NCBI RefSeq assembly: GCF_000237865.1
Contig: NC_017459.1
Location: forward strand, 2,370,001-2,402,000
DNA length: 32,000 nt
Source: Haloquadratum walsbyi C23
Lineage (GTDB): Archaea > Halobacteriota > Halobacteria > Halobacteriales > Haloferacaceae
Direction: 5' to 3'
In this document: positions 1-32,000 of the stretch, one piece after another
How the letters are laid out: each line of letters opens with the position of its first letter
How positions within the stretch are numbered: position 1 is the stretch's first letter
Translations under genes and position numbers: made by a program
Notes under the pieces: model-generated
What the model was told of the DNA's origin: nothing
Database searches by the model: none
What the model saw: the letters and a program-made list of their open reading frames with translations, nothing else

Positions 1-1159
1 AGGCAAGCCCATTCGTGATGAGGTCCTTGGATACGGTTCGCAGAGTATCTCTGAGGCAGATAAAAAAGCGATCACAGAGGCGCTTGAGGGCGACTATATT
101 ACGCGCGGTCCAGCCGTCGAGGAGTTTGAACAGCGAGTTGCGGATTTCGTTGGCGTTGACCATGCGGTTGCGAGCACTTCAGGAACGACTGCACTGCATC
201 TCGCTGGTGAGGCTGCCGGGTTCGAATCGGGAGACGAAGTAATCACGACACCACTCACATTCGTCTCGACTGCTCACGTCGCCACATATACTGGAGCAAC
301 CCCAGTGTTCGCTGATATTGACCCACATCGGCGCTCACTTGATCCTGACGCAGTCCGCGAGCAAATCACAGACGATACGGCTGGAATCGTTCCGATGCAT
401 TATGATGGATTGCCAGCCGATATTGAAGAATTGCTTACAATTGCCGATGAACATGATCTCACTGTTATCTGGGACGCCTGTCATGCGTTTGGCGGCGAGT
501 GGCGAGACGAACTGATTGGTGCACAGCGGGATATGGTAATGTTCAGCTTTCATCCAGTCAAGAACATCACGACTGGGGAAGGGGGAATGGTCGTTACCGA
601 TGATGATGAATTGGCGAAGCGATTACGCAGATTCCGCTCGTTTGACATGGACTATGCTCCAGCGGGGTATGAAGATGAACCATGGTATCAGGTCACCGAG
701 GGAGTTGGGTATAATTATAACTTTACTGATATTCAGGCTGCATTAGGCTTAGCACAGCTCGATCGAATTGAAGAGTTCAAAGCTCAGCGAGATATGATCA
801 TCGAATCATACAATGCGGCGTTTGAGGAGGTGCCAGGAATCCGTACGCCACCGGATCCTGTCGAATCCGATCCGATGCGTCATTTGTACGCGATTGAGGT
901 CAACGAGGAGTTTGGATGTGACAGAAAAGAGTTTATTAACGCTATGCATGCTGAGAATCTCGGTGTACAGGTACACTATGTGCCATTGCATTATCACCCG
1001 TACTTCCAAGAGGAATTTGGATATGAAGAGGGGATGTTTCCCGTGGCTGAAGAGGTGTATGATAAGTTAGTGAGTATGCCGTTACATGCTGAGATGAACC
1101 AAGATGATATTGGAAAAGTGACCCAGGCAGTTGAGCGGCTTCACCGGTATCATAATTAA
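1..1159 (+). CDS. DegT/DnrJ/EryC1/StrS-family PLP-dependent sugar aminotransferase (PseC/SpsC-like); 5' end outside window
   Basis: The frame of ORF 305..1159 stays open back to base 2 (GKPIRDEVLGYGSQSISEADKKAITEAL..TSGTTALHLAGEAAG..ITTPLTFVSTAH). PLP-lysine motif FSFHPVKNITTGEGG. Family-typical YNYNFTDIQAALGLAQL. Confidence 0.88.
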   Translation, partial: GKPIRDEVLGYGSQSISEADKKAITEALEGDYITRGPAVEEFEQRVADFVGVDHAVASTSGTTALHLAGEAAGFESGDEVITTPLTFVSTAHVATYTGATPVFADIDPHRRSLDPDAVREQITDDTAGIVPMHYDGLPADIEELLTIADEHDLTVIWDACHAFGGEWRDELIGAQRDMVMFSFHPVKNITTGEGGMVVTDDDELAKRLRRFRSFDMDYAPAGYEDEPWYQVTEGVGYNYNFTDIQAALGLAQLDRIEEFKAQRDMIIESYNAAFEEVPGIRTPPDPVESDPMRHLYAIEVNEEFGCDRKEFINAMHAENLGVQVHYVPLHYHPYFQEEFGYEEGMFPVAEEVYDKLVSMPLHAEMNQDDIGKVTQAVERLHRYHN

Positions 1160-1825
1160 GCGAAAATTATATACTTTTTGACCGATACTAACAGTTCATA
1201 TCATTTTGGGTATAAATTGTGGATCTATATGTCAACTATTCATAGGTATCGATGAGAACTCGTTCGGATAATATAATAGCAATTCACGACTCTGTCGACA
1301 ATTGTCTTTTCTGGGCCTTCCGGATTATGCTCTATGATGAATAGACTGTAGTTACATATTGGGTAGTCCAGTTTTCGAGTAGAGACACCGAAATTATCTT
1401 TGAGGGTGTCAGTATAGTTGAATAGGATGTTATATGGAAAACGTCGAACTCCAGATGCGATACCGCGAGAGCGGGAAGATTGCACTCTGTCGGTGATTGT
1501 CGTGCGTCATTCAGCATGGGTGGACTCAGCCATGAATTCAGCCTCAAACCAACCCGCTCATCAGGTATCCTTGTGGTTATGCTCAATGAGTGGCGTCTCA
1601 TACCCTGCGGCTGCTGTCATCCCTACAATATCGATGGAGAGCTTCGTCTTCTCCATCCCACCGTTCTGCTGCGTCGCTGCTATTTTAGCAGGTTATGCTA
1701 GCGTAGCTATACGTACCCTCCAAAATAGCGTGGATCTTAGTCAGATAAGAGCCCAACTCACGTCTCAGTGTCTTCATTTGAGTGGTTGAGGTGGGTTTAT
1801 TAGGTTGTTTGCGCTCTATTCATCT

Positions 1826-2875
1826 ATGAACGAGCTCAAGATCGGGGACCGGCTAGTTGGACCCGACGAACCGACGTTTGTGATCGCTGAAGCGGGATCA
1901 AATCATAATGGTGATCTTAGTATAGCAAAGGAACTGATTGAGGTTGCTGCAGACGCGGGGGCAGATGCAGTAAAGTTCCAGACGTTTCGTGCAGAGGATC
2001 TCTATGTCGAGGAGAGCGGCGATGTCGAGTACCTAGACGATGACAGAAGCATATACGAAATTATTGAATCAATGGAAATGCCCTATGACTGGATACCAGA
2101 ACTTCACGATTACTGCCACGAGCAGGGCGTTCAATTTCTGTCTACACCGTTTGATGAGCGCTCTGCAACAGAGCTTGCAGAATATGTCCCAGCATGGAAA
2201 GTCGCATCGTACACAAGTAGTCATATACCATTTTTGAAATATCTTGCAGGGACAGACAAACCAATCATTATGTCTACAGGAGCACATAATCTCGAAGAAA
2301 TCGAAGAGTCGGTGACTGCTCTCAAAAACGCCTCTGTTTCAGGTCTTGTGTTACTTCAATGCGTAGCTGCGTATCCAACCCCACTCTCAGAGATCAATCT
2401 CCGTGTCATTGAGACACTTCGCAAAGAGTTCAATGCACTCACAGGACTTTCGGATCATACGTTGGACCCGGTTACAGCTCCGACCACTGCTGTCGCACTG
2501 GGTGGAAGTGTCGTTGAGAAACACTTTACACTTGATAACGACATGGAAGGACCAGATCACGAGTTCGCATTAGAACCAGATAAACTGAACAAGATGATCT
2601 CTGCGATCCGAGATACCGAGACAGCGCTCGGCACCGGACAAAAACGAGTGCTTGGGGTCGAAGACGAACTGTATGAGAAGGGACGAAGAGCAATTCAGGC
2701 TACTACTAGTATTGAAGCTGGTGAGGAGTTGAGTTCAGAAAATGTGAGCGTACTTCGACCCGGCGAGCGGGAAACAGGAATGCATCCTAAATTTTATGAT
2801 GAAATACTTGATGAAACTGTTTCACAAAAGATACAGAAAGGTGAAGGCATCCGGTGGGAATACATAGAAGACTAA
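1826..2875 (+). CDS. neuB: NeuB-family nonulosonic acid synthase (PEP-condensing; NeuB/PseI/LegI/SpsE type) with C-terminal SAF-like domain
   Basis: FVIAEAGSNHNGDLSIAKELIEVAADAGADAVKFQTF, LSTPFDE, GLSDHT and VEKHFTLD motifs. The ORF track starts at TTG 1805; the first ATG (MNELKIGDR) is at 1826. Confidence 0.88.
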   Translation: MNELKIGDRLVGPDEPTFVIAEAGSNHNGDLSIAKELIEVAADAGADAVKFQTFRAEDLYVEESGDVEYLDDDRSIYEIIESMEMPYDWIPELHDYCHEQGVQFLSTPFDERSATELAEYVPAWKVASYTSSHIPFLKYLAGTDKPIIMSTGAHNLEEIEESVTALKNASVSGLVLLQCVAAYPTPLSEINLRVIETLRKEFNALTGLSDHTLDPVTAPTTAVALGGSVVEKHFTLDNDMEGPDHEFALEPDKLNKMISAIRDTETALGTGQKRVLGVEDELYEKGRRAIQATTSIEAGEELSSENVSVLRPGERETGMHPKFYDEILDETVSQKIQKGEGIRWEYIED

Positions 2876-2894
2876 TTATATCTGATTCTGTTTA

Positions 2895-4178
2895 TCAGTT
2901 GTTGAGACGAGAGGTTTCAATTTCTGTAGCAGATTTCCGAATCTCAGAGACTGTCTCAAAATCAGGGTTAACAGATAGCGCATCAATTCCGAATTCAATC
3001 AATTTACGTGCTAACTGTTCATCTGATGCGGCTTGTCCGCCGATACATGTTTCAATCTCATTATTATTGGAGATAGATATGACACGTTCGAATAACTTGA
3101 GCACAGCGTCTTCCTTTTCATCGAATTTTGACTGAAGTTTCTCGTTGTTGCGGTCAATAGCTAAAGTGAATTGAGTGAGGTCATTACTTCCAAAGACAAC
3201 AAAATCGATATGTTCAATAAATTGTTCAAAAGTGAGAGCCACAGCGGGCGTCTCAACCATTAATCCGAACGAGATATCCGTTAGTCCAGCATCTTTGGCA
3301 TATGACTTCCATTCAAGGAACTCTGATTGTAACCGCGTCATCGGTGGAAATAGACCGATATTTTCATACCCTCTATCGACTAACTTTTTGATAGACTCGA
3401 TTTGAATATCATATAAGCCAGGATCCTCGGTTGATCTGGAAATTCCTCTCCATCCTAACATTGAATTATCTTCTTTATTTTCATGTCTCTTACCACACTC
3501 CATCTGTCTAAGATGCGAGACAGCGAAGTCATCAGTTCTGATCCACACAGGATCAGAATATGTGCTAACGACAGATTCGATACGGTTCGCAAGTTGGTTT
3601 TCTAATGCCTCACGTCCATGTCGTTCAGTATATTCTTTTGGGTGCGTGTCGTCCAGCAGATCCAATAGAAGAAATTCAAGTCTCATAAATCCGACTCCCT
3701 CAGTTACTCCAGACAGTTTCGGATGCTTCTCAAGGACTTCTGGAAACCCCAGATTCAGTTTAATTTCTGTATCACAATCTGGGAACGGCAGGTTATTATA
3801 TGACTTTTGATATGAATTTGAATTAAAAACATCCCCAAGGTAAATTTCATTACCCATTATAGTCAAACGTTCTCCATTATAATCACACAATGTATTAGAT
3901 ATTCCAGAAATGCAGGGGATACCGAGTTCGTTTGCTAACAGAACACCGTGATCAGTGCGCTCTATCCTCTCACACAGGATTGCGCGTACATCTGATTTTG
4001 CCAAGTCATAAAATAGTGTCACATTATTTGTCGTTGACACAGAAGAAGGGACATATACTATATTTCCTTCAGCAACTTGCGTAGTATGATCGCTGCTTGA
4101 TATAATTTTGAGAGGTCCTGACACCCTTCTCTGTGGACCTAGTGAAGTGCCCACCTGAATCGGCTCACTGACAGTCAT
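2895..4178 (-). CDS. PEP-utilising enzyme lacking its own nucleotide-binding domain: phosphohistidine swivel domain plus PEP/pyruvate-binding TIM barrel
   Basis: Swivel motif ERTDHGVLLANELGIPCISG. Barrel motifs GFMRLEFLL, GWRGISRS, FGLMVETPAVAL, FGSNDLTQFTLAIDRNN, GGQAASD. Track ORF is 2895..4319. Plausible starts are ATG 4178 (MTVSEPIQVG) or 4205 (MKAISYPKQ), both overlapping the upstream ATP-grasp stop. Confidence 0.8.
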   Translation of the reverse strand: MTVSEPIQVGTSLGPQRRVSGPLKIISSSDHTTQVAEGNIVYVPSSVSTTNNVTLFYDLAKSDVRAILCERIERTDHGVLLANELGIPCISGISNTLCDYNGERLTIMGNEIYLGDVFNSNSYQKSYNNLPFPDCDTEIKLNLGFPEVLEKHPKLSGVTEGVGFMRLEFLLLDLLDDTHPKEYTERHGREALENQLANRIESVVSTYSDPVWIRTDDFAVSHLRQMECGKRHENKEDNSMLGWRGISRSTEDPGLYDIQIESIKKLVDRGYENIGLFPPMTRLQSEFLEWKSYAKDAGLTDISFGLMVETPAVALTFEQFIEHIDFVVFGSNDLTQFTLAIDRNNEKLQSKFDEKEDAVLKLFERVISISNNNEIETCIGGQAASDEQLARKLIEFGIDALSVNPDFETVSEIRKSATEIETSRLNN

Positions 4179-5160
4179 TTGCTTGGGATAAGAGATTGCT
4201 TTCATCAATATATACTTGATCCGTGTACCGAATAATACCCAAACCAGTCTCATACTCATCAACTGGTTCAATCTCTTCATCAAGCGCATTACGAACCAAT
4301 AGATCGAACTCATTGACACCTGCCTCTACAGTAAGGCAGGAAGATCCGGAAAACCGAGGATTAATTTCAATTAGATACGGTATACCATCTTCATCAAGCA
4401 TGTGCTGAACATTCATTGGACCGGCTGGTTCAAGAGCTTCAAAAGCCTCTATACAAGCCTCGTAAACAGTTGGATTATCTCTCGTTATCCCTAGGGCTGT
4501 GTAGTTATTACGCTCTGGAACTTCCTTTGTCACTATTGACAGAAGGCGATTGTCGTTGGTCACAGTAACATTCGAAGTATATTCAGGACCGTTGATAAAT
4601 TCTTGAACTAAAAGATTACTCTGATCAACTTCATTTTCATCAATATATTCTCGAAGATCATCAGAGGTATGTATTAGTTGAACTCCTCGACTTCCTTGTC
4701 CATATCGAGGCTTTACAATTTTTGCGGGCTCCTTGCTCTGTGACTCAAACAATCCACTATGGGTGTCAGCGACCGAGGTTTCAGGTATTCGCAATCCATG
4801 TTTACGAAAATACTCGTACATTTCCTTCTTATCTACCGTTTTTTCGATTAAACCCCGTCGGGGAACAATTACTGGGATATCGTTTGGAAGAGCGGATTGG
4901 AGACGGTCAATTTCTTGCAATTCCTGATCAATAAGAGGTATAACTATATCCACATTGTACTCATTTACTACTCGTGCCATAGCAGTTGGCCACTCGTTAT
5001 CTGAGGCAGCAGGAACACAAACACCATGATCTGCGATATAAAGACCTGCTCCATGAGGGTTCATATCCACTGCTATCGTTTCATGAGACGCTTTCTGAAG
5101 CGATTGAATTGCACCGATTCCGATATCACCGCCAGCAGCCGTAATTAATACGCGAGCCAT
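4165..5160 (-). CDS. Stand-alone ATP-grasp enzyme (carbamoyl-phosphate-synthase/PylC-like fold)
   Basis: N-terminal MARVLITAAGGDIGIGAIQSL, central KPRYGQGSRGV and LVQEFINGPEY, C-terminal LIEINPRFSGS. Stop at 4165-4167 overlaps the downstream gene start by 14 nt. Confidence 0.8.
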   Translation of the reverse strand: MARVLITAAGGDIGIGAIQSLQKASHETIAVDMNPHGAGLYIADHGVCVPAASDNEWPTAMARVVNEYNVDIVIPLIDQELQEIDRLQSALPNDIPVIVPRRGLIEKTVDKKEMYEYFRKHGLRIPETSVADTHSGLFESQSKEPAKIVKPRYGQGSRGVQLIHTSDDLREYIDENEVDQSNLLVQEFINGPEYTSNVTVTNDNRLLSIVTKEVPERNNYTALGITRDNPTVYEACIEAFEALEPAGPMNVQHMLDEDGIPYLIEINPRFSGSSCLTVEAGVNEFDLLVRNALDEEIEPVDEYETGLGIIRYTDQVYIDESNLLSQANDCQ

Positions 5161-5209
5161 ATCATTATCTTCCCACAGATATACTTAATTCCCACACTCT
5201 CAATAATAT

Positions 5210-5887
5210 ATGAAAATAGGGTTCATTAGTGATGTTCACGCTAATCTTCCGGCTTTAGATGCTATATTAAATGATTTGCAACATATGGATAAGATTGTTC
5301 ATGCGGGAGACATAGTCGGATATAATGCATTTCCAAGAGAGGTAATCGAGTGTTTTCAAGAGCAAAATATTGATTCGATCGCTGGGAATCATGATAGAGG
5401 TATCTCTGATAGTGATGATTTTGATTTCCCTAGACCTGCACTAGAAGTCATAAACTGGACTATGGGCGAGCTCACGATAGAAAATAAGGAATTCATCAAC
5501 CGACTCCCAACAGAATTGCGATTAGAAATAGATGGTTACACGATTCTGGTAGTTCACGGATCTCCGTATGAACCGAATGAGTATATCTATCCTACAGATT
5601 TAACATTGGAATTAGTCGAAGGTCTGGATGAGACAATAGATGTACTAATCTTGGGGCATACACACTATCCAATTGTCACTAAGCTAAGCGGTGTTCTACT
5701 AGTGAATCCAGGGAGTGTTGGACAACCGCGCGACGGTGATTGGCGTACAAGCTACGCGGTCTTTGATACTCATACTGGAACAGTAGAGCTTAGACGACAA
5801 GAATACAATGTTGATAAAACAATTGAAAAGGCTAAAATAGAGTCTTTTCCACAGCAGATCATCAATTCATTCCGCCAGTCAAATTAA
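5210..5887 (+). CDS. Calcineurin-like metallophosphoesterase (MJ0936/YfcE type)
   Basis: Ordered metal-ligand motifs ISDVHAN, AGDIVGY, GNHD, VHGSP, GHTH. It diverges from the ATP-grasp gene across a 49-bp spacer. Confidence 0.85.
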   Translation: MKIGFISDVHANLPALDAILNDLQHMDKIVHAGDIVGYNAFPREVIECFQEQNIDSIAGNHDRGISDSDDFDFPRPALEVINWTMGELTIENKEFINRLPTELRLEIDGYTILVVHGSPYEPNEYIYPTDLTLELVEGLDETIDVLILGHTHYPIVTKLSGVLLVNPGSVGQPRDGDWRTSYAVFDTHTGTVELRRQEYNVDKTIEKAKIESFPQQIINSFRQSN

Positions 5888-6535
5888 ATTCTACTTTTGA
5901 AGCTGAGATTGATGACGATTGCCTAACTCAGAAAGTTCAGGATCTGGTACTGTTTCAGGATCGCCGATCAAACCCGAAAATGATTGAATTTTCGCACAGA
6001 ATCCGACTGTATATACAACATGTTTTGTATCACAAAGGGATCCATTCATGACTATACTCCGTGATTGTGGAGTAGACAGGTCCACCGATAATTAAAAATA
6101 TTCAGGGCAACCTGTGCCAATTTCTCATTCGATCGAAATCTCGTGATTTGATTCGACAACATTCCCACCTAAGTAAACCAAAACAATATCAGAGGGCATC
6201 AGTTTGGGATACTGAATCGTTGAAAGAGTAATCGCAATTGTTCGATCATCAAATCGACAATTTACACATTTCCGAATGTTTCTTAATTTAATCCATCATT
6301 AAGGACCCCGTTAACTATCTCGCAAACTCTTTTCTTACTTTTGTCGTAGTACTTGTCATATCAAGTAATGGTCTAGTTTCTAACCTATAATCACAATTCT
6401 CTGTTAACCATGTTTCGGGTAGTAGGACGGGGTATGCTACAGACTTTGTCTTTTCAGGACTTTTTTCTGGATATGAATTGATACATATTTTAAAAATATC
6501 GTTCATTTGCTCAGAACAAACAGTAGTTGGTCTGA

Positions 6536-7537
6536 CTAGTTTATGTTTGTTATTTTATGATAAATTCGATCCGTTCCGTATGCATCAACCAATTCACGCC
6601 CAGCCTCAGAGTATCTTTTTCGGAGCGATGCATCTGACATGTATCGGTCTATACTCCGGCGAAATCCCGGATTCCCTTCGCCCGCGTTGACCACACTCGC
6701 CATATTTCTATTTTCGAGAGTTTCTGCTATTATCTGTTGATTCTCGGCTACTGGTTGGCACACAATAGGGGTACCAACTGCGAGGAGTTCATATGTTGTG
6801 CTGCTCGCCGTACTGACGGCGATATCTGCTTGAAACATCCGCTCCACGAGATTCTCAGGATCACGGCTTACTGATACATCGGGAGTCACGGCTTCAGCGG
6901 CGGCACGAGCGGCACGTTCTTGTTGTTCAGAAAACCCAGGTCCAACAATCGCGTCCACGTGCAGATTGAATTCTTCGAATAATCTGATAACTGTTGGCGT
7001 TCGATTCTGTATGTCACTTCCCCCCATTGTAATGAGAGCGCGACGAGGGGAGTCTCGCCACGGCGGGTCTTGATCAGCGAGCAGTCGAACTTCTTCTCGA
7101 AGCGGGACAAAGTCAGGTCCGAGAAGTTGCTTTGGGGGATTGCCAACGAAATCATATGTAAGATCTGACGCGTAGAGATTACCATTGATCAGGATATCTG
7201 CACAAATCGGATAGCGAGCATCATCTATATACACCGCGAGCGGGACGTGTTCGCGTATTCGTTGTTGATATTCTGTATCAGCGGGATATGCATCGATAAG
7301 AACGGCATCTGGTTGGTTTACTTGTATCCATTCAAGCAATCGACTTGGATTTGATCTTGAATCGAGGGTAGTGACTTCGACTTCCCCCGGACATACTTCC
7401 TCGGCAGTCTCTGGCGTTGTTGTTGCGTATGTGACCGTATGATCTTCATCAAGAAACTCACGTGCAATGGCTGCTGTTCTCACGAGATGACCGTATCCTA
7501 TTTCTGATCCACCGTCAGCTCGGATTGTGAGATGCAT
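6536..7537 (-). CDS. pseG: PseG/SpsG-like UDP-sugar hydrolase (glycosyltransferase-28-like fold)
   Basis: N-terminal IRADGGSEIGYGHLVRTAAIA and central ITMGGSDIQNRT match the PseG family pattern. 333 aa. Confidence 0.78.
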   Translation of the reverse strand: MHLTIRADGGSEIGYGHLVRTAAIAREFLDEDHTVTYATTTPETAEEVCPGEVEVTTLDSRSNPSRLLEWIQVNQPDAVLIDAYPADTEYQQRIREHVPLAVYIDDARYPICADILINGNLYASDLTYDFVGNPPKQLLGPDFVPLREEVRLLADQDPPWRDSPRRALITMGGSDIQNRTPTVIRLFEEFNLHVDAIVGPGFSEQQERAARAAAEAVTPDVSVSRDPENLVERMFQADIAVSTASSTTYELLAVGTPIVCQPVAENQQIIAETLENRNMASVVNAGEGNPGFRRSIDRYMSDASLRKRYSEAGRELVDAYGTDRIYHKITNIN

Positions 7538-7544
7538 GAGTGAT

Positions 7545-8282
7545 CTACTTTTGTGTCACATCAGCATTCAGTTTGTGTAAATCTCGATCATCAATCACCG
7601 AGACTGCGTCTCTTATCGGGAGCGTATCCTCATACTCAACTCGGTTATAAATCTCTCGAAGCAGTTCATAATCATCGGCTTCATCCAAGGTTATCCGGAG
7701 ATCGGTTCGATCCTGCATCCAGGATCTATTAAATATCTCTTCAGAAGTCACAGAAGCAAGATTGAACTGATCATCGTTTTCCCGATAATATGTGGTGACG
7801 TGTTCGCGGTGATGTGGCTCTTTCGCGTTTTCATGTATGTGTTTGAAACTCTCATAACTGAATGCCTCGACATCAAGACCACGAGGGAAAGTACGCTCAA
7901 CGGTATTTGAGCAATAATCCACATTCTCTGTAGCGAGGCGGTCAACCACAGCATCAATCACATCCCAATCGATCAACGGACAATCACCGGTAATTCGTAC
8001 TACTGTCTCTGCATTCGCTCCTGTAGCCGCAGAGAGCATTCGATCAAGCACATCATCTTCACTCCCACGGAACACTGTTGCGCCAGCGCGATTAGCATAC
8101 CGAGCAATAATATCGTCAGCTGTTTTCGTTGAGGTAGCAACGACGACTTCGTCTATCGTATCCGCCTCTTGTACTCTCTGTATATCATGTGTTAGCACGT
8201 GAGACCGCTCAAGTGGCAACATCATCTTTCCTGGTAGCCTCGTTGATCCCATCCGAGCTTGAATAATTGCAACAGTTTTCAC
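7545..8282 (-). CDS. Acylneuraminate/SpsF-type cytidylyltransferase (CMP-nonulosonate synthetase candidate)
   Basis: MKTVAIIQARMGSTRLPGKMM N-terminus and ITGDCPLID motif. Lies 8 bp downstream of the PseG-like gene on the same strand. Confidence 0.8.
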   Translation of the reverse strand: MKTVAIIQARMGSTRLPGKMMLPLERSHVLTHDIQRVQEADTIDEVVVATSTKTADDIIARYANRAGATVFRGSEDDVLDRMLSAATGANAETVVRITGDCPLIDWDVIDAVVDRLATENVDYCSNTVERTFPRGLDVEAFSYESFKHIHENAKEPHHREHVTTYYRENDDQFNLASVTSEEIFNRSWMQDRTDLRITLDEADDYELLREIYNRVEYEDTLPIRDAVSVIDDRDLHKLNADVTQK

Positions 8283-8885
8283 GGATACTCAATCTCGCGG
8301 CACCCTCAAACAGTTTGCTCATTTATTTCGATGATGTTTGTCTTATAGATAGAAGGAAACGGTTCGATTACTCCGATCTCATCTCCGTTCATATGGTGAG
8401 CGTACCAATCGGATATAATAGATTTAAACCCGAGCAATTTGAAATTAAATCCAGATCAAGGAGGTCACCAGCGAGATGCTTTACACATCAGTAGATTGGG
8501 TCCTCTATCCCGTAATGAAACTGGAACAAGAGGGACCGAAAATCTCCAACAATCATATGCAGGAAAACTGGGACCGGAAAATCACTCGGTGCGAGGTGTG
8601 TGTCTCCACAGGCACAGAGATAGGCTGAGTCTCACATCATCGACTTCCGATTTGCGTATGTAGATTGCTCGGATTCCCAGTCGGACGCTAAGGCAAGTCG
8701 GGAAATGGCGAGACAACTTTCAGATGCAGTTGATGATCAAACAAATATTTCCCGCGTGGGTATCGGTGCCGCGGACTATCGAGACATCACATGGGAGTTT
8801 CTTGATACACATGACAGTGATGTATTTGTCGCCTGTCGCGTTCTGAGTATATAAAAACGGCGTGAGCCGTTAGTGACGGCCCGTA

Positions 8886-10130
8886 ATGTCTATGCAATTT
8901 GATTCAGCAAGGCCGTCAGAAGACGTAACGGACGCCTCTAACATCAATTCTACTGATCTCGTCGCTGACGAACTGTACTCGCTGCTTGACGAAGTCGACA
9001 GCGAGTCGATTGCCGATGAATTCAAGATTGGGCTCCATTCCGACAAACACGACTTCACAAACCACGTCAAGACGGCTGTTCGTGAGGGTCTTGACCCCTC
9101 CAGCTCACTCGCTGAACTTGAGGATAAGACCATTGTCGACGACTCACTCGAACACATGCCTAAATCACGGTTTTCAGAACTCACGAACGACCGCGACTAC
9201 TGCGCGGTCGTTCAACTCCTCTTCGAAGTACTACACACACCACAGTTGTATCATCAACGTGGAGTTCAACGAAAACGACTGGAGTGGATGACACGAGGTG
9301 TTGTCGCTGTTGATGCCACAAACCTCGAACTTACGCGCTCTGTTGTCGTCTCAGACGAGTTCGTCGGAGACGACGACAAGGTCTACAAGATCGACACAGA
9401 CGATGGTGGTCTCGAACTTCACTGCGCAGCACGTGTGGATGGAGAAAACAAACATCCACTCGACGCTACTGTTACAGAGGGCGACACCCACGAAAGCCCG
9501 CAGTTCGATCTCCTCAAGGAAGATGTCGAGGTCTTTGCAGACCTCGACTCGGTAATCTGGGTCTTTGACCGCACATACACGCGATATCTACGGTTCTGTG
9601 AGATCAAGCATAGTGACAATGATTTTGTCACACTGATGTACTCAGACGCTTGATTTGAACTCAGTGAGACACTCGAAGAGTTCGAGGTCACCGTCTCAGG
9701 GAACAACACCGCTCAGCCGACTCACTCAGATGAGGAATCAACACGACGGGTACAGGTTCGTGATGAACGAATTGAGTGAGCTGAGACTGGCGAAGAGTTC
9801 CGCAGGATTGTGCTAGAAACGCCCGATGGAGAAGAGATTGAGTCCCTGACGACGCTGGCGTCGTCAGAGTACGATCCAATCGACGTGATCAACATCTACA
9901 CACTACGGACAGTGATTGAGATCCTCTTCCGAGAGTGGAAACAGTACCTCAACATCGAGAACTTTCACTCGAAATCGCTGAACGGCGTGTTATTCGAGCT
10001 GTTCTGTGCATTGATTGGATATATGCTGGTCGTATGGTTTCGCCAACGCCACCCAGTCAAGGGTGGCGTGGCGCGTGCTATCCAGAAAGTTCGCACCTTC
10101 TGGAATGAGACGCTGGATTCATTCGGCTAA
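8886..10130 (+). pseudogene. IS4-family (ISH8-like) DDE transposase interrupted by two in-frame TGA codons
   Basis: ORFs 8886..9653 and 9810..10130 share one frame. The stops are TGA at 9651-9653 and 9777-9779, and the sequence between them also reads through in that frame. DDE candidates are VAVDATN and WVFDRTYTRY. The IS4 signature Y-2-R-3-E-6-K is present in YTLRTVIEILFREWK. Confidence 0.8.
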
Positions 10131-10146
10131 TCAACCTTCACTTTCC

Positions 10147-10182
10147 GGCGACAGCCGTCACCCACCAGCGACGGCTGTCGCC
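10147..10182. repeat. Perfect 13-bp inverted repeat (hairpin) 17 nt after the transposase stop
   Basis: GGCGACAGCCGTC (10147-10159), a 10-nt loop, then GACGGCTGTCGCC (10170-10182). Confidence 0.9.
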
Positions 10183-10439
10183 TGTGCCGCGATCATTCAT
10201 CGTTTCTTTCCTTGAACTGCTATTTCTCTTGGCTCAACACGGATGTCACCGACAACTGTTCGATGAGTGAACTCCCATACGATTCTTACCCAGCAGTTCG
10301 TTGGGAGAGAATTTCGCCGGGCTTTATGAACCCAGAACGCGACAGAACGTGGCAACGACCAGAAACAACCCATCAAAGTATGGAAATGAAGATCTCATTT
10401 CCTTCGCTGGTCGTTTGACAGTTTGGAAATGTGGTCCCT

Positions 10440-10660
10440 CTCAAAATCCGCTACTATGGTGGTGCGACGGGGGCTTCAACGGGCGGAGTGAAGCCGCCGA
10501 CCTCCACGGACTCCTCGCGGAGTTCGGGTGTAATTCCAGCCGACCCCTCACGGGGAAGGTCGGAGGGAATTAAATTCGCCTGCGGGTGCTGTGCAGACCC
10601 CAAACGGTGAAGCCTCGGGGCTTGACCCCGAGGTACTCCACTATCACCACCCGGATAATA
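10440..10660. other. GC-rich, hairpin-dense non-coding stretch (candidate structured RNA or element remnant)
   Basis: Stems: 10472-10478/10489-10495, 10507-10514/10519-10526, 10540-10547/10552-10563 and 10613-10620/10626-10633 (8 bp perfect). Overlapping ORFs encode basic, non-halophilic peptides. Confidence 0.35.
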
Positions 10661-10749
10661 ATCAATTCTCTCTTGACAACTCCAGTAATGGATCGAGTGC
10701 CGACGCATATTCAATCGAGCGCATATCGACCCAACGGGCACTGCTCACT

Positions 10750-12555
10750 TCAGAACTCCTCTAACAGGTCGTCCAGCATCGGCCGCAGTTTGTACTTCTG
10801 ATAGTGTTCGTCCCGCATCGTCTCAACATATTCACGCCACTCCTCTAGTTCACCAGCCGCCTGTGCCGCTTCGCCCGCGCGCCTGAGCCACCGGACGGCT
10901 GTCTCGTAGCTATCGTGTTTGCCCTGTTCGACAATCGGTTCAGCCTGGGCTTTGCACGTGCTAATTACCCAGTCCGGTCGCTCCGCAATCACCGCCTGGA
11001 CGACGGGTTCGATGACACTGGTCCGACCGCTTCGCTTCGCAAGGGTGATTGCGTCGTCGTACTCGTTCTCACGGATGAACACCTCTGCTGCCCGAGCAGC
11101 AGTCTCGCCACCGAGCTGTTCAGTGCGGAGATATTCCAGCAAGTCGGTCTTGATCGTCTCCCAGTTGTCGGCAGCGAGTTCTTCGACCGCCTCGAAGGCA
11201 CTCACTGACGGACTCGTCTCGAACGCAGTGATGGCTGCTTCAAGTGCGAGGCTGTCTTCACCAGCGCTGGCTGCCCGATCACGGAGCCATTCCGCCAGCG
11301 CGTCTTTTCCGTATTCCTCGACTGTCAGTCCGTGTTCGGCGACAGTGAAGGCCGCATCCGTGTGGCCATGTTCTCTGAGCGTCTGTGCCAGCGATAAAAG
11401 TGAGTTGGGGTCCGACAGGTGTTCGATTCCATACTCGACCGCCTCCTCGATTCGTCCCATCCCGACCAGCATCTCCGCGTGAGCGAGGTCGGCTCCTGCT
11501 GCTCGCGAGAAGTTGAGATACGCGTTAGGACGGTCCTGACGGGCGAGGATACGCAGACGGACATCAATCACGTCGGGTGCGTACCAACTCCGCTTGTCTT
11601 CTTCGAATTCCCCATGATTGAGGTCGCCCTCCAATGCATGCTGGACACGGTCGTTGTCCCACCCCTCTATTACCGCGTCGGCAGCAGCACCCAGGACCGT
11701 GCCGCTCATGAGATGCGCGAACGTCGTACTCTCGTCCCATTCTCTCAGTTGCTGCTCCCAGTCAGCTCGCTTCTCTTCGGGTAGATCGGCTATGAGGACT
11801 GCCTCGACGAACAACGTACCAAGATCGCCGATCGTCTCGAAGAGGTCCGGGACATCATGTGGCAGCAGCCCGGTCCATCTGTTGGTCACGAGGACCTCTG
11901 TGGTGGCTTCGAGAATGTCGAGTGCCGTCTTGCCGTCACCAGCCTCAATGGCCAGCCGTGCCTGTTCGAGAAGTTCGTCCAGTTCCCCGGACATCCGCTG
12001 TGCTTCTGCATGGGCATCGTTATGACCGCGCTGGCTCGGCTTTGGCAATGCATGCTCGGCCTGCCGCCGAATCGACTCCAAGTTGACCGAGATTGACTCG
12101 TCAGTGGCTACCTCATCGGCGATCTCACTGGGTTCGAGACGGGTTTCAAACCAGTCAGCCACGTCTGACCGCTCCGCAGCGAATTCGACGAGCAACTCTT
12201 CGAGAGTCTCTCGATCCGCATCAGCGAGCAGGTCTGACAGCGGAGGCTGGGCACGCACACGCTCGGGGTTGCGAAGACACGTCAACAGCACGGCAACCCG
12301 GTGTTTGCAGATTCCACCGTGGTCGTAGGGACAGGAACAGTCCGTGTGAGCAACGCCGATGTCGTCGAAATTAATTGTGATTGTGTAGGGCTGGTACTGG
12401 CTTCCCTCGACATCAGCCCTGACTCTGTCTCCGCGTCGCACCACGTCACTGACTGCTTCCTGCTCGTAGTACGACTGTCCCCGCTGGTAGGAGTTGGATC
12501 TGGCCAGTTCCCTGATCGTTGCTTCCGTCAGGGGTGGCCACTCGTCATCATTCAT
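10750..12555 (-). CDS. SWIM zinc-finger protein with long alpha-helical (TPR-like) C-terminal region
   Basis: CxC..CxH SWIM signature in HTDCSCPYDHGGICKHRVAVLL near the N-terminus. 601 aa, acidic. Its GC is visibly higher than the flanks, and several long antisense shadow ORFs run through it. Confidence 0.82.
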   Translation of the reverse strand: MNDDEWPPLTEATIRELARSNSYQRGQSYYEQEAVSDVVRRGDRVRADVEGSQYQPYTITINFDDIGVAHTDCSCPYDHGGICKHRVAVLLTCLRNPERVRAQPPLSDLLADADRETLEELLVEFAAERSDVADWFETRLEPSEIADEVATDESISVNLESIRRQAEHALPKPSQRGHNDAHAEAQRMSGELDELLEQARLAIEAGDGKTALDILEATTEVLVTNRWTGLLPHDVPDLFETIGDLGTLFVEAVLIADLPEEKRADWEQQLREWDESTTFAHLMSGTVLGAAADAVIEGWDNDRVQHALEGDLNHGEFEEDKRSWYAPDVIDVRLRILARQDRPNAYLNFSRAAGADLAHAEMLVGMGRIEEAVEYGIEHLSDPNSLLSLAQTLREHGHTDAAFTVAEHGLTVEEYGKDALAEWLRDRAASAGEDSLALEAAITAFETSPSVSAFEAVEELAADNWETIKTDLLEYLRTEQLGGETAARAAEVFIRENEYDDAITLAKRSGRTSVIEPVVQAVIAERPDWVISTCKAQAEPIVEQGKHDSYETAVRWLRRAGEAAQAAGELEEWREYVETMRDEHYQKYKLRPMLDDLLEEF

Positions 12556-12898
12556 GCTGGTGACTGCTACGAGGGAGGCAGTATTATGTTCTTTTCTGTG
12601 TCGTCCGTGAGCAGTGTGGATACCGGGTGTCGAACGGTTTCAGGAGTTGCTCAACTAGTGGAGTCGGGGTCGTATCTCTCGGCTGCTCGCTTGAGGTCGA
12701 ATTGGAATCGCTCGTCGGATTTTTCGAGTCGCTTGGGATGAACGGTCTGTCCGAGAACTGTCATCAATCTCTCGCGCTGGGCGTCTGTGATCGTGACTGA
12801 TAGTGATTAGTTCGAATAGTTTCACTGACGATGTCGAATGACGCGGGTTCAGCGGCTCTCATCACCGACACGGATAATCACGGCGGTAAAGACTTGCA

Positions 12899-13150
12899 CT
12901 AATCACTATGAATAGTCAACTTCGGTCTGTGGTTCCCAGTGCTGGGGAAATCGGGGAAGTCCTGTTCAAAGGCTGGTTCCGGTGATCTGAGAAACATCAA
13001 GTCTTCTCTGGTATCGGGCGACTGAAGCAGTCGTTTGAGAAGCGTCAGGGCAGCCTCGGGATCAGCGAACACGACGTGTTTTAGCTTTCCCAATGGCCCA
13101 AGATTCACGATCCGTATCGGTTCGGTCAACGATCTGATCGAGAACCCCAA
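12899..13150 (-). CDS. Hypothetical protein, possibly the C-terminal part of a frameshifted gene
   Basis: 83-aa ORF in the GC-rich patch. An upstream out-of-frame ORF (ATG at 13260) reads MSLGEREDELLDTLERSL..GSRAFGDWGSRSD and then stops. Confidence 0.3.
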   Translation of the reverse strand: MGFSIRSLTEPIRIVNLGPLGKLKHVVFADPEAALTLLKRLLQSPDTREDLMFLRSPEPAFEQDFPDFPSTGNHRPKLTIHSD

Positions 13151-13256
13151 TCTCCGAATGCCCGACTGCCCATCCCACCACCGGAATACGTACGGCAGGT
13201 CAGTGTCAATGACCGCTCCAGAGTGTCCAGCAATTCGTCTTCGCGTTCACCGAGGC

Positions 13257-13448
13257 TCATGAGTTCAAACGCAGATCCTCGTGGGACGCGTCGATATCGC
13301 GGTCATACTCATCGGCGATCATCTCCAACGCCGGCTCATAGTTTACCCGGTACTCCAATATGTGCTCGATTGCCTCGTCCAACGGAATGACCGAATTGCC
13401 GTCGATCCACTCGCGAGTGATCCCCCCACTCGTCGGGGATAATGACAA
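13257..13448 (-). CDS. Hypothetical small acidic protein
   Basis: 63-aa ORF with a TTG start. Its stop overlaps (ATGA) the ATG of the next small ORF at 13260. Confidence 0.3.
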   Translation of the reverse strand: MSLSPTSGGITREWIDGNSVIPLDEAIEHILEYRVNYEPALEMIADEYDRDIDASHEDLRLNS

Positions 13449-13509
13449 TGAGTTATGAGATAGTGGGTACTCACTGGGATTCTCACACAGTGTTCATATC
13501 GGTAGGTGA

Positions 13510-13647
13510 CACACCCCACTTTCGAAATGAAATTCGAAACATAGGTAACATTATAGAGATAGCACTCACACACCATCTTCGAAATGAAATCCAAGATATA
13601 ACTAACATAATAAAGATATCACTCACACACCATCTTCGAAATGAAAT
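13510..13647 (-). repeat. Three ORB-1 boxes spaced exactly 57 bp apart
   Basis: CACACCCCACTTTCGAAATGAAAT (13510-13533), then CACACACCATCTTCGAAATGAAAT at 13567-13590 and 13624-13647. Confidence 0.9.
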
Positions 13648-13797
13648 CGGTTCTCTCAGTGAAAAATACAGTCAAACCCGATTTCGAAGATCTACTGTAG
13701 TTACACCACTGTTTCATCAAAGAATTTCATCTCAAAAAATCCACTTTTATCTCTCATGAGGGGTCTCGTGTTCAACTCGACACACGGCAATATTGTG

Positions 13798-14045
13798 TTT
13801 CATCTCGATGAAGGGGTATGAAGGGCGGGTTGTTTCTCAAGTTTGTCAATTTCATTTCGACAGAGGGGTGTTCATTTCATCGATAGTTCACCATGATATG
13901 AACTCTGATGAGATTTCATATCGATTGAGGGGTGTCTGAGCTGATGTTCACCATTTCATATCGATTAAGGGGTTTTCATATCGACTCCGCCCGTTTCATT
14001 TCGATGTCGACCCCTTCATTTCGACAAAGGTTCTCACAGAAGGGG
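13798..14045 (+). repeat. Array of eight ORB-1 cores T(T)TCAT[CTA]TCGA, several followed by a G-string
   Basis: Cores begin at 13798, 13850, 13875, 13914, 13954, 13974, 13994 and 14015. Examples: TTTCATTTCGACAGAGGGGTG and TTTCATATCGATTGAGGGGTG. Confidence 0.88.
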
Positions 14046-14059
14046 TCCCAAGAGATCAT

Positions 14060-15415
14060 ATGAAAGATAATGACTCTGACTTGCGGCAGCCAAATGCCGA
14101 GTCTGGTTCTGGTTGGACACAGGAGTCCGAATCGTCTGTGGTGGATAGCATCCTCGATGGTGACGCACAGACTGTGTTCGAAAATAAGGACCTCGTGGAC
14201 TCGAGTACGATTGTTGATCAAGACAGGATCTACGGTCGCAATGAGCAACTCGCTGCTGAGGCGCGGGCGTTTCGGGATACTCTCGATGGTGAGCGACCAC
14301 CAGATCTGCTTCTCTACAGTCCCAGTGGAACAGGCAAGACGCTGACTGTCAAAGCCGTCGCGAGCAAAGTAAAAGAACGGACCCAAGAGAGTGGTATCGC
14401 GTTCGACTTCGTCGCGGTCAATTTCAAGACGATGGAATCTCACACACTCGACAGGGCAGTGTGGAAGTTGGGTCATCAGACGGCACAGAAAGCAGGCGTG
14501 GGTTGGGATGTGCCTCGATCAGGTGTCTCGACAGATATGAAATACACTCGACGCTACGAGATTGTCAACGAGCACTTTGACTCGCTCGTATTCATCCTCG
14601 ACGAGATCGACGCGCTGACCGGTAGCACGGGCGCAGACGAACCGGCCTACTCCCGGCTTCTCTACAGTCTGAGTCGGGTCATGTCCGAACAACATGTTGA
14701 TACGCAACTATCGACAGTAGTTATAACTAACTACCCGAAGTTCCGCGAGAATCTGGACAGTCGGACAGACAGCTCCTACAACCCGAACGGGATTCACTTC
14801 TCTGACTACGACGCTAACGAGCTCGTCGAAATCCTTGAACGACGTCGAGATGCGTTCAGAGACGACGCCCTCGAGGATGGCGTCATCGAGATTGTGGCTG
14901 CGTATGGTTCCCAAAACGAAGGTGATGCACGTCGAGCAATCGATCTACTCCGGGATGCTGGTGAGATTGCGAACCAAGCGGGCGATTCCACGGTCACTCA
15001 AGACCACGTCAGGTCAGCAAACCAGTCTGTAATGAAGAATCGGGTTCTCGAGATTGTTGGCGGGATATCTGTTCAAAAGAAGTTGTCTCTGTGCGCGGCT
15101 GCGCTTGTCGCAAAAGAGAATGAGCGAGTGGCTCCGAGTCCTGTAGTGTATGATATCTACAAAATTCTCTGTGAGGGGAACAACATGAAAATGTACACGC
15201 AGGAAACGGTAAATAGTCACATCAACAAAGCTGAAACATACGGTGTTCTGGAGAGTGAGCGATCAAGTTCCGGGTTTAAATCAGGAGTCCATCTCGTCTT
15301 TACATTCACCGAGCCCGTTGAGGCTGTCTTGGAAACATTGAATGAAGATAGCCGGCTTCAGGATATTCCGACCGAAGAGCTTGGAAAGGTAGTGAAGAGA
15401 CGCCTTCGAGATTAG
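14060..15415 (+). CDS. orc1: Orc1/Cdc6 AAA+ replication initiator (paralogue 1)
   Basis: Walker A SPSGTGKT, Walker B VFILDEID, sensor region NEGDARRAIDLLRDAGEIA and a C-terminal winged-helix-like region. 451 aa. Confidence 0.9.
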   Translation: MKDNDSDLRQPNAESGSGWTQESESSVVDSILDGDAQTVFENKDLVDSSTIVDQDRIYGRNEQLAAEARAFRDTLDGERPPDLLLYSPSGTGKTLTVKAVASKVKERTQESGIAFDFVAVNFKTMESHTLDRAVWKLGHQTAQKAGVGWDVPRSGVSTDMKYTRRYEIVNEHFDSLVFILDEIDALTGSTGADEPAYSRLLYSLSRVMSEQHVDTQLSTVVITNYPKFRENLDSRTDSSYNPNGIHFSDYDANELVEILERRRDAFRDDALEDGVIEIVAAYGSQNEGDARRAIDLLRDAGEIANQAGDSTVTQDHVRSANQSVMKNRVLEIVGGISVQKKLSLCAAALVAKENERVAPSPVVYDIYKILCEGNNMKMYTQETVNSHINKAETYGVLESERSSSGFKSGVHLVFTFTEPVEAVLETLNEDSRLQDIPTEELGKVVKRRLRD

Positions 15416-15626
15416 TATTCACGAGTTTCAGACAAACGATGGTGAGGTTGTCACGCGACCAGAACCACAACTAAGAGAAAGCAATCTTAAATGGCGATCG
15501 ATTGACCTATTCAGCGGCGCCACTCGATTTCTTGAGGACGGATTTTTTCCCAACGACACGAAATATCCTGAGTTGATGTTTTCATAGCGATTAACCAACA
15601 GCTACCGGAGTATATCATACGTTAGC

Positions 15627-15744
15627 ACCCATTCACACCGAGGGGGTCAAATCAAGAGCCCCATTCACACTGAGGGGTGCTGGATAGCGATTAACAGAAC
15701 AGAGCTTTTAGTTTAGAGGATATCATCGACATTAGTCTCGGAAC
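15627..15744 (+). repeat. Segmental repeat R2a carrying two ORB-2 boxes
   Basis: CCCATTCACACCGAGGGGG (15628-15646) and CCCCATTCACACTGAGGGGTG (15659-15679), followed by GGATAGCGATTAACAGAACAGAGCTTTTAGTTTAGAGG. Aligns with 19948-20056 plus 20222-20240. Confidence 0.88.
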
Positions 15745-16099
15745 GTGATATTTCAATACTGTGGCGTTCATTATACGCGAACTATTCATCAACTACATTC
15801 AAGATATTGAATAAGATAGGAACAATCTCGGTCTGACTCACGTTTTCGTCTGTAATCTCCGTGTGTCGTCGCTAACAACGTGTGCTTACTTGGAGACGTT
15901 GTCGAGATCGTCGAGGTATCTTGATTGGACGATAGGCTTCCTTTGTCCCTATCAGAAAGCTCACTGAAAGAACGCTGGGGCAGAGTCAAAGAGCCGGTTC
16001 GGGAGAGGGGAGATTGTCCCGTGTGTCTAGGTGTCCAAGTGTCAGAGTCATATGAAGGCTGCCAACGAGAAAGTGACAAGTATGTATAATATTTGTAAA

Positions 16100-16278
16100 A
16101 ATAACAACAAGTTATGAGATAGTGGGTACTCACTCGAATCCTCACACGGTGTTCATATCGGTGGGTGACACACACCATCTTCGAAATGAAATCGGTTCTC
16201 TCAGTGAAAAATACAGTCAAACTCGGTTTCGAAGATCTACCATAATTATACTACTGTTTCATCAAAGAATTTCATCTC
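16100..16278 (+). repeat. Segmental repeat R1b, a one-unit copy of R1a (13441-13733)
   Basis: Shares GTTATGAGATAGTGGGTACTCAC..GTTCATATCGGT.GGTGACACAC..TTCGAAATGAAATCGGTTCTCTCAGTGAAAAATACAGTCAAAC..TTTCATCAAAGAATTTCATCTC with R1a. It is 114 bp (two 57-bp units) shorter. Confidence 0.9.
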
Positions 16279-16375
16279 GAAATTAATTATCTAGGAACAA
16301 TCTCTAGGAGCCTCCATACAGTCCGACACAACTGCCACAAGATATTAGTTCTTGATTCACGTATCATGAATTACG

Positions 16376-17002
16376 ATGGTGGTAACAAATGTCCCGGCTG
16401 CGAACGAGAACGGCTCGAAAGAGGGCACCGCACGCTCCTTTATTGCAGCCTCAGAGATACTGGTGAATCCCAACATCGCCAGAGTCTATACTGACATCCT
16501 GCTGAATCAGCCTACTACGAACAGCAGTATCGAGCGTAGACTCGATCTTGCCGGAAGTACAACCTCAATGCGGGTTGGAAAGCTCAAAAACTTAGACATT
16601 GTCGAGGATGTCAGTAGCGGGAAAGAGAGCCAGCTCCGGACTGATTCACTATTTCTCCCCGTTGGGGAGGAAGAGACGCGGATACTGTTTGACCCGCTTA
16701 CGATCGCCGCTTACGGTGCAAGCGGCGAGGTCAGTGAGATCGAACTCTTCGTTGATCGGCACGGCAAGGCGAAGCTGCTGATGGCGGTTGAGCAGACACG
16801 GGCATATCTCAGTGGCGAGGTGACTCGTCGTGGAGCAGCAGACCGCCTCAATGTTGATGAGATCGAGGCTATCAGCATCACGCAGGCGCTAGAGCCAATC
16901 ATTGCCCTGTTTGTCAAAGCAGGGCTCATCGATGATTCCTTCGAGCACGACGTACATGATCGGAAGATTCGAAACACTCCGTACGTGTTTGAGCAGGAAT
17001 GA
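16376..17002 (+). CDS. Winged-helix (ArsR/MarR-like HTH) DNA-binding protein
   Basis: The N-terminal segment NPNIARVYTDILLNQPTTNSSIERRLDLAGSTTSMRVGKLKNLDIVEDV looks like a wHTH. 208 aa, acidic. The stop overlaps the next ATG (ATGA). Confidence 0.55.
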   Translation: MVVTNVPAANENGSKEGTARSFIAASEILVNPNIARVYTDILLNQPTTNSSIERRLDLAGSTTSMRVGKLKNLDIVEDVSSGKESQLRTDSLFLPVGEEETRILFDPLTIAAYGASGEVSEIELFVDRHGKAKLLMAVEQTRAYLSGEVTRRGAADRLNVDEIEAISITQALEPIIALFVKAGLIDDSFEHDVHDRKIRNTPYVFEQE

Positions 17003-17304
17003 GCGATCGGCCGAAATTAATTGACTCTTCACCCCTCTACCCGATCCCGGATGCACTCCTCGTTGACTCGAGCGTCTTGGGTGGAATCGGGCGATCTACT
17101 CCAGAACGACGACAGCTAATCAACTACATTCAGTCGAATGATAAGCAGTTGTACGTCTCTACTGAAGTGGTCAAGGAGTTGAACAAGAAATGTGCTGGTC
17201 CCTACGGTGTCAATGATTGGCTTGATCCAATACGTAACGAGGACTGGATTGCTGCCTTCCAGAGCCGGATTACGGTACGGGAATCCGTGACGACCCTACC
17301 GTGA
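16999..17304 (+). CDS. PIN-like domain protein, N-terminal part (possibly half of a frameshifted gene)
   Basis: LLVDSSVL (first PIN Asp) and VSTEVVKEL (Glu). 4-nt overlaps at both ends (ATGA at 16999, GTGA at 17301). Confidence 0.45.
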   Translation: MSDRPKLIDSSPLYPIPDALLVDSSVLGGIGRSTPERRQLINYIQSNDKQLYVSTEVVKELNKKCAGPYGVNDWLDPIRNEDWIAAFQSRITVRESVTTLP

Positions 17305-17558
17305 GCGAGATGATTGAGGAAGCACACAGAGAATTAGCCAAGCTCGAACAGGAGCGAGAAGATGAACTCCCGAAAACGGACGCCAAATTCGCCGGTAATC
17401 TCGTTCAAATACGGGTGTCTGAGGGTCACGATTCCGTGGGGTTGATCATCGACGACAGGAACGCAGAGCGCGCACTGTCCCAAGTAGTCAGTGAGACGGA
17501 GTACGAGCAATTCTTCCGGATACTGAGGGGACCAGAGGTATTAGAAGAGATACAATAA
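17301..17558 (+). CDS. PIN-like domain protein, C-terminal part
   Basis: KTDAKFAGNLVQI and GLIIDDRNAERAL resemble the third and fourth PIN acidic motifs. This frame is open upstream to 17238, overlapping the end of the previous ORF. An alternative ATG is at 17310. Confidence 0.45.
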   Translation: MSEMIEEAHRELAKLEQEREDELPKTDAKFAGNLVQIRVSEGHDSVGLIIDDRNAERALSQVVSETEYEQFFRILRGPEVLEEIQ

Positions 17559-17603
17559 CGTTCCCCTCTTCATTGGGGTCACCCTCCTCGCGCGGCTTGT
17601 GAG

Positions 17604-17909
17604 ATGAGTATCGATGAGCAGTGGTACGAAACTCAGCTGTCGGTCCCGGTGGTCATCGTCGGCGCGAAGAGCGTCCAAGATGCAATCAACATTGCAGTTG
17701 CGGAAGTCGGTACGCGAACGAAGTCAACAGAAGCACGATCGTCGGAGATCCTCGTCCAAGATGTTATCTATCCCTCATATGTGTATGAAATGAAGCCGGC
17801 GCTCTGTGTGACGGATCTTGCTCTGGTTGCACTGACTGTTATTGTCGAGATGCTGGCAGAGTCTCATGAGGAGAGCGAGCGTATCGCGAAGTGCGAGTTG
17901 TGCGTCTAG
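17604..17909 (+). CDS. DUF555/UPF0212-like small archaeal protein, divergent paralogue
   Basis: The pattern VQDAINIAVAEVGTR ... DLALVALTVIVEMLAESHEESERIAKCEL parallels the UPF0212 family. The position of the family's CPxCG zinc knuckle reads YPSYVYE. Confidence 0.55.
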   Translation: MSIDEQWYETQLSVPVVIVGAKSVQDAINIAVAEVGTRTKSTEARSSEILVQDVIYPSYVYEMKPALCVTDLALVALTVIVEMLAESHEESERIAKCELCV

Positions 17910-18055
17910 ATGAGGGACATCCCGCTCACGGTGTTGGAGACGCGATCGGTTGACGGGGGGAGGATGAAAAGCCAGAAACAAACTTCGCGGATCTTGGTCG
18001 TGAAGTCTAATCCAGAAGCGAAACAAAGCAAACGCAAGGATAATTGCTATAACAA

Positions 18056-18159
18056 CCCCCCAGAGTGTGAATGGGATCCGTCAACGACACCCCTCGGTGT
18101 GAATGGGTGAATAGATAGCGAATTAAGATAACCACACCCACACCCCTCAGTGTGAATGG
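18056..18159 (-). repeat. Three ORB-2 boxes in inverted orientation
   Basis: CCCCCCAGAGTGTGAATGGG (18056-18075), CACCCCTCGGTGTGAATGGG (18088-18107) and CACCCCTCAGTGTGAATGG (18141-18159). Confidence 0.85.
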
Positions 18160-18525
18160 TATACCACCGCTCATACAAGATTCAATCTCTCCTGTTCAAT
18201 GTCGGTACGTCACAACTGGTGACCTTCCTTCACTTCGCTCAGCGACCGGCTGCGGCGCAAGCGCCTCGTCTTGTAGAGATGTTTTACTTGATTAGTTGTT
18301 TTTGATAATGTATAATAAAACTACCTACTGGTGTGGTAGCGGTGGCGTTGCCAGTGCAGTTGAGCACACTGGACAGACAACACAGCAACAAATACCGCCC
18401 GATGGTACGGATATCCTTGGGTATAGACAGTCAAAAGCATGTTCGAGACAGTACTGCTGTGTGTTCTCTCTTCGGTTAAACCGGTGTACGAGTGTTGAGT
18501 TAGCATTATTGTGTCCTATGGTGGA

Positions 18526-18544
18526 CCATTCACACCGAGGGGTG
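18526..18544 (+). repeat. ORB-2 box facing the 18056-18159 set across an AT-rich segment
   Basis: CCATTCACACCGAGGGGTG, 10 bp from the orc1 paralogue-2 stop. An AT-rich run lies at about 18270-18330. Confidence 0.8.
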
Positions 18545-18553
18545 TGGGAGGTA

Positions 18554-19840
18554 TCACCCCATCAGCTCTTGAAGTTCTGATGTCGAACTGATCAGTCCTC
18601 TCCGGGTGCTTCCTACTTCACCCTGTAACGAGTATGATCTGAACTTCCCATCATCTCCGCCCTCTTTCTTCTTCGACTCAAGAACACCTGTTGTCACGTG
18701 TTTATTTAGCAGCTCAAGAGCACGATTGTATCCTTTCGGCTCAACATGGACATCTTTCGCGACTGTTTGATACACTCGATGTATTTCTGAAGTTCGAAAC
18801 CATTCTTTCTCCGAATTGTTCCGGTCCAGCCGAGTAAGTGCAAACAGGAGTAGCTTCCCTGATAATGGTGTTCCCTTGACCATTTCCATAAATAGTTCTA
18901 CTTCAACGAGTTCGTCAGCTTCAGAGACGTGGTCCGCCGTGACGATCTCGCAACCCTCTTCATCGGCAACCTCACCAGCGTTTCGTAACAACCGAACTGC
19001 ACGGCGGGCGTCACCATGTTCATCAGCCGCGAGCTCGGCCACTTCCGAGATCACATTGTTTTCCAGTACTTCCTGGTAAAATGCGTCACGGCGATTATCC
19101 AGAATAGAGACAAGCTGATCCTCCTCATAGGGTGTGAACGTCCAGTGATTTGGCTGAAGCGTTGATTGAGCTCTTGAGTCAATATCACCCTTGAACTCAA
19201 TATCGTTTGAAATGCCGATCGTCACCACAGGAAAGTTAACATCATCTTTCGATTTAGCCCTTGACAGTGTGTAGAGAATCTCGTTGATCTCGTCGTGTTT
19301 ATCAATCTCGTCAATTATCACAACGAGCCCACCCGGGAACTCTTTTTTGACAATAGGCCATAGTTTCTTGTTACGATAATGTTCCGCCGAGAGACCTAAA
19401 GATGGGACGTCGACTGGATCGTTGGCTTTGGCATTCACTTGTTCTGCTATCTTCCGAAAAGTGGAGGTGTATGTCGATATCGGGTCTGGATTAACGTACG
19501 CCGTAACAATCGATCCGTCAGTCCCTTGTGTCGTTACCTCAAGTCGTTCACAGACGTGCCTAGCGACCAGTGTCTTTCCGGTTCCTGTCTCACCCCACAT
19601 CACGATATTGTCCGGAACCTCGTCTGTCCTCATCTTACGGAGATTCTTAGCTAAGGATTTGATTTTATTATCACGTCCAACAATCCGATTCGCATCTGGG
19701 AGATTATCTATTTCGAGCAACCACGGTTTCTCAAAGATTTTTGAGTTATCTTCATCGTTCTGACCGTCGACACTCAAAATCTCGTCAACAGTTGTCTGGG
19801 TTGTATTGTTATCGGTCACATTGAGGACATCTGATTCCAT
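18554..19840 (-). CDS. orc1: Orc1/Cdc6 AAA+ replication initiator (paralogue 2)
   Basis: Walker A GETGTGKT, Walker B VVIIDEID, sensor DEHGDARRAVRLLRNAGEVA and a C-terminal winged helix. 428 aa. Confidence 0.92.
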   Translation of the reverse strand: MESDVLNVTDNNTTQTTVDEILSVDGQNDEDNSKIFEKPWLLEIDNLPDANRIVGRDNKIKSLAKNLRKMRTDEVPDNIVMWGETGTGKTLVARHVCERLEVTTQGTDGSIVTAYVNPDPISTYTSTFRKIAEQVNAKANDPVDVPSLGLSAEHYRNKKLWPIVKKEFPGGLVVIIDEIDKHDEINEILYTLSRAKSKDDVNFPVVTIGISNDIEFKGDIDSRAQSTLQPNHWTFTPYEEDQLVSILDNRRDAFYQEVLENNVISEVAELAADEHGDARRAVRLLRNAGEVADEEGCEIVTADHVSEADELVEVELFMEMVKGTPLSGKLLLFALTRLDRNNSEKEWFRTSEIHRVYQTVAKDVHVEPKGYNRALELLNKHVTTGVLESKKKEGGDDGKFRSYSLQGEVGSTRRGLISSTSELQELMG

Positions 19841-19947
19841 TCACATAAAGGTAACCGACCCTCAATGTGATAGGTCAATCCCTATTCACGTTTTAATACG
19901 ACTGAGAGTACAATTCTGTATGTATATAAATTCTAGAAACTGAAGGG

Positions 19948-20240
19948 ACCCATTCACACTGAGGGGGGGTCAAATCAGGAACCCCATTCACACTGAGGTG
20001 TGCTGGATGGCGATTAACAAAACAGAGCTTTTAGTTTAGAGAATATCATTGATATTCGATCTTATGAAGTACATTGTTGGTGGCGAGCAGTCGGGCGATT
20101 TTTTGTATTTCTCTACGGCACCTGAGCTTCCCAGAACGGGAGTGAGACAGCGTGAAAGAACCGATCTACCGAATTTACTCAGTTCGGAGAGTCATCACCA
20201 ACAATCTGCTTCACAAGAGCGTTGATATTAGTCTCGGAAC
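19948..20240 (+). repeat. Segmental repeat R2b (two ORB-2 boxes) interrupted by a MITE
   Basis: CCCATTCACACTGAGGGGGGG (19949-19969) and CCCCATTCACACTGAGGTGTG (19982-20002). Collinear with R2a except for the 165-bp insert plus 8-bp duplication. Confidence 0.88.
20057..20221. mobile_element. 165-bp MITE with about 30-bp imperfect terminal inverted repeats and an 8-bp target-site duplication
   Basis: TSD TTGATATT at 20049-20056 and 20222-20229. Left end CGATCTTATGAAGTACATTGTTGGTGGCGA matches the reverse complement of the right end, CGCTCTTGTGAAGCAGATTGTTGGTGATGA (24/30). The paralogous empty site in R2a is TCGACATT followed by AGTCTCGGAAC (15726-15744). Confidence 0.8.
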
Positions 20241-20349
20241 TTCTCACCGAGGAGATTTCGCTCGACGGGATCGCCGTCATTGCGAACGAGACGCATTCGT
20301 TCGAAATGATATCTGTGAGAACCGGGAGTTTGAGCTTCTGGAAAACACG

Positions 20350-20609
20350 CCCACCCCACTGGTTCCGCTGTTAGCAGATTGAAATGGGCGTACAACTAGA
20401 CAGAAACTGTATCCTGATTATTACTGACGATAGTAATGATGTAGTCGGAATAATCTGTCCTAACATGAGTTCAGTACTTCCAACATACCCCACTGGTTCC
20501 GCTGTTACTGAAAAATAATTAATCAGCCAATAGAATCAACCGAGTATGTCTGACAACTGAGCAGTTACAAACGATAGTGTGATTAACAGTGGAAGTGGTG
20601 GGGTGGGTG
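20350..20609. repeat. Three canonical haloarchaeal-type ORB boxes (ORB-3); the inner pair is inverted around a 75-bp AT-rich spacer
   Basis: CCCACCCCACTGGTTCCGCTGTTA (20350-20373), ATACCCCACTGGTTCCGCTGTTAC (20485-20508) and, inverted, TAACAGTGGAAGTGGTGGGGTGGGTG (20584-20609). Confidence 0.8.
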
Positions 20610-20662
20610 TGTTCAACGATTAGACAGCAAAGACATCTGATATGTCGGTTCAGTTTATATGC

Positions 20663-20914
20663 TCAGACCTTGAGTTCATGATCAGCGCATCCCCTGAGTG
20701 TCAGTGGAATATTGTATATACGATCGGTTTTAAACTCGGTCACTGTCGATGTGTATATAGCTACTCTCGACTTTGCGTCTTCATTCATCGTTGTAGGAGC
20801 AAGATCAAGACAGTCAGAATGGCTTGTTAGACCTGCTGACACGAGTTGACAGTCACGATGATAGATTATCGAAGACGTTGGTTCGTTTTCAAATTGTGGC
20901 TTCAGTTTGAGCAC
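20663..20914 (-). CDS. Hypothetical protein (weak)
   Basis: 83-aa ORF with no recognisable motif and a non-acidic composition. Confidence 0.2.
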   Translation of the reverse strand: MLKLKPQFENEPTSSIIYHRDCQLVSAGLTSHSDCLDLAPTTMNEDAKSRVAIYTSTVTEFKTDRIYNIPLTLRGCADHELKV

Positions 20915-21225
20915 AGCGCATCAGTGCAGGGAAAATGTATACGGCGTTTTATTTTCCCAAGACGAGACACTAAGCTTTCTTTATGAACGTGAACCGACCC
21001 AGTGGAAGGTATAGATGAATAAGATGAAAGTGAAAATTAACGGCATGTTCATCGGTCAAAACAGCGCTAAAGAGTCGGGAACCACGCTCGAGTAGTATCT
21101 CGAGTTCGCGTTTGCTGAAAGCACAGAGAGTATCATTGAGACGGTTTGAGAAGACCCACAGTTGGACGATGTGTACTACGATGAACTCCGCACTGTTGTG
21201 AACGCACAAGTTAATCGCTAGAGTA

Positions 21226-21496
21226 GGATTGACCGAAACAAATCGATAGGGGTGCGTCTGTGTGGTAGGACTGACCGAAACAAATCGATAGGGGCGTGTC
21301 TGTGTGATGGGGCTAATCAGAACAAATCGATAGAGGTGTGTCTGTAAGATATAATTGACCGAAACAAGTCGATAGGGGTGTGTCTGTGTGATGGGACTGA
21401 TTGGAACAAATCGATAGAGGTGTGTCTGTGTGATGGGACTGATTGGAACAAATCGATAGAGGTGTGTCTGTCTGATAGGATTACACAAAACAGATC
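21226..21496 (+). repeat. Tandem array of six 42-bp iterons plus a degenerate seventh
   Basis: Units start at 21226, 21268, 21310, 21352, 21394 and 21436. The core AA(A/G)TCGATAG(G/A)GGTG recurs at exactly 42-bp spacing (21240, 21282, 21324, 21366, 21408, 21450). Confidence 0.92.
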
Positions 21497-21812
21497 AGGA
21501 TCCTGGATGTGAAGAGAACAATACGCTAGAACACGGTGTGAAGTATTCCTGAGATAAACCTCAAAGAATTGTCAGTGAAGTCTGCGAAATGCCCGACAAC
21601 TATGATTCCGTATCCTCAGACACTGCGACGAAGCATTAAATCGGATTCATTCCCAGCATGCTGCGTGTGCGTAAGAGTTGATCATTGCAATATCATGCGA
21701 TACCTATTGAACAAATACATTGAGTAATTTATTAATATAACCCGAGAATTTTCGAGTTGCTGACTGCTGAAGTATAAACCAAACCCGTAGAAGAAACTTG
21801 ACCCCCGAGAGA

Positions 21813-21886
21813 AGCCAGGGGTGGGATTTGAACCCACGAAGTCTCGATTACAAGTCGAGTGCATGCACCGCCCATGCTCCCCTGGC
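21813..21886 (-). tRNA. tRNA-Thr: tRNA-Thr (anticodon UGU), no encoded CCA, discriminator U
   Basis: Cloverleaf by hand: acceptor GCCAGGG/CCCUGGC, D stem GCAU/AUGC, anticodon stem CUCGA/UCGAG with loop CUUGUAA, 5-nt variable loop, T arm GUGGG-UUCAAAU-CCCAC. The D-arm core is atypical (G8, G14, C21). Confidence 0.75.
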
Positions 21887-22027
21887 ACCAATTACAAATT
21901 AATATAGGGAATCCCCCTTTGAGTGTGTGTCGTTTTCGATTAATGAGAGCAGTTACCTATTCAACACATACTCACATCTGCGATTTTAATTTGAGATGGA
22001 TTCTTTACTTCGAATCTCTCCTGTGGT

Positions 22028-22534
22028 CTAATTTTCCTCAGTAAAATCAAGAGTCCGTTCAAACTGCACTCGGTGTGCATCATATCCTTGTTGACGATAG
22101 AACTCTTGTGCACGCGTATTCTCTGCGAGCGTTTCAAGTGTGATTACTGTTGCACCTTGATTGTGGAGTTTGTCCTCAGCAGCACACAACAGTTGTGTTC
22201 CAATTCCAGCACCTCGTTTCGATGGAGTAACATAGAGATTTTGTATAATACCCCGAGTCTCTGAGAGTGTGTATGCCCCTCGCTCAATCTCATATGTCAC
22301 GAAGCCAAGGATCTGGGTTTGCTCTTGTTCTTGCCCGTCTGTCTCAACACATGCAACATAAACACAGTCGCTTGCGATACGATGTGCAATCATCTCTCGA
22401 ACAGCTTCTTTACTTTCCTCTGGCTGGATATATGATTCATACTCACGCTGATCAGCTGCCAGTTCAACCCACATATCAGTTATTTCATTGACAGCTCCGA
22501 CTGAGGGGTGTTCAATTGTGATCGAATCTTGCAT
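22028..22534 (-). CDS. GNAT-family N-acetyltransferase
   Basis: Acetyl-CoA motif QNLYVTPSKRGAGIGTQLL and C-terminal EFYRQQGY. The track ORF extends to GTG 22597; the first ATG (MQDSITIEH) is at 22534. Confidence 0.82.
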   Translation of the reverse strand: MQDSITIEHPSVGAVNEITDMWVELAADQREYESYIQPEESKEAVREMIAHRIASDCVYVACVETDGQEQEQTQILGFVTYEIERGAYTLSETRGIIQNLYVTPSKRGAGIGTQLLCAAEDKLHNQGATVITLETLAENTRAQEFYRQQGYDAHRVQFERTLDFTEEN

Positions 22535-22806
22535 GGATTGAATCTGATGTCGTATTGAGTATTGAGTTGGACCGAGACCCAGAGGAGTTCTCCTCACTCA
22601 TTATATCATTATTATCTCTCTCATTCTCTCATATCTTTTTATTATAAAATAATTTGATAGGGTGCATACCTGTTTTGAGTTTATCTGAGAATGATAGTAT
22701 AATACAATTCACAGCCCGTGAGAGCACTTTTTACCATTGTCATAACCCCTCGGAAGAAAGACTTATGACCGTTTCGCGTCCGGAATTATCTTGAGGACAA
22801 TTATCA

Positions 22807-23913
22807 ATGGGTATCGCCGAGACATACACACGTGGTCGACGGTTTGCGGTCACCCGACCCGGGTCCATTCTCCTCGCAATTGTTGGATTCATCTTATTGT
22901 TTGATCTTGCGGGGCAACTCACATCGGGGCAGATAACATTCAGCAGTGTTGGCTCGCTCATATGGGATGGATTAATGCGTGGTCTTGTGATTGGACTTGC
23001 CGGAATCGGGCTTTCGATGACATATAGTATTTTGAACTTCGCCAATTTCGCACATGGCGATTATATTACCGCTGGAGCGTTTTCTGGATGGGCAACAACA
23101 TATCTCATTGCTGGACTCGGTCGAGCGGATGTCGGAGCATTATTATTAGTTGGTGCTGGCGGATCGGTTTTCGGCGGAACGCTTGGAATCAATGTTATTG
23201 GAACGCCGTTCGCGATTATTGCAGGTATTATTGTTGCTGGAATTGCGGCAGTCGGATTAACGCTTGCAGTCGATAAGATTGCATACAAACCAATCCGGGA
23301 TGAAAGTGGTATTGCACTCCTCATCACGAGTGTTGGAGTCGCATTCGCTCTTCGATATTTGATGCAGTTTGTATTCGGTCCGAGCGTTCGTGGAACGACA
23401 AGTCAACCGGCATCTCTATCACTGTATTTCATTGATGGCGTTGTTCGCGTGAACACCCACGATGCCGCACTCATAATTATTGGTGGTGCATTGATGCTTG
23501 GCGTTCATTTGCTCTTGCAACGAACTAAACTTGGAAAGGCAATGCGAGCGATGTCTGATAATGAGGATCTCGCTCGTGTAACAGGGATTCCAACAGAGCA
23601 GGTCGTTCGGTCAGTCTGGGTTATTGGTGGGGGACTAACTGGGATTGCAGGATATATGTTTATTCTCTGGAAGGGAACACTTGGATTCAATGACGGATGG
23701 TTGCTTCTTCTGTTGATCTTCGCAGCCGTTATTCTCGGTGGGATCGGCTCAATCTACGGTGCAATCACTGGTGGATTAGTAATCGGACTGACGGCATCTG
23801 TCTCGGTGATTTGGATTCCATCAACATTCGCCCGTGCAACTGCGTTTATTATGATGATTGTGATTCTTCTTGTGAAACCATCTGGTATTTTCTCCGGGAG
23901 GTCAACCGCATGA
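22807..23913 (+). CDS. livH: Branched-chain amino acid ABC transporter permease (LivH type)
   Basis: Multi-TM protein with GLSMTYSILNFANFAHGDYITAGAF and the family EAA-like region MRAMSDNEDLARVTGI. Confidence 0.88.
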   Translation: MGIAETYTRGRRFAVTRPGSILLAIVGFILLFDLAGQLTSGQITFSSVGSLIWDGLMRGLVIGLAGIGLSMTYSILNFANFAHGDYITAGAFSGWATTYLIAGLGRADVGALLLVGAGGSVFGGTLGINVIGTPFAIIAGIIVAGIAAVGLTLAVDKIAYKPIRDESGIALLITSVGVAFALRYLMQFVFGPSVRGTTSQPASLSLYFIDGVVRVNTHDAALIIIGGALMLGVHLLLQRTKLGKAMRAMSDNEDLARVTGIPTEQVVRSVWVIGGGLTGIAGYMFILWKGTLGFNDGWLLLLLIFAAVILGGIGSIYGAITGGLVIGLTASVSVIWIPSTFARATAFIMMIVILLVKPSGIFSGRSTA

Positions 23914-25343
23914 GTACAACAACACTCCCTGATAGTCTGACTCGACGAGTCCCAGGTGGTGATGCCGGTATTATTATTGCCACACTTGCAGCAACATACC
24001 TCGCATATGTGCTTATTGGCATCGGGCTTGGGTACTCACTCCGTGGGCAATTAAACACAATCGCAGTTTTGACCTTCTATATTGGCGTGTTTGCGATGCT
24101 TGCGCTTGCATTGAATCTACACTGGGGATACACTGGATTATTCAATATCGGGATTGTTGGATTCATGGCTGTCGGAATCTATGTGATGGCGCTGGTTTCA
24201 AAACCAGTGTATCAGGCTGGTGGCGCCTCACAGGTCGGCGGGCTTGGACTTCCAGTCATCATTGGAATTATTGCCGGCATGATCGCTGCGAGTCTTCTTG
24301 GGCTCCTGATTGCGCTTCCTGCACTCAGACTTCGGGCAGATTATCTCGCGATTGTGACGATTGCAATGTCTGAGATTGTTCGATTTTCATTTCTTTCTGG
24401 ACAATTTCAACAATTCAATCTTGCTGGTCGTCGTGTTGGCTTTGGTGGTGGTTCAGGGCTTATTCTTGATTACACTGACCCACTCGAGTCATTCTTCAGT
24501 TTCTTTGGGCTCTGGGATGCATATCTCGGACTTGTTGAGACAGTTGGAATTATCATTCCGAATAATCCCAAACCGGTCGTTGATGGACTCGTGTATGGTG
24601 TTGTGTTGCTTTCGTTTGTCGGGCTGTATTTCTGGTTATTGAAACGAACTGGTGAGTCGCCGTTCGGTCGAGTTCTAAAGGCAATTCGGGAAGATGAAGA
24701 AGCAGCAAGTTCGCTCGGCAAGGACACAAACGGATTCAAAATAAAGGCGTTCATGCTTGGATGCGCGTTGATGGGTCTTGCTGGAATCCTTTGGTTCATG
24801 CGAAGCGGGGCTGTCACTCCGAATACCTTCCGTCCACGCATTACATTCTTTGTTTGGATTGCGCTGATTATTGGGGGTGCGGGATCAAATACCGGAAGTG
24901 TGCTTGGTGGTGCAATCTTCGCGGCGCTATTATATCAGGGTCCACGATATCTCAAGAATCTTCTCGATACAGTATTGCCGAGTGCCAGTTCACCGTCGAG
25001 CTTTGGTCCTGCAATTGCACCATTGATTTCAAATCTCGATATTACTCCACTACTATTCTACACGATTGATAACATCAGACAACTTCAATTGGTATTCATG
25101 GGTGTCGTTCTTATTTGGCTCATGCATAATCGCCCAGAGGGACTTCTCGGTCATCGAACAGAAACCGCCTCACCAATCACACTGAGCGCACCAATCGCAC
25201 AGACAGTTGCAAGCGAAAGCAGATCAACAACTGCCGACGCTGATACCGACCCAGACCCTGACGCAACTGAGGATATCGCCCCTGATGGTGGGAGTAATTC
25301 GACAACCGATAGCAATAATGGGGGTATCAATTCAAATGAGTGA
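23910..25343 (+). CDS. livM: Branched-chain amino acid ABC transporter permease (LivM type) with acidic low-complexity C-terminal tail
   Basis: LNLHWGYTGLFNIGIVGFMAVGIY and LKAIREDEEAASSLG. ATG 23910 overlaps the livH stop (ATGA). The track ORF start at 23697 lies inside livH in another frame. Confidence 0.88.
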   Translation: MSTTTLPDSLTRRVPGGDAGIIIATLAATYLAYVLIGIGLGYSLRGQLNTIAVLTFYIGVFAMLALALNLHWGYTGLFNIGIVGFMAVGIYVMALVSKPVYQAGGASQVGGLGLPVIIGIIAGMIAASLLGLLIALPALRLRADYLAIVTIAMSEIVRFSFLSGQFQQFNLAGRRVGFGGGSGLILDYTDPLESFFSFFGLWDAYLGLVETVGIIIPNNPKPVVDGLVYGVVLLSFVGLYFWLLKRTGESPFGRVLKAIREDEEAASSLGKDTNGFKIKAFMLGCALMGLAGILWFMRSGAVTPNTFRPRITFFVWIALIIGGAGSNTGSVLGGAIFAALLYQGPRYLKNLLDTVLPSASSPSSFGPAIAPLISNLDITPLLFYTIDNIRQLQLVFMGVVLIWLMHNRPEGLLGHRTETASPITLSAPIAQTVASESRSTTADADTDPDPDATEDIAPDGGSNSTTDSNNGGINSNE

Positions 25344-26196
25344 CGTCGGGAGTGGATCACAAAGTGAGCAATCTCTCAGTAGTGATCTCAGTATCGGTAC
25401 GGATGGCACCGATATTGACACAGCGACAACGCATCCACTTGTCGTTGAAAATCTCCAGAAATCATTTGGCGGAATCACGGCTGTCGATAACGCCTCATTT
25501 GAGGTTGAGGCTGGCACACTAACCGGATTGATTGGTCCAAATGGTGCTGGGAAATCGACGACATTCAATCTCATCACGGGAACACTCACACCCGACTCTG
25601 GGACGGTCCGATTTAATGATGAGGATATTACCGGTGCAACACCACATGACGTTGCCAATCGAGGGCTTGTTCGAACCTTCCAGATTGCACGCGAACTTGA
25701 GGAAATGACCGTACTTGAGAATATGATGCTTGCTCCCAAGCGTCAGCGTGGGGAAGCGCTGTGGCGATCAGTCGTCCCCGGATTTCGAAGCGACGTTGCC
25801 GAGCAGGAGACAGAACTTCTCGACCGTGTTTGGGATGTAATTGAGTTCTTTGAAATTGATCATATTGCTGATGAGTATGCCGGAAATCTCTCGGGTGGAC
25901 AGCGAAAACTGCTTGAGTTGGCTCGTGCGCTCCTCACTGACCCTGATATGTTACTGCTTGATGAGCCATTCGCCGGTGTGAATCCATCACTTGAACGTCG
26001 TTTACTTGAACACATCCATGAACTTCGCGAGCAGGGCTACACATTCCTGCTTGTCGAACATGATATGGACCTCATTATGGAGAACTGTGAGCACGTTATT
26101 GTGTTACACCAGGGTCGCGTTCTGACTGAGGGGAGTCCGGATGAAGTGCGCGGTGATGAAGACGTCATTGAGGCGTATCTTGGAGGGACAGTATGA
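25336..26196 (+). CDS. livG: Branched-chain amino acid ABC transporter ATP-binding protein (LivG type)
   Basis: Walker A GPNGAGKST, signature LSGGQRKLLELARAL, Walker B LLLDEP. ATG 25336 overlaps the livM end by 8 nt. Confidence 0.9.
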   Translation: MSDVGSGSQSEQSLSSDLSIGTDGTDIDTATTHPLVVENLQKSFGGITAVDNASFEVEAGTLTGLIGPNGAGKSTTFNLITGTLTPDSGTVRFNDEDITGATPHDVANRGLVRTFQIARELEEMTVLENMMLAPKRQRGEALWRSVVPGFRSDVAEQETELLDRVWDVIEFFEIDHIADEYAGNLSGGQRKLLELARALLTDPDMLLLDEPFAGVNPSLERRLLEHIHELREQGYTFLLVEHDMDLIMENCEHVIVLHQGRVLTEGSPDEVRGDEDVIEAYLGGTV

Positions 26197-27032
26197 CGAG
26201 TACGAGTGAATCATCAATCGGAGCATCAACTCGGACTAAGAGCGACGGTGAGACTGATACTGAAAGTGAGAGCGGGTCACCAGATAACAAATCAGTCTCA
26301 CAGGCATCTCGTCCCGACCGTGCCGAAGAGTCGTTACTCTCTGTGCGTAGTCTTGATGCTGGATACGGTGATCTTCAGATTCTTACTGATGTGGACATGG
26401 ATGTCGGTTCTAGTGAGTATGTCACCATTGTTGGACCAAACGGTGCTGGGAAATCAACCGTCATGAAGTCTGTTTTTGGATTAACAGCGCATATGGGTGG
26501 TACGGTCACGTTTGATAATGCCGATATTACTGGTCGTCGGCCTGAGGAGATTATTCGAGAAGGAATCGGCTATGTGCCACAAAATGAGAATGTATTCTCG
26601 ACATTAAGTGTACGTGAAAATCTCGAGATGGGCGCATATATCCTTGATTCGGTTCCAGACGATGCACTTGAGGCTGTGTTTAATCGCTTTCCGATACTCA
26701 GAGAACGTCAAGATCAGAAGGCAGGGACAATGTCCGGCGGGCAACAACAAATGCTGGCAATGGGTCGCGCGCTCATGCTCGAACCCGAATTACTCCTATT
26801 AGATGAACCATCAGCAGGATTAGCACCTGATCTTGTTGACGATATGTTTGACCGAATCGACGGAATCAATCGCGATGGGACTGCTGTCCTGATGGTTGAA
26901 CAAAACGCCAAAGAGGCGCTTCAGCGATGTGATCGTGGCTATGTGCTCGCCAATGGGGAAAATCGCTATATGGATGACGGTGACGTGTTACTGAATGATG
27001 AGCAGGTTCGACAGGACTTCCTTGGTGGATAA
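26193..27032 (+). CDS. livF: Branched-chain amino acid ABC transporter ATP-binding protein (LivF type) with Ser/Thr/Asp-rich N-terminal extension
   Basis: Walker A GPNGAGKST, signature MSGGQQQMLAMGRAL, Walker B LLLDEP. ATGA overlap with livG. Confidence 0.9.
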   Translation: MTSTSESSIGASTRTKSDGETDTESESGSPDNKSVSQASRPDRAEESLLSVRSLDAGYGDLQILTDVDMDVGSSEYVTIVGPNGAGKSTVMKSVFGLTAHMGGTVTFDNADITGRRPEEIIREGIGYVPQNENVFSTLSVRENLEMGAYILDSVPDDALEAVFNRFPILRERQDQKAGTMSGGQQQMLAMGRALMLEPELLLLDEPSAGLAPDLVDDMFDRIDGINRDGTAVLMVEQNAKEALQRCDRGYVLANGENRYMDDGDVLLNDEQVRQDFLGG

Positions 27033-27226
27033 TCTGCGATGAGAATAAGAGTATAAAAACCTGATTTACACGGTTTTATTGGTGTAATGAGGATATCATA
27101 GAACTATTTACACAGGCTTGATTTCATCAGGATTTAATAAATTAATTGTCAGGACGAGCCTGCGTATCGGCTACTGAAGATTCTATCAGAATGTCTCGTG
27201 CAAGATGCAGGGCCCGGGTCCACTGG

Positions 27227-27490
27227 TCAGGGTGGGAGATGGCGATCGTAGACATTCCGACGGTGACCGACTGCTTCAACAATCAATCGATCGGCTTCCT
27301 GATCCCAGGTGATGATGGCTCGGTAGTCGCCAGCGCGAAGCTTATAGTATGGATACCCTGAGAGGCGTTCTAACCGATGGTCGGTCCAGTCGGTTGCCTC
27401 GTCGACTTTGTTCAATACACGATCGGCGACGTGGTCTTCAAGATCTCTGAGGTGTTCGAGAGCCTGTTCGGTGTATTCGACGCTCGTCAT
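27227..27490 (-). CDS. relE: RelE/ParE-family type II toxin
   Basis: 87 aa with YKLRAGDYRAIITWDQEADRLIVEAVGHRRNVY, typical of the RelE/ParE C-terminus. ATGA overlap with the upstream antitoxin gene. Confidence 0.8.
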   Translation of the reverse strand: MTSVEYTEQALEHLRDLEDHVADRVLNKVDEATDWTDHRLERLSGYPYYKLRAGDYRAIITWDQEADRLIVEAVGHRRNVYDRHLPP

Positions 27491-27777
27491 TCGTCACTGT
27501 CATCCAGCCCGAGACGTTCTCGGGCTTCAGCGGCTGACACCGTCTCACCGGCCTCACGCTGCTTGCGACTCTCCAAGAGGTCAGCCAAGATCTCCTCTGA
27601 TAACTCGGGTGAGGGATTCAGCCAGTTACGGAGAGCATCGCGGACAGCCTCCGAACGAGAGGAGTAGCCTCGACGCGGATATTCGGACTCGATGGCATCA
27701 AGCACCGTCGAGGGAACCCGAACATCGATTTTTTCCATCCGTTCGGTCTCGGAGGTGTCGTCAGCATCAGTGCTCAT
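27487..27777 (-). CDS. Ribbon-helix-helix (CopG-like) antitoxin
   Basis: KIDVRVPSTVLDAIESEYPRRGYSSRSEAVRDALRNWL is an RHH pattern. 96 aa, directly upstream of the toxin. Confidence 0.75.
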   Translation of the reverse strand: MSTDADDTSETERMEKIDVRVPSTVLDAIESEYPRRGYSSRSEAVRDALRNWLNPSPELSEEILADLLESRKQREAGETVSAAEARERLGLDDSDE

Positions 27778-28029
27778 GCTCTGTGAGACGCACGTCTCAC
27801 AAATAAATCATTGGACTCTTCGAGACGATATTGAGGGGTCCGTTGCCAATTTGTGTGATAACTCGGTAAGAGGTAGAACATAAACTACGTTTCCTGACAC
27901 AGAACGTGTGTGTAAGACTGCGAGCGCGAATGTAGCACGCCGCGTACTGGCAATTGTGCGTGGCGGTGAGTATGATCACATATTGTGACTATTTCCAACC
28001 GTTTCTTTAGAATTCAGCTGAGAGTTGTC

Positions 28030-28398
28030 ATGAGTAAAACAATGACAAACCGATTTGACCCAAAAGTCGGTCTCGTACTAGGAGGTCTTCCGGTTGTGAT
28101 CTTCATACTCATTGGTTTTCGAGATCTCGGTGTGCTCGGTTCGTTAGCGGTCACGTACGCCCTCATCGGATGGCTAATGGCACGCCAGTGGGACATCTGG
28201 CGCGACAGAGGCGGCAGTATCGTCACTACCTGGGCGGTGCTGTTGGTCGTGCCAGTGTTGGGTTCGGGACTGTTTGGCGTACATGATGGGCTCTCTTTGA
28301 CTAATGACCAAGCCTTTGCACTCCGACTATTAGTGTTAGGCGTCGGTTACGCCGCGGCAGGGATCGGCGTTGAGATGGGACGAGCGGCTGAAAAATGA
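28030..28398 (+). CDS. Small integral membrane protein (3-4 predicted TM helices), unknown function
   Basis: Hydrophobic segments LVLGGLPVVIFILIGF, LGSLAVTYALIGWLM, TTWAVLLVVPVLGSGLFG and LLVLGVGYAAAGIGV. ATG at 28030 within track ORF 27985..28398. Confidence 0.55.
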   Translation: MSKTMTNRFDPKVGLVLGGLPVVIFILIGFRDLGVLGSLAVTYALIGWLMARQWDIWRDRGGSIVTTWAVLLVVPVLGSGLFGVHDGLSLTNDQAFALRLLVLGVGYAAAGIGVEMGRAAEK

Positions 28399-28747
28399 CT
28401 ATTTTGGTCCTTCCACCTTGACGTTCAGCAGGATAATCATCATAATTCGCTACAGTTTATAGAAATTGAGACAGTCAGTAGGCAGGGCTACTGACCAGCT
28501 GTCCTATCTAAGTCGGGTGAAGATCGACGGTTATCGGTTGCTGATTTGAACCTCTGTATCTTGCAAGGCGTTTCTGACAGAAGTGGAGCAAGTATAGACT
28601 GATTCTGGTGTGTGAACTTCTTTACTGAGCGATCCACGGATTAGTCAACAAAGTATGTGAATCGTTTATGATATGTTCAGTGTGATAGCTAGTACTACCG
28701 ACACAACGGAAGTGACACTCGCATGGTTACTCTGTTATATTACAGTC

Positions 28748-29506
28748 TCAGTTACGCACGATTCGTGGGAGACCATCTTCACTTGTCGCATACAGTCCAG
28801 TATCGATGATAAATTCTGCAGTGTGCTTCGGAACGACTCGTTCAGCACGCCAGCGAGCGCGGATATTCGCAATGACAGTTGCAAGATCGGAATCATGTTT
28901 GATTGTTGGTTGTGAGTCGAGAAATGCAACATCACATGATGCTGCACTCGCGCAATCGGTAAGTGTCTCAATCGCCGGCGTCTCAAACGCATCAGTAAAA
29001 TCAATCGCCTCGGTAAATCCAGCATAATATACACGACCGCCAGCAGACGGTCCGAGGACAACCTCGTTCGAACGTAACTGCATCGCAGCAGTGTCGATTG
29101 TTGACCGGAGGAGAAAGGGCGTCGTGGGTTCAATGACAGCGACTGATTGTGCATCCTCATCACGAAGAAGGTGTGTCACCGTGTTGCCGACACGACCGGC
29201 GAATGTTGAGCCGACTTGGACCTCAACTCGCGCTACTGAGGGGTCATCAAGTGTCTCGCTGACGATTGTTCCGACTGTTGTTGCAGCCGACTCATTGGTG
29301 TCGACATATTTCTCGGGAAGTGCATCATCCGAACGATAATTTACCAGTAAATCACCGCCAGAGCGATCAACAGCAATGAGCATGTCACGTAAAATAGCGT
29401 CATATAATTCGGCTGTTTCGGACTCTGAGAGTGGACTCGTCTCGGCGAGCGTCTCAAACACGACTCCGGGGCGCGGAGGGTCGGCGAGGATACAAACAAC
29501 TGTCAT
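28748..29506 (-). CDS. DUF2064/TIGR04282-like nucleotide-diphospho-sugar transferase-fold protein
   Basis: The pattern ILADPPRPGVV..TL, QVGSTFAGRVGN, VAVIEPTTPFL, VVLGPSAGGRVYYAGF resembles the DUF2064 family. Confidence 0.5.
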   Translation of the reverse strand: MTVVCILADPPRPGVVFETLAETSPLSESETAELYDAILRDMLIAVDRSGGDLLVNYRSDDALPEKYVDTNESAATTVGTIVSETLDDPSVARVEVQVGSTFAGRVGNTVTHLLRDEDAQSVAVIEPTTPFLLRSTIDTAAMQLRSNEVVLGPSAGGRVYYAGFTEAIDFTDAFETPAIETLTDCASAASCDVAFLDSQPTIKHDSDLATVIANIRARWRAERVVPKHTAEFIIDTGLYATSEDGLPRIVRN

Positions 29507-29605
29507 ACGTGGTCTCCGCAGTCAAGCCGCTTTATTCCAGTGCTCTGATTATTGTACTATGTTCTACTTATTTATTTGAGGATAAAGTCTAACTCAAATT
29601 ATACT

Positions 29606-30241
29606 TCATCGACTTCGTCGTCCCTTCGTCTGTCGGTAGTCCCGTGTGAAGATATTCTCTTTGAGATGAGTCACGAATGCATCAGCATGCGCATCAGTTT
29701 GCTTGGTTAGTGATATCATCGGCACAAGTTCGAATCCACGACCACGAATTGTCGTTGCATGCTCCTCAACAATATCGAATGAGTCTGGTCGTCGTGTCGT
29801 ATAATCGATTGCGAGTTCACGAAGTGTTGTTTCACCGATTGGAATAATGATCTCTGGATTAATCATCCGGATTTCAGCGTTTAAATATGGCTCACAAGCG
29901 CGGATCTCCTCATCGGTCGCAGTACGGTCTGGATGTCGACAGCGCGTCACATACGTAAGAAACGCATTTTGAATATCTGGTTCATCCGCATCGGGGGGTG
30001 TTCGTGCAAACCCAAGTTCTCCGAGAATCGTTTGTAGATGACGACCGGCATCATCGCCGGTGAAGGGGACACCTGTCTGATCGGCACCGGCATGTGGTCG
30101 CTCAGCAACAAAGAGAAAGTCACCACCAACATCACCATATCCGTGAAGAACATTCTCGCGAGTCTCACAAAGCCCTGGACAGTTCTCACATTCAGTGTCC
30201 ATTCCATACGGATTTGCGAGTGAATCATGATTTGCATCCAT
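29606..30241 (-). CDS. Uracil-DNA glycosylase superfamily protein (family 4-like)
   Basis: N-terminal cysteines CENCPGLC, then FVAERPHAGADQTGVPFTGDDAGRHL, which resembles UDG motif A. The likely start is ATG 30241 (MDANHDS) inside track ORF 29606..30334. Confidence 0.6.
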   Translation of the reverse strand: MDANHDSLANPYGMDTECENCPGLCETRENVLHGYGDVGGDFLFVAERPHAGADQTGVPFTGDDAGRHLQTILGELGFARTPPDADEPDIQNAFLTYVTRCRHPDRTATDEEIRACEPYLNAEIRMINPEIIIPIGETTLRELAIDYTTRRPDSFDIVEEHATTIRGRGFELVPMISLTKQTDAHADAFVTHLKENIFTRDYRQTKGRRSR

Positions 30242-30553
30242 ATCATATCGATGCTTACCTGTGAGCAAAAGCAGTCGGTTTAGGATAGCGGATTTGTCGT
30301 CTATGCGATCACTCAAGCACAGCATTTTCCGCAATCGAAATCGGGAACGTTACGTGAGCATGTTCTGACAAGCACCAGAGATCTACTTGGATAGATACAC
30401 GCACGCTGTGCAGGAGTTAGCAGAGAATTCGATATAATATGATTATGATAACGCTCCACGATCTATGTCATGGGTCCCGGGTGAGACAAGAGCGAGATAA
30501 ATACTAATCAGCGTGTCGGTGGATTCAGGAGGATTCCGATTCAATCCTCAGTC

Positions 30554-31255
30554 ATGCATGCGGTTGTTCCAGCGGCAGGACAAGGGACACGACTCGGGGA
30601 ACTGACTGATAATCAGCCAAAGGGTCTCGTCGATATTGGTGGACAGTCGCTTCTTGCGTATGTATTGAATACCGCTATTGAGGCGGGTGCAGACGAACTC
30701 ATTGTCATTATTGGGTATGAGGCAGCACAAATTATTGATCGATTCGGCGACGTATTCGATGGTGTCCCGATTACATATATCCATCAGCGTGAACAGTTAG
30801 GGCTTGGACATGCCGTATTACAGGCTGAATCACAGATTGATGGAGATTTCTTATTGGTAAATGGCGATAATGTATTTACTGGGAGTGTGCGTCCGATCGT
30901 TGATGCATCTGAGCGCTTCGATGCCGTCCTCGGTGTCGAGAAAGTATCACCCGCAGTTGCGCAGACAACAGGTGTTATTCAAACCGATCAGACGGGAAAT
31001 GTCAGCAGTATCGTTGAAAAGCCCGCTGACCCATCATCGACGCTTGTCACAACCGGCTGTTATCTGTTACCTGAGGAGATCTTCATGGCGTGTGAGTTAC
31101 TCCAGCCATCCGCAGAGGGCGAGTATCAACTGAGCGAGGCTGTCGGATTATTAGTCCATGCGGGATATGACGTGGGGACCGTCCAGGTGGGTAAACGGAT
31201 CAACGTGAATACGCCTGGGGATGTTGAGGATGCTGAAGATCTGGTTCGTAGATGA
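30554..31255 (+). CDS. Sugar-1-phosphate nucleotidyltransferase (RmlA/GlmU N-terminal type)
   Basis: MHAVVPAAGQGTRLGELTDNQPKGLV signature G-x-G-T-R-x(n)-PK, then LGLGHAV and VNGDN. Confidence 0.85.
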   Translation: MHAVVPAAGQGTRLGELTDNQPKGLVDIGGQSLLAYVLNTAIEAGADELIVIIGYEAAQIIDRFGDVFDGVPITYIHQREQLGLGHAVLQAESQIDGDFLLVNGDNVFTGSVRPIVDASERFDAVLGVEKVSPAVAQTTGVIQTDQTGNVSSIVEKPADPSSTLVTTGCYLLPEEIFMACELLQPSAEGEYQLSEAVGLLVHAGYDVGTVQVGKRINVNTPGDVEDAEDLVRR

Positions 31256-31426
31256 TATTTAGAATGGTTGTGAGATAACATTGATTTGAGTATGTATGTA
31301 TGCAACTCACATCAGCTCATCATGAGAATCAATGATCAATATCCAGAGGTCGTTTCGATTGATGAGCGCATCGCACGTATGAGATAACACGACGGTTTTT
31401 TATTAACTTATTATCATCTACATGGT

Positions 31427-32000
31427 ATGCAAGCAGTTGTACTGGCCGCCGGCGAAGGGACCCGGCTCCGCCCGTTGACAGAGGATAAGCCAAAGGGAAT
31501 GGTTACTGTCGCAGACAAGCCAATCCTCACGCATTGTTTTGAACGGCTGATTGACCTTGGCGCGGATGAACTATATGTCGTTGTCGGGTATCGAAAAGAA
31601 GCTATTATTGAACACTATGGCGATGAATTTGAAGATGTCCCAATAACGTATGCTCACCAGCGTGAACAAACCGGTCTTGCACATGCGCTATTGACTGTCG
31701 AAGAGCATATCGATGATGACTTCATGTTGATGCTTGGTGATAATATCTTTGAGGCGAATCTGCATGATGTGATCAATCGTCAGCATGAGGATCGCGCCGA
31801 CGCTGCTTTTCTTGTTGAGGAGGTTCCGTGGGAAGAGGCTAGTCGATACGGCGTTTGTGATACAAACAAGTATGGCGAGATCGTCGAGGTCGTTGAAAAA
31901 CCTGATGAGCCCCCATCAAACCTCGTGATGACCGGATTCTATACATTTACCCCAGCCATCTTTCATGCATGTCATCTGGTACAACCATCTGGTCGTGGCG
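31427..32000 (+). CDS. Sugar-1-phosphate nucleotidyltransferase paralogue, 3' end outside window
   Basis: Translated by hand from ATG 31427: MQAVVLAAGEGTRLRPLTEDKPKGMV..QREQTGLAHAL..MLGDNIF..EKPDEPPSNLVMTGFY. Open to the window end. An AT-rich TATA-like stretch lies 15-30 nt upstream. Confidence 0.85.
   Translation, partial: MQAVVLAAGEGTRLRPLTEDKPKGMVTVADKPILTHCFERLIDLGADELYVVVGYRKEAIIEHYGDEFEDVPITYAHQREQTGLAHALLTVEEHIDDDFMLMLGDNIFEANLHDVINRQHEDRADAAFLVEEVPWEEASRYGVCDTNKYGEIVEVVEKPDEPPSNLVMTGFYTFTPAIFHACHLVQPSGRG

What the first reader, a model, noticed from the sequence alone, without database searches (positions are those of the whole stretch)
2895..5887. Split dikinase-like module (stand-alone ATP-grasp plus swivel-His/PEP-barrel protein) with a divergent metallophosphoesterase inside a nonulosonic-acid cluster
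Seen: ORF 4165..5160 is a carbamoyl-phosphate-synthase/PylC-style ATP-grasp. Its stop overlaps by 14 nt the ATG (4178) of a protein with a PEP-utiliser phosphohistidine motif (ERTDHGVLLANELGIPCISG) and a PEP/pyruvate-binding barrel (GFMRLEFLL, FGLMVETPAV, FGSNDLTQFTLAIDRNN, GGQAASD). That protein has no nucleotide-binding domain of its own. A MJ0936-type phosphoesterase diverges from the pair across only 49 bp, and the PEP-consuming NeuB-type synthase gene ends 20 bp from the 3' end of the barrel gene (convergent).

Established: PEP synthase and PPDK carry grasp, swivel and barrel domains in one chain. The described pseudaminic pathway (PseB, C, H, G, I, F) and legionaminic pathways contain no such enzymes.

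Inference: this may be a two-gene His-relay phosphotransferase that regenerates PEP for the condensation step. Alternatively it may phosphorylate a sugar intermediate or the final nonulosonate, with the phosphoesterase removing or editing that phosphate.
Basis: partly seen in the sequence, partly recalled or inferred. Interest (0 to 1): 0.68.

Follow-up and report, generated by a model that had tools for sequence, protein, structure and literature searches.

The report
Sugar-tailoring trio with truncated PEP-synthase relative
Three intact neighbouring genes in a haloarchaeal pseudaminic-acid sugar cluster most likely add an unusual side group to a surface sugar, and one of them belongs to a rare, unstudied family related to PEP synthase that lacks both the ATP-binding domain and a key catalytic cysteine.

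Summary
The genes, domains and spacings are as described: a 14-nt overlap, a 49-bp divergent gap and a 19-bp convergent gap.

The "split dikinase that regenerates PEP" reading is not supported, for four reasons.
- The barrel protein keeps the swivel His and the PEP/Mg ligands. The general-acid Cys of PEPS, PPDK and Enzyme I is Gly or Ala across its family.
- The ATP-grasp is a PylC/PurK-type ligase fold, not a dikinase nucleotide domain.
- In hypersaline metagenomes its relatives carry a divergent phosphatase in 26 of 35 loci. Only 4 of 40 carry a barrel.
- The barrel also occurs without any ATP-grasp, fused or adjacent to a nucleotidyltransferase plus a CDP-alcohol phosphotransferase, or fused to a HAD phosphatase. 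The trio also occurs without neuB.

Best reading, which is inferred: this is a glycan-tailoring module. The barrel enzyme makes a phosphorylated small building block through phospho-His77. The ATP-grasp amide-links that block to the amino sugar. The metallophosphoesterase then removes the phosphate. Trans-charging of His77 by the ATP-grasp remains a live rival.

The short, Cys-less barrel family is rare. About 15 of the top 150 cluster representatives, from a library of 1.84 billion, are clearly members. I found no literature on it.

The parts
2895..4178 (-). Short 'PEP-binding' protein: phosphohistidine swivel domain (His77 in TDHG) plus PEP/pyruvate-type TIM barrel. It has no nucleotide-binding domain, and the catalytic Cys is replaced by Gly380 (CIGGQ).
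   Evidence: Pfam and NCBIfam. PDB alignments to PEPS 8a8e. Family alignment. AF2 model with pLDDT 92 whose best folds are PEPS, PPDK and EI.
4165..5160 (-). PylC/CPS-like ATP-grasp, predicted to be a carboxylate-amine ligase. It is probably translationally coupled to the barrel gene through a 14-nt overlap.
5161..5209 (.). 49-bp AT-rich divergent intergenic region shared by the ATP-grasp/barrel operon and the phosphoesterase gene. It is presumed to be a bidirectional promoter.
   Evidence: Sequence read. The same divergent phosphatase/ATP-grasp layout occurs in 26 of 35 related loci. The promoter function is an inference.
5210..5887 (+). YfcE/MJ0936-family metallophosphoesterase with all five metal-binding motifs: DVH, GD, GNHD, H and GHTH.
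   Evidence: The orthologue sits in the same position in L091/L095 and in barrel-less Halobellus L093.
5894..6336 (-). Frameshifted and partly deleted remnant of a class II aldolase gene. The gene is intact (231 aa) in relatives L091 and L095.
   Evidence: tblastn fragments in two frames. Pfam and NCBIfam calls on the intact copy.
1805..2875 (+). NeuB-family nonulosonate synthase (PseI/NeuB), convergent with the barrel gene.
1..1159 (+). PseC-type aminotransferase. It is intact but cut by the window start.
   Evidence: A contiguous tblastn alignment covers 2..1150.
6536..7537 (-). PseG-type UDP-sugar hydrolase.
   Evidence: TIGR03590 scores 170 bits against a cutoff of 153.6.
7545..8282 (-). 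CTP_transf_3 cytidylyltransferase, in the PseF/NeuA role.
1440..1692 (-). Remnant of a ParA-like gene between pseC and neuB. This marks the cluster as a mosaic, mobile island.
   Evidence: The intact copy is at L095 6809-7603.

Best explanation
The three genes form a glycan-tailoring module inserted in a pseudaminic-acid cluster. It is not a PEP-regenerating dikinase.

Shown:
- The ATP-grasp belongs to the PylC/PurK/amino-acid-ligase class.
- Its conserved genomic partner is a divergently transcribed phosphatase (HAD or metallophosphoesterase), often with a PIG-L sugar deacetylase.
- The barrel protein belongs to a rare PEPS-derived family. The family keeps the swivel His and every PEP-phosphate/Mg ligand but has lost the ATP domain and the general-acid Cys.
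- That family is fused or adjacent only to enzymes that handle small phosphomonoesters: HAD phosphatase, sugar/alcohol-phosphate nucleotidyltransferase plus CDP-alcohol phosphotransferase, and IMPase.

Inferred mechanism:
1. The barrel enzyme takes a phosphoryl group onto His77. The most likely donor is PEP bound in the barrel.
2. It passes the phosphoryl group to a small acceptor, producing a phosphorylated building block X-P. My preferred guess for X is an alpha-hydroxy acid or a hydroxy-amino acid, because such molecules fit a pyruvate-type pocket that no longer needs C3 protonation.
3. The ATP-grasp activates a carboxylate as an acyl-phosphate and amide-links X-P to the sugar. The likely site is the 4-amino group made by PseC, which becomes N7 of the nonulosonate.
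4. The metallophosphoesterase removes the protecting phosphate.

In the ATP-grasp-less variant of the family, the same X-P would instead be nucleotide-activated and transferred as a phosphodiester.
For: Domain and residue anatomy. His77, R166/E168, R214/D217, R244, E309, N332/D333 and R343 are invariant. Cys is replaced by Gly or Ala in 41 family members, against Cys in 153 PEPS-type sequences.

ATP-grasp fold class.

ATP-grasp census, sampled independently of the barrel:
- A phosphatase lies directly upstream and divergent in 26 of 35 loci.
- A barrel is present in 4 of 40 loci.
- PIG-L is adjacent in 15 loci.

Barrel-less examples: Halobellus L093 has the metallophosphoesterase and ATP-grasp as a divergent pair inside a Pse cluster with no barrel. 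Haloarcula L094, L142 and L143 have HAD and ATP-grasp as a divergent pair.

Barrel fusions and contexts:
- HAD-barrel fusions P0042 and P0243.
- NTP_transferase-barrel fusions P0028 and P0032, next to CDP-OH_P_transf and IMPase.
- A separate NTP_transferase, barrel and CDP-OH_P_transf in Parcubacteria L009.
- barrel-grasp-HAD-DegT in L010.
- No ATP-grasp-barrel fusion was seen among the sequences examined.

Selection: the trio stays intact under purifying selection while its neighbours decay. dN/dS is 0.10-0.17. The aldolase is a pseudogene and the 250-aa gene is lost in the window, while neuB is deleted in L095.

Precedent for ligating a phosphorylated substrate and then dephosphorylating it: the Cj1438C ATP-grasp amidoligase uses serinol-P or ethanolamine-P, and the Cj1435 HAD then removes the phosphate (PMC11800379).
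Against: - No substrate is identified. X, the phosphoryl donor and the acylated atom are all inferred.
- Loss of the general-acid Cys is expected (my own knowledge of EI Cys502 and PPDK Cys831) to cripple PEP-dependent autophosphorylation as well. This weakens "PEP is the donor" and favours trans-charging by the ATP-grasp.
- The barrel and ATP-grasp genes overlap or abut in 6 of 7 adjacent pairs across very distant lineages. That is tighter than ordinary pathway neighbours and would suit a physical complex.
- The phosphatase could instead act on a phosphorylated aglycone or sugar (mycothiol-like logic: GT4, then phosphatase, then PIG-L, then ligase) rather than on the ligated acyl group.
- The absence of PseH from the window is weak evidence, because the cluster is a mosaic and runs off the window.
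- The distant barrel-associated loci (L003, L007, L010) were found through the barrel, so they are ascertainment-biased.
Confidence: 0.45

Rival explanations
1. Two-component ATP-dependent dikinase. The PylC-like ATP-grasp binds ATP and phosphorylates His77 of the barrel protein in trans, much as the ATP-grasp beta-subunit of succinyl-CoA synthetase charges a histidine on the alpha subunit. The swivel then delivers the phosphate to an alpha-hydroxy acid, alpha-keto acid or sugar bound in the barrel, and the phosphoesterase edits the product.
For: - The barrel protein has no nucleotide domain of its own.
- The general-acid Cys is lost, which argues against PEP as the phosphoryl donor.
- The genes overlap or abut in the window, L095, L096, L135, L010 and L007.
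- The pairing is conserved in haloarchaea, Geothermarchaeales and CPR bacteria.
- Barrel-associated haloarchaeal ATP-grasps form one clade.
- Two-component dikinases do exist: HpeHI (PMC12167813).
Against: - The ATP-grasp fold class is ligase or carboxylase, not PPDK_N/RPH.
- About 90% of sampled relatives have no barrel but keep a phosphatase.
- The barrel family works without any ATP-grasp in the nucleotidyltransferase / CDP-alcohol-transferase contexts.
- No ATP-grasp-barrel fusion was found, whereas HAD and NTP-transferase fusions exist.
- In Haloglomus-type loci the two genes are separated by two oppositely oriented genes.
Confidence: 0.22
2. The barrel enzyme acts after the ligase. The ATP-grasp attaches PEP or another phospho-acid from central metabolism to the sugar amine. 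The barrel and swivel protein then strips or relocates the phosphate from the ligated product, for example leaving an N-pyruvoyl group. The phosphoesterase serves another step such as nucleotide-sugar cleavage.
For: - Barrel-less ATP-grasp/phosphatase pairs must draw their substrate from general metabolism.
- The PEP-binding residues are intact.
- The phosphoesterase is closest to uncharacterised and Ap4A-hydrolase-like phosphodiesterases (3rqz, 3qfm).
Against: - A HAD-barrel fusion would join two phosphate-removing activities.
- NTP_transferase fusions imply that the barrel's product is a free phosphomonoester which is then nucleotide-activated.
- A bulky sugar-linked amide is unlikely to fit a conserved PEP pocket.
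Confidence: 0.1
3. One reading: the pair is a split PEP synthase that regenerates PEP from pyruvate for the NeuB condensation.
For: - The barrel is most similar to PEPS.
- neuB is convergent, 19 bp away.
Against: - The Cys needed to enolise pyruvate is absent family-wide.
- The protein scores 263 bits against a 598-bit cutoff on the PEPS equivalog model.
- The module lacks neuB in L095 and in L001, L002, L003, L007, L010, L089 and L097.
- NeuB releases phosphate, not pyruvate, so there is nothing local to recycle (established chemistry).
- The haloarchaeal ppsA genes found on plasmid records are a separate lineage, only 31-32.5% identical to this barrel.
Confidence: 0.03
4. The barrel gene is a decaying or non-catalytic passenger in a mosaic island, and its adjacency to the ATP-grasp has no functional meaning.
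For: The island is visibly eroding. It contains an aldolase pseudogene, a ParA remnant, a broken IS and a neuB deletion in L095.
Against: - dN/dS is 0.17 for the barrel gene.
- 31 columns are invariant, including all catalytic ligands.
- The AF2 model is confident.
- The adjacency is conserved across phyla.
Confidence: 0.05

Closest known systems
Phosphoenolpyruvate synthase / pyruvate,phosphate dikinase (PEPS, PPDK)
   Same: Homologous swivel phosphohistidine domain and PEP/pyruvate TIM barrel. It is 40% identical to the Pyrococcus-type PEPS C-terminal domain 8a8e. All phosphate and Mg ligands are conserved.
   Different: - No PPDK_N ATP/AMP domain.
- The general-acid Cys is Gly or Ala.
- The residue before the His is Asp (TDH rather than TSH/TCH).
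- RTLD has become RT[D/N]D.
- The protein scores far below the equivalog cutoff.
- The genomic context is glycan tailoring, not gluconeogenesis.
PTS Enzyme I
   Same: A swivel His plus a PEP barrel with no ATP domain, which in EI is charged by PEP. It is the closest architectural analogue for a PEP-driven phosphohistidine relay.
   Different: There is no HPr-binding helical subdomain. Cys502 is not conserved. No PTS partners are nearby. The protein scores 112 bits against a cutoff of 342 on TIGR01417.
Two-component small-molecule dikinases (HpeHI; phenylphosphate synthase PpsAB)
   Same: The ATP-binding and swivel-His functions are on separate polypeptides encoded side by side (PMC12167813).
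   Different: In those systems the ATP subunit is the RPH/PPDK_N-type grasp, and the His subunit carries an RPH-like substrate domain rather than a PEP barrel. Here the grasp is PylC/CPS-like and usually occurs without the barrel.
VadK (Rv1127c), a truncated PPDK of M. tuberculosis
   Same: It is a naturally truncated member of the same superfamily that has been put to a new role (PMC13400623).
   Different: VadK keeps the nucleotide and His domains and lacks the barrel. The window protein is the complementary truncation.
C. jejuni Cj1438C ATP-grasp amidoligase plus Cj1435 HAD phosphatase
   Same: Same pathway logic: an ATP-grasp amide-links a phosphorylated small molecule to a sugar, then a phosphatase removes the phosphate (PMC11800379). 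A conserved phosphatase/ATP-grasp pairing is seen here too.
   Different: Cj1438C is a TupA-like grasp fused to a glycosyltransferase, and homology to the window ATP-grasp was not tested. There is no PEP-barrel component. In that system the carboxylate belongs to the sugar (GlcA).
PylC and L-amino-acid ligases (BL00235, RizA)
   Same: These are the best structural and sequence matches of the ATP-grasp with known function: carboxylate-amine ligases that work through an acyl-phosphate.
   Different: Identity is only 14-20%, and the substrates are unrelated. The closest structure, 2pn1, is of unknown function.
IPCT/DIPPS (inositol-phosphate cytidylyltransferase plus CDP-alcohol transferase plus IMPase)
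   Same: The ATP-grasp-less branch of the barrel family sits in exactly this gene set. This suggests the barrel supplies the phospho-alcohol or phospho-acid that is then nucleotide-activated.
   Different: This comparison applies to relatives, not to the window. In those loci the barrel takes the place where I would expect the enzyme that supplies the phospho-alcohol (inositol-phosphate synthase in the classical pathway, from my own knowledge).

Membership tests
PEP synthase (pyruvate, water dikinase) | N-terminal PPDK_N ATP/AMP-binding domain | tested here: not met
   Matches cover only PEPS profile positions 359-791, and there is no PF01326 hit.
PEP synthase (pyruvate, water dikinase) | Swivel-domain catalytic histidine | tested here: met
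   His77 aligns with the PEPS phosphohistidine and is invariant in 31 family members.
PEP synthase (pyruvate, water dikinase) | PEP-phosphate and Mg2+ ligands in the barrel | tested here: met
   R166, E168, R214, D217, R244, E309, N332, D333 and R343 are invariant.
PEP synthase (pyruvate, water dikinase) | General-acid/base Cys (ICGQ) for interconverting pyruvate and its enolate | tested here: not met
   The window has CIGGQ, with Gly380 at this position. It is Gly or Ala in 41 family members and Cys in 153 PEPS-type sequences. The catalytic role of this Cys is from my own knowledge of EI C502 and PPDK C831.
PEP synthase (pyruvate, water dikinase) | Score above the curated equivalog cutoff | tested here: not met
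   NF005057 scores 262.7 bits against 598. TIGR01418 scores 247 bits against 740.
Two-component dikinase (HpeHI / phenylphosphate synthase type) | Separate ATP subunit of the RPH/PPDK_N ATP-grasp type | tested here: not met
   The ATP-grasp hits PylC-like_N and ATP-grasp_3. Foldseek returns 2pn1, PylC, PurK and biotin carboxylase, and no PPDK or RPH structure appears among the 50 best matches listed.
Two-component dikinase (HpeHI / phenylphosphate synthase type) | The two subunits are obligately co-inherited | tested here: inconclusive
   The barrel is next to an ATP-grasp in all type-A loci. However, the ATP-grasp lacks the barrel in 36 of 40 sampled loci, and the barrel lacks an ATP-grasp in L005 and L009.
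Two-component dikinase (HpeHI / phenylphosphate synthase type) | ATP-dependent phosphorylation of the swivel His in trans | not testable with these tools
   This needs biochemistry or a complex prediction. Only monomer predictions were available.
PTS Enzyme I | HPr-binding helical subdomain and a score above the cutoff | tested here: not met
   TIGR01417 scores 112 bits against 342, and only profile positions 287-533 align.
ATP-grasp carboxylate-amine ligase (PylC-like) | PylC-like N-domain plus an ATP-grasp core with the E-x-N-x-R Mg/acyl-phosphate motif | tested here: met
   PF21360 and PF02655 are both above their cutoffs. K150, E265, N267 and R269 (the EINPR motif) are invariant in 25 sequences. 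The fold matches PylC 4ffl and 4ffr.
ATP-grasp carboxylate-amine ligase (PylC-like) | Demonstrated amide-bond formation | not testable with these tools
   No characterised close homologue was found. The best PDB match, 2pn1, is of unknown function.
Ligate-then-dephosphorylate tailoring pair (Cj1438C/Cj1435 logic) | ATP-grasp genetically coupled to a phosphatase in glycan loci | tested here: met
   26 of 35 loci have a divergent HAD or metallophosphoesterase directly upstream. The window, L091, L095 and L093 carry the metallophosphoesterase version.
Ligate-then-dephosphorylate tailoring pair (Cj1438C/Cj1435 logic) | The substrate of the ligase carries the phosphate that the phosphatase removes | not testable with these tools
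   This is inference only. A mycothiol-like order of steps is an alternative.
Pseudaminic acid pathway (PseB, C, H, G, I, F) | PseC, PseG, PseI and PseF homologues are clustered | tested here: met
Pseudaminic acid pathway (PseB, C, H, G, I, F) | PseH N-acetyltransferase in the cluster | tested here: not met
   No acetyltransferase lies in 1..8282. The Halobellus PseH-like protein gives no tblastn hit. The only GNAT is at 22028-22597, in an unrelated context. PseB and anything upstream of the window cannot be seen.
YfcE/MJ0936 metallophosphoesterase | Score above the family cutoff and the five metal-binding motifs | tested here: met
   TIGR00040 scores 90.1 bits against 56.25. The motifs DVH, GD, GNHD, H and GHTH can be read in the translation.

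The most novel reading that the evidence does not exclude
The short, Cys-less, ATP-domain-less PEPS paralogues would be a new class of phosphohistidine kinase that makes phosphorylated building blocks for surface-glycan decoration. In the ATP-grasp-coupled branch, which includes the window, His77 would be charged in trans by a ligase-type (PylC/CPS-like) ATP-grasp. That would be the first dikinase-like relay built from a non-PPDK_N grasp, and the same ATP-grasp might also perform the ligation.
Probability: 0.2. Interest if true: 0.8.

Novelty: new variant of a known kind. Interest (0 to 1): 0.6.

Why it matters
This work defines a rare, conserved and apparently unstudied offshoot of the PEP-utilising enzyme superfamily. 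It has a clear sequence signature: TDH-G, RT[D/N]D, and [G/A]G in place of CG.

The family occurs in two recurring genomic settings. One pairs it with an ATP-grasp ligase and a phosphatase. The other pairs it with a nucleotidyltransferase and a CDP-alcohol transferase.

If the model is right, it explains how some archaea and CPR bacteria make non-acetyl substituents on nonulosonic and other amino sugars. Those structures shape S-layer and archaellum glycans and virus recognition in hypersaline communities. It would also add a new phosphoryl-relay solution to the PEPS / PPDK / EI / RPH theme.

The work also gives a concrete, cheap set of in-vitro experiments, and it corrects the tempting annotations "pyruvate, water dikinase" and "carbamoyl-phosphate synthase large subunit" that these genes carry in metagenome databases.

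Tried and rejected
- **Genome scan with the barrel alignment.** Only L009-L011 were short forms, and the known Haloglomus and Natrialbaceae loci were missed, so no co-occurrence statistics were taken from this scan.
- **tblastn of the window ATP-grasp against distant loci.** This missed the divergent ATP-grasps. It was replaced by an HMM search.
- **Exact-protein lookup of the window ATP-grasp.** The protein is not on record.
- **Search for a fusion of a PylC-type ATP-grasp with the barrel.** None was found. Odd-length hits were PPDK_N-containing PEPS, fragments, or HAD and CSD fusions.
- **Plasmid database.** Only canonical ppsA was found, at 32.5% identity or less.
- **Literature searches.** These covered PEP-utilising, ATP-grasp and nonulosonate combinations, the Ter-operon ATP-grasp module, and the role of the catalytic Cys. 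No paper on this family was found, and no open-access source for the Cys role, so that point rests on my own knowledge.
- **First residue-extraction script.** The column mapping was wrong. It was redone.
- **The 250-aa neighbour in relatives.** It has no Pfam, NCBIfam or PDB match.
- **Carboxyphosphate or PEP-carboxylation chemistry, a phosphonate pathway, and F420-type 2-phospholactate supply.** I considered all three and set them aside. Nothing in the contexts (glycan genes, PIG-L, DegT) supports them specifically.

Full report
**1. Observation**

- The barrel gene is 2895..4178(-), 427 aa.
- The ATP-grasp gene is 4165..5160(-), 331 aa. Its TGA lies 14 nt inside the barrel ORF.
- The metallophosphoesterase gene is 5210..5887(+), across a 49-bp divergent gap.

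Pfam and NCBIfam give the following.
- Barrel protein: PEP-utilizers_C at 4.9e-52, plus a weak mobile domain. Only PEPS positions 359-791 are covered, so there is no nucleotide-binding domain.
- ATP-grasp: PylC-like_N plus ATP-grasp_3/ATPgrasp_Ter, the family annotated as "CPS-like" (PRK12767).
- Phosphoesterase: YfcE family, above the curated cutoff.
- Flanking genes: PseC (intact but cut by the window start), NeuB/PseI, PseG and a PseF-type cytidylyltransferase.

Acidic proteins and 99%-identical hits from hypersaline metagenomes indicate a haloarchaeon.

**2. The barrel protein belongs to a distinct, rare family**

Homologue searches separate two groups. One is a set of 400-437-aa proteins that NCBI calls "putative PEP-binding protein". 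The other is full-length PEPS.

In a profile search of 1.84 billion cluster representatives, about 15 of the best 150 belong to the short family, scoring 339-610 bits. PEPS starts below that.

The family alignment shows that the swivel His (His77) and every PEP-phosphate/Mg ligand are invariant. Three changes are diagnostic.
- Asp precedes the His: TDH-G, where PEPS has T[S/C]H-A.
- RTLD has become RT[D/N]D.
- The general-acid Cys of PEPS, PPDK and Enzyme I (ICGQ) is Gly or Ala. This holds in 41 family members, while 153 PEPS-type sequences have Cys.

That this Cys protonates or deprotonates C3 of pyruvate is my own knowledge (EI Cys502, PPDK Cys831). I could not find an open-access source.

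The AF2 model is confident (pLDDT 92, pTM 0.89). It matches the PEPS C-domain, PPDK and EI. The haloarchaeal ppsA genes found on plasmid records are only 31-32.5% identical, so this is not a recent fragment of a canonical haloarchaeal ppsA.

**3. The ATP-grasp is a ligase-type enzyme whose constant partner is a phosphatase**

Sequence and fold searches place it with 2pn1 (function unknown), PylC, PurK, biotin carboxylase and L-amino-acid ligases. It does not group with PPDK_N or rifampin-phosphotransferase grasps. The EINPR motif and the ATP-binding Lys are invariant.

I fetched 47 metagenome loci using the ATP-grasp itself, so the sampling is blind to the barrel.
- 26 of 35 loci with enough upstream sequence have a divergently transcribed phosphatase directly upstream: 24 HAD and 2 metallophosphoesterase.
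- Only 4 of 40 loci contain a barrel.
- A PIG-L sugar deacetylase is adjacent in 15 loci.

Annotated examples:
- Halobellus litoreus has the same divergent metallophosphoesterase/ATP-grasp pair inside a Pse-type cluster, without a barrel.
- Haloarcula and two other contigs have a divergent HAD/ATP-grasp pair in glycan loci.

A neighbour-joining tree puts the haloarchaeal barrel-associated ATP-grasps in one clade. That clade is sister to the barrel-less metallophosphoesterase pair, and outside both lies the large HAD/PIG-L clade.

**4. Contexts of the barrel family**

Type A is a barrel with a PylC-like ATP-grasp and a hydrolase.
- The window, L091, L092 and L095 carry the metallophosphoesterase. 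The relatives also have an intact class II aldolase and a 250-aa unknown gene.
- Haloglomus, Natrialbaceae, L089 and L097 carry an Amidohydro_2 hydrolase and a P-loop protein, and are not in a nonulosonate cluster.
- Geothermarchaeales have an adjacent pair next to APS-kinase-like and APH-like genes.
- A CPR or unclassified bacterium has GFO/IDH/MocA, barrel, ATP-grasp, HAD, DegT.
- Curtissbacteria have a HAD-barrel fusion followed by the ATP-grasp, among UDP-ManNAcA-type genes.

Type B has no ATP-grasp. It consists of an NTP_transferase, either fused (P0028, P0032) or separate (Parcubacteria L009), plus a barrel and a CDP-alcohol phosphotransferase, sometimes with an IMPase.

The fusion partners found are HAD and NTP_transferase. 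An ATP-grasp was never found as a fusion partner.

**5. The window copy is functional, in a decaying mosaic**

Compared with L095 (about 82% nucleotide identity), dN/dS is 0.17 for the barrel, 0.14 for the ATP-grasp and 0.10 for the phosphoesterase. Around these three genes:
- the aldolase is a frameshifted remnant at 5894-6336;
- the 250-aa gene is gone;
- a ParA remnant lies at 1440-1692;
- a broken IS closes the cluster at 8886-10130;
- in L095, neuB itself is deleted and the island is flanked by an integrase and ParA.

The trio is therefore the part that selection keeps. No PseH-like acetyltransferase is present in 1..8282.

**6. Interpretation**

PEP regeneration for NeuB is very unlikely.
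- There is no Cys for pyruvate enolisation.
- The protein scores far below the PEPS cutoffs.
- The module occurs without neuB.
- NeuB does not release pyruvate.

A strict split dikinase is weakened by three observations. The ATP-grasp has a ligase fold, the ATP-grasp is independent of the barrel in most loci, and the barrel is independent of the ATP-grasp in type B.

The reading that unifies the contexts is as follows.
- The barrel enzyme uses phospho-His77 to make a small phosphorylated building block X-P.
- In type A, X-P is amide-ligated to an amino sugar by the ATP-grasp and then dephosphorylated.
- In type B, X-P is nucleotide-activated and transferred as a phosphodiester.

The ligate-then-dephosphorylate logic has an experimental precedent in C. 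jejuni Cj1438C and Cj1435 (PMC11800379). In the Pse setting, the obvious acceptor is the 4-amino group made by PseC. This is the future N7, the position that PseH normally acetylates (established pathway knowledge).

The identity of X, the phosphoryl donor and the ligated atom are all inferred. I favour PEP as the donor because its ligands are conserved, but the missing Cys argues against it. I favour an alpha-hydroxy acid or hydroxy-amino acid as X for two reasons. A pyruvate-type pocket with extra room and two new acidic residues would suit such a molecule. The associated HADs are also weakly phosphoglycolate-phosphatase-like.

**7. Rivals and novelty**

The main rival is trans-charging of His77 by the ATP-grasp. 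Supporting it are the missing Cys, the overlapping genes in 6 of 7 adjacent pairs, and the conservation of the pairing across phyla. Known two-component dikinases (HpeHI, PMC12167813) and the complementary truncation VadK (PMC13400623) show that the superfamily tolerates such splits, but both use PPDK_N-type grasps.

I found no literature on this short family. I rate it a new variant of a known kind, with moderate to high interest. If the ATP-grasp-charged relay proved true, it would be a novel enzyme architecture.

Noticed in passing
window 5894-6336 (-): Pseudogene remnant of a class II aldolase (FucA / ribulose-1-P-aldolase-like). The fragments lie in two frames and the middle is missing. 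The gene is intact (231 aa) in relatives L091 and L095, between the phosphoesterase and a 250-aa unknown gene that is absent from the window.
   Followed up: partly
window 1440-1692 (-); L095 6809-7603: Remnant of a ParA-like gene between pseC and neuB. blastn shows that the neuB body (about 1916-2876) is present in the window and L091 but cleanly deleted in L095, where the island is flanked by an integrase and an intact ParA. The island is therefore a mobile mosaic.
   Followed up: partly
window 8886-10130 (+): An IS4-type DDE transposase split into two ORFs (8886-9653 and 9810-10130) marks the end of the Pse cluster.
   Followed up: no
window 14060-15415 (+), 18554-19840 (-), 16376-17002 (+): Two Orc1/Cdc6 paralogues flank a DUF7437 gene. 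A 601-aa SWIM zinc-finger protein lies at 10750-12555. This may be a replication-origin or plasmid-derived region.
   Followed up: no
window 2000-7000 compared with 10000-12000: GC content is 40-45% across the trio and the Pse genes, against 55-60% a few kb away. This is consistent with a horizontally acquired island.
   Followed up: no
L094, L099, L100, L103, L107, L108, L114, L116-L118, L140, L143 and others: In barrel-less haloarchaeal loci there is a recurrent triad: a PIG-L deacetylase, a HAD on the opposite strand and the ATP-grasp, sometimes with a GT4. This is the same step logic as mycothiol biosynthesis (phosphatase, deacetylase, ligase). The triad is uncharacterised as far as I could find.
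   Followed up: partly
L005/L006 3062-5068; L009 9238-12109: An NTP_transferase (fused or separate), a Cys-less barrel and a CDP-alcohol phosphotransferase, with or without an IMPase, occur in CPR-type bacteria. This looks like an IPCT/DIPPS-type pathway with the barrel in the place of the phospho-alcohol supplier.
   Followed up: partly
P0036, P0037, P0040, P0043 (CPR / Chloroflexi short forms): These short barrels keep the Cys (ICGQ) and the TDH motif, but they have lost the Arg of the IRTDDF motif (FCTNDF, LSTNDF). They may be an evolutionary intermediate or a different specificity.
   Followed up: no
L091 510-1262 / L095 2088-2840; also L122 3967-4773: A 250-aa protein with a C-terminal GHHR-type motif has no Pfam, NCBIfam or PDB match. 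It co-occurs with the ATP-grasp and neuB in three different contig types.
   Followed up: partly
L001 11303-12064, L089 2043-2804, L097 6066-6827: In the Haloglomus-type loci, a 253-aa P-loop protein and an Amidohydro_2 hydrolase sit between the barrel and the ATP-grasp. These loci lie next to an ABC transporter, a TPP enzyme and an aldehyde dehydrogenase rather than glycan genes.
   Followed up: no

Follow-up and report, generated by a model that had tools for sequence, protein, structure and literature searches.

Two intact predicted origin modules and leftover boxes of two modules without initiator genes in 8 kb of Haloquadratum walsbyi C23

The window analysed here is a 32-kb stretch of Haloquadratum walsbyi C23 DNA, and all positions are counted from its first nucleotide. 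An 8-kb part of it holds two intact predicted origin modules together with the leftover boxes of two modules that have no initiator gene (Table 1). The two Orc1/Cdc6 genes, orcA and orcB, had been noticed in an earlier reading of the letters alone (hereafter the sequence-only reading), and their coordinates and domains are confirmed; that reading called the pair divergent, which is true in sequence only (32% identity between OrcA and OrcB), since orcA on the plus strand and orcB on the minus strand face each other and the orientation is thus convergent. The island itself has been described before, with oriC2 and oriC3 published as predicted origins: these are the labels given to Hqrw_3381 and Hqrw_3385, respectively, in the genome paper of C23 (PMC3119063), and the catalogue of Wu et al. 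2012 (PMC3528665) prints and highlights both ORB-2 and ORB-3 boxes for the orthologue HQ2959A of the sister strain HBSQ001, terming two box types beside a single gene "surprising"; positions 18020-20660 match the HBSQ001 sequence printed there. What is added here is that each of the four repeat families appears to be the cognate box set of a separate Orc family.

Table 1. Features of the replication island and its right border (window positions)
Feature	Position	Strand	Basis and remarks
R1, left half of ORB-1 origin	13441-13737		three 57-bp units, then AT-rich stretch
ORB-1 origin, predicted oriC2	13486-14040	+	3 minus ORB-1, AT-rich DUE candidate, 8 plus ORB-1
orcA (Hqrw_3381), 451 aa, intact Orc1/Cdc6 initiator	14060-15415	+	Pfam AAA+, Cdc6_lid, Cdc6_C winged-helix
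R2 copy 1	15627-15745	+	orphan ORB-2 pair and ~70 bp of orcB-upstream sequence
R1', second R1 copy with single 57-bp unit	16100-16282		inverted ORB-1 pair around AT-rich stretch
DUF7437	16376-17002	+	Pfam; passenger gene
PIN_halo	16999-17558	+	Pfam; passenger gene
DUF555	17604-17909	+	Pfam; conserved neighbour of orcB
ORB-2 cluster downstream of orcB	18056-18548		minus copies 18060, 18092, 18145; plus copy 18526
orcB (Hqrw_3385; HQ2959A orthologue), 428 aa, intact Orc1/Cdc6 initiator	18554-19840	-	Pfam AAA+, Cdc6_lid, Cdc6_C
R2 copy 2	19948-20056	+	ORB-2 pair upstream of orcB (19950, 19984)
MITE, 165 bp, inserted in R2	20057-20221		26-nt terminal inverted repeats
Orphan ORB-3 origin	20344-20613		direct copies 20353-20372, 20487-20506; AT-rich stretch; inverted hybrid 20585-20604
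orcD remnant, last 68 codons (aa 377-443)	21015-21218	+	tblastn 60% identity, E = 9e-18 to J07HQW1 OrcD
ORB-4 array, six phased direct copies	21224-21480	+	core GAACAAATCGATAGrGGTGTGTCTG
tRNA-Thr (TGT)	21813-21886	-	right border of variable region

The ORB-1 origin (consensus ATTTCATNTCGAnnnnGGGGTGT) stops 20 bp short of the orcA start codon. A search for TTTCATHTCGA tolerating at most one mismatch gave 16 matches in the 32 kb against 3.5 expected, a number reached in 0 of 100 shuffles; the three copies one way and eight the other that had been read from the letters are borne out as minus-strand copies at 13522, 13579 and 13636 and plus-strand copies spanning 13725-14024, and two more lie inside R1' (16181, minus; 16270, plus). 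Each of the three 57-bp units of R1 (13510-13680) carries one minus-strand ORB-1, and GC content drops to 30-34% across 13540-13740. The R1 segment also lies to the left of orcA in strain J07HQW1 (L019 59-602, 97% identity), and a layout of 2 minus and 4 to 10 plus copies is found upstream of OrcA orthologues in Halorubrum coriense, Halomicrobium salinisoli and Halobiforma lacisalsi; the supplement of PMC3528665 has the same ORB-1 layout at Htur_2559. An H. walsbyi protein at NCBI matches OrcA at 100% identity, and the OrcA family is mostly chromosomal, with only 2 plasmid records at 80% identity or more. The cassette of OrcA and ORB-1 is intact in C23, with inverted ORB-1 sets flanking a putative AT-rich DUE just upstream of the gene.

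OrcB, to judge from its relatives, belongs to a megaplasmid-type initiator family: proteins 93-94% identical to it occur in Halorubrum and Haloplanus, and 29 haloarchaeal plasmid records match it at 80% identity or more, among them Cdc6m of H. marismortui, which ORB-2 also flanks. The ORB-2 box (CCATTCACACYGAGG) has eight copies in the island (seven exact, one with two mismatches; 0.14 expected), in agreement with the earlier count. The cluster downstream of orcB is their sole inverted arrangement, with a spacer of ~360 bp containing an AT-rich dip and with the copy at 18526 just past the orcB stop codon, and it likely holds the DUE of the predicted oriC3. Halorubrum 48-1-W and a plasmid of Haloplanus HW8-1 have an identical layout, and in both the pairing of orcB with DUF555 is found again as well, and the cluster is printed for HBSQ001 in the supplement of PMC3528665. 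The boxes of R2 copy 2 are direct relative to the copy at 18526, so that orcB is bracketed by direct ORB-2 repeats. The cassette of OrcB, ORB-2 and DUF555 is intact in C23, with ORB-2 copies flanking the gene and with the inverted pair and putative DUE downstream of it; the adjoining PIN_halo gene is frameshifted near 17250, judged against the intact 181-aa ORF of J07HQW2.

The third box family, ORB-3, has the three copies first reported for it (two direct, one inverted; 0 expected), and its cognate gene, orcC, is absent from the ORB-3 locus in C23. Genes of the OrcC family are flanked by ORB-3 in Halorubrum, Haloarcula and Natronorubrum, and in two saltern metagenome contigs, L005 and L006, orcC lies between two direct ORB-3 copies exactly at the site of the C23 copy at 20585-20604, which alignment reveals to be a hybrid. 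These comparisons suggest that ORB-3 is a predicted origin orphaned by the loss of a third orc gene, and no box set for OrcA or OrcB. Recombination between the two direct copies bracketing orcC would have removed the gene and left one hybrid box, with the upstream origin surviving; a gain of orcC through recombination at an ORB would explain the hybrid just as well as such a loss.

The 42-bp repeats next to the tRNA gene are present in the six phased copies described before (6.1 copies, 82% matches and a score of 318 by Tandem Repeats Finder; six occurrences of the core AACAARTCGATAGRGGYG against 0 expected). They do not form a separate class of iterons, as had been supposed, and are instead ORB elements, the array that usually lies downstream of orcD, the gene of a fourth family, lost in C23. 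In J07HQW1 an intact orcD stands at the corresponding place and the array begins 2 bp past its stop codon, and J07HQW2 has a longer orcD 3' remnant with a different deletion endpoint. Phased direct ORB-4 arrays lie 3' of OrcD orthologues in Natronococcus, on a Salarchaeum plasmid and on a Haloarcula marina plasmid (8 copies, 47-bp period), and on two further plasmids weak blastn matches of the array directly follow OrcD orthologues. In five other replicons the 18-22-nt box that forms the core of the array accompanies OrcD genes, in inverted sets on their upstream side and in phased direct sets on their downstream side. The OrcD family is common on haloarchaeal megaplasmids.

In the mechanism that we propose, each Orc would bind its own boxes only, and MCM would be loaded at the inverted boxes around the DUE. 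Where direct ORB arrays lie 3' of the gene, they would act as initiator sinks, as was shown experimentally for oriC2D of Haloarcula hispanica, with its downstream ORB-rich negative regulator (PMC3936714); for H. walsbyi this titration role is inferred, as is which of the predicted origins fire. With their initiators gone, both the ORB-3 set and the ORB-4 set of C23 most likely persist as inert relics. We regard it as unlikely that they are still functional, be it as dormant origins or as initiator sinks for a protein acting in trans, either one of the OrcC/OrcD families with its gene at another site (e.g. on plasmid PL100) or OrcA, which is 43% identical to OrcD, the two being mutually closest among these families. 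The inverted-repeat and AT-rich architecture of ORB-3 is intact in C23, HBSQ001 and L004, the motif TCGA...GGGGTGT is common to ORB-1 and ORB-4, and a dormant origin of Haloferax mediterranei can be activated (PMC4595724). The ORB-4 array is kept in 5/5 orcD-lacking sequences examined, in 3 to at least 6 copies (L004 3, L005 5, C23 6, L006 at least 6; J07HQW1, with orcD, has 3), and the higher counts in most orcD-lacking contigs could hint at retained function or reflect simple slippage. However, haloarchaeal origins depend specifically on the co-located cdc6 gene (PMC3936714), no NCBI-named H. walsbyi protein is among the best 120 relatives of OrcC, the spacing from TCGA to the G string is unequal in ORB-1 and ORB-4, and the C23 ORB-4 copies have drifted to 82% matches.

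The overall reading that we favor, at a probability of about 0.8, is that the locus is a strain-variable chromosomal region by tRNA-Thr in which self-contained replicator cassettes accumulate and then decay, each consisting of one orc1/cdc6 gene and its own family-specific ORB boxes, and in which cassettes, or traces of them, from no fewer than four Orc families are found. The suggestion in the sequence-only reading of a stack of separate replicator modules, some of them fossil, is upheld by the orcC/ORB-3 and orcD/ORB-4 traces. Alignment with related strains, which that reading had called for, reveals cassette content and layout that differ among C23, J07HQW1, J07HQW2 and contigs L004-L006, and the boxes are initiator boxes linked to orc genes, not dispersed generic repeats. 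The H. walsbyi locus is in this respect like the variable regions of Haloarcula, hotspots in which origins are acquired, lost or disrupted (PMC4441112): cassettes come, go and erode, and the two intact modules and two leftover box sets make it a clear but ordinary case of such turnover.

A rival account of the same stack is that plasmids or proviruses integrated site-specifically at tRNA-Thr and then decayed. The island does adjoin tRNA-Thr, initiators of the OrcB and OrcD families are typical of megaplasmids, OrcB homologues occur in mobile-element-like contexts with primase-polymerase or ParA, the DUF7437/PIN pair is toxin-antitoxin-like, and strains differ in cassette content. This route of entry nevertheless seems improbable: there is no integrase, capsid or partition gene within 13441-21496, as had been noted before, and no partial tRNA-Thr duplicate anywhere in the 32-kb window; 0/4 ORB families are clustered in IMG/VR viral contigs, and OrcB is unmatched in the phage collection. 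Junctions are seen at ORB repeats, R1 and the MITE instead of at the tRNA. Most OrcA orthologues are chromosomal, and MoaA, which adjoins the OrcA orthologue in Halobiforma, also adjoins the island in J07HQW2.

The segmental duplications that had been described are both present, R1 as 13441-13533 and 13624-13737 against 16100-16282 (88-93% identity) and R2 as 15627-15733 against 19948-20056 (about 90%). They do put foreign boxes beside the other module, as claimed, with the ORB-2 pair of R2 copy 1 downstream of orcA and the ORB-1 pair of R1' upstream of the DUF7437-PIN-DUF555 genes, and origins can be regulated through titration by an ORB-rich region (PMC3936714). It is very unlikely, however, that these boxes let OrcA act on the origin or expression of OrcB and vice versa, as in the cross-regulatory node of the sequence-only reading. 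R1' sits directly upstream of the DUF7437 gene, and the same junction occurs in J07HQW2 (L024), where the 5.2 kb leftward hold Mrp and MoaA and no orcA cassette; the orcB module is absent from J07HQW1 in the region compared, and the interleaved arrangement is not seen conserved among the strains compared. R2 copy 1 is slightly closer to the orcB upstream sequence of Halorubrum sp. 48-1-W (90.7%; L010 5679-5796) than to the local copy (89.8-89.9%), as expected if it is a vestige of a separate cassette. The misplaced boxes lie at recombination joints, which are not the same from strain to strain, and R1/R1' and R2 are better read as such joints or as vestiges of cassette turnover than as regulatory wiring.

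The 42-bp repeats were also considered as a neutral minisatellite or as the iterons of a plasmid origin that uses a Rep-type (non-Orc) initiator, given their strict head-to-tail phasing and an array in C23 that has neither an AT-rich DUE nor an inverted partner, but this is effectively refuted by a core that is the OrcD-linked box of the five other replicons and by the orcD remnant directly 5' of the array, which is present at one locus only in each H. walsbyi genome and has no Rep gene nearby.

Two further features, the orcD pseudogene remnant and the MITE, had been missed in the sequence-only reading. Metagenome contexts L001-L003 were excluded from the evidence as possible assembly chimeras, since they break precisely where the MITE ends. 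The MITE is flanked by an 8-bp target duplication (TTGATATT; 20049-20056 and 20222-20229), its empty site is preserved in R2 copy 1 at 15721-15743, and extra or polymorphic copies are found in L003 and L006.

Each of the four families of initiator-binding boxes in the island (ORB-1 to ORB-4) is linked to an Orc1/Cdc6 gene in at least three other replicons, and on this comparative basis each is predicted to be cognate to a different Orc family: ORB-1 to OrcA, ORB-2 to OrcB, and ORB-3 and ORB-4 to OrcC and OrcD, whose intact genes are found in other members of the population. The inventory drawn up in the sequence-only reading stands: both Orc1/Cdc6 ORFs carry AAA+, Cdc6_lid and Cdc6_C winged-helix domains (Pfam), with 32% identity between OrcA and OrcB; TTTCATHTCGA with at most one mismatch (ORB-1) has 16 matches against 3.5 expected; CCATTCACACYGAGG (ORB-2) has 8 island copies where 0.14 would be expected; ORB-3 has 3 copies with 0 expected; and the 42-bp unit is present in 6.1 copies (Tandem Repeats Finder score 318), its core occurring 6 times against 0 expected. 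The duplications R1 and R2 and the tRNA-Thr gene were likewise recovered, and the tRNA was the sole match when 12.5-22.5 kb was scanned with Rfam (E up to 0.1).

Features of the Orc/ORB island of C23 and its flanks (positions in the window unless another locus is named)
Feature	Position	Strand	Remarks
Sugar-modification cluster	305-8282		low GC (~36-49%); DegT aminotransferase, NeuB, PEP-utilising enzyme, ATP-grasp, metallophosphoesterase, cytidylyltransferase
Orc/Cdc6-like AAA+ fragment	8534-8836	+	Walker A GTGKS; in-frame stops; best tblastn E = 1.6e-8
IS element	8886-10130		adjoins the AAA+ fragment; DDE transposase split into two ORFs
SWIM zinc-finger protein gene	10500-12555	-	601 aa; block of 58-60% GC versus ~47% elsewhere in the window
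Segment left of R1	12500-13450		no match among the nine loci compared
R1	13441-13737		
ORB-1 boxes	13522-14024	both	3 minus, 8 plus copies
AT-rich dip amid ORB-1	13540-13790		30-39% GC (30-34% over 13540-13740); the 3 minus and 8 plus copies lie around it
orcA	14060-15415	+	
R2 copy 1	15627-15745		uninterrupted MITE site at 15721-15743
R1' (copy of R1)	16100-16282		
AT-rich dip at R1'	16180-16300		
DUF7437, PIN_halo, DUF555	16376-17909		passenger genes
PIN_halo gene	16999-17558	+	frameshift near 17250, giving ORFs of 101 and 85 aa
Inverted ORB-2 junction	18145-18540		inverted pair 18145(-)/18526(+)
AT-rich dip in ORB-2 pair	18260-18340		35% GC
orcB	18554-19840	-	
R2 copy 2	19948-20056		
Small ORFs	20000-20900		no family matches; set aside as spurious
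MITE	20057-20221		165 bp, non-coding
Divergence of L001-L003	20220-20222		outer MITE end
ORB-3 inverted pair	20487(-)/20585(+)		around the AT-rich stretch
AT-rich stretch in ORB-3 pair	20380-20580		37.5% GC
Site of orcC in L005, L006	between 20584 and 20604		orcC at 2453-3703 of L005
172-aa ORF through the 42-bp array	20970-21488		no family match; set aside as spurious
orcD remnant	21015-21218		last 68 OrcD residues (60% identity, E = 9e-18)
Extra MITE copy in L006	near 21021-21028		
tRNA-Thr(TGT)	21813-21886		
Complete OrcD cassette, J07HQW1	L019, 2765-6325		6 upstream ORB-4, orcD (3516-4847), 3 phased ORB-4
ORB-4-like box pair, Halobacteriales archaeon YIM A00013	L018, 5118-5378	inverted	~220 bp apart; between eRF1 and a ferredoxin gene
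ORB-4-like box pair, Actinarchaeum halophilum	L022, 2049-2298	inverted	~220 bp apart

The window has an overall GC content of ~47%, and its AT-rich dips are located where unwinding elements would be expected. Inverted boxes surround an AT-rich region in the ORB-1, ORB-2 and ORB-3 sets; the ORB-4 array of C23 consists of direct copies only, with no dip within it in the GC profile, whereas a complete inverted ORB-4 set is present in H. walsbyi J07HQW1. An intact Orc1/Cdc6 gene adjoins the ORB-1 module (orcA) and the ORB-2 module (orcB), but the ORB-3 set has no gene beside it and the ORB-4 set a 68-codon remnant; since both lack an adjacent intact initiator gene, we regard the ORB-3 and ORB-4 sets of C23 as relics of haloarchaeal origins rather than as members of that class.

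The OrcA module has close counterparts in other genera. Halorubrum coriense, Halomicrobium salinisoli and Halobiforma lacisalsi encode orthologues of 75-90% identity, each gene lying downstream of a long intergenic region with 2 minus and 4-10 plus TTTCATTTCGA...GGTGT boxes in the layout seen in the window, and Htur_2559 is listed as an origin of the same type in the supplement of Wu et al. 2012 (PMC3528665). The OrcA family is rare on plasmids, with only 2 plasmid records at ≥80% identity, and the MoaA beside the Halobiforma orthologue is 79% identical to the MoaA beside the island in J07HQW2, a likeness compatible with an old chromosomal position. A GNAT gene was rejected as a synteny marker: the GNAT protein next to the island has no orthologue among those neighbouring OrcA elsewhere, which give 34% identity across 61 aa or no match. 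OrcB has relatives of 93-94% identity in Halorubrum and Haloplanus, and both Halorubrum sp. 48-1-W and a 200-kb Haloplanus plasmid share the orcB layout of the window: several direct ORB-2 copies upstream, orcB, one copy just past the stop, a spacer of ~380 bp, 3 inverted copies and a convergent DUF555 gene. It follows from this shared layout that ORB-2 copies meet in inverted orientation only downstream of orcB, at a junction that has an AT-rich dip.

For ORB-3, the corresponding gene survives in the saltern population. Exact copies of the OrcB protein are present in saltern metagenome contigs, and contigs L005 and L006 carry an extra orc gene (orcC, 416 or 394 aa) at the site of the orphan boxes. 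OrcC has relatives of 74-88% identity in Halorubrum sp. AJ67, Haloarcula and Natronorubrum, whose genes are flanked by TAACAGCGGAAnnnGTGGGGTGGG, the ORB-3 element. In L005 and L006 two direct ORB-3 copies bracket orcC; in C23, its sister strain HBSQ001 and contig L004 there is a single copy at that point, which by alignment is a hybrid of the left flank of the "downstream" copy and the right flank of the "upstream" copy, with the crossover within their shared 24-nt core. Recombination between direct repeats would leave just such a structure, and the hybrid is most simply read as a deletion of orcC; it could alternatively have arisen by integration at an ORB. Deletion of orcC would explain why two unrelated ORB types lie beside one orc gene, which Wu et al. 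2012 (PMC3528665) called surprising: one of the sets would be that of a neighbouring orc gene still carried by some members of the population. The site thus offers a concrete, testable example of an initiator apparently lost via recombination between the gene's own flanking binding sites.

The tRNA-Thr gene beside the island raises the possibility that a provirus or integrative plasmid inserted there site-specifically. A Pfam scan of the island ORFs found no integrase, and no blastn-short match to tRNA-Thr elsewhere in the 32 kb exceeded 12 nt, hence no att duplicate was recognised, within a search whose span the far end of an element could exceed. IMG/VR viral contigs scanned for the four box families gave zero or single chance matches, without an orc gene and with the wrong GC content, and OrcB had no tblastn match in a collection of phages and archaeal viruses. 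A standard integrated element, which the sequence-only reading had also set aside, is an unlikely explanation of the island; the plasmid affinity of OrcB and OrcD shows the cassettes to be of plasmid origin, whatever their way in. At ≥80% identity OrcB has relatives in 29 haloarchaeal plasmid records, including H. marismortui Cdc6m, and OrcD has relatives in 9 megaplasmid records at 80-90% identity and in 43 at 60-80%; identity to the plasmid orthologues is 82-94% for OrcB and 85-89% for OrcD. The megaplasmid modules (H. marismortui Cdc6m and those of Haloplanus, Salarchaeum and Haloarcula marina plasmids) have the same boxes in the same arrangement as the H. walsbyi OrcB and OrcD modules, but those of H. 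walsbyi lie in the main chromosome with no other part of a plasmid backbone, and the island contains neither ParA nor integrase.

Between related strains the layout of the island varies; it is a mosaic whose cassette content differs from locus to locus. In C23 the order is R1, ORB-1, orcA, R2, R1', DUF7437/PIN/DUF555, ORB-2, orcB, ORB-2, MITE, orphan ORB-3, orcD remnant, six ORB-4 copies and tRNA-Thr; L005 and L006 have this order with orcC present. J07HQW1 has R1, ORB-1, orcA, ~0.6 kb of unmatched sequence, an ORB-4 origin, orcD, three ORB-4 copies, a 5'-truncated orcC, ORB-3 and tRNA-Thr, with no orcB module in the region compared, and J07HQW2 has GATase, MoaA, Mrp, R1, DUF7437, an intact PIN gene, a 3' remnant of orcD and at least three ORB-4 copies, the locus ending inside the array. 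The junctions at which the loci diverge fall at R1, at the ORB arrays and at a MITE, so R1' and R2 copy 1 are most plausibly joints left by recombination, or vestiges; R2 copy 1 matches a Halorubrum orcB upstream region at 90.7% identity, slightly more than the local copy (89.8-89.9%). It had also been proposed that the locus is a cross-regulatory node of OrcA and OrcB boxes, and in C23 the boxes are interleaved as such a node would have it; the interleaving is not conserved between strains, and the proposal is unsupported for that reason.

The MITE has all the features of its class, with 26-nt terminal inverted repeats (85% complementarity) and an 8-bp target duplication, TTGATATT; it is inserted in R2, the upstream segment that carries ORB-2 boxes, and the uninterrupted site is kept in R2 copy 1. 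MITE families have been documented in H. walsbyi (PMC3119063), and in the metagenome contigs the element has an extra copy in L006 and two copies in L003. Contigs L001, L002 and L003 encode a protein identical to OrcB, each with a different, unrelated sequence to its right and all without the MITE target duplication, and represent either MITE-mediated rearrangements or assembly chimeras; because all three break exactly at the outer MITE end without that duplication, they were left out as evidence of mobility.

The 42-bp repeats, which the sequence-only reading had set apart as iterons, are ORB-4 boxes of OrcD. Scanning one representative genome per species with their core returned a single locus in each of two further H. 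walsbyi genomes and clusters in Natronococcus. A gene for a 443-aa Orc lies amid the boxes in Natronococcus jeotgali and Natronococcus sp. A-GB1, with 3 direct copies past the stop and inverted sets upstream; in J07HQW1 an intact 443-aa orcD has 6 upstream ORB-4 boxes (2 minus, 4 plus) and a stop codon 2 bp before a three-copy 42-bp array. The J07HQW1 protein is 85% identical to that of Natronococcus and 43% to OrcA. The same architecture recurs on a Salarchaeum japonicum plasmid and on a Haloarcula marina plasmid with 8 downstream copies at a strict 47-bp period; downstream arrays in the orthologous replicons range from 3 to 8 copies, with both 3 and 8 seen on plasmids, and by blastn the C23 array gives weak matches immediately 3' of OrcD orthologues on two further plasmids. 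The C23 array starts ~6 bp past the end of the orcD remnant, and J07HQW2 retains a longer 3' remnant. From this linkage in other replicons and the adjoining remnant, we infer that the array is the downstream ORB-rich region of a lost orcD gene. A Rep-type iteron origin, which phased tandem repeats might suggest, is refuted by the same ORB-4/OrcD evidence, and no Rep (non-Orc) initiator gene was found beside the repeats.

Arrays of the 42-bp unit differ in length: J07HQW1 and L004 have 3 copies, J07HQW2 has at least 3, L005 has 5, C23 has 6 and L006 has at least 6, which are more uniform than those of C23. The complete OrcD cassette of J07HQW1 is fused directly to the truncated orcC, which lacks ~27 codons and its upstream origin, and the cassette order there is reversed relative to C23 and L005. 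Inverted ORB-4-like box pairs also occur in a Halobacteriales archaeon and in Actinarchaeum halophilum; neither 8-kb locus contains an orc gene, so the pairs add nothing to the linkage evidence, and they may be orphan origins in other lineages.

The locus itself is already known. The C23 genome paper (Dyall-Smith et al. 2011, PMC3119063) describes two complete, inward-facing cdc6 genes, Hqrw_3381 and Hqrw_3385, with ori-like motifs, and terms oriC2 and oriC3 "predicted" or "potential"; orcA and orcB fit these two genes, a match made by description rather than by annotated record, and a homology search finds OrcA 100% identical to the NCBI "Cdc6/Cdc18 family protein [Haloquadratum walsbyi]". 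Wu et al. 2012 (PMC3528665, Fig. 3 and Additional file 4) place two candidate origins beside HQ2959A in HBSQ001, with ORB-2 as "Origin I" and ORB-3 as "Origin II", the latter box being common to Hlac_3512; the segment they print, HBSQ001 2258070-2260718, is nearly identical to window ~18020-20660. The published origins are thus at the same locus as ours. In their accessible text, neither paper assigns ORB-3 to a lost orc gene, and the 42-bp array, the orcD remnant and a cross-population H. walsbyi comparison are absent from both. The ORB-4 core was not found in the 2012 catalogue of 15 genomes. What the present comparison adds is the putative assignment of ORB-3 and the 42-bp array to lost orcC and orcD cassettes, a probable ORB-ORB recombination scar, an ORB-4/OrcD family lying outside that catalogue for which phased downstream arrays are a conserved trait, and evidence of cassette turnover at the population level. 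The island is a solid but ordinary case with no new type of system, and since the locus was published as predicted oriC2/oriC3 and it is well established that variable regions gain and lose origins, it does not change the field. Because H. walsbyi is dominant in salterns worldwide and deeply sampled by metagenomics, the locus could serve as a natural time series of how archaeal origins are gained and discarded.

Such gain and loss is described in Haloarcula, where orc-adjacent origins in chromosomal variable regions are repeatedly acquired, lost and disrupted, and where ORB-Cdc6 linkage is reported to be conserved over long distances and origin structure over short ones only (Wu et al. 2014, Genome Biol Evol, PMC4441112). 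The H. walsbyi locus has the same gain and loss of origins in a variable region, but it holds at least four families in 8 kb and its losses leave orphan ORB clusters; moreover, one loss appears traceable to recombination between direct ORBs bracketing the gene, whereas the agents reported for Haloarcula are transposases and insertions/deletions. The origins of Haloarcula hispanica each require the cdc6 gene located beside them (PMC3936714), and by analogy OrcA/ORB-1 and OrcB/ORB-2 would be the two potentially active modules of C23, while the ORB-3 and ORB-4 sets would be inert relics unless a matching initiator is encoded elsewhere. The same paper describes oriC2D, an 11-ORB region downstream of cdc6E without ARS activity that holds oriC2 back, probably through titration of Cdc6E (Wu et al. 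2014, NAR, PMC3936714). The ORB-4 arrays share with oriC2D direct boxes of one family immediately 3' of an initiator gene, and an ORB-2 cluster likewise follows orcB; by this likeness, the phased ORB-4 arrays and the ORB-2 boxes on either side of orcB may act as control or titration sites. The role of oriC2D was shown experimentally, whereas its C23 counterpart is known from sequence and lacks its initiator gene, and strict phasing at 42 or 47 bp sets the OrcD family apart from oriC2D.

As orc genes bracketed by direct ORBs can be looped out or captured at ORBs, a wider proposal can be framed, which we consider a long shot: that ORB arrays are recombination substrates driving cassette turnover and that orphan arrays are kept, even expanded from 3 to at least 6 copies, through a function in trans, either as origins in a dormant state or as sinks that take up plasmid-borne or paralogous initiators. 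Were this true, megaplasmid compatibility in a natural population would have a control point in a graveyard of chromosomal origins.

The PIN_halo gene, frameshifted in C23, is a single intact 181-aa ORF in J07HQW2 (88% identity), and together DUF7437 and PIN_halo look like a decayed toxin-antitoxin-like pair. The AAA+ fragment next to the IS element, ~5 kb left of the island, is probably another orc pseudogene and suggests that the hotspot extends leftwards. The GC-rich block around the SWIM gene looks like foreign DNA, and the sugar-modification cluster at the left end of the window resembles an island for nonulosonic-acid (sialic-acid-like) biosynthesis.
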